In this document: in pieces, positions 1 through 64,000 of the stretch
Numbering within the stretch: the first letter of the stretch is position 1
How the letters are laid out: each line of letters begins with the position of its first letter
Assembly (NCBI GenBank): GCA_038044745.1
Contig: JBBSZK010000007.1
Coordinates: 45,521 to 109,520 of the forward strand
Direction: 5' to 3'
Source of the DNA: Nanobdellota archaeon
GTDB taxonomy: Archaea; Nanobdellota; Nanobdellia; Pacearchaeales; GW2011-AR1
Length of the DNA: 64,000 nt
Translations under genes and position numbers: made by a program
Notes under the pieces: model-generated
What the model was told of the DNA's origin: nothing
Database searches by the model: none
The model's input: the letters and a program-made list of their open reading frames with translations, nothing else

Positions 1-93
1 TTTCCTCTTTGTGTTTCGTTTTCGGGCACGTTTGATGGCCAAACGGTAACGGGTATTGTGGGCAGCGCACAACGTGCGCGGAGGACTCGCTAA
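1..93 (+). CDS. 3' end of an ORF entering from the left edge (unknown function)
   Basis: Frame 1 is open from base 1 to TAA at 91-93. The TAATG stop/start overlap with the next ORF suggests one operon. Confidence 0.3.
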   Translation, partial: FPLCVSFSGTFDGQTVTGIVGSAQRARRTR

Positions 94-659
94 TGCAACG
101 CAGAGGTGTTGTCGGAGAGGGGCTCGTTATTCCTCTTGTTATTTTAGTCACGCTGGTTAGTTCTGCGGCGTTTGTGTTTGCGGTTTCTGCAACGCTCTTT
201 GTTAAAGCCACTCCTTCGTGGTCGAGTGCTTCTTCGTTTGACTCGTCTTCGAATTCTTTCATGCTTCTTGACCTTTTTCTCTCTGATACTTTGAACGGTG
301 TTTCGGTCAAAGAGGTGCTTATGGGTCTTCCTGATCGCGAAAGCCGCGAGCAAGATGCGCTTGCGCTTGAGAAGCTCTTCTCGGAGCGTTACGGGTGCGG
401 CGGTACTAACTCTTTTGTTGTTCTCTATCTTGGTTCGGAAAGAACTGTTGCGCGATCTGATAGCTCGTCAACGGCGATTCGGTTTTCTTTAGGATATCCT
501 GAACGGCTCTATTCGGGTAACGGGTTTACGACGGCCAGTCGCGTGTACGATGACGGGGGTGTGATTCTCTTTGGGAGTTATGCTTCTGCGCATCCGCAGT
601 TTGCCTCTTCGAATGTTGGTTCTGCATCTATTGCGGTCGATGGGAAGGTGTTATGTTAG
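93..659 (+). CDS. pilin-like protein with putative class III (prepilin-type) signal peptide
   Basis: N-terminus MQRRG-VVGEGLVIPLVILVTLV: basic residues plus Gly, then a hydrophobic helix. First of four such ORFs upstream of an A24 peptidase gene. Confidence 0.5.
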   Translation: MQRRGVVGEGLVIPLVILVTLVSSAAFVFAVSATLFVKATPSWSSASSFDSSSNSFMLLDLFLSDTLNGVSVKEVLMGLPDRESREQDALALEKLFSERYGCGGTNSFVVLYLGSERTVARSDSSSTAIRFSLGYPERLYSGNGFTTASRVYDDGGVILFGSYASAHPQFASSNVGSASIAVDGKVLC

Positions 660-1123
660 CGCGACGTGCCCAACTGGGCTGGGCCTTTTTGATTATTATT
701 GTGCCTGCACTCTTTGCAGCAACATACCTCGTTGTTCTCAGTTTTCGAGACGATTATGAAGGAAATTCGGTTCCGTTCGCAGAGGTTGCTTCGTCTTCAG
801 TTTACTCTCGGCAGTATGCCGAAACTGTTTTGCGGTTTGTTGTTAAACGGGCCGTGCAGGAATCGGACGTTGCGCCCTTCAGAGAGCGTTTTGAAGAACG
901 GTTTGTTGCACTCATGCGCGAGTACGATTCGGGTGATGCTCGGTTTGGTACGTTTTTCAAAGATGTGACTGAGCGTAAGCAGTACACTCTTACCGAAGCA
1001 GGAGGCGTTTACACGCTTAAGGTGTCGGGCATTCAACAAACCACCCGCTCGGTCAATGGAAAACATCAGATTACTCGTACGTTTGATCTCGAGGTGCGCT
1101 TCACTCGCGACGGGTTGTTGTGA
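653..1123 (+). CDS. pilin-like protein with putative class III signal peptide
   Basis: N-terminus MLARRA-QLGWAFLIIIVPALF. Overlaps the previous ORF by 7 nt. Confidence 0.5.
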   Translation: MLARRAQLGWAFLIIIVPALFAATYLVVLSFRDDYEGNSVPFAEVASSSVYSRQYAETVLRFVVKRAVQESDVAPFRERFEERFVALMREYDSGDARFGTFFKDVTERKQYTLTEAGGVYTLKVSGIQQTTRSVNGKHQITRTFDLEVRFTRDGLL

Positions 1124-1157
1124 AAAGCTTTATAAACAATTGTCTTCTTTAGCTCTC

Positions 1158-1616
1158 ATGCGTAGTGTGCTTTCGAAAAGAGGTCAGGAGATGTCTATAT
1201 CGACGCTTGTCCTTATTGTTTTGGCTATTATCGTGCTTGTACTTGTTGTTATTGGGTTTACCGGTGGATGGAGTAATCTGTGGGATCGTATTTCTAATTT
1301 AGGTGGCGGCAAGGAGAATGTGCAACTTGTTGTGCAAGCCTGTGGGATTGCGTGTAGTTCGGATTCACAGTATGATTACTGCTCGAGGCTACGAGAAGTC
1401 AACTTTGGGAAGGGGAATGTTCCTGCCAATTTCGTTGCCACCGATAGCGATGGCGATGGTAAAATAAAGGTCACGTGTGGCTCGCTGGCCAAAGCGAACG
1501 TTGGAGGTTTAGTGTGTGATTCGTTTGCTTCGACTTCGGGTTGTGAACGGGAGTTTGACGATCAAGCAACTGCTCCTTCGCAACCTTCTGAGGTTGTTGG
1601 GCCACCAGCGCCTTAA
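1158..1616 (+). CDS. Cys-rich pilin-like protein with class III signal peptide
   Basis: I chose the ATG at 1158 because the tracked start at 1056 overlaps the previous ORF. N-terminus MRSVLSKRG-QEMSISTLVLIVLAIIVL. The C-terminal domain has an ACGIAC motif and further Cys residues. Confidence 0.55.
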   Translation: MRSVLSKRGQEMSISTLVLIVLAIIVLVLVVIGFTGGWSNLWDRISNLGGGKENVQLVVQACGIACSSDSQYDYCSRLREVNFGKGNVPANFVATDSDGDGKIKVTCGSLAKANVGGLVCDSFASTSGCEREFDDQATAPSQPSEVVGPPAP

Positions 1617-1624
1617 TTTTTCTA

Positions 1625-1939
1625 ATGATTTCTCGGCGCGGGATTGAACTTGCGGTTTCTACCTTGGTTGTGCTCGTGATTGCGATTTTGCTTCTTATTG
1701 GCCTTGCGTTTTTCTTGACGGGAGGATTCGCACGCCTTAAGGATACGACGAAGCCATTTACAGATACTACCGAGTCTACTGCCATTCGAGAGGCATGTCG
1801 ATTGGCTTGCACAGCTGAAAACTATCCCTCATTTTGTTGCACTCGCTACTCTTTAGGTGATGAAAGCGTGCTTTGTACAGATAGCCGATTGGATGTTGAA
1901 TGCGCGGCTGCTCAATGCGAGCAAGTCTTTTGTCAATAG
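1625..1939 (+). CDS. Cys-rich pilin-like protein with class III signal peptide
   Basis: N-terminus MISRRG-IELAVSTLVVLVIAILLL. It has an ACRLAC motif and about 9 Cys in the C-terminal half, so it looks paralogous to 1158..1616. Confidence 0.55.
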   Translation: MISRRGIELAVSTLVVLVIAILLLIGLAFFLTGGFARLKDTTKPFTDTTESTAIREACRLACTAENYPSFCCTRYSLGDESVLCTDSRLDVECAAAQCEQVFCQ

Positions 1940-2134
1940 CGCAATTGTTATAAATCGTTCTTGCCTCTTTAATTTATGAGTGATTATGTTTCTGTTGAAC
2001 GGCGAAAAAATAAGAATGATAAACGAGCTAAGCGGCGGTTTCGCGTCTATAAACAAGGCGGAACGTTTAGGGGAACCGAAGTTGCTGAGGGGAAAAGCCA
2101 CTAGAGTTATAAACTATCTTTCTCTTTGACAGGT

Positions 2135-2953
2135 ATGCAGGAGTATTATTTTTTATTCGGGTTAGGCTTTGTTTGGCTTTGTTTTGCCGTTGTGCAGGAC
2201 TTACGCACCCGTGAAATTTCTAATTGGTTGAATTTCTCTCTTTTGGGTCTTGCTCTTTTTTATCGAGGGTTTGTTGCATTTGACAGTGGCAAAGCGCAGT
2301 TCTTTTGGTGGGGTGTTGCAGGAACGTTCTTCTTTGTTGCTCTTGGGTATCTCCTTTACTATGGGCGTGCCTTTGCGGGGGGCGATGCTAAGCTCCTCAT
2401 GGCGTTAGGCCCTCTTATTCCCTTTGAGAGATTCAATGACCTCGTTGTGCTCGGGTTAGGTTTTGTGTTTGTCCTCTTTTTAGGAGGTTCGATTTATAGT
2501 TTGATTTATACGGCCGCTTATATTCCCTCTCGTTGGAAGCCCTTTAGTAACTGTTTTGCAGCCCGATGGAAGTCTTCTCGCTTTTTTATGTATCTCTGTT
2601 TTGTTTTAGGGGTCGTTATTGGCCTTTCTATGGCTCTCCTTGATGTTGTCGCAGGTTTGCTTTTTTTGGCGGCGTTTGCGTTGCTTCCATTTCTTTACCT
2701 TTATGGGAAAACGGTAGAATCTTGTTTTTTTATCAAACGAGTTCTTCCTTCGAAGCTTGCCGAAGGAGATTGGTTGGTGCGTGATGTTTCTGCTGGTGCT
2801 CAGGTTATTCGGGCGCGCGTTCATGGGCTAACTCTGAAAGAAATTGCGATGCTTCGGAAGGCCAAAAAATCGGTAACCATTAAAGAGGGTATTCCGTTTA
2901 GTCCCGCTTTCCTGTTGGCCTTTCTTGCTATGGTATTCTATGTTTTAAGATAA
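2135..2953 (+). CDS. prepilin/preflagellin peptidase, A24 aspartic protease family (PibD/FlaK-like)
   Basis: Polytopic membrane protein with the two A24 Asp motifs (VVQDLRTREISN and FAGGDAKLLMALG). ATG at 2135 lies about 25 nt after the TATA-like agagttataaac. Confidence 0.75.
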   Translation: MQEYYFLFGLGFVWLCFAVVQDLRTREISNWLNFSLLGLALFYRGFVAFDSGKAQFFWWGVAGTFFFVALGYLLYYGRAFAGGDAKLLMALGPLIPFERFNDLVVLGLGFVFVLFLGGSIYSLIYTAAYIPSRWKPFSNCFAARWKSSRFFMYLCFVLGVVIGLSMALLDVVAGLLFLAAFALLPFLYLYGKTVESCFFIKRVLPSKLAEGDWLVRDVSAGAQVIRARVHGLTLKEIAMLRKAKKSVTIKEGIPFSPAFLLAFLAMVFYVLR

Positions 2954-3548
2954 TCGTGTCTTTTTTTTGAGAAGGTTCTTGTTTAACGGCCTGCTTTTTT
3001 ACACGAGGTTTTCGCTCTTTTGCGGCCAAGCGTTTTTGCATTTTATCAAGTTCTTCTGCGGTTGCTTCGTAACGTGGGGACGTTATTGAGAGGGGTTTTT
3101 CGTAACAAGGGATCACGTTGATTACTTGTTCTTTAAATTTTGTTTCAGTTTGAATTTCAATTCCTTCTGGCGCTAACTTCGATTTCATTCGTTTTGCTAT
3201 TTTCTTTGCAAGCGTGAACGCTTGCGTGGGTACCTGTTGCTTCGCGGTCACGGCGCTCAGCGGAATGATAAGTACGTGGCCTTGGCTCACAGGTCGTATG
3301 TCTAGCACGGCGAGTGCGTATTTGTTTGCATCTATTTTCTTGCTTGGCAAAGAACCGTTTACGATGAGGCGCATAATGTTCTTTTCAGGTTGCTTAGTCT
3401 TTTGCTGGTTAAGCATAAGTTCTAGCGCTTCGGGAGACATTTCATCTATTTGTTGTTGGGCTTCTTCGCGTTGGTCTTCTGGAAGGTGTTGGATTTGAGA
3501 CGAAAGTTGTTTCTTTAATTCCTGTATCTCTTGCGGCGTAAGGGCCAT
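2928..3548 (-). CDS. HIT-fold-like protein lacking the histidine triad
   Basis: The core YALAVLDIRPVSQGHVLIIPLSAV matches the HIT beta-sheet pattern. VINVIPCYE occupies the position of HxHxHxx. The N- and C-terminal tails are charged. Confidence 0.4.
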   Translation of the reverse strand: MALTPQEIQELKKQLSSQIQHLPEDQREEAQQQIDEMSPEALELMLNQQKTKQPEKNIMRLIVNGSLPSKKIDANKYALAVLDIRPVSQGHVLIIPLSAVTAKQQVPTQAFTLAKKIAKRMKSKLAPEGIEIQTETKFKEQVINVIPCYEKPLSITSPRYEATAEELDKMQKRLAAKERKPRVKKQAVKQEPSQKKDTIILKHRIP

Positions 3549-3554
3549 GGTTGT

Positions 3555-3788
3555 TTAAGCGCGTGCTCGTTTAAGAGGTTTTTGTTTTATAATAAATGTT
3601 TTGAGAACCATTGAACCATCTACCACTAATCCTGCAAGGGCGATAATGAGCATTACGAGGGCGTTTATTTTTGTAAGTGGCGTATTTGTTGTGAGATGGT
3701 ATATTGCCAGTATTGCGAAGTAGCTGAATACCACAAGTCCAAATATATCGTAGAAAACGGGGTTTTTGAGAAGAGATGCAAAGGCCAT
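3555..3788 (-). CDS. small membrane protein (two predicted TM helices)
   Basis: 77 aa and hydrophobic. Its start abuts the stop of the upstream aEF-1beta ORF (3788..4063) on the same strand. Confidence 0.4.
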   Translation of the reverse strand: MAFASLLKNPVFYDIFGLVVFSYFAILAIYHLTTNTPLTKINALVMLIIALAGLVVDGSMVLKTFIIKQKPLKRARA

Positions 3789-4063
3789 TAGCCGAATGCT
3801 CGGCGATACTCTTCAATGGTTACCGAAGAGACGTTTTGTATTGTGGCGAGGCCCGATTCAATGAGGTCCGTGCCTTTTTCTTCGGGCAATGCACATTTGA
3901 TGATAAGAGCTTTAAGTCCAAAGGCTATGTCTTGCTCGTCAATCGAAAGACTCTTTGCGCCGTGCTTCTCCATAAAGTTACGGATATGATTTTTTATGTC
4001 ATGAAGCGGGGCCTGAGGCGAATCGGGCATCACTTTTATCGATAAAATTACGGTTGCTCCCAT
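3788..4063 (-). CDS. ef1b: translation elongation factor aEF-1 beta
   Basis: 91 aa. IKVMPDSPQ...IAFGLKALII...VSSVTIEEYRR matches the archaeal EF-1beta pattern and size. Confidence 0.75.
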   Translation of the reverse strand: MGATVILSIKVMPDSPQAPLHDIKNHIRNFMEKHGAKSLSIDEQDIAFGLKALIIKCALPEEKGTDLIESGLATIQNVSSVTIEEYRRAFG

Positions 4064-4156
4064 TACTCGTTTTGGAACTAATGGTTTTTAAATGTAGCCC
4101 CTTCATCTGTTTTGTCGTGGCATAATCCTTTTAAACTTGAAATTTAGTGAGTGTTA

Positions 4157-5041
4157 ATGGCTAATTATGATGCGCTGCTTGATAGAATCGCTAAAGCTGC
4201 GAATGTTGCTCGTGATGAAGTTGAGCGTCGAATCGAGGGAAAGCGCGCCAAGCTCTCCGGCTTAATTTCTAAGGAGGGTGCTGCGCAGATTATTGCTGCC
4301 GAGCTAGGAATTAGCTTTGATAATGAGCTCATGAAAATTAATGAGCTTGTCGAAGGCATGAAGCGCGCGCACGTTGTTGGCAAGATAACTCAGGTTTTTC
4401 CTGTTCGTTCATATTCAAAAAATGGTCGCGAAGGCCAAATAGGCAGCTTTTTATTGGGGGATGAAACGTCTAATTTACGTGTTGTGCTCTGGGACGCGCA
4501 TCACATCGATCTTTTGAACTCGGGCGCGCTTAAGGAAGAATCCGTTGTTGAAATTTTAAACGCGTCCATGCGTAATGGCGAGTTGCATCTTGGTGCATTT
4601 TCTGATTTAAAACAGAGCTCTGAGGTGCTTGCTCAGGTGCACACGAGCAGAGTCCTTATCGAAGGAAGTCTTCTTGACGCTAAGCCGGGAGCGTATCTTA
4701 AGATACGGGGCACTATTGTGCAAATTTTCGATCCTAAAATTTTTGAGGATAAGAAAAATCCTGGTCAGCAACGCGCTCTTGTGAACTTTGTGTTGGATGA
4801 CGGGTCAGAAACAATTCGCGCACTCGCTAACGAACGCACGCTTGAGCAGTTTGGCGTGCCTTCTGCCGATGTTTTTTCGTCTGAAGCTTTTGTTCGCCAC
4901 AAAGATGCGCTTTTAGGAGAAGAAATGTTCTTTGTTGGTTCGTGCAAGACTAACACTTATTTTAACCGCGTTGAAATGAATATTGAAAAAGTTGAACGTC
5001 TTAATCCTGAAGAATTGATTGTAGCGCTTGGGCGCAACTGA
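4157..5041 (+). CDS. RPA-like OB-fold single-stranded DNA-binding protein
   Basis: N-terminal helical domain followed by OB-fold signatures (VVGKITQVFPVRSY...GQIGSFLLGDETSNLRVVLWD) and a second OB-like half. Confidence 0.6.
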   Translation: MANYDALLDRIAKAANVARDEVERRIEGKRAKLSGLISKEGAAQIIAAELGISFDNELMKINELVEGMKRAHVVGKITQVFPVRSYSKNGREGQIGSFLLGDETSNLRVVLWDAHHIDLLNSGALKEESVVEILNASMRNGELHLGAFSDLKQSSEVLAQVHTSRVLIEGSLLDAKPGAYLKIRGTIVQIFDPKIFEDKKNPGQQRALVNFVLDDGSETIRALANERTLEQFGVPSADVFSSEAFVRHKDALLGEEMFFVGSCKTNTYFNRVEMNIEKVERLNPEELIVALGRN

Positions 5042-5068
5042 TTTAAAGCTTGATTCGTTCTTTTTATT

Positions 5069-5518
5069 ATGATGTTCAGGACTCATGTTGCCCTCACTCT
5101 TTTTTCTATTTTTTTCTTGATTCAACACGTGCAATACAAATTCGCTTTTTTTGTTGTGGCTTTAATTGCAGGCATCTTTCCTGATATCGGTTCGGGCTTT
5201 TCTTTGTTTGGAGGAACGCGTTTGGTTGGTTCTTCGCGCATTACATCCTCTATTCATGGCTTTTTTCATAGTCTGACGTTTGTGTTGGTCGCTTCCGCGT
5301 TGCTTGCGATCTATCTCCCCATTTACGCCCTTCCTTTCTTTTTAGGGTATAGTCTGCACCTCTTTGCGGATTCGTTTACGATTGAGGGAATTAAGCCTTT
5401 TTGGCCATTGCGTTACGAATCAAAGGGCCCCCTTAAGTCGGGGAGCTCTGTTGAATCTATGCTTTTTGTCGGTTTTTGTATTGTTGATTTTGTGCTCTTG
5501 ATTAATTTCTTTCTCTAA
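5069..5518 (+). CDS. membrane-bound metal-dependent hydrolase (DUF457/YdjM-like)
   Basis: Four to five TM segments with a conserved His/Asp pattern (THVAL, FPDIGS, HGFFHS, HLFADSFT). Confidence 0.5.
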   Translation: MMFRTHVALTLFSIFFLIQHVQYKFAFFVVALIAGIFPDIGSGFSLFGGTRLVGSSRITSSIHGFFHSLTFVLVASALLAIYLPIYALPFFLGYSLHLFADSFTIEGIKPFWPLRYESKGPLKSGSSVESMLFVGFCIVDFVLLINFFL

Positions 5519-5576
5519 CGTGACATGTATTTTTCATTAGCACGATATTTATAAAGAACATCGGAATCGTTTTGTT

Positions 5577-6578
5577 ATGGTGAAGGAAGAGGAAGTGGGT
5601 GCGGTTGTTTCTGAAAACCCTGAAGAGCGTAAACTGACCGACTTGCCCGGGATTGGTCCTGGTATCGCCACTAAGCTTGAATCTGCAGGCATTTATGATT
5701 TAATGGGTCTCGCGGTAATGGGTCCGAGTGCTCTTGCGGAAGTCGCGGGGGTGGGCGAGGGTGTTGCTCGCAAGGCTATTCAGGCAGCTCGTGGCATGCT
5801 TAATCTTGGTTTTATCGATGGTAGCGAGTTTGAACGTCGTCGTAAGGATGTACATTATATTACCACAGGGAGTAAGAATTTTGACGCACTTCTGGGAGGA
5901 AAGGGGGTTGAATCACGGGCGATTACCGAAGCGTACGGTGCCTTTGGTTCAGGAAAGACACAGCTAGGGTTAACACTTGCTGTGTATGTTCAGTTGCCTA
6001 AAGAGCAAGGGGGCGCTAATGGCAAAGCAGTTTTTATTGATACCGAAGGGACGTTTAGGCCTGAGCGTATTAAACAGATTGCGGAGGGTATTGGGGCGAA
6101 TCCGGAGAAGGTACTTAAAAATATCCTTGTTGCTCGTGCCTTTAACTCTGATCATCAGATGCTCCTTCTTGATAGAATTGGAGAACTTATCAAGGAGGGT
6201 GAACCGATTAAGCTGATGATTATCGATTCGCTTACTGCTCATTTTCGCGCCGAATTTTCGGGACGAGGTCAACTTGCAGATAGACAACAGCGACTGAATC
6301 GATATCTTCATCAACTTATGAAACTCGCGGAGCAACACAATATTGTGGTGTACGTCACTAATCAGGTTATGGCAAATCCTGCCATGATGTTTGGAGATCC
6401 GACCACGGCTATAGGGGGCAATATCGTGGGTCATGCCTCAACGTATCGTATTTATTTGCGTCGAGGTAAAGCAGGGAGCCGCGTTGCTAAACTTATTGAC
6501 TCCCCTAATTTACCGGACAATGAAGCGCAGTTTTTTGTTACTACAAAAGGTTTGCGTGATGAAGGCGCGGAAGAATAG
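5577..6578 (+). CDS. radA: DNA repair and recombination protein RadA
   Basis: HhH N-terminal domain ([20 protein letters not shown]), Walker [10 protein letters not shown], and Walker B LMIIDS. Length is typical for RadA. TATA atttataaag lies about 25 nt upstream. Confidence 0.95.
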
Positions 6579-6760
6579 TCGATAACGATACTTGTTCGCT
6601 TGTTTTTCTATGGTTTTTCTTGCTTTCTTCTTTTAGCAGATGGCCTCTTTGTTGGTGCATTTGCAGAATCTGTTTTTCATAGGCACGAACGCAGATTGTT
6701 CTTGAGGGAATACTCTTGTTTTATGTTGACGTTCAGGTACTTCTTTGGGTTGAGGGGGCG

Positions 6761-7072
6761 TTAATTGTATACCCTGTTCTCAGGAGTTGCGGGTGCGAGC
6801 CCCAGTTTTTTACGGCCCAGTTGTATAATTATGTCTAAGCGAGTAATTTTTCCTTCTGCATAGTCTCTCAGAAATTTTTCTGCATTTCCGTTGTATCTTG
6901 TTTCAACGATATTGACACAGGCTAATTGGGCTTTTCGTGCGCTTTCTGTAGGGTCGTCACCGGGTGTTGAAAGTGCGATATTCGCTGCTTCGCGCGCACC
7001 ATTCGGGTGGCTTCTCAGAACGTCGTAAATTTCTCTTTGTTTTTCGGTGAGTGTTTCAATGTTCTTTGTCAT
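6761..7072 (-). CDS. hypothetical protein
   Basis: 103-aa ORF in a gap between other calls. No motif recognised. Confidence 0.4.
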   Translation of the reverse strand: MTKNIETLTEKQREIYDVLRSHPNGAREAANIALSTPGDDPTESARKAQLACVNIVETRYNGNAEKFLRDYAEGKITRLDIIIQLGRKKLGLAPATPENRVYN

Positions 7073-7149
7073 GGTATGGGGTTCTTCCTTTTTGGGTTTT
7101 TAAAGTTATGCTATTCTTTTATGTCGTTTACTCTATTTGTTCAGAATTA

Positions 7150-7221
7150 CGCCCCCGCGAGGAATTGAACCCCGGTCCCAACCTCCGCAAGGTCGTATTC
7201 TATCCGTTAAACTACGGGGGC
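7150..7221 (-). tRNA. tRNA-Arg (anticodon GCG)
   Basis: 72-nt cloverleaf read by eye: acceptor GCCCCCG/CGGGGGC, anticodon arm CGACC-TTGCGGA-GGTTG, T arm CGGGG-TTCAATT-CCTCG. Confidence 0.85.
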
Positions 7222-7258
7222 GTGCTATTGGGGGGAGATAAGGGTTTTTAAACGTTGA

Positions 7259-7828
7259 TTAGAAGTGCCTATCGAGTTCTTTTGAGTAGTCGTGAATCTC
7301 TTTTTTAGTAAACCAGAGCGCAATTTCTCGTTCGGCGGTCTCTGGTGAGTCTGAAGCATGTACGAGATTTCTTAAGACGCGTTCTTTAGTGTTTGCGAGC
7401 GCATACGACTCAATCATGGCGTAGTCCCCTCTGATGGTGCCAGGAGTGGCTTGGCGTGGCTCGGTGCTGCCCACCATTTTTCGTACGATTTCTATCGCAT
7501 GAGGCCCTTGTAATACCATCGCGATAACTGGGCCCTCTTGTAAGAATGTTGCGTTCCACGATTGAATCAGGCCCCCATATTCCATGTAGTCTTTATAGGG
7601 GAATGGCTTGCCTTCGGTCTCCTTTGCTTTTTTTGTTTTTTCAAACACATTTTTTGCCCATTGCTCGTCTAGAAAATAATGCTTCTTGGCAAATGCCTCG
7701 TCTACCCAAACCATTTTCATTGCAGCTATCTTCAGACCCGTTTTTTCGAAACGAGTGATAATTTCTCCTACCAAGCTTCTTGATACGCTATCCGGTTTCA
7801 GCACGACCAGGGTTTGTTCTTTGACCAT
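7259..7828 (-). CDS. ndk: nucleoside diphosphate kinase (with an internal insertion)
   Basis: TLVVLKPDSV, GEIITRFEKTGLKI and NLVHASDS motifs. About 40 aa longer than typical NDKs. Confidence 0.9.
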   Translation of the reverse strand: MVKEQTLVVLKPDSVSRSLVGEIITRFEKTGLKIAAMKMVWVDEAFAKKHYFLDEQWAKNVFEKTKKAKETEGKPFPYKDYMEYGGLIQSWNATFLQEGPVIAMVLQGPHAIEIVRKMVGSTEPRQATPGTIRGDYAMIESYALANTKERVLRNLVHASDSPETAEREIALWFTKKEIHDYSKELDRHF

Positions 7829-7908
7829 ACTGTTCTCTGATTGGGTGTGTTTTAAAGATTATGGTCTCGTATATAAACGATTAAAAATAACTCGCTCTAT
7901 CTTATTCA

Positions 7909-8487
7909 ATGGAAGATTACAAAGCCCTTGCTCTGCATACGGACATTTGTAAAACGTGTACGCGCGTGGTTATCGGAAAAGGAAATTTACATGCAAAGAT
8001 TCTGTTTGTGGGGGAGGCCCCGGGCCGGAATGAAGACGAACAGGGGCTGCCATTCGTGGGCGCTGCGGGGAAGAATCTTGACAAGCTTTTGGCACAGGTC
8101 GGTTTGAGCCTAGACGACATCTACATTACGAATATTTTGAAGTGTCGTCCTCCTGAGAATCGTGCACCTCTTCCCACCGAGATAAAAGCGCATACGCCGT
8201 GGCTTATTGAACAGATACGCGAGATGAAGCCCCTTGTTGTTTGTTCTCTTGGTAATTACGCGACGAAGTTCTTTCTGGCGCGGGGAGATGTTGATACAAT
8301 GGGTGATCAGGAAGGAATTACTAAGTTGCACGGGAAGGTACAGGCGATTGAATTCGAAGGTCTTCAGATTAAACTCATTCCTTTGTTTCATCCGGCAGCT
8401 ATCATATACAATCGCGCTCTTTTACCCCTCTGGGAGCAAGATATTGAGGTTGTTAAACGGGAAATTGCTCAGAAGACTTTATTTTAA
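7909..8487 (+). CDS. udg: uracil-DNA glycosylase, family 4
   Basis: C-x2-C near the N-terminus, plus ILFVGEAPGRNEDEQGLPFVGAAGKNLD and HPAA motifs. Confidence 0.85.
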   Translation: MEDYKALALHTDICKTCTRVVIGKGNLHAKILFVGEAPGRNEDEQGLPFVGAAGKNLDKLLAQVGLSLDDIYITNILKCRPPENRAPLPTEIKAHTPWLIEQIREMKPLVVCSLGNYATKFFLARGDVDTMGDQEGITKLHGKVQAIEFEGLQIKLIPLFHPAAIIYNRALLPLWEQDIEVVKREIAQKTLF

Positions 8488-8601
8488 TTTTTTTATTTTT
8501 AGTTTTGGGTACTTATAATGTGCGTCGCGTGTAGGTTTTTTACAGATAGTGCATATTTCTCCGAGCGTATACCCGTGAATTTGACATGTTCGTAATATCA
8601 T
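8479..8601 (-). CDS. nop10: H/ACA RNP protein Nop10 (40 aa, below the ORF-track cutoff)
   Basis: My translation is MILRTCQIHGYTLGEICTICKKPTRDAHYKYPKLKIKKLK. ATGA overlap with the aIF-2alpha stop. It occupies the conserved S27e - aIF2alpha - Nop10 operon position. Confidence 0.55.
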   Translation of the reverse strand: MILRTCQIHGYTLGEICTICKKPTRDAHYKYPKLKIKKLK

Positions 8602-9296
8602 TCTTTTATTTCGAGGATGCAGTGTTTTTTCTTCGCTCGTTCTTTAAATTCTTCGAGCAGAGAGAGCATTCTTGAGTTTGCTGTTTTAAACTCCTTATCC
8701 TTTACAATTACATTGAATTTTGATGAACCTAAATAATGAACTTCTGCCTTGTTCGTTGTGAGTACTTCTTGAATATCTTTAAGTCCCTGTTCGCCTTGGC
8801 TTTTAAGCGTCAGTGTGCGTTTTATTTCCTTTTCCTTTTCCTTTTTTTCAGAGAGTATCTTTTTTAGCGTCTCCATTTGTGCCTTAGTGACGTATTCTTC
8901 CAATACTTCTGGTTTTTCGCGGGCTTTATCCAGCAGTTCTGCGAGGTCGTGCTCTTTTGCAATCGTTTCAAGTGTTTGGTCTGTTTTCTCTCCAAAAATT
9001 GGGATGAGAATTGCACGCAATGTGCGCTCTTTTTTGTGTTTCTCAAGTACTGCTTCACGTTCTTTTGCAGTAACACGCCGTAAGCTTAGTTCAAGATGGT
9101 CTGGTCTCACACGTAATATTTTACATACTATTTTCTTGCCAGCACTTACAAATTCTCTAATGTTCCGTATCCTTCCCGCCGAGACCTCGGAGAGCGTCAT
9201 GCTTCCCTTCGTTTTATCATCCAGTTCTACGAACACGGTGGTGTTTTCCATCGATTTTATCGTGCATAAAACAAGGTCGTCTTCTTTGTAAGTCAT
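8598..9296 (-). CDS. eif2a: translation initiation factor aIF-2 alpha subunit
   Basis: N-terminal S1 domain (DDLVLCTIKSMENTTVFVEL...SEVSAGRIRNIREFV...LSLRRV) followed by helical and alpha-beta domains. Confidence 0.85.
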   Translation of the reverse strand: MTYKEDDLVLCTIKSMENTTVFVELDDKTKGSMTLSEVSAGRIRNIREFVSAGKKIVCKILRVRPDHLELSLRRVTAKEREAVLEKHKKERTLRAILIPIFGEKTDQTLETIAKEHDLAELLDKAREKPEVLEEYVTKAQMETLKKILSEKKEKEKEIKRTLTLKSQGEQGLKDIQEVLTTNKAEVHYLGSSKFNVIVKDKEFKTANSRMLSLLEEFKERAKKKHCILEIKE

Positions 9297-9457
9297 AGTA
9301 TTTCCTCCACATATGCCTTTATTTTAGCTTTTCCACCCGCATTGCGCACCAGAGACTCTTTGCACTTCTTGCACTTGACTCGGGTAGATGCCTTTCCAAA
9401 TATGATATGGGCGGTTTTGCACCGCGGGCATTTTATTCGCAAGAATTTACTCTCCAT
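9293..9457 (-). CDS. rps27e: 30S ribosomal protein S27e (54 aa, below the ORF-track cutoff)
   Basis: My translation is MESKFLRIKCPRCKTAHIIFGKASTRVKCKKCKESLVRNAGGKAKIKAYVEEIL. C4 zinc ribbon plus the GGKA motif. ATGA overlap with the aIF-2alpha start. Confidence 0.8.
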   Translation of the reverse strand: MESKFLRIKCPRCKTAHIIFGKASTRVKCKKCKESLVRNAGGKAKIKAYVEEIL

Positions 9458-9486
9458 GGTCTGTTTCGTTAGCGGTGAGGGCTTTT

Positions 9487-10806
9487 TTAAACCTTTATAA
9501 TGTCGACCTCAAGCACTCGTTGTATCTCTTCTAAAAATTGTCCTTCTTGTTCGCGTGTTATGAGTCCTCCGGCGGCATTGGGGTGCCCACCTACCTCTCC
9601 TGAAAGGGGAATAAGGGCCTTCGCAAGTATTTCTCGCACATTTCTTCCTTTTCTTCCCGCAAGTCGCGCTGAAATCTTTATCTTGTCTTGGTCATAGGCC
9701 ATTGCAATGATAATGGTTCCTTCAGGGTAAAGAGGGGAAAATGACATGATTGACGCAGCGGTGCCTATAATTGTGTCTCGTATTTTATCTTGCGCGTTTA
9801 CAATAGTATAATTTTTTCCGGTTATTTTCTGCGTTTCGTTTATGAACCGTAATGCAGAAGATATGCTCTGCTTGTATTCGATATAGATTTTTTCCGCTTC
9901 TTTTTGTCCTTCTTTGTTTCCAAGACAGAAGTTTAATGCCGTTTCTGAGCGTCCCATGCGACTGCAGGCGTTTATCATCGCAGATAACTCTCGAGCGTCC
10001 TCTTGCTTATTAAAGAATTTTATGAGGTATAAGTTTCCCACAATTTCCTTAGTTAGTTCTCCTTTGGTACATCGTATCATAATGGAAGTTACGAGTCGTT
10101 GCATTTCTTCTTCGCTCAACTCGGCTAAGCTTTTGAATCCTGTTTGACCTCGAGGGATATTAGCATCTCTTAAAAGTTCCATTACCCCTTTGAACGAGCC
10201 CGTCACACCCGGGATGAATAATGACGTTGAGTATTCGAGTACTTTATCTACGGGGCGTGTTGCGGGGTATAGTAATAACCCTTTTTTCATTGTGACGTTT
10301 GCTTCTTTAAGGAGTTCGCTATACCCCTTTGTAAGATTGCTTTCAAACATGTCACCAATCATACCTATTATTGAAAGAGTTGCGAGGTCGGTATTATTGG
10401 AGGATAATTCTCGTGCAAATCTGTATGCTATCGCCGCTCCTGAACAGGGCTCTTCGTTATATAATAGGGGGTTAATCATCGTGACGTTTTTTGGGATTTC
10501 TTGAGCAATTTCGTGGTGGTCGAAAATGAACACGCTTGTTTTTTTCTCGCGTAGATAGTCTAAGCTTCCTGAAGCAAGATCAAGAAACACGAGCGTTTCT
10601 TTGTCCGACAATTTATCAATAAACGGTTTCTCGAGATTTTTTACTATTTGTAATGAGAATCGTTTATTCCATCTCTGTAGGGCTCGTGCGAAAATAGCGG
10701 CGGAGGTTATTCCGTCCGTGTCATGGTGGCTAATGACTCGTATTGGCTTTTGCTGTGCGTGTGCTTCGAGTTTTATAATTGCTTCTTTTAGTTGCTCTTT
10801 TAGCAT
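9487..10806 (-). CDS. DHH/DHHA1 phosphoesterase, archaeal RecJ/Cdc45-like nuclease
   Basis: DHH motifs (ISHHDTDGITS, FLDL, FIFDHH) and DHHA1 GGHPNAAGG. Confidence 0.8.
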   Translation of the reverse strand: MLKEQLKEAIIKLEAHAQQKPIRVISHHDTDGITSAAIFARALQRWNKRFSLQIVKNLEKPFIDKLSDKETLVFLDLASGSLDYLREKKTSVFIFDHHEIAQEIPKNVTMINPLLYNEEPCSGAAIAYRFARELSSNNTDLATLSIIGMIGDMFESNLTKGYSELLKEANVTMKKGLLLYPATRPVDKVLEYSTSLFIPGVTGSFKGVMELLRDANIPRGQTGFKSLAELSEEEMQRLVTSIMIRCTKGELTKEIVGNLYLIKFFNKQEDARELSAMINACSRMGRSETALNFCLGNKEGQKEAEKIYIEYKQSISSALRFINETQKITGKNYTIVNAQDKIRDTIIGTAASIMSFSPLYPEGTIIIAMAYDQDKIKISARLAGRKGRNVREILAKALIPLSGEVGGHPNAAGGLITREQEGQFLEEIQRVLEVDIIKV

Positions 10807-10816
10807 TAGTGCTACC

Positions 10817-11146
10817 TTACCTCTTTTTACTAAGTCGTGTATGGAGCGCAGTTATGCGCGTTAACGAACGAATTGCTTTGTAATCATGTTTATGGGCTGC
10901 TGCATGTTTTGCTCTTGTTTCCATTTTCTTCTCACGCCCCTCTGCTTCTGAATCCTTCCAGAGATTTGCTTCTTTCAGTACTGCTCCTATTTTGAATCCA
11001 ACCAGTTTTGCACGAGGTATTCCGTGCTGGTCTCGTAATGCAAGCCCTATTTTTTCAGCGGTTAATCCTTTTTTTGCAAGTTCAATTACTTGTTTCTTAA
11101 TCTCTTCTGGTTGTGCGGTTACCCAGTTTGCTTTTGTTTCTGTCAT
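10817..11146 (-). CDS. rps15: 30S ribosomal protein S15 (uS15/S13e type)
   Basis: ELAKKGLTAEKIGLALRDQHGIPRAK matches the S13e N-domain. The C-terminal helical S15 domain is present. Confidence 0.85.
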   Translation of the reverse strand: MTETKANWVTAQPEEIKKQVIELAKKGLTAEKIGLALRDQHGIPRAKLVGFKIGAVLKEANLWKDSEAEGREKKMETRAKHAAAHKHDYKAIRSLTRITALHTRLSKKR

Positions 11147-11186
11147 GAGGGAGGTGTGTTTTTAGTGGTTTTAAAGGTTATGGTTC

Positions 11187-11444
11187 TTATGAAGAGGGAT
11201 AAGATAACCAGTGGTCGAGCCCTTGTCTTTTAAGTCTTTCAATAGTTTTTCGTCCGATTTTGCTTCGGCAAGCGTGCTCGTATGCAGTTACAATCTTTCG
11301 TTTTAGGTACTCGTAGTCCCCTCTAAACTCTTCCCATGTTTCCGCACCGTATGCTTGATAATACTCTCGGGCATCAAAGAGCAGTTTAATTGATGTTGCT
11401 CGCAAGTTTAATACGCGCGCTTGCAGACGTTCGGAGGTTTTCAT
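11187..11444 (-). CDS. hypothetical protein
   Basis: I trimmed the tracked ORF to the ATG at 11444 because its N-terminal extension overlaps tRNA-Gln. Confidence 0.35.
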   Translation of the reverse strand: MKTSERLQARVLNLRATSIKLLFDAREYYQAYGAETWEEFRGDYEYLKRKIVTAYEHACRSKIGRKTIERLKRQGLDHWLSYPSS

Positions 11445-11451
11445 CGAATCA

Positions 11452-11524
11452 TAGCCCCGCCCGGATTCGAACCGGGGTCTCAGGCGCCAAAGGCCTGCAT
11501 CCTTGACCACTAGACTACGGGGCT
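11452..11524 (-). tRNA. tRNA-Gln (anticodon UUG)
   Basis: Acceptor AGCCCCG/CGGGGCT, anticodon arm CAGGC-CTTTGGC-GCCTG, T arm CCCGG-TTCGAAT-CCGGG. Confidence 0.85.
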
Positions 11525-11562
11525 CTACTAGTAGGGACGTTTAAGCTGTTAAAAAGGTTACG

Positions 11563-12174
11563 CTAATACTGGGCCTTATAGCGGCCGCGTTTTTCTACTT
11601 TTTCGAGCTGTTTGAGCACAAGTGAAGCGTTTTTTGAAGTTTTGTAACCTGCTACGAATGCTTTGTAGAGCAGGTCGTGGTTTTTAGGGTGTTTGGCTTC
11701 AAGTGCTTCTTTGAACACGTGAACGTCTACTGCCTTGTCTTCAACTTTTTGTGAAATGAATCCTAGTCCGAAATCGATAATATGGGTCTCTCCTGTTTGA
11801 GGATTGTATATCATGTTTGAAGTGGTTAAGTCTCCGTGAACAATATGGTTGTCATGCAGTTTTGCTGTTGAAGCACCTACTTTTTTTGCAATTACTCTTT
11901 TATTTTTTAATTTATCAAAGTTTTCTGCAAGTTTCTTTCCTGCGATATACTCGAGTTCGAGTTCTTTTTCTTGTTCGTCTACTCTTTTTATTTTTGCAAC
12001 GGGAATCAATGTACTGGCTCTTTCAATCAGTTTTGCTTCGGCACGTGTTCGCTGTTTACGTAGTTTTTCATCGAGTTCGGGGTGGCGGTATCCTTTTACT
12101 ATCCGTTTTTTAATAACTGTTTTGCCTTTTTTTTCGATAACGGCTTCGGCTCCTCGGGCGATTATTTTATTCAT
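11563..12174 (-). CDS. bud32: KEOPS-associated kinase Bud32 (RIO-type)
   Basis: IARGAEAVI glycine-loop equivalent, HGDLTTSNMI catalytic loop, IDFGLG. Length about 200 aa. Confidence 0.8.
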   Translation of the reverse strand: MNKIIARGAEAVIEKKGKTVIKKRIVKGYRHPELDEKLRKQRTRAEAKLIERASTLIPVAKIKRVDEQEKELELEYIAGKKLAENFDKLKNKRVIAKKVGASTAKLHDNHIVHGDLTTSNMIYNPQTGETHIIDFGLGFISQKVEDKAVDVHVFKEALEAKHPKNHDLLYKAFVAGYKTSKNASLVLKQLEKVEKRGRYKAQY

Positions 12175-12485
12175 TTTATCTTGCCTAAATTTCCTCTAAG
12201 CGTTATTGCATCTATTGCTTCAAGTTCCTTTTCCATGTCTTTTTCCATAAGAGCATTGACTCCGATATAATCGGGGTTTCTTTCTTTGTCAAAATTTGCC
12301 ACGAGCACTGCCCCTGATTTATTCAATCCGTTTTTGAATTCTTTCATTGCTTTTAATTTTATATTTTTTGATTTTTGGTAATGGTTGTTAGGAAGAGGGA
12401 TTATTACTCTATGCTTTTTCTTTTCAAGCTTTTCTTTTATTGATTTGTACTCTTCGTAAAACTGCATACTTTCCACAATGATCAT
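12171..12485 (-). CDS. hypothetical protein
   Basis: 104-aa ORF with a 4-nt overlap with bud32. No motif recognised. Confidence 0.45.
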   Translation of the reverse strand: MIIVESMQFYEEYKSIKEKLEKKKHRVIIPLPNNHYQKSKNIKLKAMKEFKNGLNKSGAVLVANFDKERNPDYIGVNALMEKDMEKELEAIDAITLRGNLGKIK

Positions 12486-12491
12486 CTTCGT

Positions 12492-13856
12492 CTAGAATCT
12501 TCCTTTCATCTTCCTGCCGAATTTCTTTGCTAATTTCATCATCGTCTTTTGGTCTAAGGTTCCGGATTCTGCGATTTTGCCTTGTGATTGGACCATTTCC
12601 TTGAGCAACTTGTACTGTTTTATGAGCGCTCGTATTTCGGATGTGGTAGTTCCTGATCCCTTTGCGATTCGTGCAATACGCGAGGTCTGTTTTTCGAGGA
12701 GTTCCGGATTTTCTACTTCTGCCTGCGTCATGCTGTTGATTGCATGTTTCCATCGTTTTGCTTGACTTTGTTGTTTTTCCATGGCTTCTTTGGAAACGTT
12801 GGCTTGACCGAGCCCGGGAATCATAGCCATAATCTTGTCCATTGAGCCCACGTTTTCCATAGTCTCAAGTTGGGCTTGCAAATCGCGTAGGGTGAATTTG
12901 CCCTCTTTGAGGTTTTGTGTGGTTTTCTCGAGCTCTTTTTGGTTAGTGACTGATTCTATTTTTTCGAGCAATGCTTTGAGATCGCCCATACCGAGCAGAC
13001 GGGAAAGAAATGCGTCGGGATCAAAGTGTTCAAGCTCATGCGGTTTTTCTCCCGTGCCTATAAACACTACGGGAGCTTTTGCTTCGGCACAGGCGGTTAA
13101 TGCACCCCCTGCTTTAGCGGTGGAGTCCATTCTCGTTATAATGACGCCGGTGATATTGACTGCTTCTTTGAATGTCGAGGCTTGTTTCCGCGCTGTTTGG
13201 CCCACGTCTGCAGGCATGACGAGGAATGTTTCGGTAGGTTTCGCTTCTTTGGCGATTGCCTTGATCTCCTTTATCAATTCGCTGTCGAGTGCGTCTCTTC
13301 CTGCGGTGTCTATAAGCACAATATCATATTTTTCAAGCTCTTTTTGATAGTGCTTAAGAATTTTAAGAGGATTCTTCTCTTCGGGCGCAATGAACGCGGA
13401 CACATTGACTTTAGCGCATGCTTGTTTGAGCTGCTCTGCGGCTGCAGGGCGATGTACGTCAAGCCCCACCGCACAGACTTTATGCCCTCTCTTAGCGTAA
13501 TAGAATGCAATTTTGCTTATGGTTGTCGTTTTTCCTGCTCCATAGAGCCCCAGCATCATGAAGACATTCTTTTTTCCCAATTCTATTTTTTTCTGTATTC
13601 CGAGGAGTGCTCGTAATTCCCCATGTAATACTTTGATGAGATGTTCTTTCTTTTCAAGACCCTTTATGCGCTCATCATACGCCACCTTTCGAAGTTTCTC
13701 TGAAAGTTCAAGTACGATTTTGACGTTAACGTCGGCTTCAATGAGCGCGCGTTGTAGGTCTTTTACGAGCGATTCTACGACTTCTTTATCGAGGAAGAGC
13801 GCATTTGCTATCTTGTCTGTTGTTTTCTTTAATATTGACGAGAGCTTTTCAAGCAT
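12492..13856 (-). CDS. srp54: signal recognition particle protein SRP54
   Basis: N domain, G domain (GLYGAGKTTT, DTAGR, TRMD) and a Met-rich M domain. Confidence 0.95.
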   Translation of the reverse strand: MLEKLSSILKKTTDKIANALFLDKEVVESLVKDLQRALIEADVNVKIVLELSEKLRKVAYDERIKGLEKKEHLIKVLHGELRALLGIQKKIELGKKNVFMMLGLYGAGKTTTISKIAFYYAKRGHKVCAVGLDVHRPAAAEQLKQACAKVNVSAFIAPEEKNPLKILKHYQKELEKYDIVLIDTAGRDALDSELIKEIKAIAKEAKPTETFLVMPADVGQTARKQASTFKEAVNITGVIITRMDSTAKAGGALTACAEAKAPVVFIGTGEKPHELEHFDPDAFLSRLLGMGDLKALLEKIESVTNQKELEKTTQNLKEGKFTLRDLQAQLETMENVGSMDKIMAMIPGLGQANVSKEAMEKQQSQAKRWKHAINSMTQAEVENPELLEKQTSRIARIAKGSGTTTSEIRALIKQYKLLKEMVQSQGKIAESGTLDQKTMMKLAKKFGRKMKGRF

Positions 13857-13982
13857 ATCTCACGTTGTCTTGAGAAGGTTAATAAAGTTGTGGTTGCTTC
13901 GGCTGTCTGCTTGAGCGTCGCTCGACGGCTCGTGACACAAAGATTTATTAATTTGTTTTGGGTTTTTTCGATAGGCGAATAT

Positions 13983-14300
13983 ATGATACTTGAATCGGCA
14001 TCTGAGCCCGACCTTATCGCGCTCGAGAGATTGGTTGAAGACCTAAGTGGTCGGTTTTTAGATGATCGTATACGATTTGTTCCCCTGTACCTTTCTCACG
14101 TTGGCGCCACTGTAGAAGGTATAACGGAAGCCGATCTTACCACACGTACGGGCGATAGTTCGCCTGTTGTTGCGCGCCGATGTTCGTACCTTGTGTGCCT
14201 TGACTATGTTGAACGTGTGCGGAGCGCAAGTCCTGACTTCGTCTATGTCTTGACTCCAAAGGGAAAGAGGATGTGGCTGCATCATTGTTCGACCGATTAA
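13983..14300 (+). CDS. hypothetical protein, possible winged-helix fold
   Basis: ATG at 13983 chosen. The C-terminal YVLTPKGKRMW resembles a wHTH wing. Confidence 0.4.
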   Translation: MILESASEPDLIALERLVEDLSGRFLDDRIRFVPLYLSHVGATVEGITEADLTTRTGDSSPVVARRCSYLVCLDYVERVRSASPDFVYVLTPKGKRMWLHHCSTD

Positions 14301-14401
14301 TTCATTTTTCCTGAGTTGTTTTGCTCGATTCGATATTTTCTCGCTGAAATAGTTCTCTATTTGGAAGGGTTTTCTTAAGAATTGCGGCTTCGGTGTTCCC
14401 T

Positions 14402-15466
14402 TTATTCGTTGAGGCCGAGGTTTTTCAGAATATCTTGTTTTTTAAACGGTTTAAGGTCTTCGTATCCTTGACCCATACCTAAGAAATAGATTGGTTTTTG
14501 TGTTACGTGGGACACGGAAAGGGCAGTGCCTCCCTTGTCGTCTACATCGGCTTTTGTGAGGATGATTCCATCTATTCCTGCAGTTTCATTGAACATGCGC
14601 GCTTGTTCGGTGGCGTCGTTTCCTGTAATTGCTTCGCCTACAAACAATTTAAGGTCTGGCTGTGAGATGCGCACTATTTTTTCCATTTCTTTCATGAGAT
14701 TATCTCGTGTGTACATACGCCCTGCAGTGTCTATAAGCACAACTTTTATTCCGTGAGCTTGGGCGTATTTTCTTGCATCGAAAGCCACCGCTGCAGGGTC
14801 TGCTCCGTACTGCTGCTTTACAACAGGTATCTTAATGCGCTGACCATGCGTTTCAAGTTGTTCTATGGATGCGGCTCTGAACGTGTCTCCCGCTGCCATG
14901 ACGCAGGAAATGTGGTTCTTCTTTAAGTAATGTGCAATTTTCGCTACAGATGTTGTTTTTCCTGAACCATTGATTCCAAAAAAGAGCATAGTAAAAATCC
15001 CTTGTTTTTTCTTGATTGTTTCAAGAAGGTCTTGTGGTTCTTTGAGCAAGGTCTTGATTGACTCATTCAGCTGTTTTGTTATCTCGTTTACAAGACTTTC
15101 TTTTTTTAATTCGATTCCTACGAGCCGTGTTTCAAGTTCTTTTTTAAGTGCGTCAACTACTTCCAGGGCGACGTTGCTTTCTAGAAGCGCAAGCTCTAAT
15201 TCATAAAACAATTCATTGAAGTCGCTCGTAGTTATCTTCTTTGATGAAACCTTTGCAAAAATCTTCCCGAAGAAACCTTCTTTCTTTTCTGTTTCCTTTT
15301 CTTTAATTGATTCGATAATGGGTGATTGTTCTTTTTCTTTTCTTGGCTTCTTTTTTTCGCCTTTCTTTATGTTCTTCGTTTTCTCTTTTTTCTCACTCCT
15401 CTTTGGCTTCTTTTCTCTCTCTGTCCCTAACCAATTTTTGAGCTTTTTTTTCAACGATTCAAACAT
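14402..15466 (-). CDS. ftsY: SRP receptor FtsY
   Basis: Lys/Glu-rich N-terminus, then an NG domain (GINGSGKTTS, DTAGR, TKAD). Confidence 0.9.
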   Translation of the reverse strand: MFESLKKKLKNWLGTEREKKPKRSEKKEKTKNIKKGEKKKPRKEKEQSPIIESIKEKETEKKEGFFGKIFAKVSSKKITTSDFNELFYELELALLESNVALEVVDALKKELETRLVGIELKKESLVNEITKQLNESIKTLLKEPQDLLETIKKKQGIFTMLFFGINGSGKTTSVAKIAHYLKKNHISCVMAAGDTFRAASIEQLETHGQRIKIPVVKQQYGADPAAVAFDARKYAQAHGIKVVLIDTAGRMYTRDNLMKEMEKIVRISQPDLKLFVGEAITGNDATEQARMFNETAGIDGIILTKADVDDKGGTALSVSHVTQKPIYFLGMGQGYEDLKPFKKQDILKNLGLNE

Positions 15467-15516
15467 ATTTATTCGAGTGAGAGAACGTTTATAAGGTTTC
15501 AGTTGGTATTTTTGTT

Positions 15517-16764
15517 ATGAAAGGGGTATTTGTAGTCCTCGACGGGGTTGCCGATGATTCTTTGCAGATATTCAAGGGGCAAAGTCCGCTTGAACGTGCT
15601 CAAACACCCTTTCTTGATAAACTGGCTCGCGCAAGTCGCATCGACTCTTGCATGGTGGTCAAAGAAGGTGTCGCCCCCGAATCTTCTGGCGCCATCTTGT
15701 CTTTGTTAGGATACGACTCTCAATCGGTTGCACGTGGTCCGTTGGAAGCTCTTGGAGCCGGTATTCGTGTTTCTCGCGGTGATCTCGTTCTCCGCACTAA
15801 TTTTTCTACTATCGAGGATATTGCTTCATTGCGTTTGCTTGATCGTCGTGCAGGTAGAACATTGAGCACTCGAGATGCAAGGATACTTGCTCACGCAATC
15901 AATTCCCAAGTTAAGCTCCCGCATCCCTTTACTTTTTGTCCTACCGTGCAACATCGTGGCGTCGTTGTGTTTAAAGGAGGATTTTCTGATAACATCAGCA
16001 ATGTTGATCCCCATTATGGCTCGGGGTCGGTTTCTGGCGCAGGAGAAGTTGTGCCTCTTTCGCATTCGCTTGACGATGATTCTGAGTCAAAAGTTGCGGC
16101 TAATCTTGTTAATATGTTTGTTCGACGGAGCTTCGAGGTGCTTGATGTGCACCCGCTCAATATTGCGCGTGCTAAGAAAGGTTTTTTTTCGGCAAACTTT
16201 TTACTTTGTCGTGATCCTGGTAGCGAAATTCCTCGATTGCCTAAACTTAAGGGTTCGTGGATGAGCTTGACGTATATGCCTCTCGAGGTAGGAATATCTC
16301 GTGCGGCTAAGATGGATATTCATACGTTTGCGTATCCTCCTTTGCAGGGCATTGATGTGTACGAAAATCTTTATTCAGGCCTTGCGCAGGCCGTTAAGGA
16401 GGCTACGCGCACGCTTTCTAGTCACGCTAATCACTATGACTATTTTTTTGTCCATTTCAAGGAGACCGATGTTCCTGGCCATGATAACAAACCTCTTGAT
16501 AAAGTGAAGATGATTGAATTTATTGATCAACGTTTTTTTGCTTTTTTGACGCCCTTTGTTGAGAAGTGGGGTGTTCGGGTAGTTGTTACGGCAGATCATA
16601 CGACGTCTTGTCGTCTTAAAACGCACACTGCTGCTCCTGTCCCTGTTTTGTTTTATAATCCCTCTTCTTTGCAAGCCCATAGTGGACGTTTTACGGAATC
16701 TTGTGCCTCACAAGGAAAATTATATCGCGGCTCTTCTCTTCTTGATAAGACTCTTCTTTCTTAG
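15517..16764 (+). CDS. apgM: 2,3-bisphosphoglycerate-independent phosphoglycerate mutase, archaeal ApgM type
   Basis: VLDGVADD, TPFLDKLA, ESSGAILSLLGYD and ADHTT motifs. 415 aa. Confidence 0.85.
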   Translation: MKGVFVVLDGVADDSLQIFKGQSPLERAQTPFLDKLARASRIDSCMVVKEGVAPESSGAILSLLGYDSQSVARGPLEALGAGIRVSRGDLVLRTNFSTIEDIASLRLLDRRAGRTLSTRDARILAHAINSQVKLPHPFTFCPTVQHRGVVVFKGGFSDNISNVDPHYGSGSVSGAGEVVPLSHSLDDDSESKVAANLVNMFVRRSFEVLDVHPLNIARAKKGFFSANFLLCRDPGSEIPRLPKLKGSWMSLTYMPLEVGISRAAKMDIHTFAYPPLQGIDVYENLYSGLAQAVKEATRTLSSHANHYDYFFVHFKETDVPGHDNKPLDKVKMIEFIDQRFFAFLTPFVEKWGVRVVVTADHTTSCRLKTHTAAPVPVLFYNPSSLQAHSGRFTESCASQGKLYRGSSLLDKTLLS

Positions 16765-16810
16765 CGGAGGGTGCAGTAATAGTTATATAGCATGAACGAA
16801 CCTCTTTTTT

Positions 16811-17359
16811 ATGGACTACACTGAGTTGTATGAATTGCTTCGTAAAGAAAAATATGCTGATTCTTTGCAAACGTTGCCCAAGGGATTTGTTGATGATTTC
16901 TCTACGTACTTGCGCGAGCGTCGAGCTTCACTTGCAGATTCTTCGGATCTCTTTTCAGAAGAGGTTCTAAAATCAAAGAAACAGTTTGAGAATGCTCTTT
17001 CTATATTTAAGGAGCTTATGCGCATTCGTAAACGTAAAATTTTGAATTTGGTTTTTGTGGCTTCCGAGACGGGAATTATGAAACGTGATTTTAGCACTAT
17101 GCTCTCATTTGAACAAGCTCTCTTTGAACGTCTTGTTCTTGCCGTTGAGGATGCAGATAAGGATCTCCAACAGCAGCTTCATGGTGCGCGCGCAGTTCTC
17201 GGAGAAAACAAAATGGTTATTGTACGTCAGCCGATTGCAGAATTTGTTGATATGAATGGGGGCGTCATTGGTCCCTTTGAGGCAGGATCGCTTGTTAATC
17301 TTGATGCGAAGGTGGCCGATATTTTACTTACCGAACAGAAGGTTTCTTTGGTTGATTAA
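16811..17359 (+). CDS. GINS subunit (Gins51/Gins15-like), putative
   Basis: N-terminus YELLRKEKYADSLQTLPKGFVDDFSTYL plus a later IRKRKILNL helix follow the archaeal GINS A-domain pattern. Recalled pattern only. Confidence 0.5.
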   Translation: MDYTELYELLRKEKYADSLQTLPKGFVDDFSTYLRERRASLADSSDLFSEEVLKSKKQFENALSIFKELMRIRKRKILNLVFVASETGIMKRDFSTMLSFEQALFERLVLAVEDADKDLQQQLHGARAVLGENKMVIVRQPIAEFVDMNGGVIGPFEAGSLVNLDAKVADILLTEQKVSLVD

Positions 17360-17364
17360 AGAAC

Positions 17365-17515
17365 AAGGTGCAGGCGTCGTGCCCACACCCCGTTCAGAAT
17401 AAGGGTTGTGATCTGCATCACAAGGGTGGTGGTTTTCCCGTGTTTTTGGGAAGTATAACCCGCCCCTTTGCAGGGGCTGGTCGTTGGGTTGTTGTCATGG
17501 TATGACCTCCGTTTT
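17365..17515 (+). ncRNA. candidate structured ncRNA of unknown class (GC-rich intergenic island); boundaries and strand approximate
   Basis: Four consecutive hairpins are visible: TTGTGAT-ctgc-ATCACAA, TTCCC-gtgttttt-GGGAA flanked by GGTT/AACC, GCCCC-tttgca-GGGGC. The island ends at a T5 run. GC content is clearly above that of neighbouring intergenic DNA. Confidence 0.25.
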
Positions 17516-17614
17516 TCATACTATCCCTAGCCGTGGGCTTTATTAGTAGGTTGTTAAACGTTTTTCCTGAATGAGCTTTCATAACCTTTAAAAATGCCTG
17601 CGTGTCGTTAGACT

Positions 17615-18274
17615 ATGACTCGGTTCTATCTTGTTCCCCAATGGTTCTTTGGGTATGACATTGCGCTTGAAATCTTCTTTGGAATGATTACTTTGCTTAT
17701 TTCTCTTTACTCTTTTCGTATTTATCGTCTGTCTTGTCAAAGGGAATGTCGGATTTTAGGATGGGGTTTTCTTTCGATTGCACTCGGTTATTTCACGTGG
17801 TCCGCACTTAACATTTACGTTTCTTCTCAGTTGAACGCCCCTGGCTTAGAGATTCCGCTTCGGCAGGTTACTTCTATTGCGACTTTGGCGGCTTGGGCAC
17901 ATATCGGCTTCCTTGTTGCGGGCGCTGCAACACTCGCGTACATGACGCTCCCTTCACGCTCTGAACGAAGTTATGTTGTTTTTGTTACACTTAGCTTGCT
18001 TGTTGTCGTGTTTGCTCTTAAGAAGGCCCTTGCGTTTTATTTTGTTTCTTCTTTCCTCATGTTTATCGTGCTTTCTCATTATCTTATACTCTATATGCGG
18101 CGTCGTCATAGGGGCACGCTTTTGATGTTTTTCGCATTCTTGTTTGTCTTTTTGGGTAACGTTGACTTTATTTTTGCCACGTTGCACCCCTTACATTACT
18201 TTGTTGGTCACGTTTTTCATTTGATAGGGTATCTTTTCGCGTTGGCCAGCCTCTTATCCGTTTTACGCTCATGA
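17615..18274 (+). CDS. polytopic membrane protein, unknown function
   Basis: 219 aa with about 6-7 hydrophobic helices. TATA cctttaaaaatg lies about 25 nt upstream. Confidence 0.5.
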   Translation: MTRFYLVPQWFFGYDIALEIFFGMITLLISLYSFRIYRLSCQRECRILGWGFLSIALGYFTWSALNIYVSSQLNAPGLEIPLRQVTSIATLAAWAHIGFLVAGAATLAYMTLPSRSERSYVVFVTLSLLVVVFALKKALAFYFVSSFLMFIVLSHYLILYMRRRHRGTLLMFFAFLFVFLGNVDFIFATLHPLHYFVGHVFHLIGYLFALASLLSVLRS

Positions 18275-18546
18275 CTAAAAAACGTACACGACTCGAAGTT
18301 ATTCGCGATATTTTATCTGTGATTCGGGACCGAAACGGGAAGATTAAACCGACGCATATTTTGTACAAATCTAATCTATCGCATCCTATGATGGAGGAAT
18401 ATCTAGGAGAACTTATCGGGAAGGGGTTTGTCATTGAACACACCGCTGCCCGGGGTAAAACGTATTCGGTTACACCTAAGGGTCTTGAGTATCTGGCGAA
18501 ATATCGTGCGATTATCGAGTTTAATCAGAGTTTTGGGTTGGAATAA
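18271..18546 (+). CDS. winged helix-turn-helix protein (archaeal HTH_45-like)
   Basis: RLEVIRDILSVI...ILYKSNLSHPMMEEYLGELIGKGFV...YSVTPKGLEYL. ATGA overlap with the upstream membrane protein. Confidence 0.6.
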   Translation: MTKKRTRLEVIRDILSVIRDRNGKIKPTHILYKSNLSHPMMEEYLGELIGKGFVIEHTAARGKTYSVTPKGLEYLAKYRAIIEFNQSFGLE

Positions 18547-18638
18547 ACCCTTATTTGGCCCTGAACTCTTTAGGAACCTAGGAACCTCCGATGAGGGGTT
18601 TGAATCTGTTTAATCCTGTAACTGTTATTGCAAGAGAG

Positions 18639-19007
18639 TTAGTTTATGATGCTATCCTTAACTAAAGCTAATTGATTACCCTCAGAATCTTTGAAAAAAG
18701 CATTTCTCCCCCATGGAAAGGCAGTTATTTGATTCTCATCTACACTTATGAAATTAGCCATCTTTTTATCTGAGAAAAAGTTAACTCCTTTCTTTGTTAA
18801 TTTTTTAACTTCATTATCTAAATCATCGACGTAAAATTCGAGGCCTACGGTTATTCCCGCATGTAAATAAAGATGAATCTCAGCATCTCCTACTTTTATC
18901 GCTGCCCACTCTTTGTCCTCATGACGGCAGTGTAATCCTAATGTTTCAGTATAAAACTCAATAGCTCTTTTCAAATCCTTAACTTTAACATCAATAATTG
19001 CCTTCAT
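18639..19007 (-). CDS. VOC family protein (glyoxalase/bleomycin-resistance fold)
   Basis: The N-terminus VKDLKRAIEFYTETLGL and a paired beta-alpha-beta-beta-beta layout match the VOC fold. The gene is AT-rich. Confidence 0.75.
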   Translation of the reverse strand: MKAIIDVKVKDLKRAIEFYTETLGLHCRHEDKEWAAIKVGDAEIHLYLHAGITVGLEFYVDDLDNEVKKLTKKGVNFFSDKKMANFISVDENQITAFPWGRNAFFKDSEGNQLALVKDSIIN

Positions 19008-19074
19008 AAAAATAGGTCTTTTTTGGTTTATTTAAGCGTATTCTTCAACAAACGCCGCCATGTTTGTTGGTTAT

Positions 19075-19086
19075 AAGCCTCTGGAG
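19075..19086. repeat. distal 12-nt direct repeat of the tRNA-Thr 3' end (AAGCCTCTGGAG, plus-strand reading)
   Basis: Exact match to 19729-19740, which covers the tRNA-Thr T-stem and acceptor 3' strand, the discriminator and 1 trailer nt. Confidence 0.6.
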
Positions 19087-19118
19087 AGCCTGAAAGAAAA
19101 GTTTAGATTGTGTGGCTT

Positions 19119-19659
19119 TTATTTGTAGGCTTCCATTTCAATGTGGCAAGCACCCATACGTTTAGGCATCAACTTATAGATAAGGAGTTTGAGGGGGTTG
19201 CTTGCGCCATAATAGTAGCTAAATTTATGATTTTTGAACTTCCCAAATAAATGTTTTAGATGACTTGCGACAAACAAGGCATAATGGTGGTCTTCCTTTT
19301 CTCCTTGTTTTTGTTTGTGTCCGAAAGGATTTTGGCGTACAAATAATTTTTCATATGCTTTATTATGTTCGTGTTTTTTCATCAGGTGAAGCAACAAAAA
19401 TCCTGCATGGTCTGTTCTGAGCCACAATCTCCCCCCCCCTTAGAACACGAAAACATTCATCTGAAAACATTCCTAAATTTTTGATATGTTCAAGAACCGA
19501 CTTACAGTATATTTCATCAAAATAGTTATCAGGATAAGGGAGTTTTCCATTTATATCAGCAACTTCAGTGGTTGCTGAAGTTTTGAAAACATCTATTCTG
19601 TGAGTGCCGTACATATCGTTTCCACAACCCAAGTTTAGTATTTTTCTATCCATTTTCAT
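19119..19659 (-). pseudogene. class I SAM-dependent methyltransferase (Methyltransf_11-like), frame broken in a G9 run (C9 on the plus strand)
   Basis: The N-part (19363..19659) has LNLGCG and FDEIYCKSVLEHI and ends ...FRVLRGG. The C-part (19119..19427) continues LWLRTDHAGF in another frame. Removing one G at 19431-19439 gives VLRGGRLWLRTD. Confidence 0.7.
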
Positions 19660-19728
19660 ATTACTTTTTTAACGAAGCCCTGTTTTATAAACTTGACTTC
19701 AAAGCAACACTTTGAAAACTAAAGACTG

Positions 19729-19740
19729 AAGCCTCTGGAG
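19729..19740. repeat. proximal 12-nt direct repeat at the tRNA-Thr 3' end
   Basis: Identical to 19075-19086. Together the two copies bracket a 642-bp AT-rich segment holding only the methyltransferase gene. Confidence 0.6.
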
Positions 19741-19841
19741 GGAATTGAACCCCCAACCCCTAGTTCTTTTGAACCATTCGCGCTTCTTTTCTCGCGCTCA
19801 GGTTTACAAAACTAGTGCTCTAACCATTGAGCTACAGAGGC
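19730..19841 (-). tRNA. tRNA-Thr (anticodon UGU) with a 39-nt intron at 37/38
   Basis: 5' exon 19841-19805, intron 19804-19766, 3' exon 19765-19730. Anticodon arm CTAGT-TTTGTA[intron]A-ACTAG. The intron 3' end CAAAA pairs with the loop TTTTG, as expected for a bulge-helix-bulge (BHB) splice motif. T arm GGGGG-TTCAATT-CCCTC. Confidence 0.75.
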
Positions 19842-19886
19842 ATACTTGTGTTGACGAATGGGAGTTTTAAAACGTTATTGTTGTAG

Positions 19887-20165
19887 CTATCGGCGTTGGT
19901 TTTTGTAGCTAGTGAATCCGTTTCCCGTACCTTCTTCATACTTCTTAATCAATTTTTCTTTATCTTTTCGTGTGGGGGGTGTGAGCGTATATCTGGTCCG
20001 ATTTTGGTCGATTACCTGATAAACCTCTGCGATAATAGTTCCGCCTCTTGGATGCTCGATGTCCGCGAGAAACTTTTTTCTTCCTTTTCCCAGCGATAAC
20101 AAATGAATGAGCCCCTTTCTTGCAGCATCTTTCTTTGTTAATCTTACTGTTTCTTCTTCATCCAT
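19887..20165 (-). CDS. hypothetical protein
   Basis: 92-aa basic protein at the head of the r-protein cluster. No motif recognised. Confidence 0.45.
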   Translation of the reverse strand: MDEEETVRLTKKDAARKGLIHLLSLGKGRKKFLADIEHPRGGTIIAEVYQVIDQNRTRYTLTPPTRKDKEKLIKKYEEGTGNGFTSYKNQRR

Positions 20166-20181
20166 TAGATTTCAAGCAGTT

Positions 20182-20739
20182 TTATGCGGCAGTTTGCTTT
20201 TTCTTTTCTGGGACGATTTCCGCAACACGGATTTCACAGAGAGCTAGCGGGTAAATTTTCTTTAATTTAATTGAGATTTCTTTTTGGATTTTGTTAGAGG
20301 TTATCTCTGAGAATACTTCTTCCGCGGTGCGTACTTTTACATGCGATTCAAGATGTTTCTTTGCACCTTCGCGCAGGGCATTACGAATAGCGCGAGACAC
20401 GCGTTTTCGAGCAATCATAAAGGGCTTAATCCTTAGTTTTGCATCTTTACATTCGGTCTCAAACGAATCTTCTATATAGTCCGTTCCCTTTCTTACCGAG
20501 CGTCGTATGTACGAGGGCATTACTTCAAGACTTACGGGAATACCTTCGAGCGTTCCGTTGTTATTCTTAATTTTTGCACGTAGTTCAAGATTCTTACCTC
20601 GTAAACTTCTTGTCATGTCGATGCGAACGACGCGACCTTCAAGTTCTTCGGGGGATGCGCCGTAGACGTGAACTTTTGTTGCTGTTAACGGTACCTTGAC
20701 TTCAAAGAATCTTTTTTTGGTCCCTTTTATTTGTGCCAT
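20182..20739 (-). CDS. rps3ae: 30S ribosomal protein S3Ae (eS1)
   Basis: KKRFFEVKVPL...GRVVRIDMTRSLRGKNLEL...SYIRRSVRKGTDYIED matches the S3Ae pattern. Confidence 0.9.
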   Translation of the reverse strand: MAQIKGTKKRFFEVKVPLTATKVHVYGASPEELEGRVVRIDMTRSLRGKNLELRAKIKNNNGTLEGIPVSLEVMPSYIRRSVRKGTDYIEDSFETECKDAKLRIKPFMIARKRVSRAIRNALREGAKKHLESHVKVRTAEEVFSEITSNKIQKEISIKLKKIYPLALCEIRVAEIVPEKKKQTAA

Positions 20740-20740
20740 G

Positions 20741-21070
20741 TTACTTTGCTACTTTTTCTCCTACTTCTAATCGTGCACTGCGGATACCCTTACTTATTCC
20801 TTTCGCTTTCTTGCATACGGAGCAGGTATACAGGACCGTCATTTTCTTTGTTGCTTTAATTTTACGTTTCCAGCTCTTGATTGCAGGTTTAGAGAATCGC
20901 CCCATGTTACCATATCCGACGCCTTGACCTCGTAATCCTGCTCTACTTCGTGACCAGCGAGACATAGGGTGGGCACTTGAACGTCCGCGCTGTTTGGCTA
21001 CGGCTACAGCTTGTAAGGTGTGCTTCTTGCAGTGGGGGCAGTATCGTTTTACCTTTTCTGGTAGTTTCAT
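20741..21070 (-). CDS. rpl44e: 50S ribosomal protein L44e (eL42)
   Basis: MKLPEKVKRYCPHCKKHTLQ...YTCSVCKKA zinc ribbon. Directly upstream of S3Ae. Confidence 0.85.
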   Translation of the reverse strand: MKLPEKVKRYCPHCKKHTLQAVAVAKQRGRSSAHPMSRWSRSRAGLRGQGVGYGNMGRFSKPAIKSWKRKIKATKKMTVLYTCSVCKKAKGISKGIRSARLEVGEKVAK

Positions 21071-21230
21071 GAATTTCTCTCTACAAGTTTAATTCCTGAG
21101 CCAATAAAATTCTTTGAATTTTCTTGTTTCATTGTTAGACGGACAGATATGTGCGCTGGCCGTAGTCAGTCCGATGGGACGTACGGGTTATTGCGTATAA
21201 GTCTAGTGAGAAAGCGGTTTTTAAAGGTTG

Positions 21231-21485
21231 TTATTTCGTAATTCTACGATAGCCTACGATTTCTTTTTCGTGATAGATAGGCACCTCGGTAACCTTTTTG
21301 CTTGTTCCGGTTTTGAATGCAACGAGCGCGCCAAACACAAGCAAGAGTCCTCCTATCGAAAGAAGGGTTGACTCGGTAAGGGGTGCGGGAAGCACCACAC
21401 TCAGTGCGTTTTGCACGGCGCGGTAACTTAAAATGATTGCAGCTAGTCCTAGAAAGACCGAGACGTATCCAATCACCTTTTTCAT
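21231..21485 (-). CDS. small membrane protein
   Basis: 84 aa with two hydrophobic helices. Confidence 0.45.
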   Translation of the reverse strand: MKKVIGYVSVFLGLAAIILSYRAVQNALSVVLPAPLTESTLLSIGGLLLVFGALVAFKTGTSKKVTEVPIYHEKEIVGYRRITK

Positions 21486-21559
21486 TTTCTTTTTACGGAA
21501 GGGTATTATTTAAACTTAGCTCGATGGTTTTAAATATCGCTTTTTGCAGCTTTTCTGAA

Positions 21560-21630
21560 GGCCTTGTAGTCTAATGGTAGAACGATCCCTTGACGTGGGA
21601 TAGGCCGCGGTCCGATTCCGCGCAGGGCCA
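21560..21630 (+). tRNA. tRNA-Val (anticodon GAC), atypical T loop
   Basis: Acceptor GGCCTTG/CAGGGCC, anticodon arm ATCCC-TTGACGT-GGGAT, T arm CGCGG-TCCGATT-CCGCG. The loop reads TCC rather than TTC. One D-stem mismatch. Confidence 0.7.
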
Positions 21631-21699
21631 TATATTCTTTAGTGCTCTTGTGCTTTTATTACTAAGTAAGTTAGTAATTTATGAAGTAAGTAAGGAAGC

Positions 21700-21707
21700 T
21701 TTATATA
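21700..21707 (+). promoter_or_regulatory. TATA box (tttatata) for the RHH / 620-aa / 1917-aa operon
   Basis: Consensus-like archaeal TATA about 35 nt upstream of the ATG at 21742. Confidence 0.45.
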
Positions 21708-21741
21708 CGTCTTTTTCTATGGTTCTTGGAAGAATTGTACA

Positions 21742-21876
21742 ATGAAGAAGTATCTGCTTTTGATTGAGGATGAGAAGTTGTGGGGCAGGTTTAAGGAAAC
21801 CATACAGAAGGACATCAATAGTGAGCTTATCGAACTTGTTAAAGAAAAAGTAAAACGAGGGGTTAAGCATGAGTAG
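21742..21876 (+). CDS. small ribbon-helix-helix (CopG-like) DNA-binding protein, 44 aa (below the ORF-track cutoff)
   Basis: My translation is MKKYLLLIEDEKLWGRFKETIQKDINSELIELVKEKVKRGVKHE, which has a strand-helix-helix layout. 8-nt overlap with the next ORF. Confidence 0.4.
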   Translation: MKKYLLLIEDEKLWGRFKETIQKDINSELIELVKEKVKRGVKHE

Positions 21877-23731
21877 ACGTGGGCAGGTTGCTCTGTTTGT
21901 TATTATCGCAGTTGTGCTTATCGGGATAATTGTGGCCTTTTTCGCATTTCGTGATACGATTGGATTGGCCTCTATTCATCCCGAACTTGAACCGGTCTTT
22001 GATTATTACACTACTTGTATTGATGACGCGGTGCGTGCCGGAACTTCTCTTGCCGGTTCTCAGGGTGGTCGTGTTGAGCCTGGCGCGTATACGCCTGGGA
22101 GCGATTATGCTCCCTTCTCTTCGCACTTGTTTTTTGCAGGTACCCAAGTTCCTTATTGGTTTATGATTTCAGGAAATGGAATCACTGTCGAAAACGTCCC
22201 TACTCGTGCGAATCTTGAATCGGAGCTTGAAGCTTTTGTTTCTGATAGGCTTGCGTCTTGTGATTTTTCTTCATTTAGAGAACAGGGATTCTCAGTCAAT
22301 GTTTCCTCGCGTCCTCACGTCGAATTAACTATGAATGATAGAAGCGTCGATGTTCGTGTTGTCGGTTCTCTTGTCGTTAGTCGAGCTGATCTGCGAGGGG
22401 TGCGAGAAATTCATGATGTGCAAGTTTCGAGCAAGCTCGGTAGTTTTCTCAATGCGGCTCGCACGTTTTACACACAACAGCAACAGAATTCTTATTTTGA
22501 CAATTATGCTGCAGACATTTTGAGACTTTATGCTCCGGTTGATGGCGTTTCAGTACAATGTGCTCCTGAAATTTGGAAGACGCGCGAAGTCTTTGAAGAG
22601 TTACAGCGGGCCTTTGAGGCGAACTTCGCGCATATCCAGTTCTCGGATACGCGTTCGTCGTTGAATGCTTCTCGAGCGTACTTTACCATTCCTCATCGTT
22701 TTTCTGATTCCGCACGTGTCCTTTATTCTTCTGAATGGCCTGTTTTCTTTGAGGTAACCCCTGCGGATGATGAATTGATGGTTGCTGAACCCGTGGGCAA
22801 TCAGAAGGGGCTTGGTGTTATGGGCTTCTGTTACGTGCCGTATCATTTTCTTTATGATATTCGTTTTCCCGTTATGGTTCAATTGTACGACGGTCAAGAT
22901 GTATTCCAGTTTCCGATAGTTGTTCTGGTTGATAAAAATGCTCCTCGCTCTGCTCTTTCAACGGGTGTTGCTCCCGAGCCTGCGTCTGCAGATGTATGCT
23001 CGTTTAAAGAAGGTCGTGCGACTATCTCTACGTTCGACGTACAACTTAATCCTGTTGAAGCGGAGGTCTTTTACCAGTGCTTTGATCAGCGATGTCCTTT
23101 AGGTGAGACGCGTATCTCTGAACAAACTGCGTCTCTTAACGCTGCTTTACCTGTGTGCACCAATGGACAGCTTATCGCTCGCGCAGAGAATTATAGTGAA
23201 GCGCGCATTCTATTTTCTTCTAATAGCGAGTCTTTTGCCGAATTGATTCTCGAGCGTCTGCATTCGGTTCGCGTTGATGTACTCGTTGACGGTCGTTCTA
23301 CAAAGGATTTAGCTATTATTCATTTTACGAAGAGCGATGGCACAACGGTCAGCGCCTTGTTACCTGAACAGCCCTCGGTTATGCTCGGAGAGGGATTGTA
23401 TAACATTAGCGTGTATGTTTATGGTAATTCGAGCGTTAGCTTGCCTAGTACAACTCGACAAGAATGTACTCAGGTTCCGCGTGGGGGGATTGCAGGGTTC
23501 TTTGGAAGTACAGAAGAACGTTGTTTTGCGATAACGAGTCCGGAGACTAACATTGACTCTGCATTGCGCGGGGGCGGACGCTCGTCTGATATTTATCTGC
23601 TCGAGAGCGATGTTGCAGAGGGTCGTATCGCGCTCTACGTGAACTCGCTTCCTGCCCCCACAAGTTTTGAACAGTTGCAAACAAACTTTGAACTATTTGA
23701 TGCAGCAACTCTGGAGGTGGGGGCTCCATGA
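21869..23731 (+). CDS. large extracellular protein with pilin-like class III signal peptide
   Basis: N-terminus MSRRG-QVALFVIIAVVLIGIIVAFF. 620 aa. ATGA overlap with the 1917-aa ORF. Confidence 0.6.
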   Translation: MSRRGQVALFVIIAVVLIGIIVAFFAFRDTIGLASIHPELEPVFDYYTTCIDDAVRAGTSLAGSQGGRVEPGAYTPGSDYAPFSSHLFFAGTQVPYWFMISGNGITVENVPTRANLESELEAFVSDRLASCDFSSFREQGFSVNVSSRPHVELTMNDRSVDVRVVGSLVVSRADLRGVREIHDVQVSSKLGSFLNAARTFYTQQQQNSYFDNYAADILRLYAPVDGVSVQCAPEIWKTREVFEELQRAFEANFAHIQFSDTRSSLNASRAYFTIPHRFSDSARVLYSSEWPVFFEVTPADDELMVAEPVGNQKGLGVMGFCYVPYHFLYDIRFPVMVQLYDGQDVFQFPIVVLVDKNAPRSALSTGVAPEPASADVCSFKEGRATISTFDVQLNPVEAEVFYQCFDQRCPLGETRISEQTASLNAALPVCTNGQLIARAENYSEARILFSSNSESFAELILERLHSVRVDVLVDGRSTKDLAIIHFTKSDGTTVSALLPEQPSVMLGEGLYNISVYVYGNSSVSLPSTTRQECTQVPRGGIAGFFGSTEERCFAITSPETNIDSALRGGGRSSDIYLLESDVAEGRIALYVNSLPAPTSFEQLQTNFELFDAATLEVGAP

Positions 23732-26700
23732 AACGCTTAACCTTTCTCTTTTGTTTTGCCCTTATCGTCTTTTCTGCATTTTTTGTTTCTGCAGCTACGT
23801 CGGGTTTTTATGGTACGAGTTCAGGTTCTTCTCGATATGTCCAGTACCAGCAGCCCGATTTTCGTCATTATTATTCGGGTGCGCAGATTCGAGACTATTG
23901 GCCCATTCTTGCAGAGGATCAAAAAGAAGTATGTGAAGGGAGACAAGATTTGCTTGTTAACGTCGCTCCCCTCGGTTGCCAGCCCGCCGTTGTTAGAAGC
24001 GATTTACTTGCTGAGCAAAACGTTCCGATGTTCTGCCAGCTTGACGCTCTTCGTGTTAATCCTCTTGTTGAAATTAAACAAATTCGAAATATTCGATTTA
24101 CGGGAACCTATCCTAAAGAGGTTGCCGGTGTCGGATTTCACCCTGCTCAAGCTGCGCTTCGCACGCGGGGAGATTTGTTAGGTAGCCCGCTTTTGAACAA
24201 TATAGGCTATGTTGTCGTTTTATTACGTCGCCAGGCGAATGAGTCTGCTCAACCTAATTTTGTAAACTTCACGTTGCAGGCGCAGGTCGATTATTATGCG
24301 GATAATGTTCTTGGTGTCGGGACGAGTTCTTTTTACTTACAGCCCGTGAGCGATGCACAATGGGTAGAGGCACGCCTTCGTCAAAGTTTCTTTAATGGGC
24401 GTTATTTCATTCGTCTTGATGAAGTCGATGATGCACGTGCACGTATTTCTATTTATCACGGAGATTCGAGAGTTTCATCTACGACTGTAACTCTTGGGTC
24501 TAAGTCCGAACAGGTTATGTATCTCCCTGGTTCGTACTGTCAATTAGGTCTGCGTGCTTACTTTGACCGTTTTGAACCTGCTCAACCGATGGCTCAAATG
24601 CAGGTTGGTGATGACCTCGTTGATGTTGTCGAAGGAGGACGTTTCGCACAAGAGCGGTGTGTTGTTCGCTCAGTTATTTCTACGGGTGCAGAAGCAGGTC
24701 GGGTCGATATTGTGTGTGGCTCTCAATCGTTCAGCTTGGAACTCGCACCTCGTGTTTTTGAAAAGGGAGATCTTGTTCTTGTTAGTGGTCGTGAATCCGA
24801 AGGGGTCTTTAGCGTGGGGTCGGTTGATTCTAAAAAAGGGGTTTATTCCTTGCGTGCGACTAATGGGACGATTGTTTCTGTAGACTATCTTTTGGTATAT
24901 TCTACGGAATCAGGGAGACTGACGGAATTCGAACATTCTGATAAAGATCTTGAAGCTTACTTCGCTAAGACTATCGCCCAGTATCGATTGCTCGCTCAGG
25001 ATTATCCTCTTGAAAAATCTCTCGCTACACAGAGTATCGATTCGGTTGCGAGTTTCGGTCAGCAAGGTCTTGAACGTGCGATTAGTTTAGCTGAAGATGT
25101 GGGCAAGCAACGTACGGCTGCTGAACTTATAGGGTATTATTTGGAACTTTATCCCACTTCTGATCGGGCTTCTTACTTTGATCGACGTTTGCGTTACGAC
25201 TATCGGCATGACTCTAATGCGGCAGTTGCCGTTGTAGATTTGAACGGTCAAACAACGAGTATTCGCTTACGGGCCATTATTCCGCCCCACGACTCTTCAA
25301 AGGCAGATTTCAGTTGGAACGGCCAACGATTTTCGGTTGCACTTGAGCGTAATTATACTTTTGCAGTTCAGAAATCATTAGGCGTGCTTTCATTGGATAA
25401 AGATCGCGTACGTGTTGTTGCCGATTGTGGTGGTACGACGAGTTCGCGTGAGGATCGTACACTCTCGCTCATTTCTCGAGTTCAAGGGAGCAGCGAGGGG
25501 CGTACGGCAGAGTTGTGCGGGGGCGTTTTGCGTCTTGAGTCTATTTCGGTGGAGAACTATGCGCACATACGGCTGGTACCTGAAGCACGTGGCCCTACCG
25601 TACAGACCAATTTTAGCGTAGGTGTTGGCATTGAACAGCGCGCAATAAAACTTGCTCCTGATAAGATACAGGAACGCATTGATACGCTTAACAAGACTAT
25701 CGCCAAATGGGAATCTATTTCAGAAGGTCTTGGCAATGTTGTGAAAACCATGAAGGCGGCTTGCTTCGCAACTGCGGGCGTGCTCACGGTAAAGAATTTT
25801 GTTACGGGTCTAGATGGTACGGCGCTCGCTCGTCAGAAAGTCATGCGCGGACCTAATGGATGGACCGAGTATTGTCGAGGTCGTGTGAATGCTCAGGATG
25901 ACGGACCGAGCTATAGTTCTCTTGGGGAATGTTACAAGGACAATAGCGCGCTCATTGATCAAGACGTCTCTACGATGTCTTCTCTTATACAGGCGGATAA
26001 TACCTGTATTCGTGCTGCCGAGAGCGGGGCGACTCAGTCTTCGGGCACGTTTGGAACCTATGTCGATGGCGAGAAAGCAAAGCAAGCGTTCATTCAACGT
26101 TGTCTTAACGGATATGAGAATGAGCGTATTCGTTTAAGTGATGGTCGCGATGTGAGCGTTTCTGAGCTTACTAAAAATGTTTCGGGCAGTGGCACGGTTA
26201 TGAGTTATCAAGAACTTAAAGACCTTAAATTGAATCTCGAGTTGCAAAAACGACGCGGTGATTCTCCGGTCGCAGGCGATCTTTCTCGCGAGCAATTGGG
26301 ACGTCTTGGTGATCGCATCAGTGGTCGTATTGCATCTATTGAGAGCCAAGCGTCTATTGCTGATCTCGCGGGCGGTCAGGTGGAACAGATTCAAGGAGAG
26401 TTTTCACGTACGTATAATTATTATGGGCAGACTATTTCTGATGCTGGTCCGCGATATGGGTTGCTCTCGAATGTGCTTCCTACAGGTAGCGCGGTACAAG
26501 TGATTATGGTTCCTGATGAGGGCGTTTCTAAACCCTATCTTGCGGTACTCGACCCTGCCAACCCGACGACAGGGTTACGGTCGGTTAACCGGTATTATGC
26601 TTTGAAGGAAGAGAATGGCGCGTACGTGGTTAACGATTCAGAGCCCGATGTTATTTCTTCTGAGGCGGGGCGCACGATAGGTCAGTTCCGCCAAGTGACG

Positions 26701-29481
26701 CGGGCATCGTGTATCAATCGATTTGATTTGAGCGATGAAGCGCGCACGGCACACTTTTATGAAACGGAACCGTATAAGGGCATGCCTGCGCTTGTGCCGT
26801 TTGACTTTGAACAAGGGTGGTATGTGGGTACGCGTCAGACCGTCGCCGCGTTTGGAGGCATTAAAGCGTTTCAATCTTCAGGGCGACCGGTGAGCTTTTG
26901 GATTTGTAATGTGGGTGGTGACAAGCGGCCTGACTTTTTTGTGAACGGATTTGATGACGATATCTGTCAGCAGTTTAATCTTGAAACGGGAGCGCCCCTT
27001 ACGAAGTTTTCGTGTTTGAGTGAGAGTGAAACGAAAGACCTTGTTGATCGCGCGGTGCGTGCGCTCGAAGAAGCCACTCATCAATATTCACAGGGCGCAA
27101 AAGATCGTATCTCTATTGAAGGTCAATCGGTTAGGGTCGGCGCTCCTGCAACTAATGTGCCGGGCACCCAATGTCAAGACTTCATGAGCCCCGATGATTG
27201 CAGACTCTTGTTTAATGTGTGTGATCCGGTGATTTGTCCCGCTTCTCGGTGCGACTTTGGAGGCAAGTATCCCGTAACTGATGTGATTCAGAGCGGGATT
27301 GTAGGGAGTGCGCTCTTATGTCTACCTAATTGGAACGAAGGAGTGTACGTGCCGGTTTGTCTTTCGGGTATTAAGGCCGGACTTGATAGTTATATCTCGG
27401 TTTTGAAATCGCATAAACAATGCCTTCAAGAGAATTTGGAAAGCGGGAAGTACATCGGTATCTGTGATCAGATAAGTGCGATTTATATGTGCGAATTCTT
27501 CTGGAGACAAGCGGCTCCTGTTGCGAATATCCTCTTGCCCAAACTGGTCGAATCGCTTTACGGTCAAGGCGGGGCGCGAGGCGGTGGCGAATATGCGACG
27601 GTGCAAGCCTCGTGGGACAACGCACAGCAGTCGGTCAATTACTTTACTCAAAGTTATGCCGCTAATTCGTTTAAGGCCTTCAATGTACGGTCGGTTGCGG
27701 ATGCGGGCGGAGAGTTTTGTAAAGCGTTTATCTCTGCGAAGGCGCCGACACAATTTGAATCGCTTATTGAACCTGATAGCCCTCCGCAATTCCATGCGTG
27801 GTTTAGTCAAATTCCGTATAGTGATGCGACGGTGCCCGCCACGGCACAGTACAAAGTCTTTTATCATATTTTTGCAGGTGATGATCAGGGTGTTTCGTAT
27901 CAGGTATACTTGAAAGATCCGCCTCAGACGTCGTATTATCAAAGCGCGAGCACTATTTACGTCGATTCGCAATATGTTTCGAAGGGAAGTTATAAAACTG
28001 AGACCAAAGACTTTACCGCTCCCTCGGGTTACCAACAATTGTGCGTGCGTGTCAATGATAAAGAGGAGTGCGGATTCAAACAGGTGAGTACAAGCTTTGC
28101 TATCAATACGGTGCGCGATGAATTTGTACAAGGAGAACTTGAGCGGACCGACATTGCTACCGAGCGTGAATGTGTCTCCGGACGCGTTAATCCGTCGGCG
28201 CTCTTGAATCCTAATCTGCAAGAGATGGGTCAAGAGGCTATCGACCCTGCTGTGTACAATCGGGGTGTAACTCGTATTTGTTCGACCGATAATCCCGGCA
28301 GAGCTACGGACCCTGCGCGATTTGTCAAGGTCGGTGTTTGCGACGATGCGCGTGTTGGATGCTGGCTCGACACCCAAAGCGTCGATCGAGCAATTACTGT
28401 AAACAATAAGGGAGCACGTAATGAGACGCTTGAAAAATTGCAGATCATGGCTGAGCAGCAGTTGCGAGACGATACTCAATTCCTGTTTGGAGATGACGAA
28501 TTGCGCCTGATTGAAGATTTAGATGGACGTGTTATAAAGGGCTCATTGGGTGCGACCGAAGCCGATGGGATTGTTCGCGAGGTCGATTCTCTTTTTGGCA
28601 AGGTCATTGTAAACGCACAGAAGGCTGAACTTTTGTTCATTAAAGGAAAAGCCTATGAAGCTGTAACGAGGGGATTATGGATTGAACTAAAAAAGAAGTC
28701 TCTGCCCAAGACTACCGCGCCCCAAGATACGCCTACTTCTGGTTCACAATCTACCGAACGTTCGGATAGCTCTTCTCAAGTATCTAGCAAATCATCTCCT
28801 ATTGCTAATCGTTATGCCCAACCTACAGACGGATGGACTATTGACTCCGCACTTCTTGTTCTTGATTCAAGTGATACGACGGTTGTTTATGCGGCTACGG
28901 GTGATGAAGGAAAGGCATTCACTATGTTTGTTGATCAATTGGCCAAACAAGGGATTATTTCTCCTAAGGAATTGAATGATATCGATGGTCGGTTTGGTTT
29001 GGGTCGAGAGGATGCTTCTCACGTTAACGATTTACTTCTGAAGAAACGCGCTCGTGAAGGATATCACGTTGTGTTGACGCCCGCGTCGGCTAGTTCCAGG
29101 GTATATCGAATTATGAGCGGAACGAGGGATACGGGGCTCTACATGACGACGTGGCCTTCCGTTGATGTGTTTACTTATTTCGTTGGCGATTCTGCGGCCT
29201 CTTCTCTTAACGCTGATGCGGCGAGGAAAGAGCGTCTACCCTTTGTTGATATTTTTGTTGATAGTTCCGCAGGCATGGTCTCTGTTGGAAAGGTTAAGTT
29301 TACGGGGGAAATCACTTATTTAGATGGTGATTATCTCAAAGATAAATTATCATTATCAAATGAAATAATTGATGATTTGAATGGTGCGGTGTTTGATGGC
29401 TATCGGTTTGTTCCTGCTCCTGTAATGCCCCGGGATTCTTCTTCTGATATTCCTACTGGGCCTGACTCCGGCTTTGATTAG
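23728..29481 (+). CDS. giant secreted protein (1917 aa), unknown function
   Basis: Uninterrupted 5.75-kb ORF. Sec-type signal peptide MKRLTFLFCFALIVFSAFFVSAATSG. Cys-rich central region and an S/T-rich linker near aa 1660-1700. No C-terminal TM segment. Confidence 0.8.
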   Translation: MKRLTFLFCFALIVFSAFFVSAATSGFYGTSSGSSRYVQYQQPDFRHYYSGAQIRDYWPILAEDQKEVCEGRQDLLVNVAPLGCQPAVVRSDLLAEQNVPMFCQLDALRVNPLVEIKQIRNIRFTGTYPKEVAGVGFHPAQAALRTRGDLLGSPLLNNIGYVVVLLRRQANESAQPNFVNFTLQAQVDYYADNVLGVGTSSFYLQPVSDAQWVEARLRQSFFNGRYFIRLDEVDDARARISIYHGDSRVSSTTVTLGSKSEQVMYLPGSYCQLGLRAYFDRFEPAQPMAQMQVGDDLVDVVEGGRFAQERCVVRSVISTGAEAGRVDIVCGSQSFSLELAPRVFEKGDLVLVSGRESEGVFSVGSVDSKKGVYSLRATNGTIVSVDYLLVYSTESGRLTEFEHSDKDLEAYFAKTIAQYRLLAQDYPLEKSLATQSIDSVASFGQQGLERAISLAEDVGKQRTAAELIGYYLELYPTSDRASYFDRRLRYDYRHDSNAAVAVVDLNGQTTSIRLRAIIPPHDSSKADFSWNGQRFSVALERNYTFAVQKSLGVLSLDKDRVRVVADCGGTTSSREDRTLSLISRVQGSSEGRTAELCGGVLRLESISVENYAHIRLVPEARGPTVQTNFSVGVGIEQRAIKLAPDKIQERIDTLNKTIAKWESISEGLGNVVKTMKAACFATAGVLTVKNFVTGLDGTALARQKVMRGPNGWTEYCRGRVNAQDDGPSYSSLGECYKDNSALIDQDVSTMSSLIQADNTCIRAAESGATQSSGTFGTYVDGEKAKQAFIQRCLNGYENERIRLSDGRDVSVSELTKNVSGSGTVMSYQELKDLKLNLELQKRRGDSPVAGDLSREQLGRLGDRISGRIASIESQASIADLAGGQVEQIQGEFSRTYNYYGQTISDAGPRYGLLSNVLPTGSAVQVIMVPDEGVSKPYLAVLDPANPTTGLRSVNRYYALKEENGAYVVNDSEPDVISSEAGRTIGQFRQVTRASCINRFDLSDEARTAHFYETEPYKGMPALVPFDFEQGWYVGTRQTVAAFGGIKAFQSSGRPVSFWICNVGGDKRPDFFVNGFDDDICQQFNLETGAPLTKFSCLSESETKDLVDRAVRALEEATHQYSQGAKDRISIEGQSVRVGAPATNVPGTQCQDFMSPDDCRLLFNVCDPVICPASRCDFGGKYPVTDVIQSGIVGSALLCLPNWNEGVYVPVCLSGIKAGLDSYISVLKSHKQCLQENLESGKYIGICDQISAIYMCEFFWRQAAPVANILLPKLVESLYGQGGARGGGEYATVQASWDNAQQSVNYFTQSYAANSFKAFNVRSVADAGGEFCKAFISAKAPTQFESLIEPDSPPQFHAWFSQIPYSDATVPATAQYKVFYHIFAGDDQGVSYQVYLKDPPQTSYYQSASTIYVDSQYVSKGSYKTETKDFTAPSGYQQLCVRVNDKEECGFKQVSTSFAINTVRDEFVQGELERTDIATERECVSGRVNPSALLNPNLQEMGQEAIDPAVYNRGVTRICSTDNPGRATDPARFVKVGVCDDARVGCWLDTQSVDRAITVNNKGARNETLEKLQIMAEQQLRDDTQFLFGDDELRLIEDLDGRVIKGSLGATEADGIVREVDSLFGKVIVNAQKAELLFIKGKAYEAVTRGLWIELKKKSLPKTTAPQDTPTSGSQSTERSDSSSQVSSKSSPIANRYAQPTDGWTIDSALLVLDSSDTTVVYAATGDEGKAFTMFVDQLAKQGIISPKELNDIDGRFGLGREDASHVNDLLLKKRAREGYHVVLTPASASSRVYRIMSGTRDTGLYMTTWPSVDVFTYFVGDSAASSLNADAARKERLPFVDIFVDSSAGMVSVGKVKFTGEITYLDGDYLKDKLSLSNEIIDDLNGAVFDGYRFVPAPVMPRDSSSDIPTGPDSGFD

Positions 29482-29751
29482 TGTACCGTATAGGCCATAT
29501 TTCTTATAATAACTTCAATAAAGTTTATTCGATTTTTGTTCATCCTTCGTCAAAAGGTATCAGTATTCTTGATGATTCGTTTGTGCTGGGAAATTTATCG
29601 AGGGCCGCGATAGCTGATGCGGGGAGCCTACACTCTGGCTTTGCGTTCAGAATAGCAGGTCATCTTGTTGTATTGTTCTAAATTCTTTTTTTATTTTCTC
29701 GGATTCATTCTTGCTCACTGAATTCTGTTCCGTTCGCTGCGATGAACCGAG

Positions 29752-29765
29752 ATGCGGGGACTAGG
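29752..29765. repeat. distal 14-nt direct repeat of the tRNA-Leu 3' end (ATGCGGGGACTAGG, plus-strand reading)
   Basis: Exact copy of 29840-29853. A weaker third copy, GATGCGGGGA, lies at 29616-29625. Confidence 0.6.
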
Positions 29766-29839
29766 TACTCGCGGAGTTTACTCCGCGGTAACTTCATTTC
29801 TGGCGAAATTGAAGTATTCGAACCGTTCGAATCTTTTTT

Positions 29840-29853
29840 ATGCGGGGACTAGG
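29840..29853. repeat. proximal 14-nt direct repeat overlapping the tRNA-Leu 3' end
   Basis: Covers the T-stem 3' strand, acceptor 3' strand, discriminator and 1 trailer nt of tRNA-Leu. Confidence 0.6.
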
Positions 29854-29924
29854 ATTCGAACCTAGGAAAGCACTAAGCTACGTGGTCCTAAGCCACGCCC
29901 GTTTGACCACTCCGGCATCCCCGC
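29841..29924 (-). tRNA. tRNA-Leu (anticodon UAG), class II with long variable arm
   Basis: Acceptor GCGGGGA/TCCCCGC, anticodon arm CGTGG-CTTAGGA-CCACG, long variable arm, T arm CTAGG-TTCGAAT-CCTAG. Confidence 0.85.
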
Positions 29925-29970
29925 GTGCATATCTGAGGAGAAGGATGTTTTTTAAATGTGTGCTTTAGAA

Positions 29971-30909
29971 CTACTTTTTGGCTTCTACCGGTACTGCTTT
30001 TTTCTGTTCGAATTCTTTCAACTTGTCTTCGATACCTAATCGTTCTATAAGCTCTTTGTATCTATTTCGGATGGTGACTTCTGTGATGCCTGCGACATCG
30101 GCGACTTCTCGCTGGGTGCGTTTTTCGCTGTTTACTAATGCGGCAACGTAGAGTGCCGCAGCGGCAATGCCTGCAGGGCCTCTTCCTGAAGTGAGCTCAG
30201 AGATATCTGCTTTTGCGAGGATTTTCAGGGCTTCATTTTGCGTTTTTGGTGAAAGGTGCAGGATTGAAGAAAATCGAGAAATGTAATCTTTGGGGGAACT
30301 CGGCCTTACTTTTATTCCGAGCTTTCTAATCATGAATCTGTACGTCCGTCCGATTTCTTTTCGTGGGACGTCTGACGTGGCTGCAATTTCATCAAGCGTT
30401 CTTGGAATGTTATACGAGCGACAGGCGGCGTATATACATGCGGCGATGACCGATTCCATACTTCTCCCTCTGACGAGGCCGCGTTGGAGTACGAAGTTGT
30501 AGACTCGTGCCGCTTCATCTTTCACGACGTTGGGTAGATTAAGAAAACTTGTTTCTCTACGAAGCTCGGCCATTGCGAGCCGGAGGTTTCTTTCTATGGA
30601 TGTGGAAACACGTTCCTGCCATTTTTTTAAACGAAGAAATTTACGTGTCTGTCCGTGATCGAGGCGATAGATATCCGAAATCTCTCCAACGTTAGTTGTA
30701 AGTCCCTTGTCAAATTTTTGAATTGAAAGTGGCGCGCCACCTCGACCCTTTTTTTCACTTTTATCGAATTGACCTCCGGTGTCTTGTCCGGTGTCAACCA
30801 TTTTTTCTTCAATGAGAAGTCCGCAGTCGTTACACACAATCTCGCCGCGCTGGTCATCATGGGTAAGGCTGATGCTTCCACATTCGGGGCAACGTTTGAT
30901 ATAACTCAT
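29971..30909 (-). CDS. tfb: transcription initiation factor B (TFB/TFIIB)
   Basis: N-terminal zinc ribbon CPECGS...CNDCG, two cyclin-fold repeats and a C-terminal HTH (EVADVAGITEVTIRNRYKEL). Confidence 0.95.
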   Translation of the reverse strand: MSYIKRCPECGSISLTHDDQRGEIVCNDCGLLIEEKMVDTGQDTGGQFDKSEKKGRGGAPLSIQKFDKGLTTNVGEISDIYRLDHGQTRKFLRLKKWQERVSTSIERNLRLAMAELRRETSFLNLPNVVKDEAARVYNFVLQRGLVRGRSMESVIAACIYAACRSYNIPRTLDEIAATSDVPRKEIGRTYRFMIRKLGIKVRPSSPKDYISRFSSILHLSPKTQNEALKILAKADISELTSGRGPAGIAAAALYVAALVNSEKRTQREVADVAGITEVTIRNRYKELIERLGIEDKLKEFEQKKAVPVEAKK

Positions 30910-31029
30910 CGACGGAGGGTATGAAAAGATTTAAAAAGTCTGTCTTTGGAACTATTTAAATGTTTCTCTTTTTTGACTATTTAATCGACGACAACATTTC
31001 AGTCTTCGTTTAGATATCTATTCGATGCG

Positions 31030-31389
31030 CTATTTTATAAGGACGGCATTTATCATGCCTTCTCGTGTTGGGCGGTTGGTTATTCTTGCTTTGCCCAGAG
31101 AAGTTTCAATTAGCGCACCCTTCATTAAACGGTTTTGACGTGCAAGGAACTTGTTTTGAGGGGTTTCTGCAACGTTTTTTATTTCAGCTTGCTGCATTTT
31201 CTTCCCATCCAATACGTTTGCAAGGTTTGTTCTCAGAATTGTACTTCGATATACTCCTCCTCTTGCACGCACGTGTTTCTTTTTGGTCTCACCTAATACC
31301 GCGTGGCGCTCTTGTGTTTTTCTTTCATAGAGGCGGGACTTTCTATTTGCGTGATATTTTCCACCGCTGACTTTTCTTCCTGCGTTCAT
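31030..31389 (-). CDS. rps8e: 30S ribosomal protein S8e (eS8)
   Basis: GRKVSGGKY...RARGGVYRSTILR...KGALIETSLGKARITNRPTREGMINAVLI. I prefer the ATG at 31389 over the tracked TTG start at 31500. Confidence 0.8.
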   Translation of the reverse strand: MNAGRKVSGGKYHANRKSRLYERKTQERHAVLGETKKKHVRARGGVYRSTILRTNLANVLDGKKMQQAEIKNVAETPQNKFLARQNRLMKGALIETSLGKARITNRPTREGMINAVLIK

Positions 31390-31534
31390 CAAATCGTTTG
31401 CGAAGTATGGTTTAAATAGCTTTTGGAAGCGCAGGCCTTGTACTCTGGTCTTTCCAGTAAAAACCTCGATTTTTTGTTTAATCGTTATTTGCGGTGACAA
31501 TAATGTTTAAATAGTGTCTTTGGAAAAGGTTGTC

Positions 31535-31780
31535 ATGGCAAACTCAATTGAACGACCGTTGGATTTACTCAATGCGTCGCGCGGAAAGGAAGTGATTGTG
31601 CATCTTAAGGGTGATAAGCAGTTTGTTGGCACGTTGCGTGCGTTCGATATTCATATTAATGTTGTTCTCGATAATACTAAAGAAATGCACGAAGGGCAGA
31701 TGGCTCGAAACTTGGGGCTTGTGTTCTTACGAGGAGATACCATCATCTATATTTCTCCTTCTGGCGCTTCTAATCATTAA
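31535..31780 (+). CDS. Sm-like archaeal protein (SmAP/LSm)
   Basis: Sm1 and Sm2 motifs: VIVHLKGDKQFVGTLRAFDIHINVVLDN ... LVFLRGDTIIYISP. ATG at 31535. Confidence 0.85.
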   Translation: MANSIERPLDLLNASRGKEVIVHLKGDKQFVGTLRAFDIHINVVLDNTKEMHEGQMARNLGLVFLRGDTIIYISPSGASNH

Positions 31781-32672
31781 GTTTTATTTCTTGTCTCTCT
31801 AAATCTTTTACAACTCGTGCGTTTTTGAATATCTTTTTTGCTTCATTTTCGATAAACTTTAAGTTTTGTTCGTATCGTTGTGCTATGTGTGTCAGTATCA
31901 ACTTTTTTGCTTTCGCTCTTTTAGCAATCGTTGCTGCTTGACTTGCGGTCAGGTGTTTGTAGTTTTCCGCATATTCTCTTTCTTTTTCTGCATAGGTTGC
32001 TTCACATACCACAAGGTCGGCGTCTTTCGCAATTTCAATCGCGTTTTGATTAAATTTAGTGTCCATTATAATCGCTATTTTTGTGCCCGGTTGTACATAC
32101 ACGAGGTCTTTCGCTTTTACTTTCTTACCATTTATTACGACGTCTTTTCCTTTTTGAATTTCTCCAAGCAACGGAGTGTTAGGCAACTTTAATTTCTTTA
32201 TTTTTGCTTTATCGAGTCGTCGCCGTTCTTTTATTATAAACGCGAATGCCCATGCGGGGATGCCGTGGTCCATGGGGGCGGCTTCAATTTTCCAATCGTC
32301 TGTCTCGATGTGACAAGGCAGTTCGTGTACGCTTATTTGTATATTAAATTTTCCGTATGTCTGTTGTAGTAGTTCGAGATGCCTCGCAGTACCCTTTGGG
32401 CCGTAAATGTCGAGTCGTCGCGCATATTCTGACATCTCAAGCGTTTCTAATAGCCCTGGAAGACCGAGTACGTGGTCCCCATGTAAGTGGGTAAGCAGAA
32501 TTCTAGTTATTTTGCACGGGTTGAGCCCCGCTTTTTTTATTTGGCGTTGCGTTCCTTCTCCGCAGTCGATTAAGATTCGTTCGGCGTTCCATTCGAGCCA
32601 TATTGCGGGGTGATTGCGTTCTGCTGTAGGGATTGCATTGCTTGTTCCAAGGAAAGTTACCTGAATGTTCAC
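31770..32672 (-). CDS. rnz: ribonuclease Z (tRNA 3' endonuclease)
   Basis: MBL fold with LTHLHGDHVLGLPGLL (HxHxDH). N-terminus FLGTSNAIPT. 300 aa. Confidence 0.9.
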   Translation of the reverse strand: MNIQVTFLGTSNAIPTAERNHPAIWLEWNAERILIDCGEGTQRQIKKAGLNPCKITRILLTHLHGDHVLGLPGLLETLEMSEYARRLDIYGPKGTARHLELLQQTYGKFNIQISVHELPCHIETDDWKIEAAPMDHGIPAWAFAFIIKERRRLDKAKIKKLKLPNTPLLGEIQKGKDVVINGKKVKAKDLVYVQPGTKIAIIMDTKFNQNAIEIAKDADLVVCEATYAEKEREYAENYKHLTASQAATIAKRAKAKKLILTHIAQRYEQNLKFIENEAKKIFKNARVVKDLERQEIKLND

Positions 32673-32711
32673 GACTTCTTTAACTGTTCTTTATTTATAT
32701 AGGTTTAGTGA
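32399..32711. repeat. source copy of a duplicated segment: rnz codons about 44-91 (32399-32541) plus the rnz promoter/TATA (about 32690-32711)
   Basis: Matches 39398-39555 with 2 substitutions, a T7 versus T6 difference and an internal deletion of about 154 bp in the second copy. Confidence 0.85.
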
Positions 32712-33033
32712 ACTTGTTTTTTCTGGTCATATGCCTAAATAGTCTCGTGTTACTAGACATAATGGGTCGAGTGATTTTTTCGTTTGTTGCGTTTTCTTTT
32801 CTAGCTTTCTCGTTGTTTTCTTTTGCGTGCGCCGCGAGTGAGTTCTGTTGCGTGGGTAATGTGCAGATTGTCGGTGTTTGAATATTTTCTGAATGCTTCC
32901 TTTTAGATGAATTCCTTTAGTTTTTATTCTGATTGAGAGGTTCTTGTGCGCTAACTGCGGTTTCCTAAAGGTATTTAAACTTATTTTTCTTTGTGCGTTA
33001 ATGATTAGCGTTATTGTTGAGCATTAATGCACG

Positions 33034-33231
33034 ATGAATAAAAAAAAGTTGGTTATTAGGTTGTTAAAACGTAATCGTGATGGTCTTACGGTTGTTGAAA
33101 TTGCTCGAACGCTTTCCATATCTCGGAATACGGTTGCGGTTGTGCTTGCAGGACTCATCGGTGCGGAAATGGTGCGTGTGCGTCCTGTAGGTGTTGCCAA
33201 GCTTCATTATTGGCGGAGAGGAACCTCATGA
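33034..33231 (+). CDS. small winged-helix DNA-binding protein
   Basis: LTVVEIARTLSISRNTVAVVLAGLIGAEMVRVRPVG...HYW. ATGA overlap with the giant ORF start at 33228. Confidence 0.55.
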   Translation: MNKKKLVIRLLKRNRDGLTVVEIARTLSISRNTVAVVLAGLIGAEMVRVRPVGVAKLHYWRRGTS

Positions 33232-36200
33232 GATACATTCTTCTTTTAGCTGCATTATTGTTTATTGTGCTGCCTCTTGCGAGCGCGGCGACCCTCTTCT
33301 TTGACGGGTTTGAGTCTGGCACGCCCATACAAAACGGGTGGAACCTGCGTTCTATTTCGGCAGCGCAAAACTGGACTAATTCAAAGGTGAATCCGTTTCA
33401 AGGATTGCGGCATGCGCAATCACGACCTCTTTCGACAACGGTTCCTGCGAGCGTTATGTGGATTAATGTGAGTACGGTTGGATATACAAATGTTAGCGTA
33501 AGCTATTTCGTACGTCGTGTTGGGCTTGATGGTCCCGATGAATTTAATGTGACTTGGCATAACGGTACTGTGTGGGTGATGCTTGAACAGACGGGAAGTA
33601 GTTCTGCTAATGACGCTGCTTATGTAATGCGTAATTGGAGCTTGGGCGTGGCGGCGTCTAATAAATTGAACCTTACGATTCGTTTTGAATGCACGGCCGG
33701 AGCTGCTACGGAGTTCTGTCGTATTGACAATTTTAATATTACGGGGAATGTTTTAACTGACAGCACTCCTCCGCTCGTTAGTTTTATTACCCCCACCGAA
33801 GCCAATGAGTCGATTCTTTTGCGTTCGTTTATTCTGATTAATGTTACGGGGAACGATACTAATTTGGATAGACTAACGGTCCGCTTGTTTAACTCGAGTC
33901 ATTCACTTCTCTTTACTAATCTATCTTCTTCAAGTCCGTTTTTTGTTAATTATTCTGGGTTAAGTGATGGAAGATATTATTTCAATGCAAGTGCTAACGA
34001 CTCTGCTGGAAACGTTAACCATACGGAAACGAGAACGGTATTGATTGATGCTTTGGCGCCCGGATTGGCTATTGTTTCCCCCCTCCATGGAAATTACACC
34101 AATGCCCTGATTTTGATTAATATCTCTACGAGTGGTGCCGCGAGTGTGTGGTTTAATAACGGCACGGGAAATACGACGTACATAACCGAACTATATCAAA
34201 CGTTTGGGCAGGAATCGAACCTGCTTATCGCGTACGCGAACGACTCGGTTGGAAATCTTAATACGACAAATGTCACTTTCTTTATTGATTCGCTGGTACC
34301 ACACATTAGTTTTGGTGCGGGGACAAGTGCTTCGGGTAGTTCCGGTGTTCTCAGTTTGATTTATGTGGATATCAGCGCGAGCGATGCGAATGAGCAGAAT
34401 ATTGTCTTTAGTCTTTTTAATGCAACTTCATTAGTGGATCGTTCACAATTTGGTGCGGGCGCACGAGCGATTAACTGGACTAATTTAGCGAACGGTGTCT
34501 ATTTCTACAATGTTACCATCAATGACACGCTCGGAAATGCTAACTGGACTGAAACACGGAACCATACGGTTGATAATGTGGCTCCTCTGGTAGATGCGCT
34601 TGTTCCCGTTGCAGACACTACTTTTGCGCTCAATGGTTCTATTGAAATTGGCGTCAACGTGAGTGATGCGCATAGTTTTGTTTCAAGCGTTATTGCGTCT
34701 CTTGCTTATCCTAATGGGACATTTGTTAATCTCTCATTAGAAAATGTTCAGGGGGTTAAGTACAATGCGACCTTTGTTGTCCCCTATCTATTCGGCCGTT
34801 ATAACGTCAGTTTTTATGCGAATGATAGTCTTGGTAATGTGAATACTACTCAAACCACGTTTTTCACGGGTGCTGATGTAACTGCTCCGCGCTATTCAAA
34901 CGCAAGTCAAACGCCTGTCAGTCCGACAACCTACGCGCCTTTCAGAAACTATACGTTTAATATAACTTGGACAGATGAGGTTGCACTTAATAGCGTATTG
35001 TTTGAATTTAATTCTATTAACTATACGATGGCGCTACAAGGCTCGAGCGTTTACTCGATTACATTCTTTGATCTTGCTGCCGGTACTTATGCTTATCGTT
35101 ATCTCGCGAATGATTCTGCAGGTAATTGGAACTCCACGAGTCTCGATACCTATATTATTTCAAAATCTGTTCCGAATCTGAGTTTTCTCCTTAATGGAAC
35201 GGAGAGTAACTTGAGCCTCATGTATGGTGATGGCGTTAATGCTTCTGCACTATCGGCCACGAACACCGTTCAATTGTATCGAAATGGCGTGAACGTAACC
35301 TCTGAGAATCATCTTTTTGTAACGCTTGCGGTTGGGCAGTACAATTACACTGCGACCGCGTTCGAAAATCAAAACTATAGCCTATTGAACCTTACTCGCT
35401 CAGTGTTTATTAGTCCGGCTATCGGTGCAGTGACGTTACTTCTCAACAGTTCTGCTTCTAATCAGACGGGCTTTTATGGTGTGTTGACTAACGCTTCTGC
35501 ATCAACGCCGTACGGAGTTGTAACCTTGTATCGCGATGGTGTTGACGTGACTGGCGCCAATCATCACCTTATGCAACTCGCTTCTGGAGATTATAATTGG
35601 ACGGCAGTTAGTTCGGGTAACGAAAACTATTCGAGTTCAAGTATAGCTCTGTGGAGCCATATTGCTCGAGCGCAGGGAAATGTAACACTCTTGCTTAACG
35701 GCTCTGCAGAAAATCTTACAATTTCTTATCCTGGGCAGGTTAATGCATCAGCTACTTCGGCTACGGGCGGCATCCAATTGTACCGTAACGGTGTTAATAT
35801 GACCAACGAAAATCACCAATTTGTGGGGCTTGCGGTTGGGCAGTATAACTATACTGCTTTTGCACTTGAAAGCCAAAACTATACCAATGCTTCGACGTTA
35901 GTGCGTGCAACTATCATAGGTGTTGTGCCCGATTTGAATATTTCGATAACGCCTTCTTCGAACGTGGTATATCCTACGGCAACAACGGCTTTGGGAATAG
36001 GTTGCGTGGATGAATTGACGTGTGTCCTTTATCGTAATCATGCCTTCGTTTCTAATCCCGATAGCGCAACCCTCGGAGCGGGAACGTATATGTATGTGTA
36101 TAATACGACGGGTAATGAGAACTATAGCTCTGCAAGTTTTTCACGCATACTTATTGTCAATCAAAGTACGGGCTTAGTTTACGCGTACGTTAACCATGCG

Positions 36201-44902: not shown

Positions 44903-44921
44903 AATCCTGTCGGGGTCGTAC
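44903..44921. repeat. distal 19-nt direct repeat of the tRNA-Arg(UCU) 3' end
   Basis: Exact copy 85 nt downstream of the proximal copy. The 66-nt spacer carries GATTTGAAC (reverse complement of the tRNA T loop) and two hairpins. Confidence 0.65.
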
Positions 44922-44929
44922 ATCATATC

Positions 44930-45334
44930 ATGAAACTGCTCTTTATATGCAAACACAATAGATTTAGAAGTAAAGTTGCGGAAGCTCTTTTTAATAAGTA
45001 CTCGCTCGGACAACATCAAGCGAAAAGTGCCGGTATTAAACTTGATGCGTTTTTTCCCTATGTTGCTGCTTCAGTAAAGAACGTTTTGCGAGAATACGGC
45101 ATAATTGATGTTGCCGATGCGCCCGCACTTGTTTCTCGAAATCTTATTTCTTGGGCTGAAAGAGTGATTGTAGTTGCAGATAACGTTGATATCTCTGTTT
45201 TTCCTCGCGATAAAACTCAACGGTGGTCTATTACTGATTGTAGTCAGGATGATGTCTCGGCGATTAAACTTCGTGTCCGAGACATTGACGGCCGTGTTCG
45301 CGACTTGTTAAAAGGGATTACAAAACGTCGCTAA
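44930..45334 (+). CDS. low-molecular-weight protein-tyrosine phosphatase / ArsC-like
   Basis: N-terminal P-loop LFICKHNRFRS (C-x5-R-S). 134 aa. Confidence 0.8.
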   Translation: MKLLFICKHNRFRSKVAEALFNKYSLGQHQAKSAGIKLDAFFPYVAASVKNVLREYGIIDVADAPALVSRNLISWAERVIVVADNVDISVFPRDKTQRWSITDCSQDDVSAIKLRVRDIDGRVRDLLKGITKRR

Positions 45335-45608
45335 ACGTTTGACAGAACTGTTTTTTTGCTTCGTCAAACGCTCTCTTTCCATCGAGAGTTATCTCGTATA
45401 CAATATTTCGCCCGTCTTTTTTTTCTTTAATGAATCCTTGTTTGTGTAAATGTTTGAGTGCAGGATAAATCGTGCCAGGACTCGGCTTGCATCCCTTTCT
45501 TCTTTCTATTTCGATGGCTATTTCTTGGCCGTGCATGGGCTTTTTTGTTACCATAAATAGTATGAGGAATGAAAGTAGCCCTCGCATGTCACAACATGAT
45601 TTCTTCAT
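45318..45608 (-). CDS. PadR family transcriptional regulator
   Basis: LILFMVTKKPMHGQEIAIEIERR...SPGTIYPALKHLHKQGFI...YEITLDGKRAF. Confidence 0.85.
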   Translation of the reverse strand: MKKSCCDMRGLLSFLILFMVTKKPMHGQEIAIEIERRKGCKPSPGTIYPALKHLHKQGFIKEKKDGRNIVYEITLDGKRAFDEAKKQFCQTFSDVL

Positions 45609-45749
45609 TTTTTTAGAAGGCGAGGGGATTATTTAATAGTGTCGCTTATACGATATATCGGGTGACCGATATATTTAAATAGACCCGTGACCAAATATCG
45701 TATGTCCGATACTTTGTATACGCGGAAGATGAAAGGAGGTGTTTGTGTT

Positions 45750-45920
45750 ATGGAAATGTCTTGTTCTAGCGGCGGTTGCTGCTCTTCAGGTCGCGGGTTT
45801 TTGACGCGTGCTGAGAAAGTGGAATTGCTTCAAGATTATAAGAAACAACTCGATGGCGAGTCACTTGGCGTTGCAGAACGTATCAAAGAGCTTCAACGAT
45901 CTTCCGAGGAAGGAAATTAA
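45750..45920 (+). CDS. small Cys-rich coiled-coil protein (DUF5320-like), divergent from padR
   Basis: MEMSCSSGGCCSSGRGFLTRAEKVELLQDYKKQLDGE... An SD-like GGAGGTG lies 9 nt upstream of the ATG at 45750. Confidence 0.5.
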   Translation: MEMSCSSGGCCSSGRGFLTRAEKVELLQDYKKQLDGESLGVAERIKELQRSSEEGN

Positions 45921-46040
45921 TCTGATTTTCTTCTTTTTATTTTTCTTTATAGTTTCTTTAAAAACTGCTTGGCTTTCGCTTATATATATGCGGGTGAAAA
46001 AAGCAAAGCTTTTAGTATCCTCGCATTCACTTTTGTTTAT

Positions 46041-46114
46041 GCGCGGATGGCGAAGCGGTTAACGCGCTCGGCTGCAGCCCGAGTATCTCCCCGGTTCGAA
46101 TCCGGGTCCGCGCT
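46041..46114 (+). tRNA. tRNA-Cys (anticodon GCA)
   Basis: Acceptor GCGCGGA/TCCGCGC, anticodon arm CTCGG-CTGCAGC-CCGAG, T arm CCCGG-TTCGAAT-CCGGG. Confidence 0.85.
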
Positions 46115-46115
46115 T

Positions 46116-46355
46116 ATGGTTAAGCTCGGCATTTATCGCCATTACAAGGGGAATAGGTATCGTGTTCTTGGTGTAGGGAAGCATAGTGAGACACACGAGG
46201 AACTAGTTATTTACCAAGCGCTCTACGAAAATCACCATGGAATGGGTTCTCTATGGGTGCGACCTCTTGCGATGTTTATAGAAGAAGTTGAGCTTGAGGG
46301 TATAAAACAACCCCGATTTCGTTTTGTTGAAGCTGAAAAAGATATGGTTAAATAG
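46116..46355 (+). CDS. DUF1653 domain protein
   Basis: [31 protein letters not shown]...LWVRPLAMF. Trimmed to the ATG at 46116 because the tracked N-terminus overlaps tRNA-Cys. Confidence 0.65.
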
Positions 46356-46375
46356 TCAAAATTTCTCTCTTAGAG

Positions 46376-47869
46376 ATGGTTGAGAAGAAGGCCCTTATGT
46401 TGTCTATAGATGAGCTTGCGGCTTTTTGTAAGCGAAAGGGGTTTGTGTATCCGTCAGGGGAGATTTATGGCGGGCTCGCAGGGTTTTGGGATTATGGGCA
46501 TTTAGGTGTTGAACTCGTTTCCAATCTTAAACGTGCGTGGTGGCAGTATCACGTGCATGCGCGTAACGATGTTGCAGGCATCGATGGAGCCATAATCACA
46601 AATCCTCGGGTTTGGGAGGCTTCGGGACACGTAACTAATTTTGTTGACGTCGCCGTCGTTTGTAAGAAATGTGGTTATAAAACTAAGGTGGATAAACACG
46701 AATTGAAGAGCGCGAAATGCGATAAGTGTGCGGGGGCGTATGAAAATCTTGGAGAATTTAACCCCATGTTTACTACTCAGGTAGGCCCGGTCAAGAAAGA
46801 TGCGCAGGCTGCTTACCTGCGTCCGGAGACGGCACAATCTATCTTTGCTAATTTTAAGCTTGTGTATGAACAAGCGCGGTTGAAGTTGCCCTGTGGAATC
46901 GCCCAAATTGGAAAGGCTTTTCGGAATGAAATTGCGCCTCGGGAATTTCTCTTTAGGTCGAGAGAATTTGAGCAAATGGAGCTTGAGTATTTTATAGCCC
47001 CCCACATGTCTTGTCCTTTTATGGGTGAAGTAAAAGATGTTGAACTTGCTTTGTATACGCAAGAGATGCAGGCGAAGGAGCAAAAGGCGAAGGTTCTGAA
47101 CCTTTTTGATGCGTGGAAGAAGGGCGTTATTAAAAGTGACTGGCACGCTTATTGGCTTGCGCAAGAGTTATTGTGGTTCGTATCGCTTGGCGCTCGTGTT
47201 GAGAAATTTAGAGCACGGCAGCATACTTCTGATGAAAAGAGCCACTATGCCCTCGATACATGGGACTTGGAATATGAATTTCCCATGGGCTGGAGAGAAC
47301 TTGCAGGCCTTGCCAATCGAGGTTCATATGATTTGACCGAACATCAAAAGGCTAGTAAAGAAAGTATGGCGGTTATTGTTGACGAGGCCAACGGAACGAA
47401 AGTTGTTCCTGAAGTGGTGTGTGAGCCTTCTCTGGGTGTTGGGCGCGCTTTTATCGTTTTCTTGTTGGAATCTTATGAACATAATCCTCAACGGGATAAT
47501 GTTGTGTTACATTTACATCCGAGACTTGCACCCTATAAGGCTGCCGTTTTTCCCATTGTCAAGGGCGAGGAATACGAATCTCTTTCGCGTGAGCTTGTTA
47601 CATCTCTTCGAGCGGAGTGGAATGTGCTTTATGACAAGAGCGGTTCGATTGGGCGACGTTATTCTCGCAATGACGAAATTGGAACGCCGTACTGCATCAC
47701 TATCGATGAGTCGAGTGTAAAAAAGAAGACCGTTACTGTGCGTGATAGAGATACAACGAAGCAGATTGTTGTTAAAATTGATGCGCTCAAGAATGTTCTT
47801 CGGAGCCTTATTAACGGAGAGCTTGTTTTTGAGAAAGCGGGAAAGCTGGTTGAGACACGCATCAAATAA
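46376..47869 (+). CDS. glyS: glycyl-tRNA synthetase (archaeal/eukaryotic alpha2 type)
   Basis: KRKGFVYPSGEIYGGLAGFWDYGHLG, class II motifs (FRNEIAPR, FEQMELEYF) and a C-terminal anticodon-binding domain. Confidence 0.9.
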   Translation: MVEKKALMLSIDELAAFCKRKGFVYPSGEIYGGLAGFWDYGHLGVELVSNLKRAWWQYHVHARNDVAGIDGAIITNPRVWEASGHVTNFVDVAVVCKKCGYKTKVDKHELKSAKCDKCAGAYENLGEFNPMFTTQVGPVKKDAQAAYLRPETAQSIFANFKLVYEQARLKLPCGIAQIGKAFRNEIAPREFLFRSREFEQMELEYFIAPHMSCPFMGEVKDVELALYTQEMQAKEQKAKVLNLFDAWKKGVIKSDWHAYWLAQELLWFVSLGARVEKFRARQHTSDEKSHYALDTWDLEYEFPMGWRELAGLANRGSYDLTEHQKASKESMAVIVDEANGTKVVPEVVCEPSLGVGRAFIVFLLESYEHNPQRDNVVLHLHPRLAPYKAAVFPIVKGEEYESLSRELVTSLRAEWNVLYDKSGSIGRRYSRNDEIGTPYCITIDESSVKKKTVTVRDRDTTKQIVVKIDALKNVLRSLINGELVFEKAGKLVETRIK

Positions 47870-48236
47870 TCTTGGCGCATTTCTCACAGATTCCCGATAT
47901 GTCGAGTTGGAAATGGCATATCTTCCCCTTTATTTTTTCTTTGATAAAATCTATTTTTTCTAAGCTGATGTGTTCCAACTTTCCGCATTTCTCACAGATA
48001 AAATGACAATGGCTTGTTTGCTTCTTTGAGTAGATAATCTTTCTTGCGCAGATATAAGAATGAAGCTGCCCCTTTGTTCGCAATTCTTTCAGAAAACGAT
48101 AAACGGTGGCTATCCCTAGCTTATTTTCTTTATCTGCTGTTTTTTTATAAAGCTCTTCTGCAGTAAAAATGGCATTTATCTTTCCTAATTCTCTTTTTAA
48201 TACCTCTTTTTGGCGTGTTTCTCTGGTCGGTTTCAT
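47862..48236 (-). CDS. Fur family metal-responsive regulator (Zur/Fur-like)
   Basis: wHTH (LGIATVYRFLKELRTKGQL) plus HCHFICEKCG and C-terminal CxxC metal sites. I prefer the ATG at 48236 over the tracked TTG at 48260. Confidence 0.8.
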   Translation of the reverse strand: MKPTRETRQKEVLKRELGKINAIFTAEELYKKTADKENKLGIATVYRFLKELRTKGQLHSYICARKIIYSKKQTSHCHFICEKCGKLEHISLEKIDFIKEKIKGKICHFQLDISGICEKCAKII

Positions 48237-48240
48237 TTTC

Positions 48241-48263
48241 TTATTGATAAAAAGAATCAATAA
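48241..48263. promoter_or_regulatory. Fur-box-like palindrome TTATTGAT-n7-ATCAATAA in the fur / ZIP divergent promoter
   Basis: Perfect 8-bp inverted repeat between the fur start (48236) and the ZIP transporter start (48294), next to the TATA ggtatttaaatt. Confidence 0.5.
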
Positions 48264-48293
48264 GGTATTTAAATTGTCTTTTTATCTAATGTT

Positions 48294-49037
48294 ATGTTTG
48301 GGGCATTTAGCTACGCTTTAGTGAGTGTGTTGCTTGTTAGTGCTGTTTCTTTGATTGGGCTTGCTACTCTCGGTTTTAGAATTGAGCGGCTCAAGAAAGT
48401 TATTTTACTTTTAGTCAGTTTTGCGGCGGGTGCACTTCTGGGAGATGTGTTTTTACATCTTATTCCTGAACTTGTTGAAGACGGGTTTTTGCTTTCTTAT
48501 TCTTTTATCATTCTTGGGGGCATTGGATTTTCTTTTGTTGTTGAGAAGTTTATTCATTGGAGGCATTGCCATTTGCCCACTACTCGAGAGCATACGCATC
48601 CTGTGGCAACAATGAATCTAGTGGGAGATGGGGTGCACAATTTTATCGACGGTATCATTATCGGCGCGAGTTATTTGGTTAGCGTTCCTGCGGGGATTGC
48701 AACGACGCTTGCGGTTTTTCTTCATGAAATTCCTCAAGAGATAGGTGATTTTGGTGTTCTGTTGCATGCAGGATATACGCGAAAAAAGGCACTCCTCATG
48801 AACTTTTTACTTGCCCTTACTTCATTTTTAGGGGCTTTTCTTGTTTTTGCTTTAGGTTCGATAGAGGGATTTGTTCCGTTTTTGGTTGCATTTGCTATAG
48901 GCAACTTTATTTACATCGCGGGGAGTGATTTAATTCCAGAGTTACATAAAGAAGTTGGATTGAAATCAGCATTTTATCAACTTCTTTCATTGGCAATTGG
49001 TGTGCTTGTTATGGCTTCGCTTCTGCTTTTGGAATAG
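48294..49037 (+). CDS. ZIP family divalent metal (zinc) transporter
   Basis: Polytopic membrane protein with the HEIPQEIGDFGVLL signature and a His-rich loop (HWRHCHLPTTREHTH). Confidence 0.85.
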   Translation: MFGAFSYALVSVLLVSAVSLIGLATLGFRIERLKKVILLLVSFAAGALLGDVFLHLIPELVEDGFLLSYSFIILGGIGFSFVVEKFIHWRHCHLPTTREHTHPVATMNLVGDGVHNFIDGIIIGASYLVSVPAGIATTLAVFLHEIPQEIGDFGVLLHAGYTRKKALLMNFLLALTSFLGAFLVFALGSIEGFVPFLVAFAIGNFIYIAGSDLIPELHKEVGLKSAFYQLLSLAIGVLVMASLLLLE

Positions 49038-49071
49038 CAATTCATAAATAGTCTTTCTCTATTTTGTCGGT

Positions 49072-49419
49072 ATGACTGATTGTGTTTTTTGTAAGATTAT
49101 CCGGAGAGATATAAAAAATGACTTCATTGCTTCAAGCAATTCTTTTATCGCGATACGAGATATTCATCCAAAGTCGGAAGGACATACGTTGATTATCCCC
49201 AAGGAACATTATGTTACTCTGTTGGATATTCCCGATCGTCTTGGAGAAGAATTGCTTGCGTTTATCAAAAAGGTATCGGGGTCGCTACTTGATGAAAAGT
49301 ATGGCCGTGGGTTTAATGTAATCATGAATAATCTTTCTTGCGCTGGGCAAGTTGTGATGCATGCCCATATACATCTCGTGCCACGTAACGATGGCGATGG
49401 GCTCGCCTCTTTAGCGTAA
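49072..49419 (+). CDS. HIT family hydrolase
   Basis: CVFCKII..., GHTLIIPKEH, and an intact triad HAHIHLVPR. Confidence 0.85.
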   Translation: MTDCVFCKIIRRDIKNDFIASSNSFIAIRDIHPKSEGHTLIIPKEHYVTLLDIPDRLGEELLAFIKKVSGSLLDEKYGRGFNVIMNNLSCAGQVVMHAHIHLVPRNDGDGLASLA

Positions 49420-49848
49420 TGAACTGCTACTTTCTTGGGCAGTAATGTAGCTCACAAGGGATGTCAACGCACCTTTGTATTTAGCTATATTCTCTGAGTT
49501 TGATTGGGGCAATCTTTCGATTCCATCTGCAAATTCGAGTAATGCGTATGGGAAGGTTGCTCCGTGGGGGATGTCATTAAGTTTTTCTAACATTTCTATT
49601 AATCCGCCCAAGTAGGTTGTATCTCTTATTGATCTTCTATTCCCTTCTATCCCCACTCTTTGTCGAAGGTGTTCCGCTAATTTTCCCAGATATTCTAATT
49701 CTCCGTTTGGAGTTTCTCCTTTCATCAGTTTATCACACGCATTGATGACTTGTCCAGCCGCGGTTCTTAAGTGGTCTTCTACTTCTCTTCGAGCGAAGTA
49801 GCGTCGGCTACTATCGGGCGGTTCTTCGGCTCGTGACGAATCTGGCAT
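49411..49848 (-). CDS. hypothetical protein
   Basis: 145-aa ORF, probably helical. No motif recognised. Confidence 0.45.
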   Translation of the reverse strand: MPDSSRAEEPPDSSRRYFARREVEDHLRTAAGQVINACDKLMKGETPNGELEYLGKLAEHLRQRVGIEGNRRSIRDTTYLGGLIEMLEKLNDIPHGATFPYALLEFADGIERLPQSNSENIAKYKGALTSLVSYITAQESSSSLR

Positions 49849-49894
49849 TATTGAAACGAGAAGAGCTAGTTTTTATTTTTTACTAATCTTAATA

Positions 49895-50049
49895 TGGCTC
49901 TGGGGAGAGTTGAACTCCCGACTTCGGCCTTGCTCAATCGACAACTCTTTCGAGTTGTCGACACGCGCAGAACGTTTGTTCTGCGGTGGCTCCTTTTCTT
50001 GCGAATCGGAGCTTATGAGAGCCGCACTCTACCGCTGAGTTACAGAGCC
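49895..50049 (-). tRNA. tRNA-Met/CAU-anticodon tRNA (elongator-type G1:C72) with an 83-nt intron at 37/38
   Basis: 5' exon 50049-50014, intron 50013-49931, 3' exon 49930-49895. Anticodon arm CGGCT-CTCATA[intron]A-GGCCG. T arm GGGAG-TTCAACT-CTCCC. The intron end TGAG pairs with the loop CTCA (BHB-like). The intron contains three strong hairpins. Confidence 0.7.
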
Positions 50050-50092
50050 GAACTGGGAAACGGGAGAGTGTTTTTAAGACTTTAGGATGCGC

Positions 50093-50335
50093 CTATTCAG
50101 AATATGCTTCTACGGGGAGAGTCTTCTTTTTGCCTGCTTCTGCCGTGGTTTTGATTCTTTGCATTTTGACAAGCCGAGAGATATATCCTGCTATTTTATT
50201 ACGCATTTTCTTACTGGGCATAATTCCTTGCCCGAGCATTTTTTTGTTGCGATCGAATCCTTCTTCGAAGGGCATGTTTTCGCGCAACAGCTGTTTTGAG
50301 GTTCTCTTAACCAACATGGATTTTATTCTTCCCAT
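50093..50335 (-). CDS. rps17e: 30S ribosomal protein S17e (eS17)
   Basis: MGRIKSMLVKRTSKQLL...FDRNKKML...SKKMRNKIAGYISRL. Confidence 0.85.
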   Translation of the reverse strand: MGRIKSMLVKRTSKQLLRENMPFEEGFDRNKKMLGQGIMPSKKMRNKIAGYISRLVKMQRIKTTAEAGKKKTLPVEAYSE

Positions 50336-50430
50336 GGTTGTTCTTTGGGAAATGGCTTTTTAAAAGTTCCTTTTTACTTTTGACGACCTCTAGGTCGTGA
50401 AAATGGGCGGTTTTAGAGGTTAATTTTGGC

Positions 50431-51363
50431 TTACGGCTTTAGTTTTTCAAGTTTAAGCAGGTTTTTCCACTGGTCTAGGTAGGGTTTGGCTGTTTTGTCA
50501 AGTTCCCCTGGTGTTAATATAAGCGCCGGCATTTTTTCAGATTGGGCTTTGTGCAGCGCAATTGCGAGGTCGTCTTCCGTGAGCTTCTTTTTTTCTTTGG
50601 CAAGGAGGAGATACTCCTGTTTTCCGAGCAGCGTGTCTATTCTCACTCGTGCGTTATACTCTTTTGCTTTTGTCGGGAGGTCTTCTAACACTTCGATTTC
50701 TTTTGCTGCAAGATATTCTTTTACGTTTCTTGTAAATGCACTTGGTTCTTTTGCTTTCTTTATCGCTTTTTCTTTTTTCTCTACCTTCCTTGGTTGCATT
50801 TGCTCTTTTTCTTCTTCACGTCTTTCTTCTTTTATTGCTTGGACGGTTTGTACTGTCTGCGGTGTTTCTTCAACGTTTTTTCTTGGGTCTGTGTGCTGTT
50901 TTGGTGTAACGATTGGTTCAATTATCTCTTTTGCGCGTTCATCGCTTGTTGTGAAAAACTTCCAAAATAGTTTTTCTGTACCGCTTTCATGTACGGTGAT
51001 CGGTATTGCAAAATCCTTTAGTTTGCGTAGCGCCACCCTTATTGCAGGATCCTGTGTTTCGTCGTCAAGAATGAGAGAGTCCTTTAATCGAGATACCGCT
51101 TCTCGTTCTTTATGGTTGAGATATTGCGTGAAATTTTCTAACTGTGCTTCTTGGCCTGGCAAAAAATAGAGTGGCGACGAGCCCACTTTCATAGCGCTCA
51201 TCATCACCTTTTTTTCGGCAAGCATCTCTGAAAGCAAAGCACCAATAAAAAGGGGGCTAATCCCTGCTTCTCGCGAAATACGTGTTGGGAAGCTGGGACC
51301 CACAGTTTTAATGACGTTTAGTATCTTCTCTTTTGTAGCATTGACTTTTTGTACGTCAATCAT
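50431..51363 (-). CDS. hypothetical protein with N-terminal winged-helix-like domain and Lys/Glu-rich linker
   Basis: 310 aa. The N-terminus ILNVIKTVGPSFPTRISREAGISPLFIGALLSEM is wH-like. No family recognised. Confidence 0.5.
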   Translation of the reverse strand: MIDVQKVNATKEKILNVIKTVGPSFPTRISREAGISPLFIGALLSEMLAEKKVMMSAMKVGSSPLYFLPGQEAQLENFTQYLNHKEREAVSRLKDSLILDDETQDPAIRVALRKLKDFAIPITVHESGTEKLFWKFFTTSDERAKEIIEPIVTPKQHTDPRKNVEETPQTVQTVQAIKEERREEEKEQMQPRKVEKKEKAIKKAKEPSAFTRNVKEYLAAKEIEVLEDLPTKAKEYNARVRIDTLLGKQEYLLLAKEKKKLTEDDLAIALHKAQSEKMPALILTPGELDKTAKPYLDQWKNLLKLEKLKP

Positions 51364-51403
51364 CGCTTATAGGCGTGGTTTAGTCGATATAAAGATTATG
51401 TTA

Positions 51404-51913
51404 CTAGGGCCGCATCCAGTTTACTTGATAGTAGGTAACGTCATCCGCATCATCCACAATAGCCAACATAAGCTTTTTATTTGTCGAGGTGGCGATACGA
51501 CTTTTTGCTGCAAAATCATACCAAGTGAACGGTTCGTTCTCTTTCACAGGCATGAGAAGCCATGCGGCATGGTCTTGGCCGGGCTTGATTCCTTTATCAT
51601 AGACACGAAATTCGGCTCCGAATTTTAGCGCTGTTTTGACAATGTACCCTTTTTTACGCAGGTCACGCAACACCGCGAGCTTTACTTCTGCTCGTTTATC
51701 ACTTCTCTTTGCTTTTTTTAGCAAGAGGGACTCAGAAATCGACTTTGTTCCACTTCGTACCTGCATTTTTTTGAGAGCCACAAGCGCAAGTGCTTCTAGC
51801 ATCGTGTACTCGATATGACTCTGTTTTCTCTCACCCCATCGTGCTTTTTCATATAATGAGAACGCCTCGTGCGAACTTGAGGTAATCTTGTTTCCTGTTA
51901 CTAATGCTTCCAT
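51404..51913 (-). CDS. endA: tRNA-splicing endonuclease EndA
   Basis: C-terminal catalytic domain: DLRKKGYIVKTALKFGAEFRVYDKG...HAAWLLMPV. 169 aa. Confidence 0.8.
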   Translation of the reverse strand: MEALVTGNKITSSSHEAFSLYEKARWGERKQSHIEYTMLEALALVALKKMQVRSGTKSISESLLLKKAKRSDKRAEVKLAVLRDLRKKGYIVKTALKFGAEFRVYDKGIKPGQDHAAWLLMPVKENEPFTWYDFAAKSRIATSTNKKLMLAIVDDADDVTYYQVNWMRP

Positions 51914-51938
51914 TCTTTTCTTTAGGAAAGAGGTTTAT

Positions 51939-52211
51939 TTAAGGGTTAAGGTCTTCAAGTGAGAGTACGCTGAGGCCATATTCTTTCACATCATCTCCCG
52001 ACCAATACGGCATTTGTTTGGTATTCAGAACGAAGGTTATCTTTTTATGCAAGACGCGGCCCGTATACTGTTTTGCTTGGGGGGACCATTCGCGCAGAAG
52101 CAGCGTGTCTCCTTCTTTATATTCTGCGTCTTGTAGTCGTACATCAAATTTTTTCTTCCCTGATAGAACGGATTCAAACATATTCGGCCAGGTCTTCTTC
52201 TCATGTATCAT
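51939..52211 (-). CDS. ASCH-like DUF3850 domain protein
   Basis: HEKKTWPNMFESVLSGKKKFDVRLQDAEYKEGDTLLLRE. Confidence 0.65.
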   Translation of the reverse strand: MIHEKKTWPNMFESVLSGKKKFDVRLQDAEYKEGDTLLLREWSPQAKQYTGRVLHKKITFVLNTKQMPYWSGDDVKEYGLSVLSLEDLNP

Positions 52212-52280
52212 CTTTTTTAAAGGAGCGATTCTATATAGCTCTATCGCAAGCTTTAAATCGATGGCATTCGGCGTTCTTAT

Positions 52281-54749
52281 ATGGTTTCAAATAAACCCAA
52301 ATCGTCTTTAAATTTTAGCGCGATTGAAAAAAAATGGCAGAAGGCATGGGAGGCTGCGGGGGTTTTTGAGTCGAAAGAGGTTGCTGGAAAGAAAAAATAT
52401 TATGTTCTTGGCGCGTTTCCTTACCCTAGTGCGAGTTATCTCCATATGGGGCATGTACGCAATTATGGGATGACTGACATTATCGCTCGCTACAAGCGCA
52501 TGCGTGGTTTTAACGTTCTACATCCCATGGGATTTGATGCCTTTGGGCTTCCTGCAGAAAATGCAGCAATTAAAGACGGTACTCCTCCTAAGAAGTATAC
52601 CGAAGATGCTATCAAAGTTATTCGAAAGCTTATGAAAGAGCTGGGACTTAGTTACGACTGGAATCGAGAGGTTGTTACCTGCTACCCCGACTATTATCGC
52701 TGGAATCAGTGGCTTTTTTTACGTATGTTTGAGAAAGGGGTTGCTTATCGTGCTAAATCTCCTGTTAATTGGTGCCCTAAGGATAACACGGTTCTGGCCA
52801 ATGAGGAAGTTATTGGCGGGCGTTGCTGGAGATGTAACAGCGAGGTTGAAACGAAGGATATCGAGCAATGGTTTTTGCGAATTACTTCCTATGCTGAAGA
52901 GCTCTTACGGGAGCTTGATGCACTCTCTTGGCCTGAACGTGCAAAAGACATTCAACGGAACTGGATAGGTCGAAGCGAAGGTACAAAGGTTGTTTTTTCT
53001 GTTAAGGGGAGCAAGCACACACTTGAGGTGTTTACCACGCGCCCCGATACTTTGTTTGGAGTAAGTTTTGTTGCACTCGCTTTGCAGCATCCCCTTGTTG
53101 CGGGGCTCGTACAGGGAACTAAGCAAGCTTCCACCTATGCTCGCTTTCTCAAAGAGCACTCTGCTTCTGAAAAGTTTGAGTTTGATAAAGAAAAGAAGGG
53201 GTTCTTCACAGGTCGTTACGCCATTCATCCTTTAACTGGAAACGAGATTCCTATCTATGCGGGCACGTTTGTAGTTGCAGGGTATGGCACGGGTGCCGTT
53301 ATGGGGGTTCCGGCGCACGATGCGCGCGATTTTGAATTTGCTAAAAAACATACATTACCCATCCTTTCAGTTATTGATTCGGGTACGTCTTCTCGTAAAG
53401 AGGCCTACACGGGCGAGGGCAAACTTATCAATTCTGATGCCTTCAGCGGACTTGAGAGCACCGATGCGCGAACGGTTATAACGAATGCGCTCGAGAAGAA
53501 AGGTGTGGGTGGCACGGTTGTCGAATACCGTTTACGTGATTGGCTTATTTCTCGTCAGCGTTATTGGGGAACGCCTATTCCTATTGTGTACTGTGAGAGT
53601 TGCGGAGTTGTTCCGGTTCCCGAGAAAGACCTTCCGGTGCTCTTGCCCGAAAAAGTGCAGTTTACAGGGAAGGGGAATCCTCTTTTGACGAATAAAGCGT
53701 TTCTTACTACGTCTTGTCCTGTGTGCGGAGGAAGCGCACGTCGTGAAACGGATACCATGGCGACGTTCTTTGATTCTAGCTGGTATTATCTTAGATATTG
53801 CTCTCCTCAGAGTCATGACGTCTTCGATCGCAAAGCGGTGGGTCACTGGATGCCTGCAGATCTTTATATCTTGGGTCCCGAGCACGTATCACAACATCTC
53901 ATCTATGCTCGATTTTTTGCCAAATTTTTACGTGATCTTGGATGGGTGACTTTCAACGAGCCTTTTCCTCGGGTTTTCGTTTTAGGCGTTGTTCAGAAGG
54001 ATGGTTTGCGCATGAGTAAAAGTAATGGAAATGCGATTACTGCACAAGAGGTTTCTAAGAAATACGGTATCGATGCGGCTCGATTGTTTGTTATGTTTGT
54101 CGCAGGTTCCGATAAAGACATGGAATGGGATGAACATGGAATAGAGGGGGCTCATCGATTTGTTACAAAATTCATTTCCCTATTTGATCTTCTGGGCGGC
54201 GAGGCTTCTCCTCTTATGGAGCACAAACTTAATACAACGCTTGCGCTTGTTGAGAAAAACTATGAATCTTTTGATTTTAACAAGAGCATTATCGCATTCA
54301 TGGACCTTGTTGACTACCTTGCGCGCCAACCCCGAGTCCCTCGTTTTGTGCTCGAAAAGGTGTTGCTCATGATTTCCCCCGTTATGCCCCATCTTGCTGA
54401 AGAGTTATGGTCTCGTTTAGGAAATGCTACGCTTGTCGTACAGGAAGCGTGGCCGCGGGTTGACAACAGCAAGATAGACGAGCGTTTTGATATCATGGAG
54501 CAACAAACTGAGAAGACCGTAAAAGATATCCTTACTATTACTAACCTTATCACGTCTCGGGGCGGGACGTTTGACCATGTGTATATTTACGTGTTGCCTC
54601 ATGAAAAAGACCTGTATCACGCGCAGCAACTTTCTCTACGGGTACAAAAACCGGTTAGTGTTTTTGCCGTTAATGATCCGCGAAAGTACGACCCCCAAGG
54701 CAAATCGGGCAAGGTTAAACCAGGGAGGCCGGGCATTTATGTCGAATGA
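52281..54749 (+). CDS. leuS: leucyl-tRNA synthetase, bacterial-type sequence
   Basis: PYPSASYLHMGHVRNY, GFDAFGLPAENAA, YDWNREVVTCYPDYYRWNQW, NWCPKDNTVLANEEV and a KMSKS variant (RMSKSNGN). By recall it is collinear with E. coli LeuS rather than archaeal LeuRS. Confidence 0.95.
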   Translation: MVSNKPKSSLNFSAIEKKWQKAWEAAGVFESKEVAGKKKYYVLGAFPYPSASYLHMGHVRNYGMTDIIARYKRMRGFNVLHPMGFDAFGLPAENAAIKDGTPPKKYTEDAIKVIRKLMKELGLSYDWNREVVTCYPDYYRWNQWLFLRMFEKGVAYRAKSPVNWCPKDNTVLANEEVIGGRCWRCNSEVETKDIEQWFLRITSYAEELLRELDALSWPERAKDIQRNWIGRSEGTKVVFSVKGSKHTLEVFTTRPDTLFGVSFVALALQHPLVAGLVQGTKQASTYARFLKEHSASEKFEFDKEKKGFFTGRYAIHPLTGNEIPIYAGTFVVAGYGTGAVMGVPAHDARDFEFAKKHTLPILSVIDSGTSSRKEAYTGEGKLINSDAFSGLESTDARTVITNALEKKGVGGTVVEYRLRDWLISRQRYWGTPIPIVYCESCGVVPVPEKDLPVLLPEKVQFTGKGNPLLTNKAFLTTSCPVCGGSARRETDTMATFFDSSWYYLRYCSPQSHDVFDRKAVGHWMPADLYILGPEHVSQHLIYARFFAKFLRDLGWVTFNEPFPRVFVLGVVQKDGLRMSKSNGNAITAQEVSKKYGIDAARLFVMFVAGSDKDMEWDEHGIEGAHRFVTKFISLFDLLGGEASPLMEHKLNTTLALVEKNYESFDFNKSIIAFMDLVDYLARQPRVPRFVLEKVLLMISPVMPHLAEELWSRLGNATLVVQEAWPRVDNSKIDERFDIMEQQTEKTVKDILTITNLITSRGGTFDHVYIYVLPHEKDLYHAQQLSLRVQKPVSVFAVNDPRKYDPQGKSGKVKPGRPGIYVE

Positions 54750-55206
54750 GTTGCTCTTGAAAGAGCTACACGATTCTTATGCTTCTTTGCAACGTTCATC
54801 AGGTGTTCGTGCGAGCTTAGATGAGTTGGACGTGGCGTTTTATGTGCGCGATGCGATTTTGTCCGCAGGATATGTTAGTTCTCTTCCTTCTCAACAGCTC
54901 TGTGCTCGGATTGCGGATGTTTTTATGAATTGGAATAGTTATCTTCATGGGCTTGTGATGCCCGATCCTCATTTTTTAGTTCAGATGAATGAAAGCAAAT
55001 TTATTGATTCTGAGGGCAAGAAAGCGATTCTTGCGCTGATTGCTCGTTCTATGGTGTTTGTAAGTAGAAATACTCTCTTCCACGCACGCGCGGATTTGAG
55101 GGAAGAAGCTCGGTTTATTGACGAATCACTTGCCTTTTGGAAGAACGATTATCAACCGACTCTTATCTCGATTCTTGAAACGTTACGAGCGCGATGGAGT
55201 GGCTGA
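54739..55206 (+). CDS. hypothetical protein
   Basis: ATG at 54739 overlaps the leuS 3' end by 11 nt. 155 aa. No motif recognised. Confidence 0.45.
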   Translation: MSNELLLKELHDSYASLQRSSGVRASLDELDVAFYVRDAILSAGYVSSLPSQQLCARIADVFMNWNSYLHGLVMPDPHFLVQMNESKFIDSEGKKAILALIARSMVFVSRNTLFHARADLREEARFIDESLAFWKNDYQPTLISILETLRARWSG

Positions 55207-55344
55207 CTGTTGCTCTTTTTCCGTGAATTCGCTTATAAGGTTTGTGTTTGCCATTTTTCAGTGAATTGCTATTTAACTATGCGTGTTGTCAAAAACGTAT
55301 TTTTTAGATTATTATGACTATATAAAAAAGTTAAACTACTATCT

Positions 55345-55536
55345 GGTATGAAACAAGCCTTGCAGCCCCTGATGCTTGCGCGGTGCAGTCGGTGTGGCAC
55401 TTGTTTCGACCTCCAATACGACCTTGCGTCGTTGGGAGCCGATGACCGAGTTGTTACACAGCTCGGAAAAGCAGCACACCTTGCCGCGCGAGCCACCCTT
55501 TGTTGGAAATGCCGTTTGTAAGTGTTTACTTCCGGC
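55345..55536 (+). ncRNA. candidate ncRNA of unknown class with its own TATA box and oligo-T terminator; 5' end approximate
   Basis: TATA ctatataaaaaa at 55318-55329. GC-rich body with a 10-bp long-range helix (55374-55383 GCTTGCGCGG pairs with 55484-55493 CCGCGCGAGC), an inner GGTGTG/CACACC helix and two internal hairpins. It ends at a T-run. Confidence 0.3.
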
Positions 55537-55550
55537 TTTTTTCTTTTTTT
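55537..55550 (+). terminator. oligo-T tract (TTTTTTCTTTTTTT), archaeal-type terminator for the candidate ncRNA
   Basis: T6-C-T7 directly after the GC-rich structured region. Confidence 0.4.
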
Positions 55551-55634
55551 GTTACCCTTATTCTTATCCTTTAGTTACTCCTTCTTAGATACAACAACCT
55601 AAAGGTTTAAAAAGCCCGAATTTGTAGAAAAAGC

Positions 55635-56507
55635 ATGACAGCACAAGCACAATCTGTTGAAGTTGAAGCAGAACATAATAGCAATAGTCTTATCTATAAA
55701 ATTGCTCCATGGGGAACCGCAGTAAAATCATTATATGACGCTGGTGCCAAAGTTATCAGTTCTCGTGACCTTGCTGATGCTCGTATTGCTCTCGGTTCAC
55801 AATCTAGCGTTTCAGCCAATGGAAGCTACACAAAAGAAGGATTTATTTATGTTGCAGACCAAAAACCTCTTGTTGTTGCAGAATCTCCGCTTTTGGATGT
55901 TATGCTAGCAAGAGGCGCAAGTGACGCACACAAGGCTGAAAGCGAGGTTTTTTATGATGCTAAAGATGTTTTCGCACAACTTGATGAAGATGCAAATAAA
56001 GCTCCCCAAGACCGACGTGTCTTGCGATTAAAAAAAGATAAAAGCTATTCTGTTCCAACCAATCGATTTGGTGAAGATGAGTTGGCTTTGTTCTTATTCA
56101 AAGACAGAGCAACTGCTTATGGTACATTCTTGCGTTCTAACGACATTAAAGATATGCCTGTTTGGGTTGTTGATAAATCATATATTGATAAACAAGGTTC
56201 TCCTTTTGTTAGACAGTTGTGGCTTCACAGGCTTGACGTTGACAACCAGTCTGTTGTCTATGGCGACAACGGGGACCTCGACATGAGCAACAGGGTTCGC
56301 GGGGTGCGTCCGTCTGTCGCGAGCGAAGCTCGCGTGCGCTCTGCTGAAAGCACAGGGCAAGTTAGTGAAAATAGCGAACTTGCATACGACCCTGCACAGA
56401 TTAGTGAATATCAAACTATCCTTCAAGAAGTTCGTAAGGGAGACCGCGCCGCTTCAGACCTAGAACAAGTCTTAGAGTTTATTAATGGATTGCCGGTTAA
56501 GAAGTAA
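55635..56507 (+). CDS. DGR target (variable) protein, 290 aa; VR encoded at aa 194-225
   Basis: Contains the VR at 56216-56307 (LWLHRLDVDNQSVVYGDNGDLDMSNRVRGV). No N-terminal signal peptide or TM segment visible. TATA gtttaaaaag lies about 25 nt upstream. Confidence 0.85.
   Translation: MTAQAQSVEVEAEHNSNSLIYKIAPWGTAVKSLYDAGAKVISSRDLADARIALGSQSSVSANGSYTKEGFIYVADQKPLVVAESPLLDVMLARGASDAHKAESEVFYDAKDVFAQLDEDANKAPQDRRVLRLKKDKSYSVPTNRFGEDELALFLFKDRATAYGTFLRSNDIKDMPVWVVDKSYIDKQGSPFVRQLWLHRLDVDNQSVVYGDNGDLDMSNRVRGVRPSVASEARVRSAESTGQVSENSELAYDPAQISEYQTILQEVRKGDRAASDLEQVLEFINGLPVKK
56216..56307 (+). repeat. DGR variable repeat (VR)
   Basis: 92 nt aligned without gaps to TR (offset 582). 10 mismatches, all opposite TR adenines. 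All 64 non-A TR positions are identical. Confidence 0.9.
56318..56334 (+). promoter_or_regulatory. GC-rich hairpin 11 nt downstream of VR (CGCGAGC-gaa-GCTCGCG), candidate DGR target-recognition hairpin
   Basis: Perfect 7-bp stem seen in the sequence. Its position matches the hairpin/cruciform element described downstream of VR in characterised DGRs. Confidence 0.5.
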
Positions 56508-56797
56508 AATTCAGTACATTCCAAAACAACTATTTCTTCTTACAACAATCATTAAAAACTGTTAATTTTTGTTAATCATGCCTCGGTCACTCTGTACTGA
56601 TATGAACGGAGCATTACGAGGCCACACGTCTTTGTATTAGTCTTGCGAACGCAAGCAGTAAAATACAACTGCGACAGCCAGTATGCTATCCGGATGGCGA
56701 ACCCTGAAGCAGTGGTGACGAGCATTTACATTCAGATAAATGTGTAATTGATTTCTGAATGTGGGTGCGAGTAAATTAGGTACAAGGGCTACCCTGT

Positions 56798-56889
56798 GTT
56801 GTGGCTTCACAGGCTTGACGATGACAACCAGTCTGATGTCAATGGCAACAACAGGAACCTCGACATGAACAACAGGGTTCGCGGAATGA
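56798..56889 (+). repeat. DGR template repeat (TR)
   Basis: Non-coding copy of VR, 25 nt upstream of the RT start. 28 adenines, many in AAC/AAT-type codon positions (frame reads LHRLDDDNQSDVNGNNRNLDMNNRVRG). Confidence 0.9.
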
Positions 56890-56914
56890 CCTCAGACCGA
56901 GGTTTCATACTTAA

Positions 56915-57999
56915 ATGGAGACATATACTAAGCTCTACTCTGAGCTGTGTTCGATGGGCAATCTTACGCTTGCGTGGCGCAATGCACGCAAGGGGAAAAC
57001 ACAACAACCAAAGGTTATTGAATTTGATCGAAATATTACTGAGGCTCTTCTTGCTTTACATACTGAATTGACTACTAATAAATATCAGCCTAAACCGCTC
57101 GTTAGTTTTATTTTACGAGACCCAAAGACGCGTACAATATCTAAATCAGACTTCAGAGATAGGGTTGTTCATCACGCACTTATTACTCTCTTGAGGCCGA
57201 TTTTTGAGAAGACGTTTATTTACGATTCGTGCGCTGGCCGAATTGGTAAGGGGACTCTTTTTGCACTTAAACGATTTACCTATTTTGCACGAAAAGTCAT
57301 AGGAAATGGCAAGAATGTTTCTAATAGATATCATGACCAAAACAATGTTCGTGGCTATTGTCTTAAGGCAGATATTAAACATTATTTTCAGGAAATCAAT
57401 CATGAAATCCTCTTGAGTATTATTTTCAGAAAAATAAAGGATAAACAAGTTTTGTGGCTTATTCGCCAGATTTTGAACAATACCTCTGATCCTTCGTGGG
57501 GGGGGGGGGCGAACGCCAAAAAGGTATGCCTCTCGGAAACTATACTTCCCAATTTTTTGCCAACATCTATCTCAATGAACTTGATCAGTTTGTAAAACAC
57601 ACACTTAAAGTCAAATATTATGTGCGTTATGTTGATGACTTTGTTATCATTCATAGGTCTAAAGGGCAACTTGAGCAATGGAAAAAAGAAATCGAGTCTT
57701 TCTTAAAAGAGAAACTTCAGATTGACCTTCATGCTGATAAATCTCGTGTTATTCCCCTCTCGAGGGGTGTTGACTTTGTAGGTTTTAGAAACTTCGCGCA
57801 TTTCAGATTACTACGAAGAAGGAATATAAAGAAGATGATACGAAAAATAAGGATGTTTAAAGATGGCAAGATGGATTTTCGTCCTTTAATGGAAAGCTAC
57901 CAAGGGTGGCAGGCGTATGCGCGGTGGGCGAATACCTATAGGTTGCGTAAGAATTTGGCACGAACTCTTGTAGACATTATCTGGAATAAGGTCGAATAA
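56915..57999 (+). CDS. DGR reverse transcriptase, reading frame interrupted in a G12 homopolymer (57498-57509)
   Basis: The N-part (56915..57595 frame) carries RT motifs 1-3. The C-part (57496..57999 frame) carries GMPLGNYTSQFFANIYLNELD (DGR-type SQ motif) and YVRYVDDFVI (YxDD). A 13th G, or a -1 ribosomal slip, gives the continuous sequence ...SWGGGGERQKGMPLGN... Confidence 0.85.
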
Positions 58000-58059
58000 A
58001 AAGAGCCTTCACGGTTTTTTTCTTATCATTATCTTTATAATGCCTTTTTTTCTTAGGTC

Positions 58060-58839
58060 TTGATGCAGGAATGGCTATCGCTTCTTATTTTGGCTGTGGT
58101 GCAGGGAGTTACCGAGTGGCTTCCTATTTCTAGTTCGGGGCATCTCGTTCTTGTTGAATGGCTAATCAATTATGACGCGAGTCTTGAACTTGAAGTGGCT
58201 TTGCACTTGGGCACGCTTATGGCCATGTTTGTTTATTTCGGAAAGGATATTATGGATATCTTAGAAGACTTTTTGAAGGGTAATTGGAAAAGTGATTCTG
58301 GCAGGATGGGGTGGTTGATTATTGTTGCTACGCTGCCCGCCGTCTTTGCAGGGTACTTCTTCTACGATTTTTTTGAGCAAACGTTTAGTGATAAGGGAAG
58401 TCTTGTTCTCGGGTTCGCCATTACGGCCGTCTTTTTGGTTATTGCTTCGCTTGACTTTAAGCATCATCGCACGTCTATTCGTTTTTCTGATGCTCTTATT
58501 CTTGGGGGTGTTCAAGCGATTTCAATTCTTCCGAGTATTTCTCGTTCTGGTGCGACTATTGCTGCCGCGCTTCTTCTGGGGTTGCCTGAAAAAACTGCAG
58601 TTCGTTTTTCTTTTCTTATGGCAATTCCCGCACTTCTTGGTGCAGGTATGCTCGCACTTAATAGGGCCACGCTTCCTGCTTCGTTTATAGTGCCTACGCT
58701 TATTTCATTTGCGACTGCTCTTTTAGTGGTGCATGTCCTGTATACGAGTTTGTTGCGCGATAAGAAGAACTTGCGGTGGTTCGCGCTCTATTCGTTTATT
58801 TTGGCTGTTGCTATTCTCATGTGGTTGTTGTTCTTTTGA
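58060..58839 (+). CDS. uppP: undecaprenyl-diphosphatase (UppP/BacA)
   Basis: VQGVTEWLPISSSGHLVL and SRSGATI motifs. 259-aa polytopic membrane protein. Confidence 0.9.
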   Translation: MMQEWLSLLILAVVQGVTEWLPISSSGHLVLVEWLINYDASLELEVALHLGTLMAMFVYFGKDIMDILEDFLKGNWKSDSGRMGWLIIVATLPAVFAGYFFYDFFEQTFSDKGSLVLGFAITAVFLVIASLDFKHHRTSIRFSDALILGGVQAISILPSISRSGATIAAALLLGLPEKTAVRFSFLMAIPALLGAGMLALNRATLPASFIVPTLISFATALLVVHVLYTSLLRDKKNLRWFALYSFILAVAILMWLLFF

Positions 58840-58892
58840 CGAATGTATTTGAGCACGAGAAGGTTTTTTAAGTCGGGGCCTTAGGGATTTTT

Positions 58893-59855
58893 ATGCGGGC
58901 GTTAAAGAGGGTTGTGGCGCAAGCTTTGCGTGAACATACATTTCCGGTTCGTGAACCGGTTCATTTTTCTTTGCTTAGGCCGCCTCCTGAGTGTACTCGC
59001 CAGTTTAGATTGTTTGGGGCCCCTATTAAAACATCTATCTTGGGGACCTTTTATGACACGGTTACTGCTGCACTATACGGAGGGGAAATCTGCGGTAATA
59101 GGGCTTTACAAGTCCCTTATTTCAATGAGGGTGAACCTTTTTTTGCCGATATTTTTGATCCCGTGCGTAAAACAGTCCGAGAATCTAAGGCCTGTAACTC
59201 TACCCATACCCTTGTTCTTAAGGATAAACAACGTGAAAATTATCTTGGGCTTCAGGGGAATCATCCCGATTGGTCCGTCTTGCATTATGTGTATCGACAC
59301 GGGGTTGCTGGTATTGTGGCATATGAGGGAACTGAACATATGCTTTATGCCGATTTATCTCAGCAAACTGCTTTTTCTGTCGTGCTTCCATCAAGCATTA
59401 TTGAATCGTTGGGTGAAGTACGAAAAGATACTGACGACGTTTTTCTTGTTAGTCATTGTGAGGGTTATGCGCGCCGCCATAAGGACGGTAATGACGTTTC
59501 GCCTTCGATGCGAGTTTCTTCTCGTTTGATAAATTTGCTCTTTTCTTCTCCAGAAGACGCGTTGCGTAAACTCGCTCTCGATCCCGATCGTTACGGAGTT
59601 GATCGTTACCTAACGCACGGAGGCCTCAATATTAAACGGCGTGATGATGAAAATGACCCTGCTACCGAACGTGCGTATTTTGTAAAACCCTTTCCTGTTG
59701 TTGCGTTCACCGATAGAAATCACGAGCCGTGGGCCCGTGATTTAGGTGAAAAGATGGTGCGTTTGGAAGGGTGCTCTGATGTTGAGCGAGGGTCTTCCTT
59801 ACCTGCACCTCGTTTAGAATCACCGCATCCGGGAGAAACGCTTGTTCCTATTTAG
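58893..59855 (+). CDS. hypothetical protein
   Basis: 320-aa ORF with no family recognised. The FADIFDP...VRESK spacing is reminiscent of a PD-(D/E)xK motif, but that is weak. Confidence 0.5.
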   Translation: MRALKRVVAQALREHTFPVREPVHFSLLRPPPECTRQFRLFGAPIKTSILGTFYDTVTAALYGGEICGNRALQVPYFNEGEPFFADIFDPVRKTVRESKACNSTHTLVLKDKQRENYLGLQGNHPDWSVLHYVYRHGVAGIVAYEGTEHMLYADLSQQTAFSVVLPSSIIESLGEVRKDTDDVFLVSHCEGYARRHKDGNDVSPSMRVSSRLINLLFSSPEDALRKLALDPDRYGVDRYLTHGGLNIKRRDDENDPATERAYFVKPFPVVAFTDRNHEPWARDLGEKMVRLEGCSDVERGSSLPAPRLESPHPGETLVPI

Positions 59856-61621
59856 TTTGTAACAGTCGCTTTTATCCTTCGAACACCTGCGGCGGCGGAC
59901 TCTTCTTTAATAATTTTAAACGTTCCTATATCTTTCGTGTTTTTGACATGCGGGCCGGTGCAGATTTCTTTGCTAAACCATCCGCGTTTGTTTTTTTCGT
60001 CTTTGATAGTGTACACTGATATTTTTTCAGGATACTTGTGGCCGAACTCTGCTTGAGCTCCTTCCGCTGTTGCTTCCTTGAATGACATTTCTTCTCTTCT
60101 AACTTCTAGACTTGATTTTATCTTTTCATTAACTAACGTACTTATCTTATTGAGTTCTTCTTCGGTTAATTTTCTTGGGAAATTGAAATCAAATCTCAGT
60201 CGTTCAGGTGTGATGTTTGAACCGCGTTGTTTTACATCGGAGCCTAAGACTTGTCTAAGGGCTTCGTTGAGGAGGTGTGTTGCGGTGTGCAGACGAGTTG
60301 TATGCTCGGAGTGGTCTGCGAGACCTGATTTGAATGTTCCGGACGAGGTTGCTTTTGATAGTTCTTGGTGTTTTTTGTAGGCTTTTTCGAAGGCAATTAC
60401 ATCTACCTTGATTTTCTTCTCGCGGGCGAGTTCGACTGTCATTTCGAGCGGGAACCCGTAACTTTGAAATAACAAAAACGCGTCTTCTCCTGAAATATCT
60501 TTATTTGCGATTCTTTCAAATTCTTTCATTCCTATCGAAAGCGTCTTCTCGAATTTATTTTCTTCAGCAGATAACGTTTCATGGATGAACTTTCTTTTTT
60601 CCTTGAGCTCGGTGTAATCTTCATAGCTATCCATGACTGTTTCAGCCATTGTTTTTGTAAGGGGCTTTGCTAGACTTATGCCCAACTTTCGGCTATATAC
60701 GATTGCTCTACGAAGTAGTCTTCTGAGTACGTATCCTTGTTCGACATTGCTTGGTACAACGCCGTCTGCAATCATCATGGCGGCTGCGCGCACGTGATCT
60801 GCTACGATTCGCATCTCTTTTTCGTTGTCTTGATAGTCTTTTTCAGACATTTCTTCTATTACTTCTATGAGTGGCGCGAACGAGTCAGTTTCATAATTAT
60901 CTTCTAGATTATTGAGGGCAGCGAGTGTGCGCTCGACACCCATACCCGTATCCACATTGTACTGCTTTGCTTCTACGTACTTTCCTTCTTTTGTTTTTTC
61001 ATATTCCATGAACACATTGTTCCAAATTTCTATCCATTGAGAATCATCAGGATTGAACTTTTTCGGGGGCTTGGCTGATGAACACCAGTAGAATATTTCG
61101 GTGTCTGGTCCGCAGGGGCCCGTCTGTCCTGCAGGACCCCACCAGTTATTTTTTTTGGGAAGAAATGCAATACGGTCTTTCGATATTCCTAATGAAACCC
61201 AGGCTTTTTCTGATTCTGTGTCTTTTGGAGCGTCATCATCTCCTGCAAAACAACTGATTGCTAATCTTTCTTTAGGTAGTTTCAATGTCTTTGTTAAAAA
61301 TTCGTAGCTATATCCTATAGACTCTTTCTTCCAGTAGTCGCCTAAGGACCAATTGCCCAACATCTCGAAAAAGGTATGGTGCGTTGTATCACCTACCTCT
61401 TCAATATCTCCGGTGCGAATACATTTTTGTACGTTTACAAGTCGTTTTCCGAGGGGATGTTTTTGACCGAGTAAATAGGGCACTAGAGGGTGCATGCCTG
61501 CTGTTGTAAAGAGCACGCTGGGGTCGTTTGCGGGGACAAGTGACGCAGAAGGGATTATTACATGGTCTTTCTTCCGAAAGAATTCACAGTACTTCTTAAT
61601 GAGTTCCTTTCGAGTTATCAT
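59852..61621 (-). CDS. alaS: alanyl-tRNA synthetase, bacterial-type, short form lacking the C-Ala domain
   Basis: SASLVPANDPSVLFTTAGM, HHTFFEMLGNWSLGDYWK and GPCGPDTEIFY, plus editing-domain HTATHLL and CTGPHV. The protein ends about 35 aa after the CxxxH motif (589 aa). Confidence 0.9.
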   Translation of the reverse strand: MITRKELIKKYCEFFRKKDHVIIPSASLVPANDPSVLFTTAGMHPLVPYLLGQKHPLGKRLVNVQKCIRTGDIEEVGDTTHHTFFEMLGNWSLGDYWKKESIGYSYEFLTKTLKLPKERLAISCFAGDDDAPKDTESEKAWVSLGISKDRIAFLPKKNNWWGPAGQTGPCGPDTEIFYWCSSAKPPKKFNPDDSQWIEIWNNVFMEYEKTKEGKYVEAKQYNVDTGMGVERTLAALNNLEDNYETDSFAPLIEVIEEMSEKDYQDNEKEMRIVADHVRAAAMMIADGVVPSNVEQGYVLRRLLRRAIVYSRKLGISLAKPLTKTMAETVMDSYEDYTELKEKRKFIHETLSAEENKFEKTLSIGMKEFERIANKDISGEDAFLLFQSYGFPLEMTVELAREKKIKVDVIAFEKAYKKHQELSKATSSGTFKSGLADHSEHTTRLHTATHLLNEALRQVLGSDVKQRGSNITPERLRFDFNFPRKLTEEELNKISTLVNEKIKSSLEVRREEMSFKEATAEGAQAEFGHKYPEKISVYTIKDEKNKRGWFSKEICTGPHVKNTKDIGTFKIIKEESAAAGVRRIKATVTN

Positions 61622-61658
61622 AGGTTTATCTAGAATAGGGGGCTTTAAACGTTTTGTT

Positions 61659-61985
61659 CTAGTCTTGCTGGAGGCGTTCTATCTTGCGTTTTATTTCTTC
61701 AATTTCAAATTCAAGGTCGTGTCTCTTCTTTACGGGTACCTTTGTTATTTGGTTATCGTCTTCTGTTTTTTCCTTCATGCGAGGCAATGATCGGTCTATG
61801 ACTGATAACTCTTCACGTACTTCCCCTATTTTTCTCTTTAGAATGGATTTAAGTGCTAACTCTTGTTTTCGCAACTCTTTGTATTTCTGATATCTCTTCA
61901 TAATATTCAGCGTTTCCATCTGAGACATCAAGAGTTCTTTTTTTGAGTAGGCTTGTTCAGAGGCAGTTAGCTTTACGTATTCCAT
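61659..61985 (-). CDS. hypothetical coiled-coil protein
   Basis: 108 aa, heptad-rich. Its start overlaps the stop of the upstream ORF. Confidence 0.45.
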   Translation of the reverse strand: MEYVKLTASEQAYSKKELLMSQMETLNIMKRYQKYKELRKQELALKSILKRKIGEVREELSVIDRSLPRMKEKTEDDNQITKVPVKKRHDLEFEIEEIKRKIERLQQD

Positions 61986-62536
61986 CAGTTCTCGGCGCGT
62001 TCAAAAATATCGTTAAGCACGGTTTGTACGCGCGATTTTACGTTTTCCATTTCTGATTCCCACGAGGATAGTTCTGCATCTTCTTTTGCCTTTACGTCGC
62101 GAATTGTTTTAAGAAGCTCTTCGATTTCGCTTAATTTGATTTTGACTGTTTCAAGCGAGTTTCTTGCAAGCTGGAATTTATCAATTCTTACGAAAATGGG
62201 TTTACTGTCCTTTCGTGTGGGCATCGCCACTCGTTCTGTTTTTTCAGGGGCGTGCCACTCGTTCATTTCTATGAACTTGTAATTGCTTTGTGGCGCTGAC
62301 TTGTACAGGGGAGTTTCATCTTTGATTTCTTCATTTGCGACTGCGTCTTTTATCGCACTTTGGCTGAATCCTTTTCGCATGGGTGAATCGGGAAACGAAG
62401 GGAGTTCATGAATTTCGTCATCGTCTTCTGAAATATCTTTCATCTGCGGCATGTCTCTCAAGGACAGGGAGGGTCTCACCGGAGGGCGCGGCAGATCGGG
62501 CAGCCCCTTATCTTTTTCTTTTCTTTCCCAGAACAT
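61985..62536 (-). CDS. hypothetical protein (disordered N-terminus, helical C-terminus)
   Basis: 183 aa. No motif recognised. Confidence 0.45.
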   Translation of the reverse strand: MFWERKEKDKGLPDLPRPPVRPSLSLRDMPQMKDISEDDDEIHELPSFPDSPMRKGFSQSAIKDAVANEEIKDETPLYKSAPQSNYKFIEMNEWHAPEKTERVAMPTRKDSKPIFVRIDKFQLARNSLETVKIKLSEIEELLKTIRDVKAKEDAELSSWESEMENVKSRVQTVLNDIFERAEN

Positions 62537-62636
62537 CCCCTTAAAACCGAAGGTTTGTTTTTATAGGTTTATATACACTTTATAATGACAACACCTCTTT
62601 AGAAAGGTTTTTATTGTGCTTTCTTTAGGTTGCGAC

Positions 62637-63326
62637 ATGCAGGTACGACTTCTAAAAGAGATTATAGGTTCTATTGCGGGTCCGTCGGCTATTGGGCTTG
62701 TTGATTTGCTCTATGGCAAGAAAAATGTAAATGAGTTTATTATTGCGAAAAAAATGAAACTTAATATTAATCAAACGCGTAATATGCTTTACAAACTCGC
62801 GGATGAGGGTCTTGTGAGTTTTACACGTAAGAAGGATCGCAAGAATGGCGGATGGTATACATATTACTGGACTTTAGATACTACAAAGTCTCTTGCGAAT
62901 TTGCGTACTATTATTGAGAATGACATTTCTTCTCTTCAATCTCAACTTGGCACTCGAAAGAATGAACGATTTTATCATTGTTCTAATTGCGATTTGGAGA
63001 TGAATGAAGAAAATGCGCTGCTCAACAATTTTACCTGCCCTGAGTGCGGAGAGGTTTTCGTATTGCGCGATAACTCTGAATTTGTTAAGCGATTTGAGTC
63101 TGCCATCGAAAAACGCAAGGAACAACTCGCAGTGGTTGAACAGGAGCTTGGATTACTCTATAAGAAAGAAGATTCGGTTCGCCAACGGCGATTTAAGGCG
63201 GAAGCTCAAAAGAAAAAAACTGAACGCGCTCTGCGTCGTAAGGCTCGTATCGCGACGGTCAAACCGTCTGCTAAGAGGCCAAAGAAGGCATCTTCAAAGC
63301 GCGCATCCAAGCGCCGTGGCAGTTAA
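62637..63326 (+). CDS. tfe: transcription factor E (TFE alpha / TFIIE-alpha homolog)
   Basis: Winged helix (NEFIIAKKMKLNINQTRNMLYKLADEGLVSF...YYWTL), zinc ribbon CSNC...CPECG and a basic tail. ATG at 62637. Confidence 0.8.
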   Translation: MQVRLLKEIIGSIAGPSAIGLVDLLYGKKNVNEFIIAKKMKLNINQTRNMLYKLADEGLVSFTRKKDRKNGGWYTYYWTLDTTKSLANLRTIIENDISSLQSQLGTRKNERFYHCSNCDLEMNEENALLNNFTCPECGEVFVLRDNSEFVKRFESAIEKRKEQLAVVEQELGLLYKKEDSVRQRRFKAEAQKKKTERALRRKARIATVKPSAKRPKKASSKRASKRRGS

Positions 63327-64000
63327 TGGTTTTTTCTCGTCGTATTCGTTCTCAGCCTTATGCTCGTTATAGTTTGACGACGGTTTTTGTTGCGATTAAT
63401 GTGGTGGTTTATTTGCTTTTTTTGATGGCTTCTCTTCTATCTTCTTTTTTTTCTAGCCCTTCTTTTATTGATACCCTCGTTTCCTTTTTCGCACTTAATC
63501 CTCGACTCGTTATCGAACAAGGCAGTTTTTGGACACTCTTCTCAAGCATGTTTGCACACATTTCACTTTCCCATCTTATCGTTAATATGATCTCGCTTTT
63601 TTTCATAGGCTCGTTCGTTGAGCGTCTTATTGGCAAGCGCCGTTATTTTTGGCTTTATGTTGTTTCTGGACTTATAGCCAGTCTCTTTTTTGTCGGTTTT
63701 GCGTACTTGGGGAATGTGGTTTCGTGGGGCTCACTTCTCTTCGGCACTATTGATAGTTCTGCGGTGGGTGCAAGTGGAGCACTTTTTGGAATTGCGGGTT
63801 TGCTTGCTATGCTTCTTCCACGTCTTCGGGTACTTGTCTTTTTTGTGCTCCCTATGCCTATGTGGGGGGCCATGTTTCTTTTGATTGTTGGTCTTTGGTT
63901 CTTTTCGGCCGCTGCTGGGCTTCCCATAGGAAATACGGCTCATCTCGGAGGGCTGGTTGTAGGACTCGCCTACGGGTGGTATCTTAGAATTAAATATGCT
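63326..64000 (+). CDS. rhomboid family intramembrane serine protease (partial; runs off the right edge, not in the ORF track)
   Basis: I translated it from ATG 63326 (TAATG overlap with tfe) with no stop before base 64000. Contains the GASGALFG catalytic-Ser motif, AHLGG catalytic His, and several TM helices. Confidence 0.8.
   Translation, partial: MVFSRRIRSQPYARYSLTTVFVAINVVVYLLFLMASLLSSFFSSPSFIDTLVSFFALNPRLVIEQGSFWTLFSSMFAHISLSHLIVNMISLFFIGSFVERLIGKRRYFWLYVVSGLIASLFFVGFAYLGNVVSWGSLLFGTIDSSAVGASGALFGIAGLLAMLLPRLRVLVFFVLPMPMWGAMFLLIVGLWFFSAAAGLPIGNTAHLGGLVVGLAYGWYLRIKYA

Follow-up and report, generated by a model that had tools for sequence, protein, structure and literature searches.

A vertically inherited three-gene operon of Pacearchaeota-type archaea that may encode a pilin-anchored cell-surface complex

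The three overlapping genes located between tRNA-Val(GAC) and tRNA-Leu(TAG) constitute an ancient single-copy operon, whose position is unchanged among hundreds of very small symbiotic archaea of the DPANN/Pacearchaeota type. This vertically inherited, lineage-defining unit encodes a 44-aa basic protein, p620 (620 aa, bearing a class III signal) and a secreted protein of 1917 aa (the giant). The preferred, still tentative reading is that the operon builds a pilin-anchored complex at the cell surface, serving the envelope or attachment. The features of the locus, together with those found elsewhere in the window (the whole 64-kb stretch of DNA that was analysed), are as follows.

93-1939: four pilin-like ORFs ahead of the Peptidase_A24 gene, N-termini read
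2126..2953, + strand: Peptidase_A24 (class III signal / prepilin peptidase), Pfam PF01478
21560..21630, + strand: tRNA-Val(GAC), ARAGORN; Rfam 56.5 bits
21659..21698, no strand: T-W-A-S tetramer array, candidate operator or upstream activating element
21700..21707, + strand: TATA box TTTATATA, presumed operon promoter
21742..21876, + strand: ORF of the 44-aa basic cytoplasmic protein, first gene of the trio
21869..23731, + strand: p620, 620 aa, class III (prepilin-type) signal, second gene
23728..29481, + strand: giant, 1917 aa, Sec-type signal, third gene
27172..27492, + strand: Cys-rich centre of the giant (aa 1149-1255), partly hydrophobic, 10 invariant Cys
28708..29478, + strand: C-terminal tail of the giant (aa 1661-1917), hypervariable, after a Ser/Thr/Pro-rich linker
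29482..29840, no strand: variable spacer from the giant stop codon to tRNA-Leu, relatives compared
29841..29924, - strand: tRNA-Leu(TAG), ARAGORN; Rfam
29971-30909, - strand: TFB gene, beyond tRNA-Leu(TAG)
33210-41770: another giant with a Sec signal, paired with a 714-aa class III protein

Organization and promoter of the operon

All three genes are located on the + strand and overlap as an earlier note on this DNA had described, by 8 nt between the 44-aa gene and p620 and by 4 nt (ATGA) between p620 and the giant; tRNA-Val on the + strand and tRNA-Leu on the - strand were likewise found flanking the trio where that note had placed them. Overlaps of -4, -8 or -11 nt are the rule at both junctions across the related loci, and SD-like sequences (GGAGGTG and GAGGGG) are present within the upstream genes, just 5' of the overlapping start codons. 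The TATA box is presumed to be the operon promoter by reference to the BRE/TATA architecture known from archaeal promoters. It is preceded by a purine-rich, BRE-like GGAAGC, and the motif TTT[AT][AT]ATA is kept in 66 of 69 loci, mostly 37-47 nt upstream of the ATG of the small ORF. An array of about ten tetramers (~40 nt) with a 4-nt T-W-A-S period (TTAC, TAAG, TAAG, TTAG, TAAT, TTAT, GAAG, TAAG, TAAG, GAAG) ends one base before the TATA box and is in register with it in 66 of 69 related loci. It is the sole such tetramer cluster within the window, and in 1.22 Mb of related loci all detected arrays (85/85) were located no more than 280 nt upstream of the small ORF. The presence of the array at this promoter is a new observation, and the array may serve the operon as an operator or an upstream activating element.

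Conservation and descent of the locus

Two sets of related loci were compared, 80 genome loci anchored on p620 and metagenome loci fetched via the neighbouring TFB gene. The order of the 44-aa gene, p620 and the giant is colinear in all 80 p620-anchored loci, down to 40% identity, and a p620 relative is encoded by 498 species-representative genomes. The giant adjoins TFB in 42 of 42 TFB-anchored loci having enough flank, and a search for an empty site among them found none (0/42). The tRNA-Val(GAC) gene, which lies directly upstream on the same strand in 57 of 75 related loci, is the ancestral upstream neighbour of the operon and not an integration target. The tRNA-Leu(TAG) gene is its ancestral downstream neighbour, present in 35 of 56 p620-anchored loci and in most TFB-anchored ones. 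The distance from the giant end to TFB ranges from 525 to 8298 nt among relatives. In closer relatives, the spacer between the giant and tRNA-Leu is occupied by a convergent gene for a lipoprotein-like protein of 292-300 aa, which is absent from this genome; an Rfam search of the spacer at 29482-29840 gave no match.

The earlier note had taken the segment for a candidate integrated island that lies between the two tRNA genes and is flanked by a weak 13-nt direct repeat, here considered as a possible attachment-site repeat. The two flanking tRNA genes, a GC content slightly above that of the flanks (0.46-0.50 versus ~0.43) and a 13/14-nt imperfect direct repeat at both ends speak for such an origin. 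The synteny comparison, however, revealed conserved core synteny without an empty site, the outcome that the note itself had named as contrary to its proposal, and therefore the island half of that proposal is refuted. Foreign composition was not borne out either: GC3 (0.39 and 0.41, as against 0.404 +/- 0.043 for the other genes of the window) and codon usage are host-typical, and the GC excess of the segment sits in codon positions 1 and 2. Moreover, pairwise protein distances correlate with those of ribosomal protein S3Ae, the coefficients (r = 0.82 and 0.78) being as high as that between two core genes, with mean distances of 0.51 for p620 and 0.46 for S3Ae, which corresponds to a similar rate of divergence. 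The segment consists of only three ORFs, none with a Pfam match, and integrase or mobility genes are absent from it; phage, plasmid and IMG/VR searches found no relatives of the operon. Both copies of the repeat do exist (GGCCATATATTCTT at 21626-21639 and GGCCATATTTCTT at 29493-29505), but they are not an attachment-site repeat, because the right copy is missing in the closest relatives (L081 and L082 at 91% identity, L083 at 67%), both copies lie in T-rich stretches directly after a gene end, and the repeat, whose score is reached by ~0.3% of random pairs of 100-nt windows, was picked post hoc and needs an indel. In view of the core synteny, the lack of an empty site, the host-typical GC3, the missing integrase and the co-variation with S3Ae, an integrated island is rejected as extremely improbable.

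Properties of the three proteins

The 44-aa protein (MKKYLLLIEDEKLWxKFK...INSE...; pI 9.05) is better conserved than either of the other two products; it was detected by tblastn in about 68 of 80 loci and shows a mean column identity of 65% among 54 orthologues. The earlier note had labelled it a ribbon-helix-helix (RHH) protein, a label that could not be upheld: no Pfam or PDB family matched it, the RHH families gave no hit for it or for 53 orthologues, and hhalign against Arc aligned the helix A/B region, including 'NSE[IL]', with a probability of only 12%. RHH repressors such as Arc/Mnt, CopG and the ω repressor with its heptad arrays bind short-repeat arrays upstream of promoters. The locus resembles these systems in that its first gene encodes a basic protein of ~45 aa, with a short-repeat array directly upstream of the promoter, and in that 'INSE[IL]' aligns, in the same hhalign comparison, with the start of helix B of Arc. 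It differs from them in the missing RHH model match, in the 4-nt period of the repeat and in the N-terminal strand YLLLIE, which is hydrophobic throughout and thus atypical for a DNA-reading RHH ribbon. The 44-aa protein could be a small DNA-binding regulator, with an RHH fold and binding to the array both putative.

More than 750 homologs of p620 were found (43-89% identity over the full length). The class III signal that had been read from its 'RRGQ' is well supported, since the motif at the N-terminus (MSRRG|QVALFVIIAVVLIGIIVAFF) is conserved across 118 sequences: only G (100 sequences) and A (18) occur at position -1, Q occupies position +1 in 117, and position -2 is K or R in 105. The length of the leader varies among relatives, and [KR][KR][GA]|Q followed by a hydrophobic stretch is kept family-wide. 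The protein contains ten invariant Cys and comprises an N-terminal hydrophobic helix, an α/β domain (~aa 41-360), two β-sandwiches (~aa 380-595) and a C-terminal helix. In the structure prediction proposed by the note, the AF2 model of p620 (pLDDT 87.9) has stalk-like β-sandwiches and a low-confidence linker between helix 3-26 and helix 41-64. Foldseek related this model to stalks of tandem CnaB/Ig-like domains, as in the tip pilins and adhesins of Gram-positive bacteria, and to SlaB (E 1e-6 to 1e-3, with TM-scores of only 0.12-0.17). For the giant, the same approach yielded no known fold: the model of aa 601-1660 is poor (pLDDT 60.2), and Foldseek recovered from it only a generic β-sandwich of ~115 aa. 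Pfam, NCBIfam and PDB searches gave no sequence match for either large protein, in agreement with the earlier statement that no family could be recognized, and the giant is of no known family or fold.

The Sec-type signal of the giant (aa 1-23, ...FVSA|A) was read directly from the sequence. More than 400 homologs share 40-91% identity with it, and a profile search retrieved 1253 representative proteins with E<=1e-3; at the stricter limit of E<=1e-30 the number was 1055. Conserved blocks (aa 41-320, 601-720 and 1001-1560) are separated or followed by variable ones (aa 321-600, 721-1000 and 1561-1660). The protein has 35 Cys, of which ~30 are invariant, including ~17 in the core. The Cys-rich block noticed earlier is real, with ten Cys at aa 1149-1255, all invariant across 47 homologs. 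This stretch is the most conserved of the protein (~80-87% column conservation), yet its AF2 pLDDT is below 50, a combination that would be consistent with a contact surface, towards a partner or within an oligomer, or with metastability of this region. The lack of a membrane anchor was confirmed, as the highest 19-residue Kyte-Doolittle value beyond the signal peptide is 1.3 and no transmembrane segment is present. The tail has a mean identity of 7% as against 64% in the core (46 homologs), is 67-72% identical in a 91%-identical relative whose core is 97% identical, and ranges from 32 to 957 aa in length. It is presumed to be the outward-facing, specificity-determining part of the giant.

A possible surface complex and competing readings

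Of the earlier proposal, the surface apparatus survives as the best available reading, inferred from the class III signal of p620, the A24 peptidase in the window, the Sec-exported giant lacking an anchor and the lineage-wide coupling of the genes. The TATA box at 21700 and the ~40-nt T-W-A-S array would give rise to a single transcript, the coupled translation of which would favour a fixed stoichiometry. The product of the Peptidase_A24 gene (PF01478, E 1.2e-12, 48.7 bits with a cutoff of 26.5), presumed to be the enzyme that processes p620 in trans, would cleave it after Gly5, and the hydrophobic N-terminal helix would keep p620 membrane-bound or make it part of a short stalk resembling a pilus, with the β-sandwich domains as a spacer. 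The giant would leave via Sec, fold into a rigid body with ~17 disulfides and, lacking its own anchor, be held by p620, which is presumed to be its membrane or pilus anchor. The core (aa 1001-1560) might mediate assembly, while the fast-evolving tail would face outward and touch the partner, a host cell or a substrate. The 44-aa protein would be a cytoplasmic accessory, most likely acting as a regulator on the array. The giant model itself is too poor to support any mechanism. The pilin part of the preferred reading is weakened by p620 being 620 aa long and not of a canonical pilin fold, and no pilus ATPase or platform gene was found in the operon or among the window ORFs scanned.

Adhesin-like proteins occur in archaeal type IV filament loci (bioRxiv 10.64898/2026.04.22.720090). 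As in the tips of type IV pili (bacterial PilY1 with minor pilins, archaeal filament adhesins), a large Sec-exported non-pilin is encoded beside a protein with a prepilin-type signal, the N-terminal helix of this partner would hold it, and the genome encodes pilins as well as a prepilin peptidase. Unlike PilY1, the giant has no β-propeller or other Pfam domain, and unlike pilus tips in general, the operon has no linkage to an ATPase or platform gene, occurs in one copy with strict conservation, and encodes in p620 a protein that greatly exceeds a minor pilin in size. In the 'bindosome' of Sulfolobus, substrate-binding proteins carry class III signals. Such proteins are also mentioned in 10.64898/2026.04.22.720090. 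The common element is a large extracellular non-pilin attached to the surface by means of a prepilin-type signal and its peptidase; p620, however, lacks the solute-binding domain of these ABC transporter proteins and is coupled to a giant partner. The SPEARE proteins are giant surface proteins of Nanohaloarchaeota. In Pacearchaeota and Woesearchaeota, proteins with a murein-transglycosylase domain reach 3000 aa, many lineage-specific DPANN families are predicted to be membrane-bound or extracellular, and Pacearchaeota-specific modules of protein families without a predicted function have been reported (PMC8204110). The giant shares with SPEARE and murein-transglycosylase proteins its size, its predicted extracellular location in ultra-small symbiotic archaea and a presumed contact with the host, but those proteins have recognizable enzyme or adhesion domains and a patchy distribution, whereas the giant is without a recognized domain, lineage-universal and fixed in genomic position.

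The main rival is a two-component S-layer functioning as SlaA/SlaB of Sulfolobales (PDB 8qox), in which the giant would be the lattice-forming canopy, p620 the membrane-anchored stalk and the complex the cell wall itself. Adhesins are usually variable and multi-copy; the single-copy state and the S3Ae-like rate would be no less expected of an essential structural component, for example an S-layer, than of the preferred complex, and the operon is universal and located among housekeeping genes. The pairing, in one operon, of a huge unanchored secreted protein with a smaller anchored β-sandwich partner in a core, single-copy envelope function recalls SlaA/SlaB. Both large proteins are acidic (pI 5.1 and 4.7), the most conserved region of the giant cannot be modelled as a monomer, as would be expected of lattice contacts, and the unusual dedicated promoter could serve very high expression. 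SlaB (8qox_B, E 1.1e-3) is among the Foldseek matches of p620, although this match is generic (TM-score 0.13-0.17) and no sequence or fold homology to solved S-layer proteins was found. The gene order is reversed in comparison with SlaA/SlaB, and the anchor is an N-terminal class III helix instead of a C-terminal TM segment with a coiled coil. Archaeal S-layer proteins are β-rich and Cys-poor, whereas the giant is rich in Cys, with ~17 disulfides, and its predicted structure is mostly helical; N-glycosylation sequons are not enriched (9 observed, ~9.7 expected), and a core identity of 64% over >1000 sequence clusters is more than an exposed lattice would usually show. An S-layer is considered less likely than the preferred reading, of which it is the chief competitor. 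A secreted or delivered effector, polymorphic-toxin or enzyme-like, would account for the succession of a conserved N-terminal body of ~1650 aa, a linker and a hypervariable tail, the body delivering or processing and the tail acting on hosts or competitors. Rare tails do carry a Pfam domain (the metalloproteases matrixin and astacin, or DUF4347), and a variable gene is located just downstream in some relatives. Nevertheless, 56 of 60 tails have no recognizable domain, the downstream gene is convergent, lipoprotein-like and often absent, which is unlike an immunity-gene arrangement, the conserved core shows no recognized catalytic motif and no Pfam or PDB match, and strict single-copy core status is atypical of toxin systems. 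Such an effector is considered improbable.

The pilin-anchored surface complex thus remains the tentatively preferred product of the operon. A Sec-signal giant and a class III protein are paired once more at 33210-41770, which suggests that this arrangement is a recurring design in the genome.

Position and conservation of the operon

ORF calling and sequence reading confirm the ORFs, overlaps, tRNAs and repeat copies described in the earlier note, and three ORFs alone fill the segment 21631-29506. The elements of the locus are the following.

21560-21630, + strand: tRNA-Val(gac), left bracket of the operon
21626-21639 and 29493-29505: the two direct-repeat copies
21742-29481, + strand: ORFs for proteins of 44, 620 and 1917 aa, overlapping by 8 nt and then by 4 nt (ATGA)
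29841-29924, - strand: tRNA-Leu(tag), right bracket of the operon

The gene content of the window is archaeal (TFB, ribosomal proteins S3Ae, L44e and S8e, GINS, RadA, SRP54, FtsY, TFE and several aminoacyl-tRNA synthetases), and the operon therefore lies in a housekeeping region. Searches of Pfam, NCBIfam and PDB sequences gave no match above threshold for any of the three operon proteins, in agreement with the earlier statement that no family is recognised in either large protein, and the same was true of PDB profile searches. A Mu-transposase C-terminal match in the 620-aa protein (p620) was rejected as chance (E 0.009, 16 bits against a cutoff of 27).

Full-length homologs number more than 400 for the 1917-aa protein (the giant; 40-91% identity) and more than 750 for p620 (43-89%); their source MAGs are labelled Pacearchaeota, Nanoarchaeota or Woesearchaeota, and homologs of the two proteins frequently have neighbouring locus tags. 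The closest relatives derive from Hainich groundwater (0.1-µm fraction). When one genome was scanned for each GTDB species, a p620 relative was encoded at 498 loci, the best 80 of which were compared. The trio was kept in 80/80 of these, colinear wherever the contig permits, often with S3Ae-L44e upstream and TFB-S8e-RNase Z downstream. Of 75 informative loci, 57 had tRNA-Val(gac) as the same-strand neighbour immediately upstream, and tRNA-Leu(tag) was found downstream in 35 of 56; both gene junctions are typically overlaps (-4, -8 or -11 nt). An operon-independent test was provided by metagenome loci fetched via the neighbouring TFB gene (79-97% identity), 42 of which could be scored, the other 38 having too short a flank. 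The giant adjoined TFB in the expected orientation in 42/42, and no empty site was seen among them. Pairwise distances of p620 and the giant were correlated with those of S3Ae (r = 0.82 and 0.78) about as strongly as those of the core gene L44e, used as a benchmark (r = 0.81), and p620 diverges at approximately the rate of S3Ae.

The earlier note had regarded the segment as a candidate island integrated between the two tRNA genes, with a 13-nt repeat as its border. This reading is refuted by the conserved core synteny and by the empty site not being found, which is the outcome that the note itself had named as speaking against it, and its remaining probability is close to nil. The supposed attachment-site repeat occurs in the window only; its right-hand copy is missing from two 91%-identical relatives (L081 and L082) and from a 67%-identical one (L083). 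Both copies lie in T-rich stretches that directly follow the end of a gene and may be termination signals, in which case the resemblance of the copies would be explained. The composition check, in which a foreign signal had been sought, gave GC3 values of 0.389 for p620 and 0.413 for the giant, equal to the window mean (0.404 +/- 0.043), and the slightly raised total GC of the two genes sits in codon positions 1 and 2. The RSCU correlation of the operon genes (0.84-0.87) is comparable to that of other + strand genes, in a window where strand-dependent codon usage confounds codon-based tests of expression or foreignness. No integrase or other mobility gene was found in the segment 21631-29506 with Pfam and NCBIfam, and no relative of the operon in the phage, plasmid and IMG/VR collections. 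Flanking tRNAs and a short repeat are insufficient for calling an island in these genomes.

Several further observations concern the surroundings of the operon. Genes on the + strand correlate with the pool in RSCU at 0.70-0.89, those on the - strand at 0.07-0.22. AT skew is about -0.1 to -0.4 along almost all of the + strand, with GC skew positive for the most part; codon usage as an expression proxy was abandoned because of its strong dependence on the coding strand. The spacer from the stop codon of the giant to tRNA-Leu/TFB varies from 525 to 8298 nt among relatives. In close relatives it contains a convergent gene for a lipoprotein-like protein of 292-300 aa (...LVASTAALAGC...; no Pfam match), placed 3' of the giant at 15721-16599 in L081 and 15554-16456 in L083. 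This gene is absent from the window, and tblastn found no trace of a remnant at 29482-29840. A 354-aa LAGLIDADG-type homing-endonuclease ORF (PF14528, E 1.7e-7) lies at 6814-7878 in L083, where it terminates within the 5' end of tRNA-Val, and has no counterpart in the window. One MAG, SRP269290_co4_219, has two contigs (L020 and L070), each with a p620-giant locus; it is the sole such MAG among the 80 genome loci, and either strain mixing or a true duplication may account for the pair.

The pilin-type protein and further putative surface genes

The class III signal (RRGQ) that the earlier note had read in p620 is upheld by its conservation across 120 homologs. The N-terminus is MSRRG/QVALFVIIAVVLIGIIVAFF, the slash separating positions -1 and +1; position -1 is only ever G (100 homologs) or A (18), +1 is Q in 117, -2 is K or R in 105 and the position ahead of it is likewise K or R, and the leader is 0 to 39 aa long. 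The protein carries the [KR][GA]/ motif and hydrophobic stretch by which archaeal class III signal proteins are recognised, and a candidate cognate prepilin peptidase is also encoded in the window:

2126-2953: Peptidase_A24 prepilin peptidase (PF01478, E 1.2e-12, above the gathering score)

Directly upstream of it are four small ORFs with class III-like N-termini of the RRG, RRA or KRG kind (MQRRG/VV.., MLARRA/QLG.., ..SKRG/QEMSIST.. and MISRRG/IELAVST..), with which it forms a pilin-plus-peptidase locus (93-2953).

The AF2 model of p620 is confident (pLDDT 87.9). A first helix (3-26) is joined by a low-confidence linker to a second (41-64), after which about 560 aa make up further domains; the model has an α/β domain reaching to about residue 360, then a pair of β-sandwich domains and a helix at the end. 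The protein also contains ten invariant cysteines. Foldseek searches of the model in PDB and BFVD returned generic tandem β-sandwich matches alone, with TM-scores below 0.2, among them the CnaB/Ig-like stalks that tip pilins and adhesins of Gram-positive bacteria carry, phage fibre proteins and SlaB, the last at E 1.1e-3 with a TM-score of just 0.13-0.17 and likewise as a generic β-sandwich. In type IV pilins, a long N-terminal α-helix packs on a small globular β-domain, and the filament is assembled by an ATPase and a platform encoded nearby. Neither an ATPase nor a platform gene was found in the operon or among those ORFs of the window that were scanned. We read p620 as a pilin-type anchored stalk protein rather than a canonical pilin.

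The window has a second pair of the same design as the operon, formed by the first two genes listed here, which together with a subtilase gene make up a second set coding for surface proteins, and farther on a diversity-generating retroelement.

33210-39107: Sec-signal giant of 1965 aa, with a Big_13 Ig-like domain and a C-terminal PRC barrel
39626-41770: 714-aa protein with the class III-like N-terminus MVEQRG/VSILFAIV
within 33210-44446: 881-aa subtilase
55635-57999: diversity-generating retroelement
55635-56507: its target ORF of 290 aa, with the variable repeat at 56216-56302
56798-56884: its template repeat, 87 nt, 92% identical to the variable repeat
56915-57595 and 57496-57999: two overlapping reverse-transcriptase ORFs (RVT_1, E 1e-5)

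In L083, RNase Z is followed directly by genes for proteins of 717 and 889 aa; judged by size and position, the 1965-aa gene would be a variable element lacking a counterpart there. All seven mismatches between the retroelement repeats are adenines in the template, which is a hallmark of such retroelements, and the split of the reverse transcriptase into two ORFs is possibly due to a frameshift.

The giant protein, the 44-aa protein and the promoter

The giant begins with a Sec-type signal (MKRLTFLFCFALIVFSAFFVSA/A), and hydropathy revealed no transmembrane segment after it, so that its description as a Sec-signal protein without a membrane anchor holds. Conservation is distributed as a mosaic: against 46 homologs, identity averages 53% at aa 41-320, 59% at aa 601-720 and 64% at aa 1001-1560, 23-27% in the blocks between these parts, and 7% in the tail beyond a Ser/Thr/Pro-rich linker. 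The Cys-rich block reported previously was confirmed: ten cysteines at aa 1149-1255 are invariant, and they fall in the mildly hydrophobic part of the protein where conservation is highest. With a profile of aa 601-1660, 1253 representative proteins were retrieved at E<=1e-3 and, within these, 1055 at E<=1e-30, which marks a large family that is isolated in sequence space. The tail evolves rapidly: a 91%-identical relative is 97% identical in the core and 67-72% in the tail, and the tail varies in length between 32 and 957 aa. A homolog search with the tail gave no match, which is a false negative of the word filter, given that the tail of homolog P0001 is 72% identical. Pfam domains were matched in 4 of 60 tails (matrixin, astacin, DUF4347 and RecD2 HHH). 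Neither a PilY1/PilC domain nor a β-propeller was found in the giant, which has no Pfam match, or in the 60 tails scanned.

The AF2 model of aa 601-1660 of the giant, built from a 19-sequence alignment, reached a pLDDT of 60.2 and was worst exactly at the conservation peak. Foldseek found only a generic β-sandwich of about 115 aa (ApaG/FnIII-like); because the model is poor, these matches were not used for function, and the predicted structure reveals none.

Of the operon products, the 44-aa protein is conserved best (column identity averages 65% across 54 sequences; consensus MKKYLLLIEDEKLWxKFK...INSE...) and is basic (pI 9.05). It had been called an RHH protein, a fold of β-α-α topology and about 45 aa in which the N-terminal strand reads DNA. 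This identity was not borne out: Pfam and NCBIfam gave no RHH match for the protein, Pfam none for 53 orthologues and PDB-sequence profile searches none either. In hhalign, Arc aligned weakly over 28 columns of the two-helix region including NSE[IL] (12% probability), and CopG over MKK and the strand alone. The N-terminal strand YLLLIE is, on direct reading, all hydrophobic, without alternating polar residues. RHH is thus a lead rather than a finding.

The presumed operon promoter is preceded by an array of tetramers with a period of four nucleotides (T-W-A-S).

21659-21698: T-W-A-S array of about ten tetramers, ending one base before the TATA box
21700-21707: TATA box TTTATATA of the presumed operon promoter

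The array keeps a common register with the TATA box in 66 of the 69 related loci, is the sole such cluster in the 64-kb window, and occurs in 1.22 Mb of related loci at this operon promoter alone. We take it as a putative dedicated operator or upstream element, and the 44-aa protein is a candidate partner of it, a pairing that we infer. A role of the array as stop codons in all six frames was dismissed because forward frame 1 of the array in the window has no stop codon, and a bacterial σ70/terminator scan was disregarded as unsuited to an archaeon.

Possible function and significance

The operon is tentatively interpreted as a core envelope or attachment complex, a reading to which we give close to an even chance. 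The trio would be made from one regulated transcript with coupled translation, p620 would be processed by the A24 peptidase, and its N-terminal helix would hold it either in the membrane or within a short stalk resembling a pilus. The Sec-exported, disulfide-stabilised giant would then dock on p620, its conserved core mediating assembly and its fast-evolving tail pointing outward.

The main rival is a two-component S-layer working like SlaA/SlaB, which we regard as rather unlikely. Universality, single copy and slow divergence speak for it, whereas the class III anchor, the predicted helical content of the giant, roughly 17 disulfides and the unenriched glycosylation sequons speak against it. 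A polymorphic effector is considered improbable as a reading of the operon. No homology of either large protein to known S-layer proteins was found by PDB sequence and profile searches. A more far-reaching proposal makes the giant a device that engages the host membrane. In it, the most conserved part of the giant (aa ~1149-1280), near-invariant yet not placed by AF2, would consist of amphipathic, Gly-rich helices that the invariant cysteines staple together. This part would serve as a metastable element for membrane insertion or fusion, mounted on the p620 stalk and aimed by the tail. We consider this a long shot; if true, the operon would encode the long-sought central apparatus with which Pacearchaeota-type DPANN cells open the host connection, its expression gated by a previously undescribed T-W-A-S operator and a 44-aa regulator.

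As a core envelope or attachment complex, the operon would be of a known kind, that of an archaeal surface protein on a prepilin-type anchor or a pilus-associated large adhesin (10.64898/2026.04.22.720090). Published work notes Pacearchaeota-specific protein-family modules without predicted function and predicts a membrane-bound or extracellular location for many DPANN lineage-specific families (PMC8204110). A Pacearchaeota metaproteome paper lists only 'hypothetical proteins', and on the operon family or a Pacearchaeota S-layer the literature searched offered just general statements on lineage-specific hypothetical, extracellular families. No description was found there of the fixed three-gene operon and its T-W-A-S promoter array, of the giant's isolated family without a recognised fold in the modelled part, or of its mosaic of conserved blocks with a hypervariable tail.

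Pacearchaeota-type DPANN are abundant in groundwater and lakes, uncultivated, endowed with very small genomes and presumed to be obligate symbionts. About 7.7 kb of such a genome is given to one promoter-to-terminator unit, single-copy and fixed in position amid ribosomal and transcription genes, yet without a known family or fold. The pilin-type anchor with its candidate processing peptidase and the unique promoter element with its candidate regulator are handles for experiments, and the conserved core of the giant is usable for antibodies or subtomogram fitting. The hypervariable tail may encode partner specificity.

What the first reader, a model, noticed from the sequence alone, without database searches (positions are those of the whole stretch)
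55606..57999. Complete diversity-generating retroelement with a perfect adenine-only TR/VR mismatch pattern
Seen directly: VR 56216-56307 and TR 56798-56889 align without gaps over 92 nt. They differ at 10 positions (TR 56821, 56836, 56841, 56847, 56853, 56856, 56869, 56885, 56886, 56889). At every one the TR base is A; the VR bases are T, T, T, G, G, G, G, G, G and C. None of the 64 non-A positions differs, and 10 of 28 TR adenines are changed. At least the first nine change the encoded amino acid (D>V, D>V, N>Y, N>D, R>G, N>D, N>S, M>V); the tenth, at 56889, is the terminal and marginal position. The TR lies 25 nt upstream of an RT with DGR-type motifs (LGNYTSQ, YVDD). Established knowledge: adenine-specific mutagenic retrohoming from TR to VR defines DGRs, and DGRs have been reported in DPANN-type archaea. 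The system class is therefore known, but this target protein and architecture may not be. It is the clearest accessory system in the window.
Basis: partly seen in the sequence, partly recalled or inferred. Interest (0 to 1): 0.9.

Follow-up and report, generated by a model that had tools for sequence, protein, structure and literature searches.

The report
Archaeal diversity-generating retroelement, RT frameshifted
This is a real diversity-generating retroelement of the type already known from nanoarchaea: it rewrites about 30 codons of a small lectin-fold protein, but in this strain its reverse transcriptase gene is broken by a run of 12 G, whereas a near-identical strain has 13 G and an intact gene.

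Summary
VR 56216-56307 and TR 56798-56889 align without gaps, and all 10 mismatches fall on TR adenines. Seven of these are genuine A-substitutions. The last three (56885, 56886, 56889) are the fixed IMH (GGGGT) versus IMH* (GGAAT) difference seen in every related locus.

The element is a typical DPANN/nanoarchaeal DGR. Its order is target gene, Rfam RT-16 RNA, TR, then RT. The RT resembles the Bordetella-phage DGR RT. A GAA-loop hairpin follows the VR. The predicted target fold matches AvpA (PDB 5ioo). No Avd gene was found. At least 59 related loci share this layout.

A sister strain has an identical TR, but its VR differs at 11 of 87 nt, 9 of them at TR adenines. The rest of the cassette is about 99% identical, so diversification was recent.

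Three things go beyond the finding:
- RT-16 ends at the TR 5' boundary.
- The RT-16 5' end pairs with a segment just after the TR, and the pairing covaries across loci.
- The RT is frameshifted at G12 here and intact at G13 in the sister strain. Across about 800 kb of related loci, every G run of 8 or more lies in the RT gene or its leader. This suggests, but does not prove, an on/off switch.

Verdict: a new member of a known kind.

The parts
55635..56507 (+). Target (variable protein) gene, 290 aa. The predicted fold is an AvpA-like C-type lectin. The VR encodes aa 195-224 and is followed by a ~65-aa C-terminal tail.
   Evidence: ORF. No Pfam or NCBIfam hit. 24 homologs, all without Pfam domains, named ones from Nanoarchaeota/Woesearchaeota MAGs. 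AF2 model pLDDT 87. Foldseek top hit 5ioo_A, E 6e-9, TM 0.70.
56216..56302 (+). Variable repeat (VR). A-derived substitutions at 56239, 56254, 56259, 56265, 56271, 56274 and 56287.
   Evidence: The sister strain L091 differs here at 11 of 87 nt, against ~1% in the rest of the gene.
56293..56309 (+). IMH (GGGTTCGCGGGGTGCGT; GGGGT at 56301-56305). It encodes the invariant VRGVR strand.
   Evidence: Conserved VR end ...GGGGTGCGT in W, L001, L003, L004 and L005. Matches the TGGGGT IMH of DUSEL4 DGRs.
56318..56334 (+). Hairpin/cruciform element 3' of the VR, inside the target ORF: 7-bp stem CGCGAGC/GCTCGCG with a GAA loop.
   Evidence: DNA fold centroid. Equivalent GAA/GTA-loop hairpins with different stem sequences in L001, L003, L004 and L005. 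GRA triloop described in PMC4372165.
56551..56558 (+). Archaeal TATA-like box (ATTAAAAA), about 23-30 nt upstream of the RT-16 5' end. Probable promoter of the DGR RNA.
   Evidence: Positions -29 to -22 are ~100% A/T in 37 loci, and the best TATA match peaks at -30/-29. The promoter role is inferred.
56581..56797 (+). RT-16 RNA (Rfam RF03019), the structured 5' domain of the DGR RNA. It ends exactly where TR homology starts.
   Evidence: 61.5 bits against a gathering score of 50. RT-16 lies upstream of the RT in 35 of 40 further loci scanned, and in 4 closer relatives, 3 of them above the gathering score. Its 3' end is within 6 nt of the TR start in 34 of 36 loci.
56580..56588 (+). 5' arm (GCCUCGGUC) of a long-range helix that brackets the RT-16 core plus TR.
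   Evidence: Pairs with 56895-56903 in the MFE fold. Cognate versus non-cognate duplex energy is -13.7 versus -7.7 kcal/mol, P 6.5e-11. It is the best partner within 1.4 kb in 23 of 36 loci.
56798..56884 (+). Template repeat (TR). It has 25 adenines in 18 codons, and no stop codon is reachable by changing adenines alone.
   Evidence: Identical in the sister strain (0 of 91 differences).
56875..56891 (+). IMH* (GGGTTCGCGGAATGACC; GGAAT at 56883-56887).
56888..56904 (+). Short hairpin directly after IMH* (GACCUC / GAGGUU). It overlaps the 3' arm (56895-56903) of the long-range helix, so the two are alternative pairings.
   Evidence: 76% of cells paired, all 6 pairs covary, and it beats all slid controls. 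Long-range arm.
56915..57509 (+). RT gene, N-terminal part (motifs 1-3), up to and including the G tract.
   Evidence: ORF 56915-57595. PF00078 3e-21 on the repaired protein. Aligned to 8ub7_A.
57498..57509 (+). G12 homopolymer in the variable linker before motif 4 (GMPLGN). It puts the RT out of frame; G13 or G10 would be in frame.
   Evidence: G12 in three assemblies. G13 with an intact 361-aa RT in sister strain L091.
57510..57999 (+). RT gene, C-terminal part (GMPLGNYTSQ, YVDD, thumb), in the +1 frame.
   Evidence: ORF 57496-57999..

Best explanation
This is a chromosomal diversity-generating retroelement of the nanoarchaeal (DUSEL4/DPANN) type.

Proposed mechanism. Steps marked (shown) rest on results here. 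Steps marked (inferred) follow from homology to the Bordetella-phage DGR.
1. An archaeal promoter about 25-30 nt upstream of 56581 drives one RNA that contains the RT-16 domain, the TR, IMH*, a short spacer and the RT mRNA (inferred from a conserved A/T box).
2. The RNA's 5' end (56580-56588) pairs with 56895-56903 just after the TR. This encloses the RT-16 core and the TR in one domain. The pairing competes with two local hairpins (shown by covariation; its function is inferred).
3. The RT binds this RNA and starts cDNA synthesis at the IMH* end of the TR. It copies the TR while misincorporating opposite adenines, and stops at the RT-16/TR junction (inferred).
4. The cDNA replaces the VR of the target gene. 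The replacement is directed by the IMH (GGGGT) and the GAA-loop hairpin downstream of it (inferred).
5. The result is that up to 18 codons of an AvpA-like C-type-lectin-fold protein are recoded, presumably changing a ligand-binding surface. That diversification happened recently is shown by comparison with the sister strain.

No Avd gene is present. The large RT-16 RNA probably takes over the scaffolding role (inferred).

In this strain the RT ORF is interrupted at a G12 tract. The copy is therefore off, or only weakly expressed through frameshifting. A near-identical strain with G13 has an intact RT.
For: - TR/VR: 10 of 10 mismatches fall on TR adenines, and 27 of 28 adenines are at codon positions 1 or 2.
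- RT: the GMPLGNYTSQ and YVDD motifs are present. The best solved relative is 8ub7_A (E 1e-37, colinear over residues 6-344), ahead of group II intron and retron RTs at 2e-20 or weaker.
- IMH/IMH* GGGGT versus GGAAT, and a GRA-loop hairpin inside the target ORF, exactly as published for DUSEL4 DGRs.
- The target model (pLDDT 87) matches AvpA 5ioo_A at E 6e-9. It shares AvpA's internal VR and its flexible, helical C-terminal tail.
- The same cassette with A-only mismatches (8-23 A, 0-2 other in nearly every pair) occurs in 59 related loci from DPANN MAGs.
- RT-16 sits above its gathering score and abuts the TR start.
- Long-range helix.
- Conserved TATA-like box.
- Recent activity: sister strain L091 has an identical TR, 11 of 87 VR differences (9 at TR adenines), and about 1% divergence elsewhere in the cassette.
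Against: - The RT is frameshifted in this strain, consistently in three assemblies, so present-day activity here is doubtful.
- The VR consensus is identical in all assemblies of this population. No read-level data were available.
- No Avd was found in cis in 165 loci, and none appeared in the shown part of the Pfam scan of 32 small ORFs of the window. Avd is essential in the only biochemically studied DGR, so either an unrecognised partner exists elsewhere or the mechanism differs.
- The priming site, the cDNA start and stop points, and the role of RT-16 are all inferred, not shown.
- Two of the sister strain's VR differences are at T, not A.
Confidence: 0.87

Rival explanations
1. The G tract is a reversible on/off (phase-variation) switch for the DGR. 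Slippage between G12 and G13 turns RT synthesis off and on. A lineage could then diversify its lectin-fold protein and afterwards lock in a useful variant. The window strain would be an OFF variant.
For: - G12 gives a split RT here, in three assemblies. G13 gives an intact 361-aa RT in a strain that is ~99.5% identical across the RT.
- In two independent sets of related loci (484 kb and 321 kb), all 19 G runs of 8 or more lie in the RT linker, after YVDD, or in the RT 5' leader. All are on the sense strand.
- Tracts occur at three different sites, each expected to affect RT expression.
- The nucleotide motif G(7-13)CGAAC is kept while its reading frame differs between loci.
- Tract-bearing RTs are scattered across the tree.
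- L005 is frameshifted in the same linker, at GGGGGAGGGG.
- Four of eight contigs of this locus end within 100 nt of the tract.
Against: - Only two populations were compared, and no read-level tract-length heterogeneity is available.
- Only 2 of ~16 linker tracts are out of frame.
- Most of the clade (~90%) has no tract.
- Part of the motif is explained by a conserved Gly-Gly-Gly-Glu-Arg peptide.
- Phase variation of a DGR RT is unreported: no such paper stood out among the top-ranked results of the literature search.
Confidence: 0.3
2. The RT is a plain pseudogene. The DGR in this strain has recently died through a slippage mutation, and the TR/VR pair is a relic.
For: The frameshift is reproducible. 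The VR consensus is invariant across samples. 2-4 of ~165 related RTs are also split.
Against: Apart from the single-G difference, the RT has only 5 substitutions relative to the intact sister copy, with no further lesions. The TR, RT-16, IMH and hairpin are all intact. Any inactivation is therefore very recent and would be reversed by a single slippage event.
Confidence: 0.3
3. G12 is a sequencing or assembly miscount of a true G13. The RT is intact and the DGR is simply active.
For: Illumina indel errors rise at long homopolymers. Contigs tend to break near the tract.
Against: The same G12 appears in three assemblies from different samples at 20-28x coverage. A different well gave G13 with comparable methods. 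The NCBI MAG record carries the same split.
Confidence: 0.15
4. It is not a DGR. The repeat is an ordinary duplication, and the RT belongs to a group II intron or a retron.
For: NCBIfam's best hit, far below its cut-off, is the group II intron RT/maturase model (145.8 bits against a cut-off of 300). Some databases label clade members 'retron-type'.
Against: - Mismatches are restricted to adenines here and in 59 loci.
- The best solved relative is the RT with the IGSLTSQLFANVY motif, not an intron RT.
- No intron RNA domains or retron msr/msd appear in the Rfam scan.
- All NCBIfam hits are below their cut-offs.
Confidence: 0.01

Closest known systems
DUSEL4 Nanoarchaeota DGRs (Paul et al. 2015, PMC4372165) and the DPANN/CPR DGRs that followed
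   Same: The order is target, then TR, then RT, all on one strand. The IMH is GGGGT against IMH* GGAAT. A GRA-triloop hairpin lies inside the target ORF. The VR is internal, with a C-terminal tail after it. The target is a small orphan protein, and the host is a groundwater DPANN archaeon.
   Different: The target belongs to a sequence family not detectably related to AvpA. That paper marked small ORFs between target and RT as Avd-like on the basis of pI and molecular weight. Here that interval is the RT-16 RNA and holds no conserved ORF. The RT is frameshifted in this strain.
AvpA, archaeal DGR variable protein (PDB 5ioo; Handa et al. 2016, PMC5006420)
   Same: The predicted fold matches (Foldseek E 6e-9, TMt 0.70). 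The VR is short (~30 aa) and near but not at the C terminus. The IMH encodes an invariant final strand (VRGVR here, RFxGV in AvpA). The tail after the VR is flexible and helical, and the hairpin lies in coding sequence.
   Different: Identity is 17%. The family profile finds no PDB sequence at E<=1. AvpA's motifs GxxVVVYAH and HPxxxPFxG are absent; this family's conserved motifs are EGF, PTNRF and RQLWL...VRGVR.
Bordetella phage BPP-1 DGR (bRT-Avd-DGR RNA)
   Same: The RT is colinear with the closest solved RT (8ub7_A, which I take to be bRT from memory). The A-mutagenesis signature is the same. IMH/IMH*, a hairpin after the VR, and a duplex between sequences upstream and downstream of the TR are all present.
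   Different: There is no Avd. The structured RNA lies 5' of the TR (RT-16, ~160-220 nt), not in a ~140-nt spacer 3' of it. Only 25 nt separate the TR from the RT ORF. The upstream arm of the bracketing duplex is the RNA's 5' end, not the sequence next to the TR.
Rfam RT-16 RNA (RF03019; Weinberg et al. 2017, PMC5737381)
   Same: The window sequence scores above the family's gathering score over the full model.
   Different: The family was published only as a motif found near RT genes, with function unassigned. That paper tied only RT-10 to a DGR. The later papers found only list RT-16 in tables. Here RT-16 is placed as the 5' flank of the TR in a DPANN DGR clade, and an extra long-range helix extends beyond the model.
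Homopolymeric-tract contingency loci of bacteria (e.g. Neisseria, Campylobacter, Helicobacter)
   Same: A long G tract in a coding region differs by one base between near-identical strains and toggles the reading frame. Tracts also occur in the 5' leader in relatives.
   Different: Switching within a population has not been shown. The host is an archaeon, and the gene is a retroelement RT rather than a surface or restriction-modification gene.

Membership tests
Diversity-generating retroelement (DGR) | TR/VR repeat pair whose differences are restricted to TR adenines | tested here: met
   10 of 10 mismatches (7 of 7 in the mutable core) are at TR adenines; P 2e-6 and 8e-5 respectively.
Diversity-generating retroelement (DGR) | RT of the DGR clade, with motif 4 [LIV]GxxxSQ and YxDD, located next to the TR | tested here: met
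   GMPLGNYTSQ and YVDD are present. The best solved relative is 8ub7_A at 1e-37, against 2e-20 for group II RTs. No formal phylogeny was run.
Diversity-generating retroelement (DGR) | Intact RT reading frame | tested here: not met
   The G12 tract at 57498-57509 shifts the frame. The sister strain with G13 is intact.
Diversity-generating retroelement (DGR) | VR in the 3' part of a protein-coding gene, with a non-coding TR | tested here: met
   The VR encodes aa 195-224 of 290. The TR lies between the RT-16 RNA and the RT.
Diversity-generating retroelement (DGR) | IMH/IMH* pair and an inverted repeat downstream of the VR | tested here: met
Diversity-generating retroelement (DGR) | Accessory protein Avd (present in many DGRs, not all) | tested here: not met
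   No conserved small ORF was found in 165 loci. No Avd-type Pfam family appears among the 25 best of 37 families hit by 32 small ORFs of the window. Flanking ORFs have no hits.
Diversity-generating retroelement (DGR) | Actual mutagenic retrohoming | tested here: inconclusive
   Indirect support comes from the sister strain: its TR is identical and its VR differs at 11 of 87 nt, 9 at A sites. No reads or cDNA were available. Activity in this frameshifted strain is unknown.
DUSEL4-type nanoarchaeal DGR (Paul 2015) | IMH contains (T)GGGGT and IMH* contains (T)GGAAT | tested here: met
   The window has CGGGGT and CGGAAT. L001, L003 and L005 have TGGGGT and TGGAAT.
DUSEL4-type nanoarchaeal DGR (Paul 2015) | GRA-triloop hairpin inside the target gene | tested here: met
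   7-bp stem with a GAA loop at 56318-56334.
AvpA-like CLec-fold variable proteins | AvpA-type C-type lectin fold | tested here: met
   Foldseek against 5ioo_A: E 6e-9, probability 1.00, TMt 0.70. This is the only hit below 1e-3. The structure is a predicted model (pLDDT 87), not a solved one.
AvpA-like CLec-fold variable proteins | Sequence similarity and motifs GxxVVVYAH, HPxxxPFxG, RFxGV | tested here: not met
   The family profile A1 finds no PDB chain at E<=1. The motifs are absent from the alignment. VRGVR only occupies the position equivalent to RFxGV.
Rfam RT-16 (RF03019) | Covariance-model score at or above the gathering threshold | tested here: met
   61.5 bits against 50, with model positions 1-158 matched.
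Phase-variable contingency locus | Hypermutable repeat whose length sets the reading frame, with ON and OFF alleles among close relatives | tested here: met
   G12 (OFF) against G13 (ON) in cassettes ~99% identical. Only two populations were compared.
Phase-variable contingency locus | Length heterogeneity within a population, and reversible switching | not testable with these tools
   This needs raw reads or amplicon sequencing.

The most novel reading that the evidence does not exclude
In this DPANN DGR clade, RT expression may be controlled by slippage-prone G tracts in the RT linker, after YVDD, or in the 5' leader. A lineage could then switch hypermutation of its lectin-fold protein on and off, and the window strain (G12) would be a naturally OFF variant of a G13 ON allele. 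Coupled to this, the clade may work without Avd. In place of Avd it would use the RT-16 RNA, closed by a helix between the transcript's 5' end and the segment just after the TR, as the scaffold that positions the RT.
Probability: 0.3. Interest if true: 0.75.

Novelty: new member of a known kind. Interest (0 to 1): 0.45.

Why it matters
The element itself adds little. DGRs with AvpA-like targets are already known to be abundant in DPANN archaea.

What could matter are three leads that came out of checking it:
1. Rfam's orphan RT-16 motif gains a concrete role, as the 5' domain of the DGR RNA. It abuts the TR in dozens of loci.
2. A strongly covarying helix links the RNA's 5' end to the segment just after the TR. 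This gives a testable RNA architecture for a DGR that lacks Avd, and it can be compared directly with the Bordetella-phage RNP structure.
3. How hosts stop a DGR from overwriting a useful variant is an open question. The G12/G13 difference between two near-identical strains, and the confinement of long G runs to the RT cassette, suggest a simple on/off switch. Read mapping or amplicon sequencing of existing groundwater samples could test it.

Tried and rejected
- RNAalifold found no consensus structure in the post-TR segment. A hand-specified hairpin then tested moderately well.
- The 6-nt complementarity between the G-tract motif GCGAAC and the TR end GTTCGC looked like a possible priming duplex. 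I rejected it because other tract-bearing loci have unrelated TR ends.
- NCBIfam has no model that the RT passes; all hits are below their cut-offs. Pfam, NCBIfam and PDB sequence searches on the target family and on five other target families found nothing.
- A search for a second VR, target paralog or second RT in the window found none.
- A search for Avd found none, both by de novo clustering of all ORFs in 165 loci and by a Pfam scan of 32 small ORFs. The latter output shows only the 25 best of 37 families, so a weak hit cannot be fully excluded.
- Paul et al. 2017 (PMC5436926) and the Weinberg 2017 supplement are not held, so RT-16's original description and taxonomy could not be read.
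- The large RT protein search did not return the sister-strain RT among its top hits. Cluster look-ups gave too few members to count tract variants in the population.
- I could not confirm from a paper that PDB 8ub7 is bRT. That identification rests on my own knowledge, the 328-aa length and the shared motif.
Full report
**Observation.** VR 56216-56307 and TR 56798-56889 align without gaps at an offset of 582. They differ at ten positions. At every one the TR base is A, none of the 64 non-A positions differs, and the TR has 28 adenines. If mismatches fell at random, the chance that all ten would hit adenines is 2e-6. 27 of the 28 adenines sit at codon positions 1 or 2 of the VR reading frame. 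From the codons themselves, no stop codon can arise by changing adenines only.

Two details need correcting. The change at 56885 is silent (GGA>GGG). The last three mismatches (56885, 56886, 56889) are not products of random mutagenesis. In every related locus I examined, the TR ends ...GG|AATG... and the VR ends ...GG|GGTGCGT. This is the IMH/IMH* distinction published for nanoarchaeal DGRs, TGGGGT versus TGGAAT (PMC4372165). The true count is therefore 7 substitutions among 25 adenines (P 8e-5). The window holds only one VR, one target gene and one RT.

**Host.** The window is archaeal. It carries intron-containing tRNA genes (Rfam tRNA matches of 112 and 155 nt that ARAGORN does not call), a tRNA-intron endonuclease, ribosomal proteins S8e, S17e and L44e, and an LSM protein. 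The identical target protein is annotated in a Nanoarchaeota MAG from Hainich groundwater, well H43.

**Anatomy.**
- *Target.* The target ORF (55635-56507, 290 aa) has no Pfam or NCBIfam hit. It has only 24 homologs, all without Pfam domains; the ones that carry a source name are from Nanoarchaeota/Woesearchaeota MAGs. In their alignment the block RQLWLHRL....VRGVR is conserved, while the positions between vary freely, as expected if all of them are DGR targets.
- *Target fold.* An AlphaFold2 model built on that alignment is confident (pLDDT 87). Its only significant match among solved structures is 5ioo_A, AvpA, the Nanoarchaeota DGR variable protein (E 6e-9, TM 0.70 normalised to AvpA, 17% identity). 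The AvpA paper describes the same layout: a short VR near but not at the C terminus, an IMH-encoded invariant last strand, a flexible two-helix tail, and the DNA hairpin inside the coding sequence. At the sequence level the family is distinct. Its profile finds no PDB chain at E<=1, and AvpA's motifs are absent.
- *Hairpin after the VR.* A 7-bp hairpin with a GAA loop lies at 56318-56334. The four closest loci have equivalent hairpins with different stems and GAA or GTA loops.
- *RT.* The RT (56915-57999) carries GMPLGNYTSQ and YVDD. It matches PF00078 and is colinear with PDB 8ub7_A at E 1e-37. From memory I take that 328-aa reverse transcriptase to be the Bordetella-phage bRT. The best group II intron RT scores 2e-20.

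**The cassette is one of a large, uniform clade.** Searching genome and metagenome contigs with the RT gave 160 further loci, nearly all from DPANN MAGs. The protein database holds more than 4,600 relatives at E<=1e-60. In the first set, 59 loci have a VR upstream of the TR on the same strand, with 8-23 A mismatches and 0-2 others in nearly every pair. Several have two VRs. The targets fall into several families of 220-290 aa, none with a Pfam domain. The window's family accounts for about eleven of 66.

**No Avd.** De novo clustering of every ORF in 165 loci finds the RT, the target families and a few flanking genes, but no conserved small accessory ORF. A Pfam scan of 32 small ORFs of the window lists no Avd-type family among the 25 best of 37 families hit.

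**The DGR RNA.**
- *RT-16.* The interval between target and TR is not empty. Rfam RT-16 (RF03019) matches 56581-56797 at 61.5 bits (gathering score 50) and ends exactly where TR homology begins.
- *RT-16 across the clade.* RT-16 is found upstream of the RT in 35 of 40 further loci scanned, and in the four closest relatives. Its 3' end lies within 6 nt of the TR start in 34 of 36 loci (comparing those calls).
- *What was known about RT-16.* It was published only as one of 19 motifs near RT genes. Only RT-10 was tied to a DGR. The later papers I could find merely list it in tables.
- *Promoter.* An A/T box at -29 to -22 from the RT-16 5' end is conserved in 37 loci (ATTAAAAA at 56551-56558 here). 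This fits an archaeal TATA box and a transcript that starts at RT-16.
- *Long-range helix.* Folding 56581-56930 gives z = -3.55 and pairs the 5' end (56580-56588) with 56895-56903, just after IMH*. The pairing covaries strongly. Cognate 5'-end/post-TR duplexes average -13.7 kcal/mol against -7.7 for non-cognate combinations (P 6.5e-11, 36 loci). In 23 of 36 loci the post-TR window is the single best partner among about 133 windows in the next 1.4 kb.
- *Alternative pairings.* The same 5' end can also pair with the local P1 arm of RT-16 (-11.1 versus -7.5, P 2e-9). The post-TR arm can form a small local hairpin (76% paired, all six pairs covary). Alternative conformations are therefore likely.
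- *Comparison with the phage DGR.* The arrangement resembles the duplex between sequences upstream and downstream of the TR in the Bordetella-phage RNP. The difference is that the large structured domain is 5' rather than 3' of the TR.

**Evidence of activity.** A sister contig from well H52 (L091) is about 99% identical across 55035-58830. Its TR is identical (0 of 91). Its VR differs at 11 of 87 nt, nine of them at TR adenines, while the rest of the target differs by about 1%. The DGR has therefore rewritten the VR since these copies diverged.

**The frameshift.** In the window the RT is split at a G12 run (57498-57509). G13 or G10 would be in frame. G12 is present in three assemblies from different samples and in the NCBI record. 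The sister strain has G13 and an intact 361-aa RT.

Looking across the clade, every G run of 8 or more in 484 kb and in an independent 321 kb of loci lies within the RT cassette. There are 9 and 10 such runs, all on the sense strand. Eleven are in the same linker before GMPLGN, two follow YVDD, and six are in the leader just 5' of the RT. The RT plus leader makes up only about 29% of the second set.

The linker tracts share the nucleotide motif G(7-13)CGAAC. It mostly encodes GGG(G)ER, but two loci read it in another frame. Tract-bearing RTs are scattered across the tree. L005 is frameshifted in the same linker. Four of eight contigs of this locus end within 100 nt of the tract.

This pattern fits a slippage-prone switch, but only two populations could be compared and no reads were available. 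A recent pseudogene, or a homopolymer miscount, remain live alternatives.

**Verdict.** The finding is a genuine DGR and a new member of a known kind: the DUSEL4/DPANN type with an AvpA-like target. Three by-products deserve follow-up: the assignment of RT-16 to this DGR clade, the TR-bracketing helix, and the G-tract polymorphism.

Noticed in passing
window 57498-57509; L011 2230-2240, L038 3574-3582, L057 1724-1733, L020 3746-3754, L036 3701-3709, L078 2976-2983, L079 674-682, L160 895-904, L100/L103/L108-L110/L114/L131/L135 linker tracts: Long G runs (8-13 nt) are confined to the RT gene or its 5' leader across the whole RT clade. All 19 runs in ~800 kb are on the sense strand, and the linker tracts are usually followed by CGAAC.
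   Followed up: partly
window 55035-58830 versus L091: A ~3.8-kb block (the upstream intergenic GC-rich segment, the DGR cassette and uppP) is 98-100% identical between two genomes. Their flanking genes are only ~60-75% identical (leuS upstream, the 320-aa ORF downstream), and identity decays in steps at the left edge. This suggests recent recombination or transfer of the DGR block between co-occurring DPANN lineages.
   Followed up: partly
window 55348-55521: A GC-rich island in an AT-rich intergenic region holds a 57-aa ORF with CxxC...CxxC spacing. It has no Pfam, NCBIfam or Rfam hit and is 100% conserved in the sister strain. It could be a small zinc-ribbon protein or an RNA.
   Followed up: partly
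window 19730-19841 (-) and 49895-50049 (-): Rfam finds tRNA matches of 112 and 155 nt that ARAGORN does not report. These are probably intron-containing archaeal tRNA genes. A tRNA-intron endonuclease domain is also encoded in the window.
   Followed up: no
window 21869-29481, 33228-39107, 39626-44446: A cluster of very large ORFs (620, 1917, 1959, 714 and 879 aa) with hydrophobic N termini. They are probably giant surface proteins of the kind common in DPANN genomes.
   Followed up: no
L091 VR (equivalent to window 56252 and 56255): Two of the sister strain's VR differences from the TR are at T (T>A, T>G). They flank an adenine that is itself unchanged, so they do not fit strict A-mutagenesis.
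   Followed up: no
L006 4001-4624; contig of P0024: Members of the target family occur without an adjacent RT. They may be orphan or remote targets, or leftovers of lost cassettes.
   Followed up: no
L013, L019, L020, L021, L026, L045, L055, L081: These cassettes have two tandem target genes, each with its own VR matching the single TR.
   Followed up: no
L049 2777-2890 (-): An RT-16 match lies on the strand opposite to the RT and downstream of it. It may belong to a second, convergent cassette cut off by the contig end.
   Followed up: no
L025 4701-5867 (-) and L131 239-877 (+) families: A 389-aa family (9 loci) and a 213-aa CxxC-rich family (11 loci) recur next to these DGR cassettes. Neither has a Pfam hit.
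   Followed up: partly
window 56680-56702: RT-16 here carries AGUA...GAA, the signature of a sarcin-ricin-type internal loop. A 2026 survey of Rfam loops lists RT-16 among families with such a motif (PMC13085918).
   Followed up: no
L003 about 20 nt upstream of 4813; L028 and L032 upstream of the Rfam start: In some loci the sequence that pairs with the post-TR segment lies 10-20 nt upstream of where the Rfam RT-16 model begins. The RNA's true 5' end is therefore probably mis-set by the model in these loci.
   Followed up: partly

Follow-up and report, generated by a model that had tools for sequence, protein, structure and literature searches.

In the 64,000-nucleotide stretch of archaeal DNA analysed here (the window), the reverse transcriptase (RT) gene of a diversity-generating retroelement (DGR) is broken at twelve consecutive G residues. 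The locus thus raises the question of what this homopolymer represents. A preliminary description of the window had offered three answers, namely an error of sequencing or assembly, decay of the RT or an ON/OFF switch based on slipped-strand mispairing. Of these, the switch proved to be the best supported, while an error was found to be unlikely and decay to fit poorly.

The sequence at 57490-57512 reads tccttcgt-G12-cga, with the G run spanning exactly 57498-57509 on the + strand. The N-terminal part of the RT (fingers, motifs 1-3; 56915..57509, + strand) is in frame up to the tract. As assembled, the upstream ORF (56915..57595, 226 aa) reads ...DPSWGGGANAKKVCLSE... and, through the tract, ...DPSWGGGANAKK, to end at a stop 86 nt past the tract, at 57595. 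The C-terminal part (57510..57999, + strand) is in the -1 frame, as part of an ORF of 167 aa (57496..57999), and comprises motif 4 (GMPLGNYTSQ, from 57523), the YVDD motif (57628-57639) and the thumb. Both halves of the gene are fully open and all catalytic motifs are present. A conceptual G13 tract yielded a single ORF of 361 aa and a conceptual G10 tract a single ORF of 360 aa; neither G11 nor G14 gave a single joined RT ORF. The joined protein matched the Pfam family RVT_1 at 3.2e-21. The preliminary description had stated that the tract splits a DGR RT just upstream of its catalytic motifs, and every element of this claim was confirmed. Its further statement that G13 or a -1 slip would give a 361-aa RT also held, as exactly G13 and a 361-aa RT occur in a sister strain.

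The RT gene is the last component of a compact DGR, in which it is preceded by the target gene with its variable repeat (VR), a hairpin and the template repeat (TR). The target gene, an ORF at 55635..56507 (+ strand), encodes a protein of 290 aa for which no Pfam or NCBIfam match was found. Inside this ORF, at 1.2 kb from the G tract, the VR (56216..56307, + strand) gave a gap-free alignment to the TR (56798..56889, + strand), which lies 26 nt upstream of the RT start at 56915. In an 87-nt core, TR and VR showed 7 mismatches, all of them (7/7) at TR adenines; just past the core, the VR has GG where the TR has AA, again at TR adenines. A GC hairpin (C-GCGAGC-GAA-GCTCGC-G; 56318..56334, + strand) directly follows the VR and has no counterpart after the TR. 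Hairpins downstream of the VR are known from studied DGRs, and by analogy this one is likely to be a target-recognition element, a role that remains putative.

These features meet the criteria of a DGR-clade RT, of TR/VR mismatches at adenine sites and of a VR inside a target gene with a 3' element of putative function. The criterion of an accessory Avd protein was not met: no + strand ORF of at least 40 aa was found between target and RT, and neighbouring ORFs had no family match. Not all DGRs have Avd, so that its absence does not exclude membership.

The genome assembly that contains the window comprises 748,836 bases in 13 contigs (43% G+C, 87% complete). Across these 748,836 bases, G runs numbered 260 for G5, 49 for G6, 4 for G7, 1 for G8 and 1 for G12. 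The approximately five-fold drop in count per extra base corresponds to an expectation of about 0.002 G12 runs, and the tract in the RT gene is the longest G/C run of the 749-kb genome. GGG makes up only 19.7% of the glycine codons of the genome, and a pure-G poly-glycine stretch is therefore unexpected from codon usage. Shorter runs generally respected the reading frame, with 3/3 G8/C8 tracts and 10/11 G7/C7 tracts in frame. A C7 run (position 25240 of contig C2) had been flagged as a third apparent frameshift and was dropped, as no convincing gene was found there on inspection.

Within the window, the only G/C runs of at least 7 nt are the G12 tract and a C9 run at 19431-19439, which is also the sole other G/C run of at least 9 nt in the genome and thereby its second-longest. 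On the coding strand (-), this G9 tract splits a class I SAM methyltransferase gene into ORFs of 19363..19659 and 19119..19427, with a Methyltransf_11 match on the N-terminal piece; with G8 or G11 in place of G9, a single methyltransferase of approximately 179 aa would result. Earlier remarks that long G/C homopolymers are rare in the window and that the run at 19431-19439 also breaks a gene were thus both upheld. An independent assembly (L235) contains the identical G9, and no length variants of this tract were found among assemblies of the same strain. The methyltransferase tract may be regarded, tentatively, as a candidate second contingency locus.

Other assemblies of the locus were located via exact matches to neighbouring proteins. 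G12 was present in four of them, each 100% identical to the window: ENA assemblies ERZ1292629 (Hainich well H43, replicate 1, coverage 28) and ERZ1292632 (well H43, replicate 2, coverage 20), and Logan assemblies of ERR3858118 and ERR3858116. The Logan runs may represent the same reads as the ENA assemblies, which would leave only two independent read sets, processed with two assemblers. A sister strain (L226; GCA_964354995.1, contig CAYHBQ010000009.1), 98.9% identical over 55068-58895, has G13 at this position, and its RT was called as a 361-aa RVT_1 gene encoding a single intact chain. The two RT genes differ by five substitutions and one G. A low-coverage contig from well H52 (L229) reads G9-T-G3, which is 13 nt long and in frame. 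These data show that the tract is real, that its length is reproducible in the strain and that the sister allele is one base longer and in frame. They also show that the window strain is shifted and the sister intact, and leave the direction of change between G12 and G13 undetermined.

Comparison of the two strains also provided information on the activity of the element. Their TRs were identical (92/92), while their VRs showed 11 differences, all adenine-templated, against a divergence of approximately 1% elsewhere. The VR has thus diversified between the two strains, and the DGR must have been active in at least one of the lineages since they split. All assemblies of the G12 strain share one VR, an observation that can be accommodated by an OFF state and equally well by a recently dead element. 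In three assemblies contigs break at the tract or no more than 60 nt away from it (L222/L227 start at 57513, L233 ends at 57567 and L230 starts inside the tract). Such breaks are compatible with variable tract lengths, but also with nothing more than reads of poor quality over poly-G.

Homologues of the RT numbered in the thousands, and those with names came from Nanoarchaeota, Pacearchaeota and Woesearchaeota. In a protein database search with the joined RT, the best match was 66% identical, the near-identical records lying outside that search. An alignment of the closest homologues showed GGGGER, GGGER or GGGGGGGER at the tract position in many of them, at a site where loop length varied from 0 to approximately 30 residues. 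DNA was then taken for 160 related loci ranked by homology, and tracts were counted over 153 of these. G7-G11 followed by CGAA occurred in the same loop in 13/153, all in frame, and three further related loci had (GA)8-13 repeats in this loop. That only in-frame tracts appeared in this sample is explained by the low rank of split genes in tblastn; the sample was judged to be ascertainment-biased toward intact genes, and a pattern-based census was used instead.

Across orthologues, the string G(n)CGAAC is read in three codon phases, as GGC GAA CGN (G-E-R), GCG AAC (A-N) or CGA ACN (R-T), and the reading frame is regained further downstream. The use of all three phases implies repeated changes of frame, a pattern expected from slippage followed by compensation. 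In a tree of 159 RTs, tract-bearing enzymes were scattered and required at least 21 changes of state, of which supported branches force 9 or more. This distribution indicated that tracts have often been gained and lost, and the tree ruled out a single ancient origin. As a separate observation, the string G(n)CGAA recurs and is kept whatever the codon phase.

For the census, 401 genomes of the phylum were searched for a G9 pattern; 142 have at least one tract, and the first 60 distinct tracts of G9 or longer listed, in any context, made up the sample. DGR-type RT genes, which represent roughly 0.1% of such genomes, held 16 of the 60 tracts. The loop that carries the window tract accounted for twelve of these, and a second loop, around residue 133, for three; the remaining one, close to the 3' end, was ambiguous and left uncounted. 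Among the 15 counted RT tracts, 13 coincided exactly with a frameshift and 2 were in frame. One base fewer would be needed to restore the frame in nine of the shifted genes and one base more in four, so that all three frame states are represented across DPANN DGR RTs. One of the shifted RTs, from the same order as the window genome, also has G12, followed by CGAACG. By comparison, 19 of the non-RT coding tracts in the same census were in frame and at most 4 were shifted (Fisher p = 3.7e-5; p = 2e-4 for G9 tracts alone). Frameshifts are in excess specifically in RT genes, a preference that a generic poly-G artefact would not show. In two earlier respects the census and the related loci go beyond the preliminary description: its proposed comparison with orthologous DGR RTs revealed G tracts at the same position in many related archaea, and the phase-variable RT that it had called unusual turned out to involve a tract that recurs in DPANN DGR RTs and is not a peculiarity of this locus.

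The shifted genes were otherwise well preserved, as 11 of the 13 showed no other lesion. The remaining two lacked the N-terminus (L201) or had a second frameshift (L202), from which it follows that some RT copies do decay. Among shifted loci with enough flanking sequence, 8 have retained TR/VR pairs whose mismatches fall exclusively or almost exclusively at adenines. The in-frame share of 2/15 is below the 1/3 expected from free drift, and this deficit is unexplained. Relatives also have poly-G tracts outside the RT genes, at the 5' ends of genes for surface proteins.

The intact sister enzyme was modelled with AlphaFold, with a mean pLDDT of 85.7. The only segment with a pLDDT below 50 consisted of residues 193-199, the poly-glycine loop, which places the tract in a disordered loop between motif 3 and motif 4. 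Another weak stretch, residues 131-150, is the second tract site. The best structural match to the model was the Bordetella DGR RT (bRT; 8ubd, 8ub7; E 8e-20 to approximately 1e-19, TM 0.70-0.78), which outranked group II intron RTs. At the RNA level, no stable structure was found in the 80 nt downstream of the tract (57510-57589), with an MFE of -6.6 kcal/mol (z = +0.91 relative to shuffled sequences).

Outside the window, on contig C9, a tblastn search of the genome revealed another DGR. The N-terminal part of its RT shares 78% identity with that of the window, and the C-terminal part 61%; the reading frame is lost at a (GA)8 repeat situated in the same disordered loop, and (GA)7 or (GA)10 would regain it. 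Between the TR and VR of this second DGR, 17 of 86 positions are mismatched, in all cases (17/17) at adenines. No length variants of (GA)8 were found in other assemblies of the strain. No intact RT was detected by tblastn in the 87%-complete genome, which makes trans-complementation unlikely. Trans-complementation by another RT was rejected, the sole other RT being out of frame as well.

The G12 tract is probably a slipped-strand contingency switch that is OFF in the population represented by the window, with the reservation that switching within a population is inferred and that read-level data are lacking. According to the proposed mechanism, a hypermutable G run in a disordered, length-tolerant surface loop of the RT would gain or lose single G residues by slipped-strand mispairing during DNA replication, which would bring the catalytic half into or out of frame. 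G13 and G10 would be ON lengths and G12 an OFF length. With the RT OFF, the TR would yield no mutagenic cDNA, and the target protein would stay fixed in its present VR variant until a one-base slip back turned targeted hypermutation on again. The locus meets criteria for phase variation in that an intragenic homopolymer is long enough to slip (at least approximately 8 nt) and far exceeds what chance would give, that close relatives differ in length in a way that toggles the frame, and that orthologues carry the tract in all frame states. That the length changes fast and reversibly in the population, that the G12 allele lacks RT activity and that the tract is maintained by selection is inferred. 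In particular, an adaptive role of the tract is an inference, and slippage that is simply tolerated in a permissive loop of a dispensable gene might give much the same picture.

A bolder reading can be formulated, which is slightly more likely to fail than to hold. It proposes that selection keeps poly-G or (GA)n switches in two dedicated disordered loops of DPANN DGR RTs, and that hypermutation is placed under a stochastic, heritable master switch, with most cells OFF and a minority exploring. The RT tract, the methyltransferase tract and the 5' poly-G tracts in surface-protein genes of relatives would then constitute a phasome, and G(n)CGAA would perhaps be a specific cassette instead of a passive run. 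If true, such a phasome would, to our knowledge, be the first described in Archaea.

Four alternative explanations of the G12 tract were considered. In the first, recoding by RNA-polymerase slippage or ribosomal frameshifting would yield some full-length RT; the tract would then set a low level of expression and G12 would not truly be OFF. Recoding would explain why the state of the frame appears unconstrained (2 in frame, 9 in need of one base fewer and 4 of one base more) in genes that are intact and associated with adenine-only patterns. Long homopolymers are known to cause transcriptional slippage, which rescues genes frameshifted at poly(A) tracts in Buchnera and Blochmannia, endosymbionts with small genomes. 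Against recoding, the direction of the shift and the length class vary among orthologues, whereas a programmed ribosomal frameshift would need them fixed, the 80 nt downstream of the tract lack a stable structure (z = +0.91), no VR differences were found between assemblies of the G12 population, and nothing is known on slippage of archaeal RNA polymerase at G runs. Its programmed ribosomal form was rejected, since in-frame, +1 and -1 states all occur and no downstream stimulatory structure is present. Recoding in general is considered unlikely; it has not been excluded, and it could coexist with switching at the DNA level.

A second alternative is irreversible decay, in which the tract is a mutational hot spot and the RT died recently by a one-base deletion, without any switch. 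In its favour, all G12-strain assemblies have one VR in common, two census RTs have further damage, most tract-bearing RTs are out of frame, and both RTs of the window genome are broken. Several observations oppose it. Both RT halves are open with all catalytic motifs, TR/VR mismatches are confined to adenines here and are pure or near-pure in 8 other shifted loci, and VR diversification postdates the separation from the G13 strain. It is also hard to explain how 11 of 13 lineages would have been caught just after death, and many RT lineages have retained or regained pure-G tracts, in two loops, despite the low share of GGG (19.7%). Tracts of the G12 type slip both ways, as judged from the behaviour of bacterial tracts (PMC6321876, PMC5084427); a G12 tract must slip in both directions, and reversion should therefore outpace decay. 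Decay is thus an improbable explanation of this locus.

A homopolymer error at the sequencing or assembly stage, with a true G13 and an intact RT, was judged very unlikely. It is supported by the weakness of Illumina data across long poly-G and by the three assemblies with contig breaks at the tract. Against it stand the recovery of G12, at 20-28x coverage, by two assemblers working on at least two read sets, and the sister strain, which assembles as G13 from the same kind of data. Further evidence against it is that census tracts in RT genes are shifted in 13 of 15 cases and in both directions, whereas non-RT coding tracts are in frame in 19 of 23, and that the G8/C8 (3/3) and G7/C7 (10/11) tracts of the genome itself are in frame.

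A split enzyme, in which each of the two ORFs would give a polypeptide of its own (that of the second starting at GTG 57496) and the two would combine into an active RT, has in its favour only the GTG at the start of the second ORF and is all but excluded by the lack of a ribosome-binding motif before GTG 57496, by relatives shifted in both directions and at other positions, which leaves no common restart, by the single chain made in the sister strain and by the location of the break inside the fingers-palm connection of a single-chain fold.

The switch interpretation bears on how DGR mutagenesis is controlled, which is an open question, as a constitutive mutator would keep destroying useful variants of its target. 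If true, a slippage tract in the RT would provide a simple, heritable and reversible control that needs no regulator and suits genomes of approximately 0.75 Mb with few regulators. It would extend phase variation by contingency loci from host-adapted bacteria to free-living or episymbiotic archaea. Many DGR RTs recorded as "pseudogenised" in metagenome-assembled genomes would be OFF states, with consequences for surveys that count active DGRs, and annotators and polishing pipelines would have to be cautious about "correcting" such tracts.

In the literature searched, no published report of a poly-G switch in a DGR RT was found. A large DGR survey (PMC5758913) contains no mention of homopolymers and uses 'frameshift' only for TR/VR indels, and the word 'frameshift' does not occur in PMC8144416. 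A general survey of homopolymeric tracts (PMC2831843) covered 18 archaeal genomes and did not address reverse transcriptases, and a 2026 preprint on complete Nanobdellota genomes handles split genes as assembly-quality events. The mechanism proposed here is known from bacterial poly-G/C contingency loci; what appears to be new is the organism, a DPANN archaeon, and the gated gene, a DGR mutator.

Among known systems, the DGRs of groundwater DPANN and CPR organisms (surveyed in reference 23 of PMC5758913, and in PMC8144416) share the RT clade and the compact target-TR-RT layout of the present element. The DGR of Bordetella phage BPP-1 (bRT-Avd-TR RNA; 8ub7, 8ubd) resembles it in RT fold, adenine-only TR/VR differences, the position of the TR just ahead of the RT and the presence of a hairpin behind the VR. 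Unlike the BPP-1 system, the window element has no detected Avd, a target without recognisable family and a homopolymer-coded poly-glycine loop in its RT; the BPP-1 bRT is not known to be phase-variable. Small genomes with genes that are frameshifted at long homopolymers and otherwise intact are also found in Buchnera and Blochmannia. In those organisms, A/T tracts occur in essential genes at conserved out-of-frame lengths, whereas the tracts described here are poly-G, lie in a dispensable element and occur in three frame states.

The closest parallel to the tract itself is found in the poly-G/poly-C contingency loci of Campylobacter jejuni, Neisseria, Haemophilus and Helicobacter, in which an intragenic tract of 8-13 nt toggles the frame by single bases (PMC6321876, PMC5084427, PMC8355987, PMC11868660). 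As in these bacteria, close relatives differ in tract length, the tract is far longer than composition predicts, and other tracts, here and in relatives, are located in a methyltransferase and in surface proteins, which are classic gene classes for such loci. The present case differs in its host, a groundwater DPANN archaeon instead of a host-adapted bacterium, and in the gene that would be gated, which is itself a mutator: a DGR RT whose tract would place a system for targeted mutation under a stochastic switch.

In addition to the DGR in the window, the same genome carries a second DGR (contig C9:113602-115886, outside the window), which includes a reverse transcriptase gene (RT2) and a template repeat/variable repeat pair (TR2/VR2). 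All mismatches between TR2 and VR2 (17/17) were located at adenines only. RT2 shares 78% identity with the window RT in its N-terminal part and 61% in its C-terminal part, and is split by a (GA)8 repeat that lies in the same loop as the G12 tract of the window RT. This repeat was identical in two further assemblies; the RT2 frame is regained with either (GA)7 or (GA)10.

DGR RTs also have a second tract site, near RT residue 133, where three census loci (L208, L210, and L211) carry runs of G10-G11, with a frameshift in 3/3 cases. This site also falls within a weakly modelled RT loop (residues 131-150). In the census of G≥9 tracts from Nanobdellota-phylum genomes (L161-L220), CGA immediately followed the G run on its 3' side in 9/16 RT tracts versus 6/44 non-RT tracts, with a chance level roughly estimated at 2%. 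At L210, the G run was again followed by CGAAC, and RT2 has retained GCGAAC while its G run has been lost.

Comparison of the window with the G13 sister strain (L226) showed 98.9% identity over the DGR and uppP (55068-58895) but only 88.3% over the adjoining AlaRS region (59845-61887). The ORF at 58893..59855 encodes 320 amino acids in the window strain and 304 in L226. This mosaic of identities may reflect recombination at the DGR flank. Relative to its TR, the VR of the sister strain (L226:1154-1240) showed mismatches at 11 adenines and at two thymine positions, the latter representing rare non-adenine changes.

In three single-sample assemblies, contigs started or ended at or beside the G12 tract (window positions 57513 and 57567, and the start of contig L230), and two contigs from replicate 2 of the H43 groundwater well assemblies overlapped by 55 nt. 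Such contig ends could mean that the assembly graph branches at the tract.

Elsewhere in the window, a G9 run, second in length among the genome's G/C tracts, splits a gene for a class I SAM methyltransferase (19119-19659, minus strand). The frame of this gene is regained with G8 or G11, and the whole region is missing from a 95%-identical strain of the same sample. This run is a possible second contingency locus. Non-RT tracts of G≥9 in DPANN genomes were inspected at census loci L161, L165, L168, L179, and L181. Such tracts occur in a gene for a GHKL-type ATPase (at its 5' end, in a genome of the window's genus), in a SAM methyltransferase gene (within motif I), in a frameshifted quinolinate synthase (NadA) gene, internally in a large, frameshifted Asn-rich surface protein, and shortly downstream of the start of another surface protein. 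As a set, these genes resemble bacterial phasomes.
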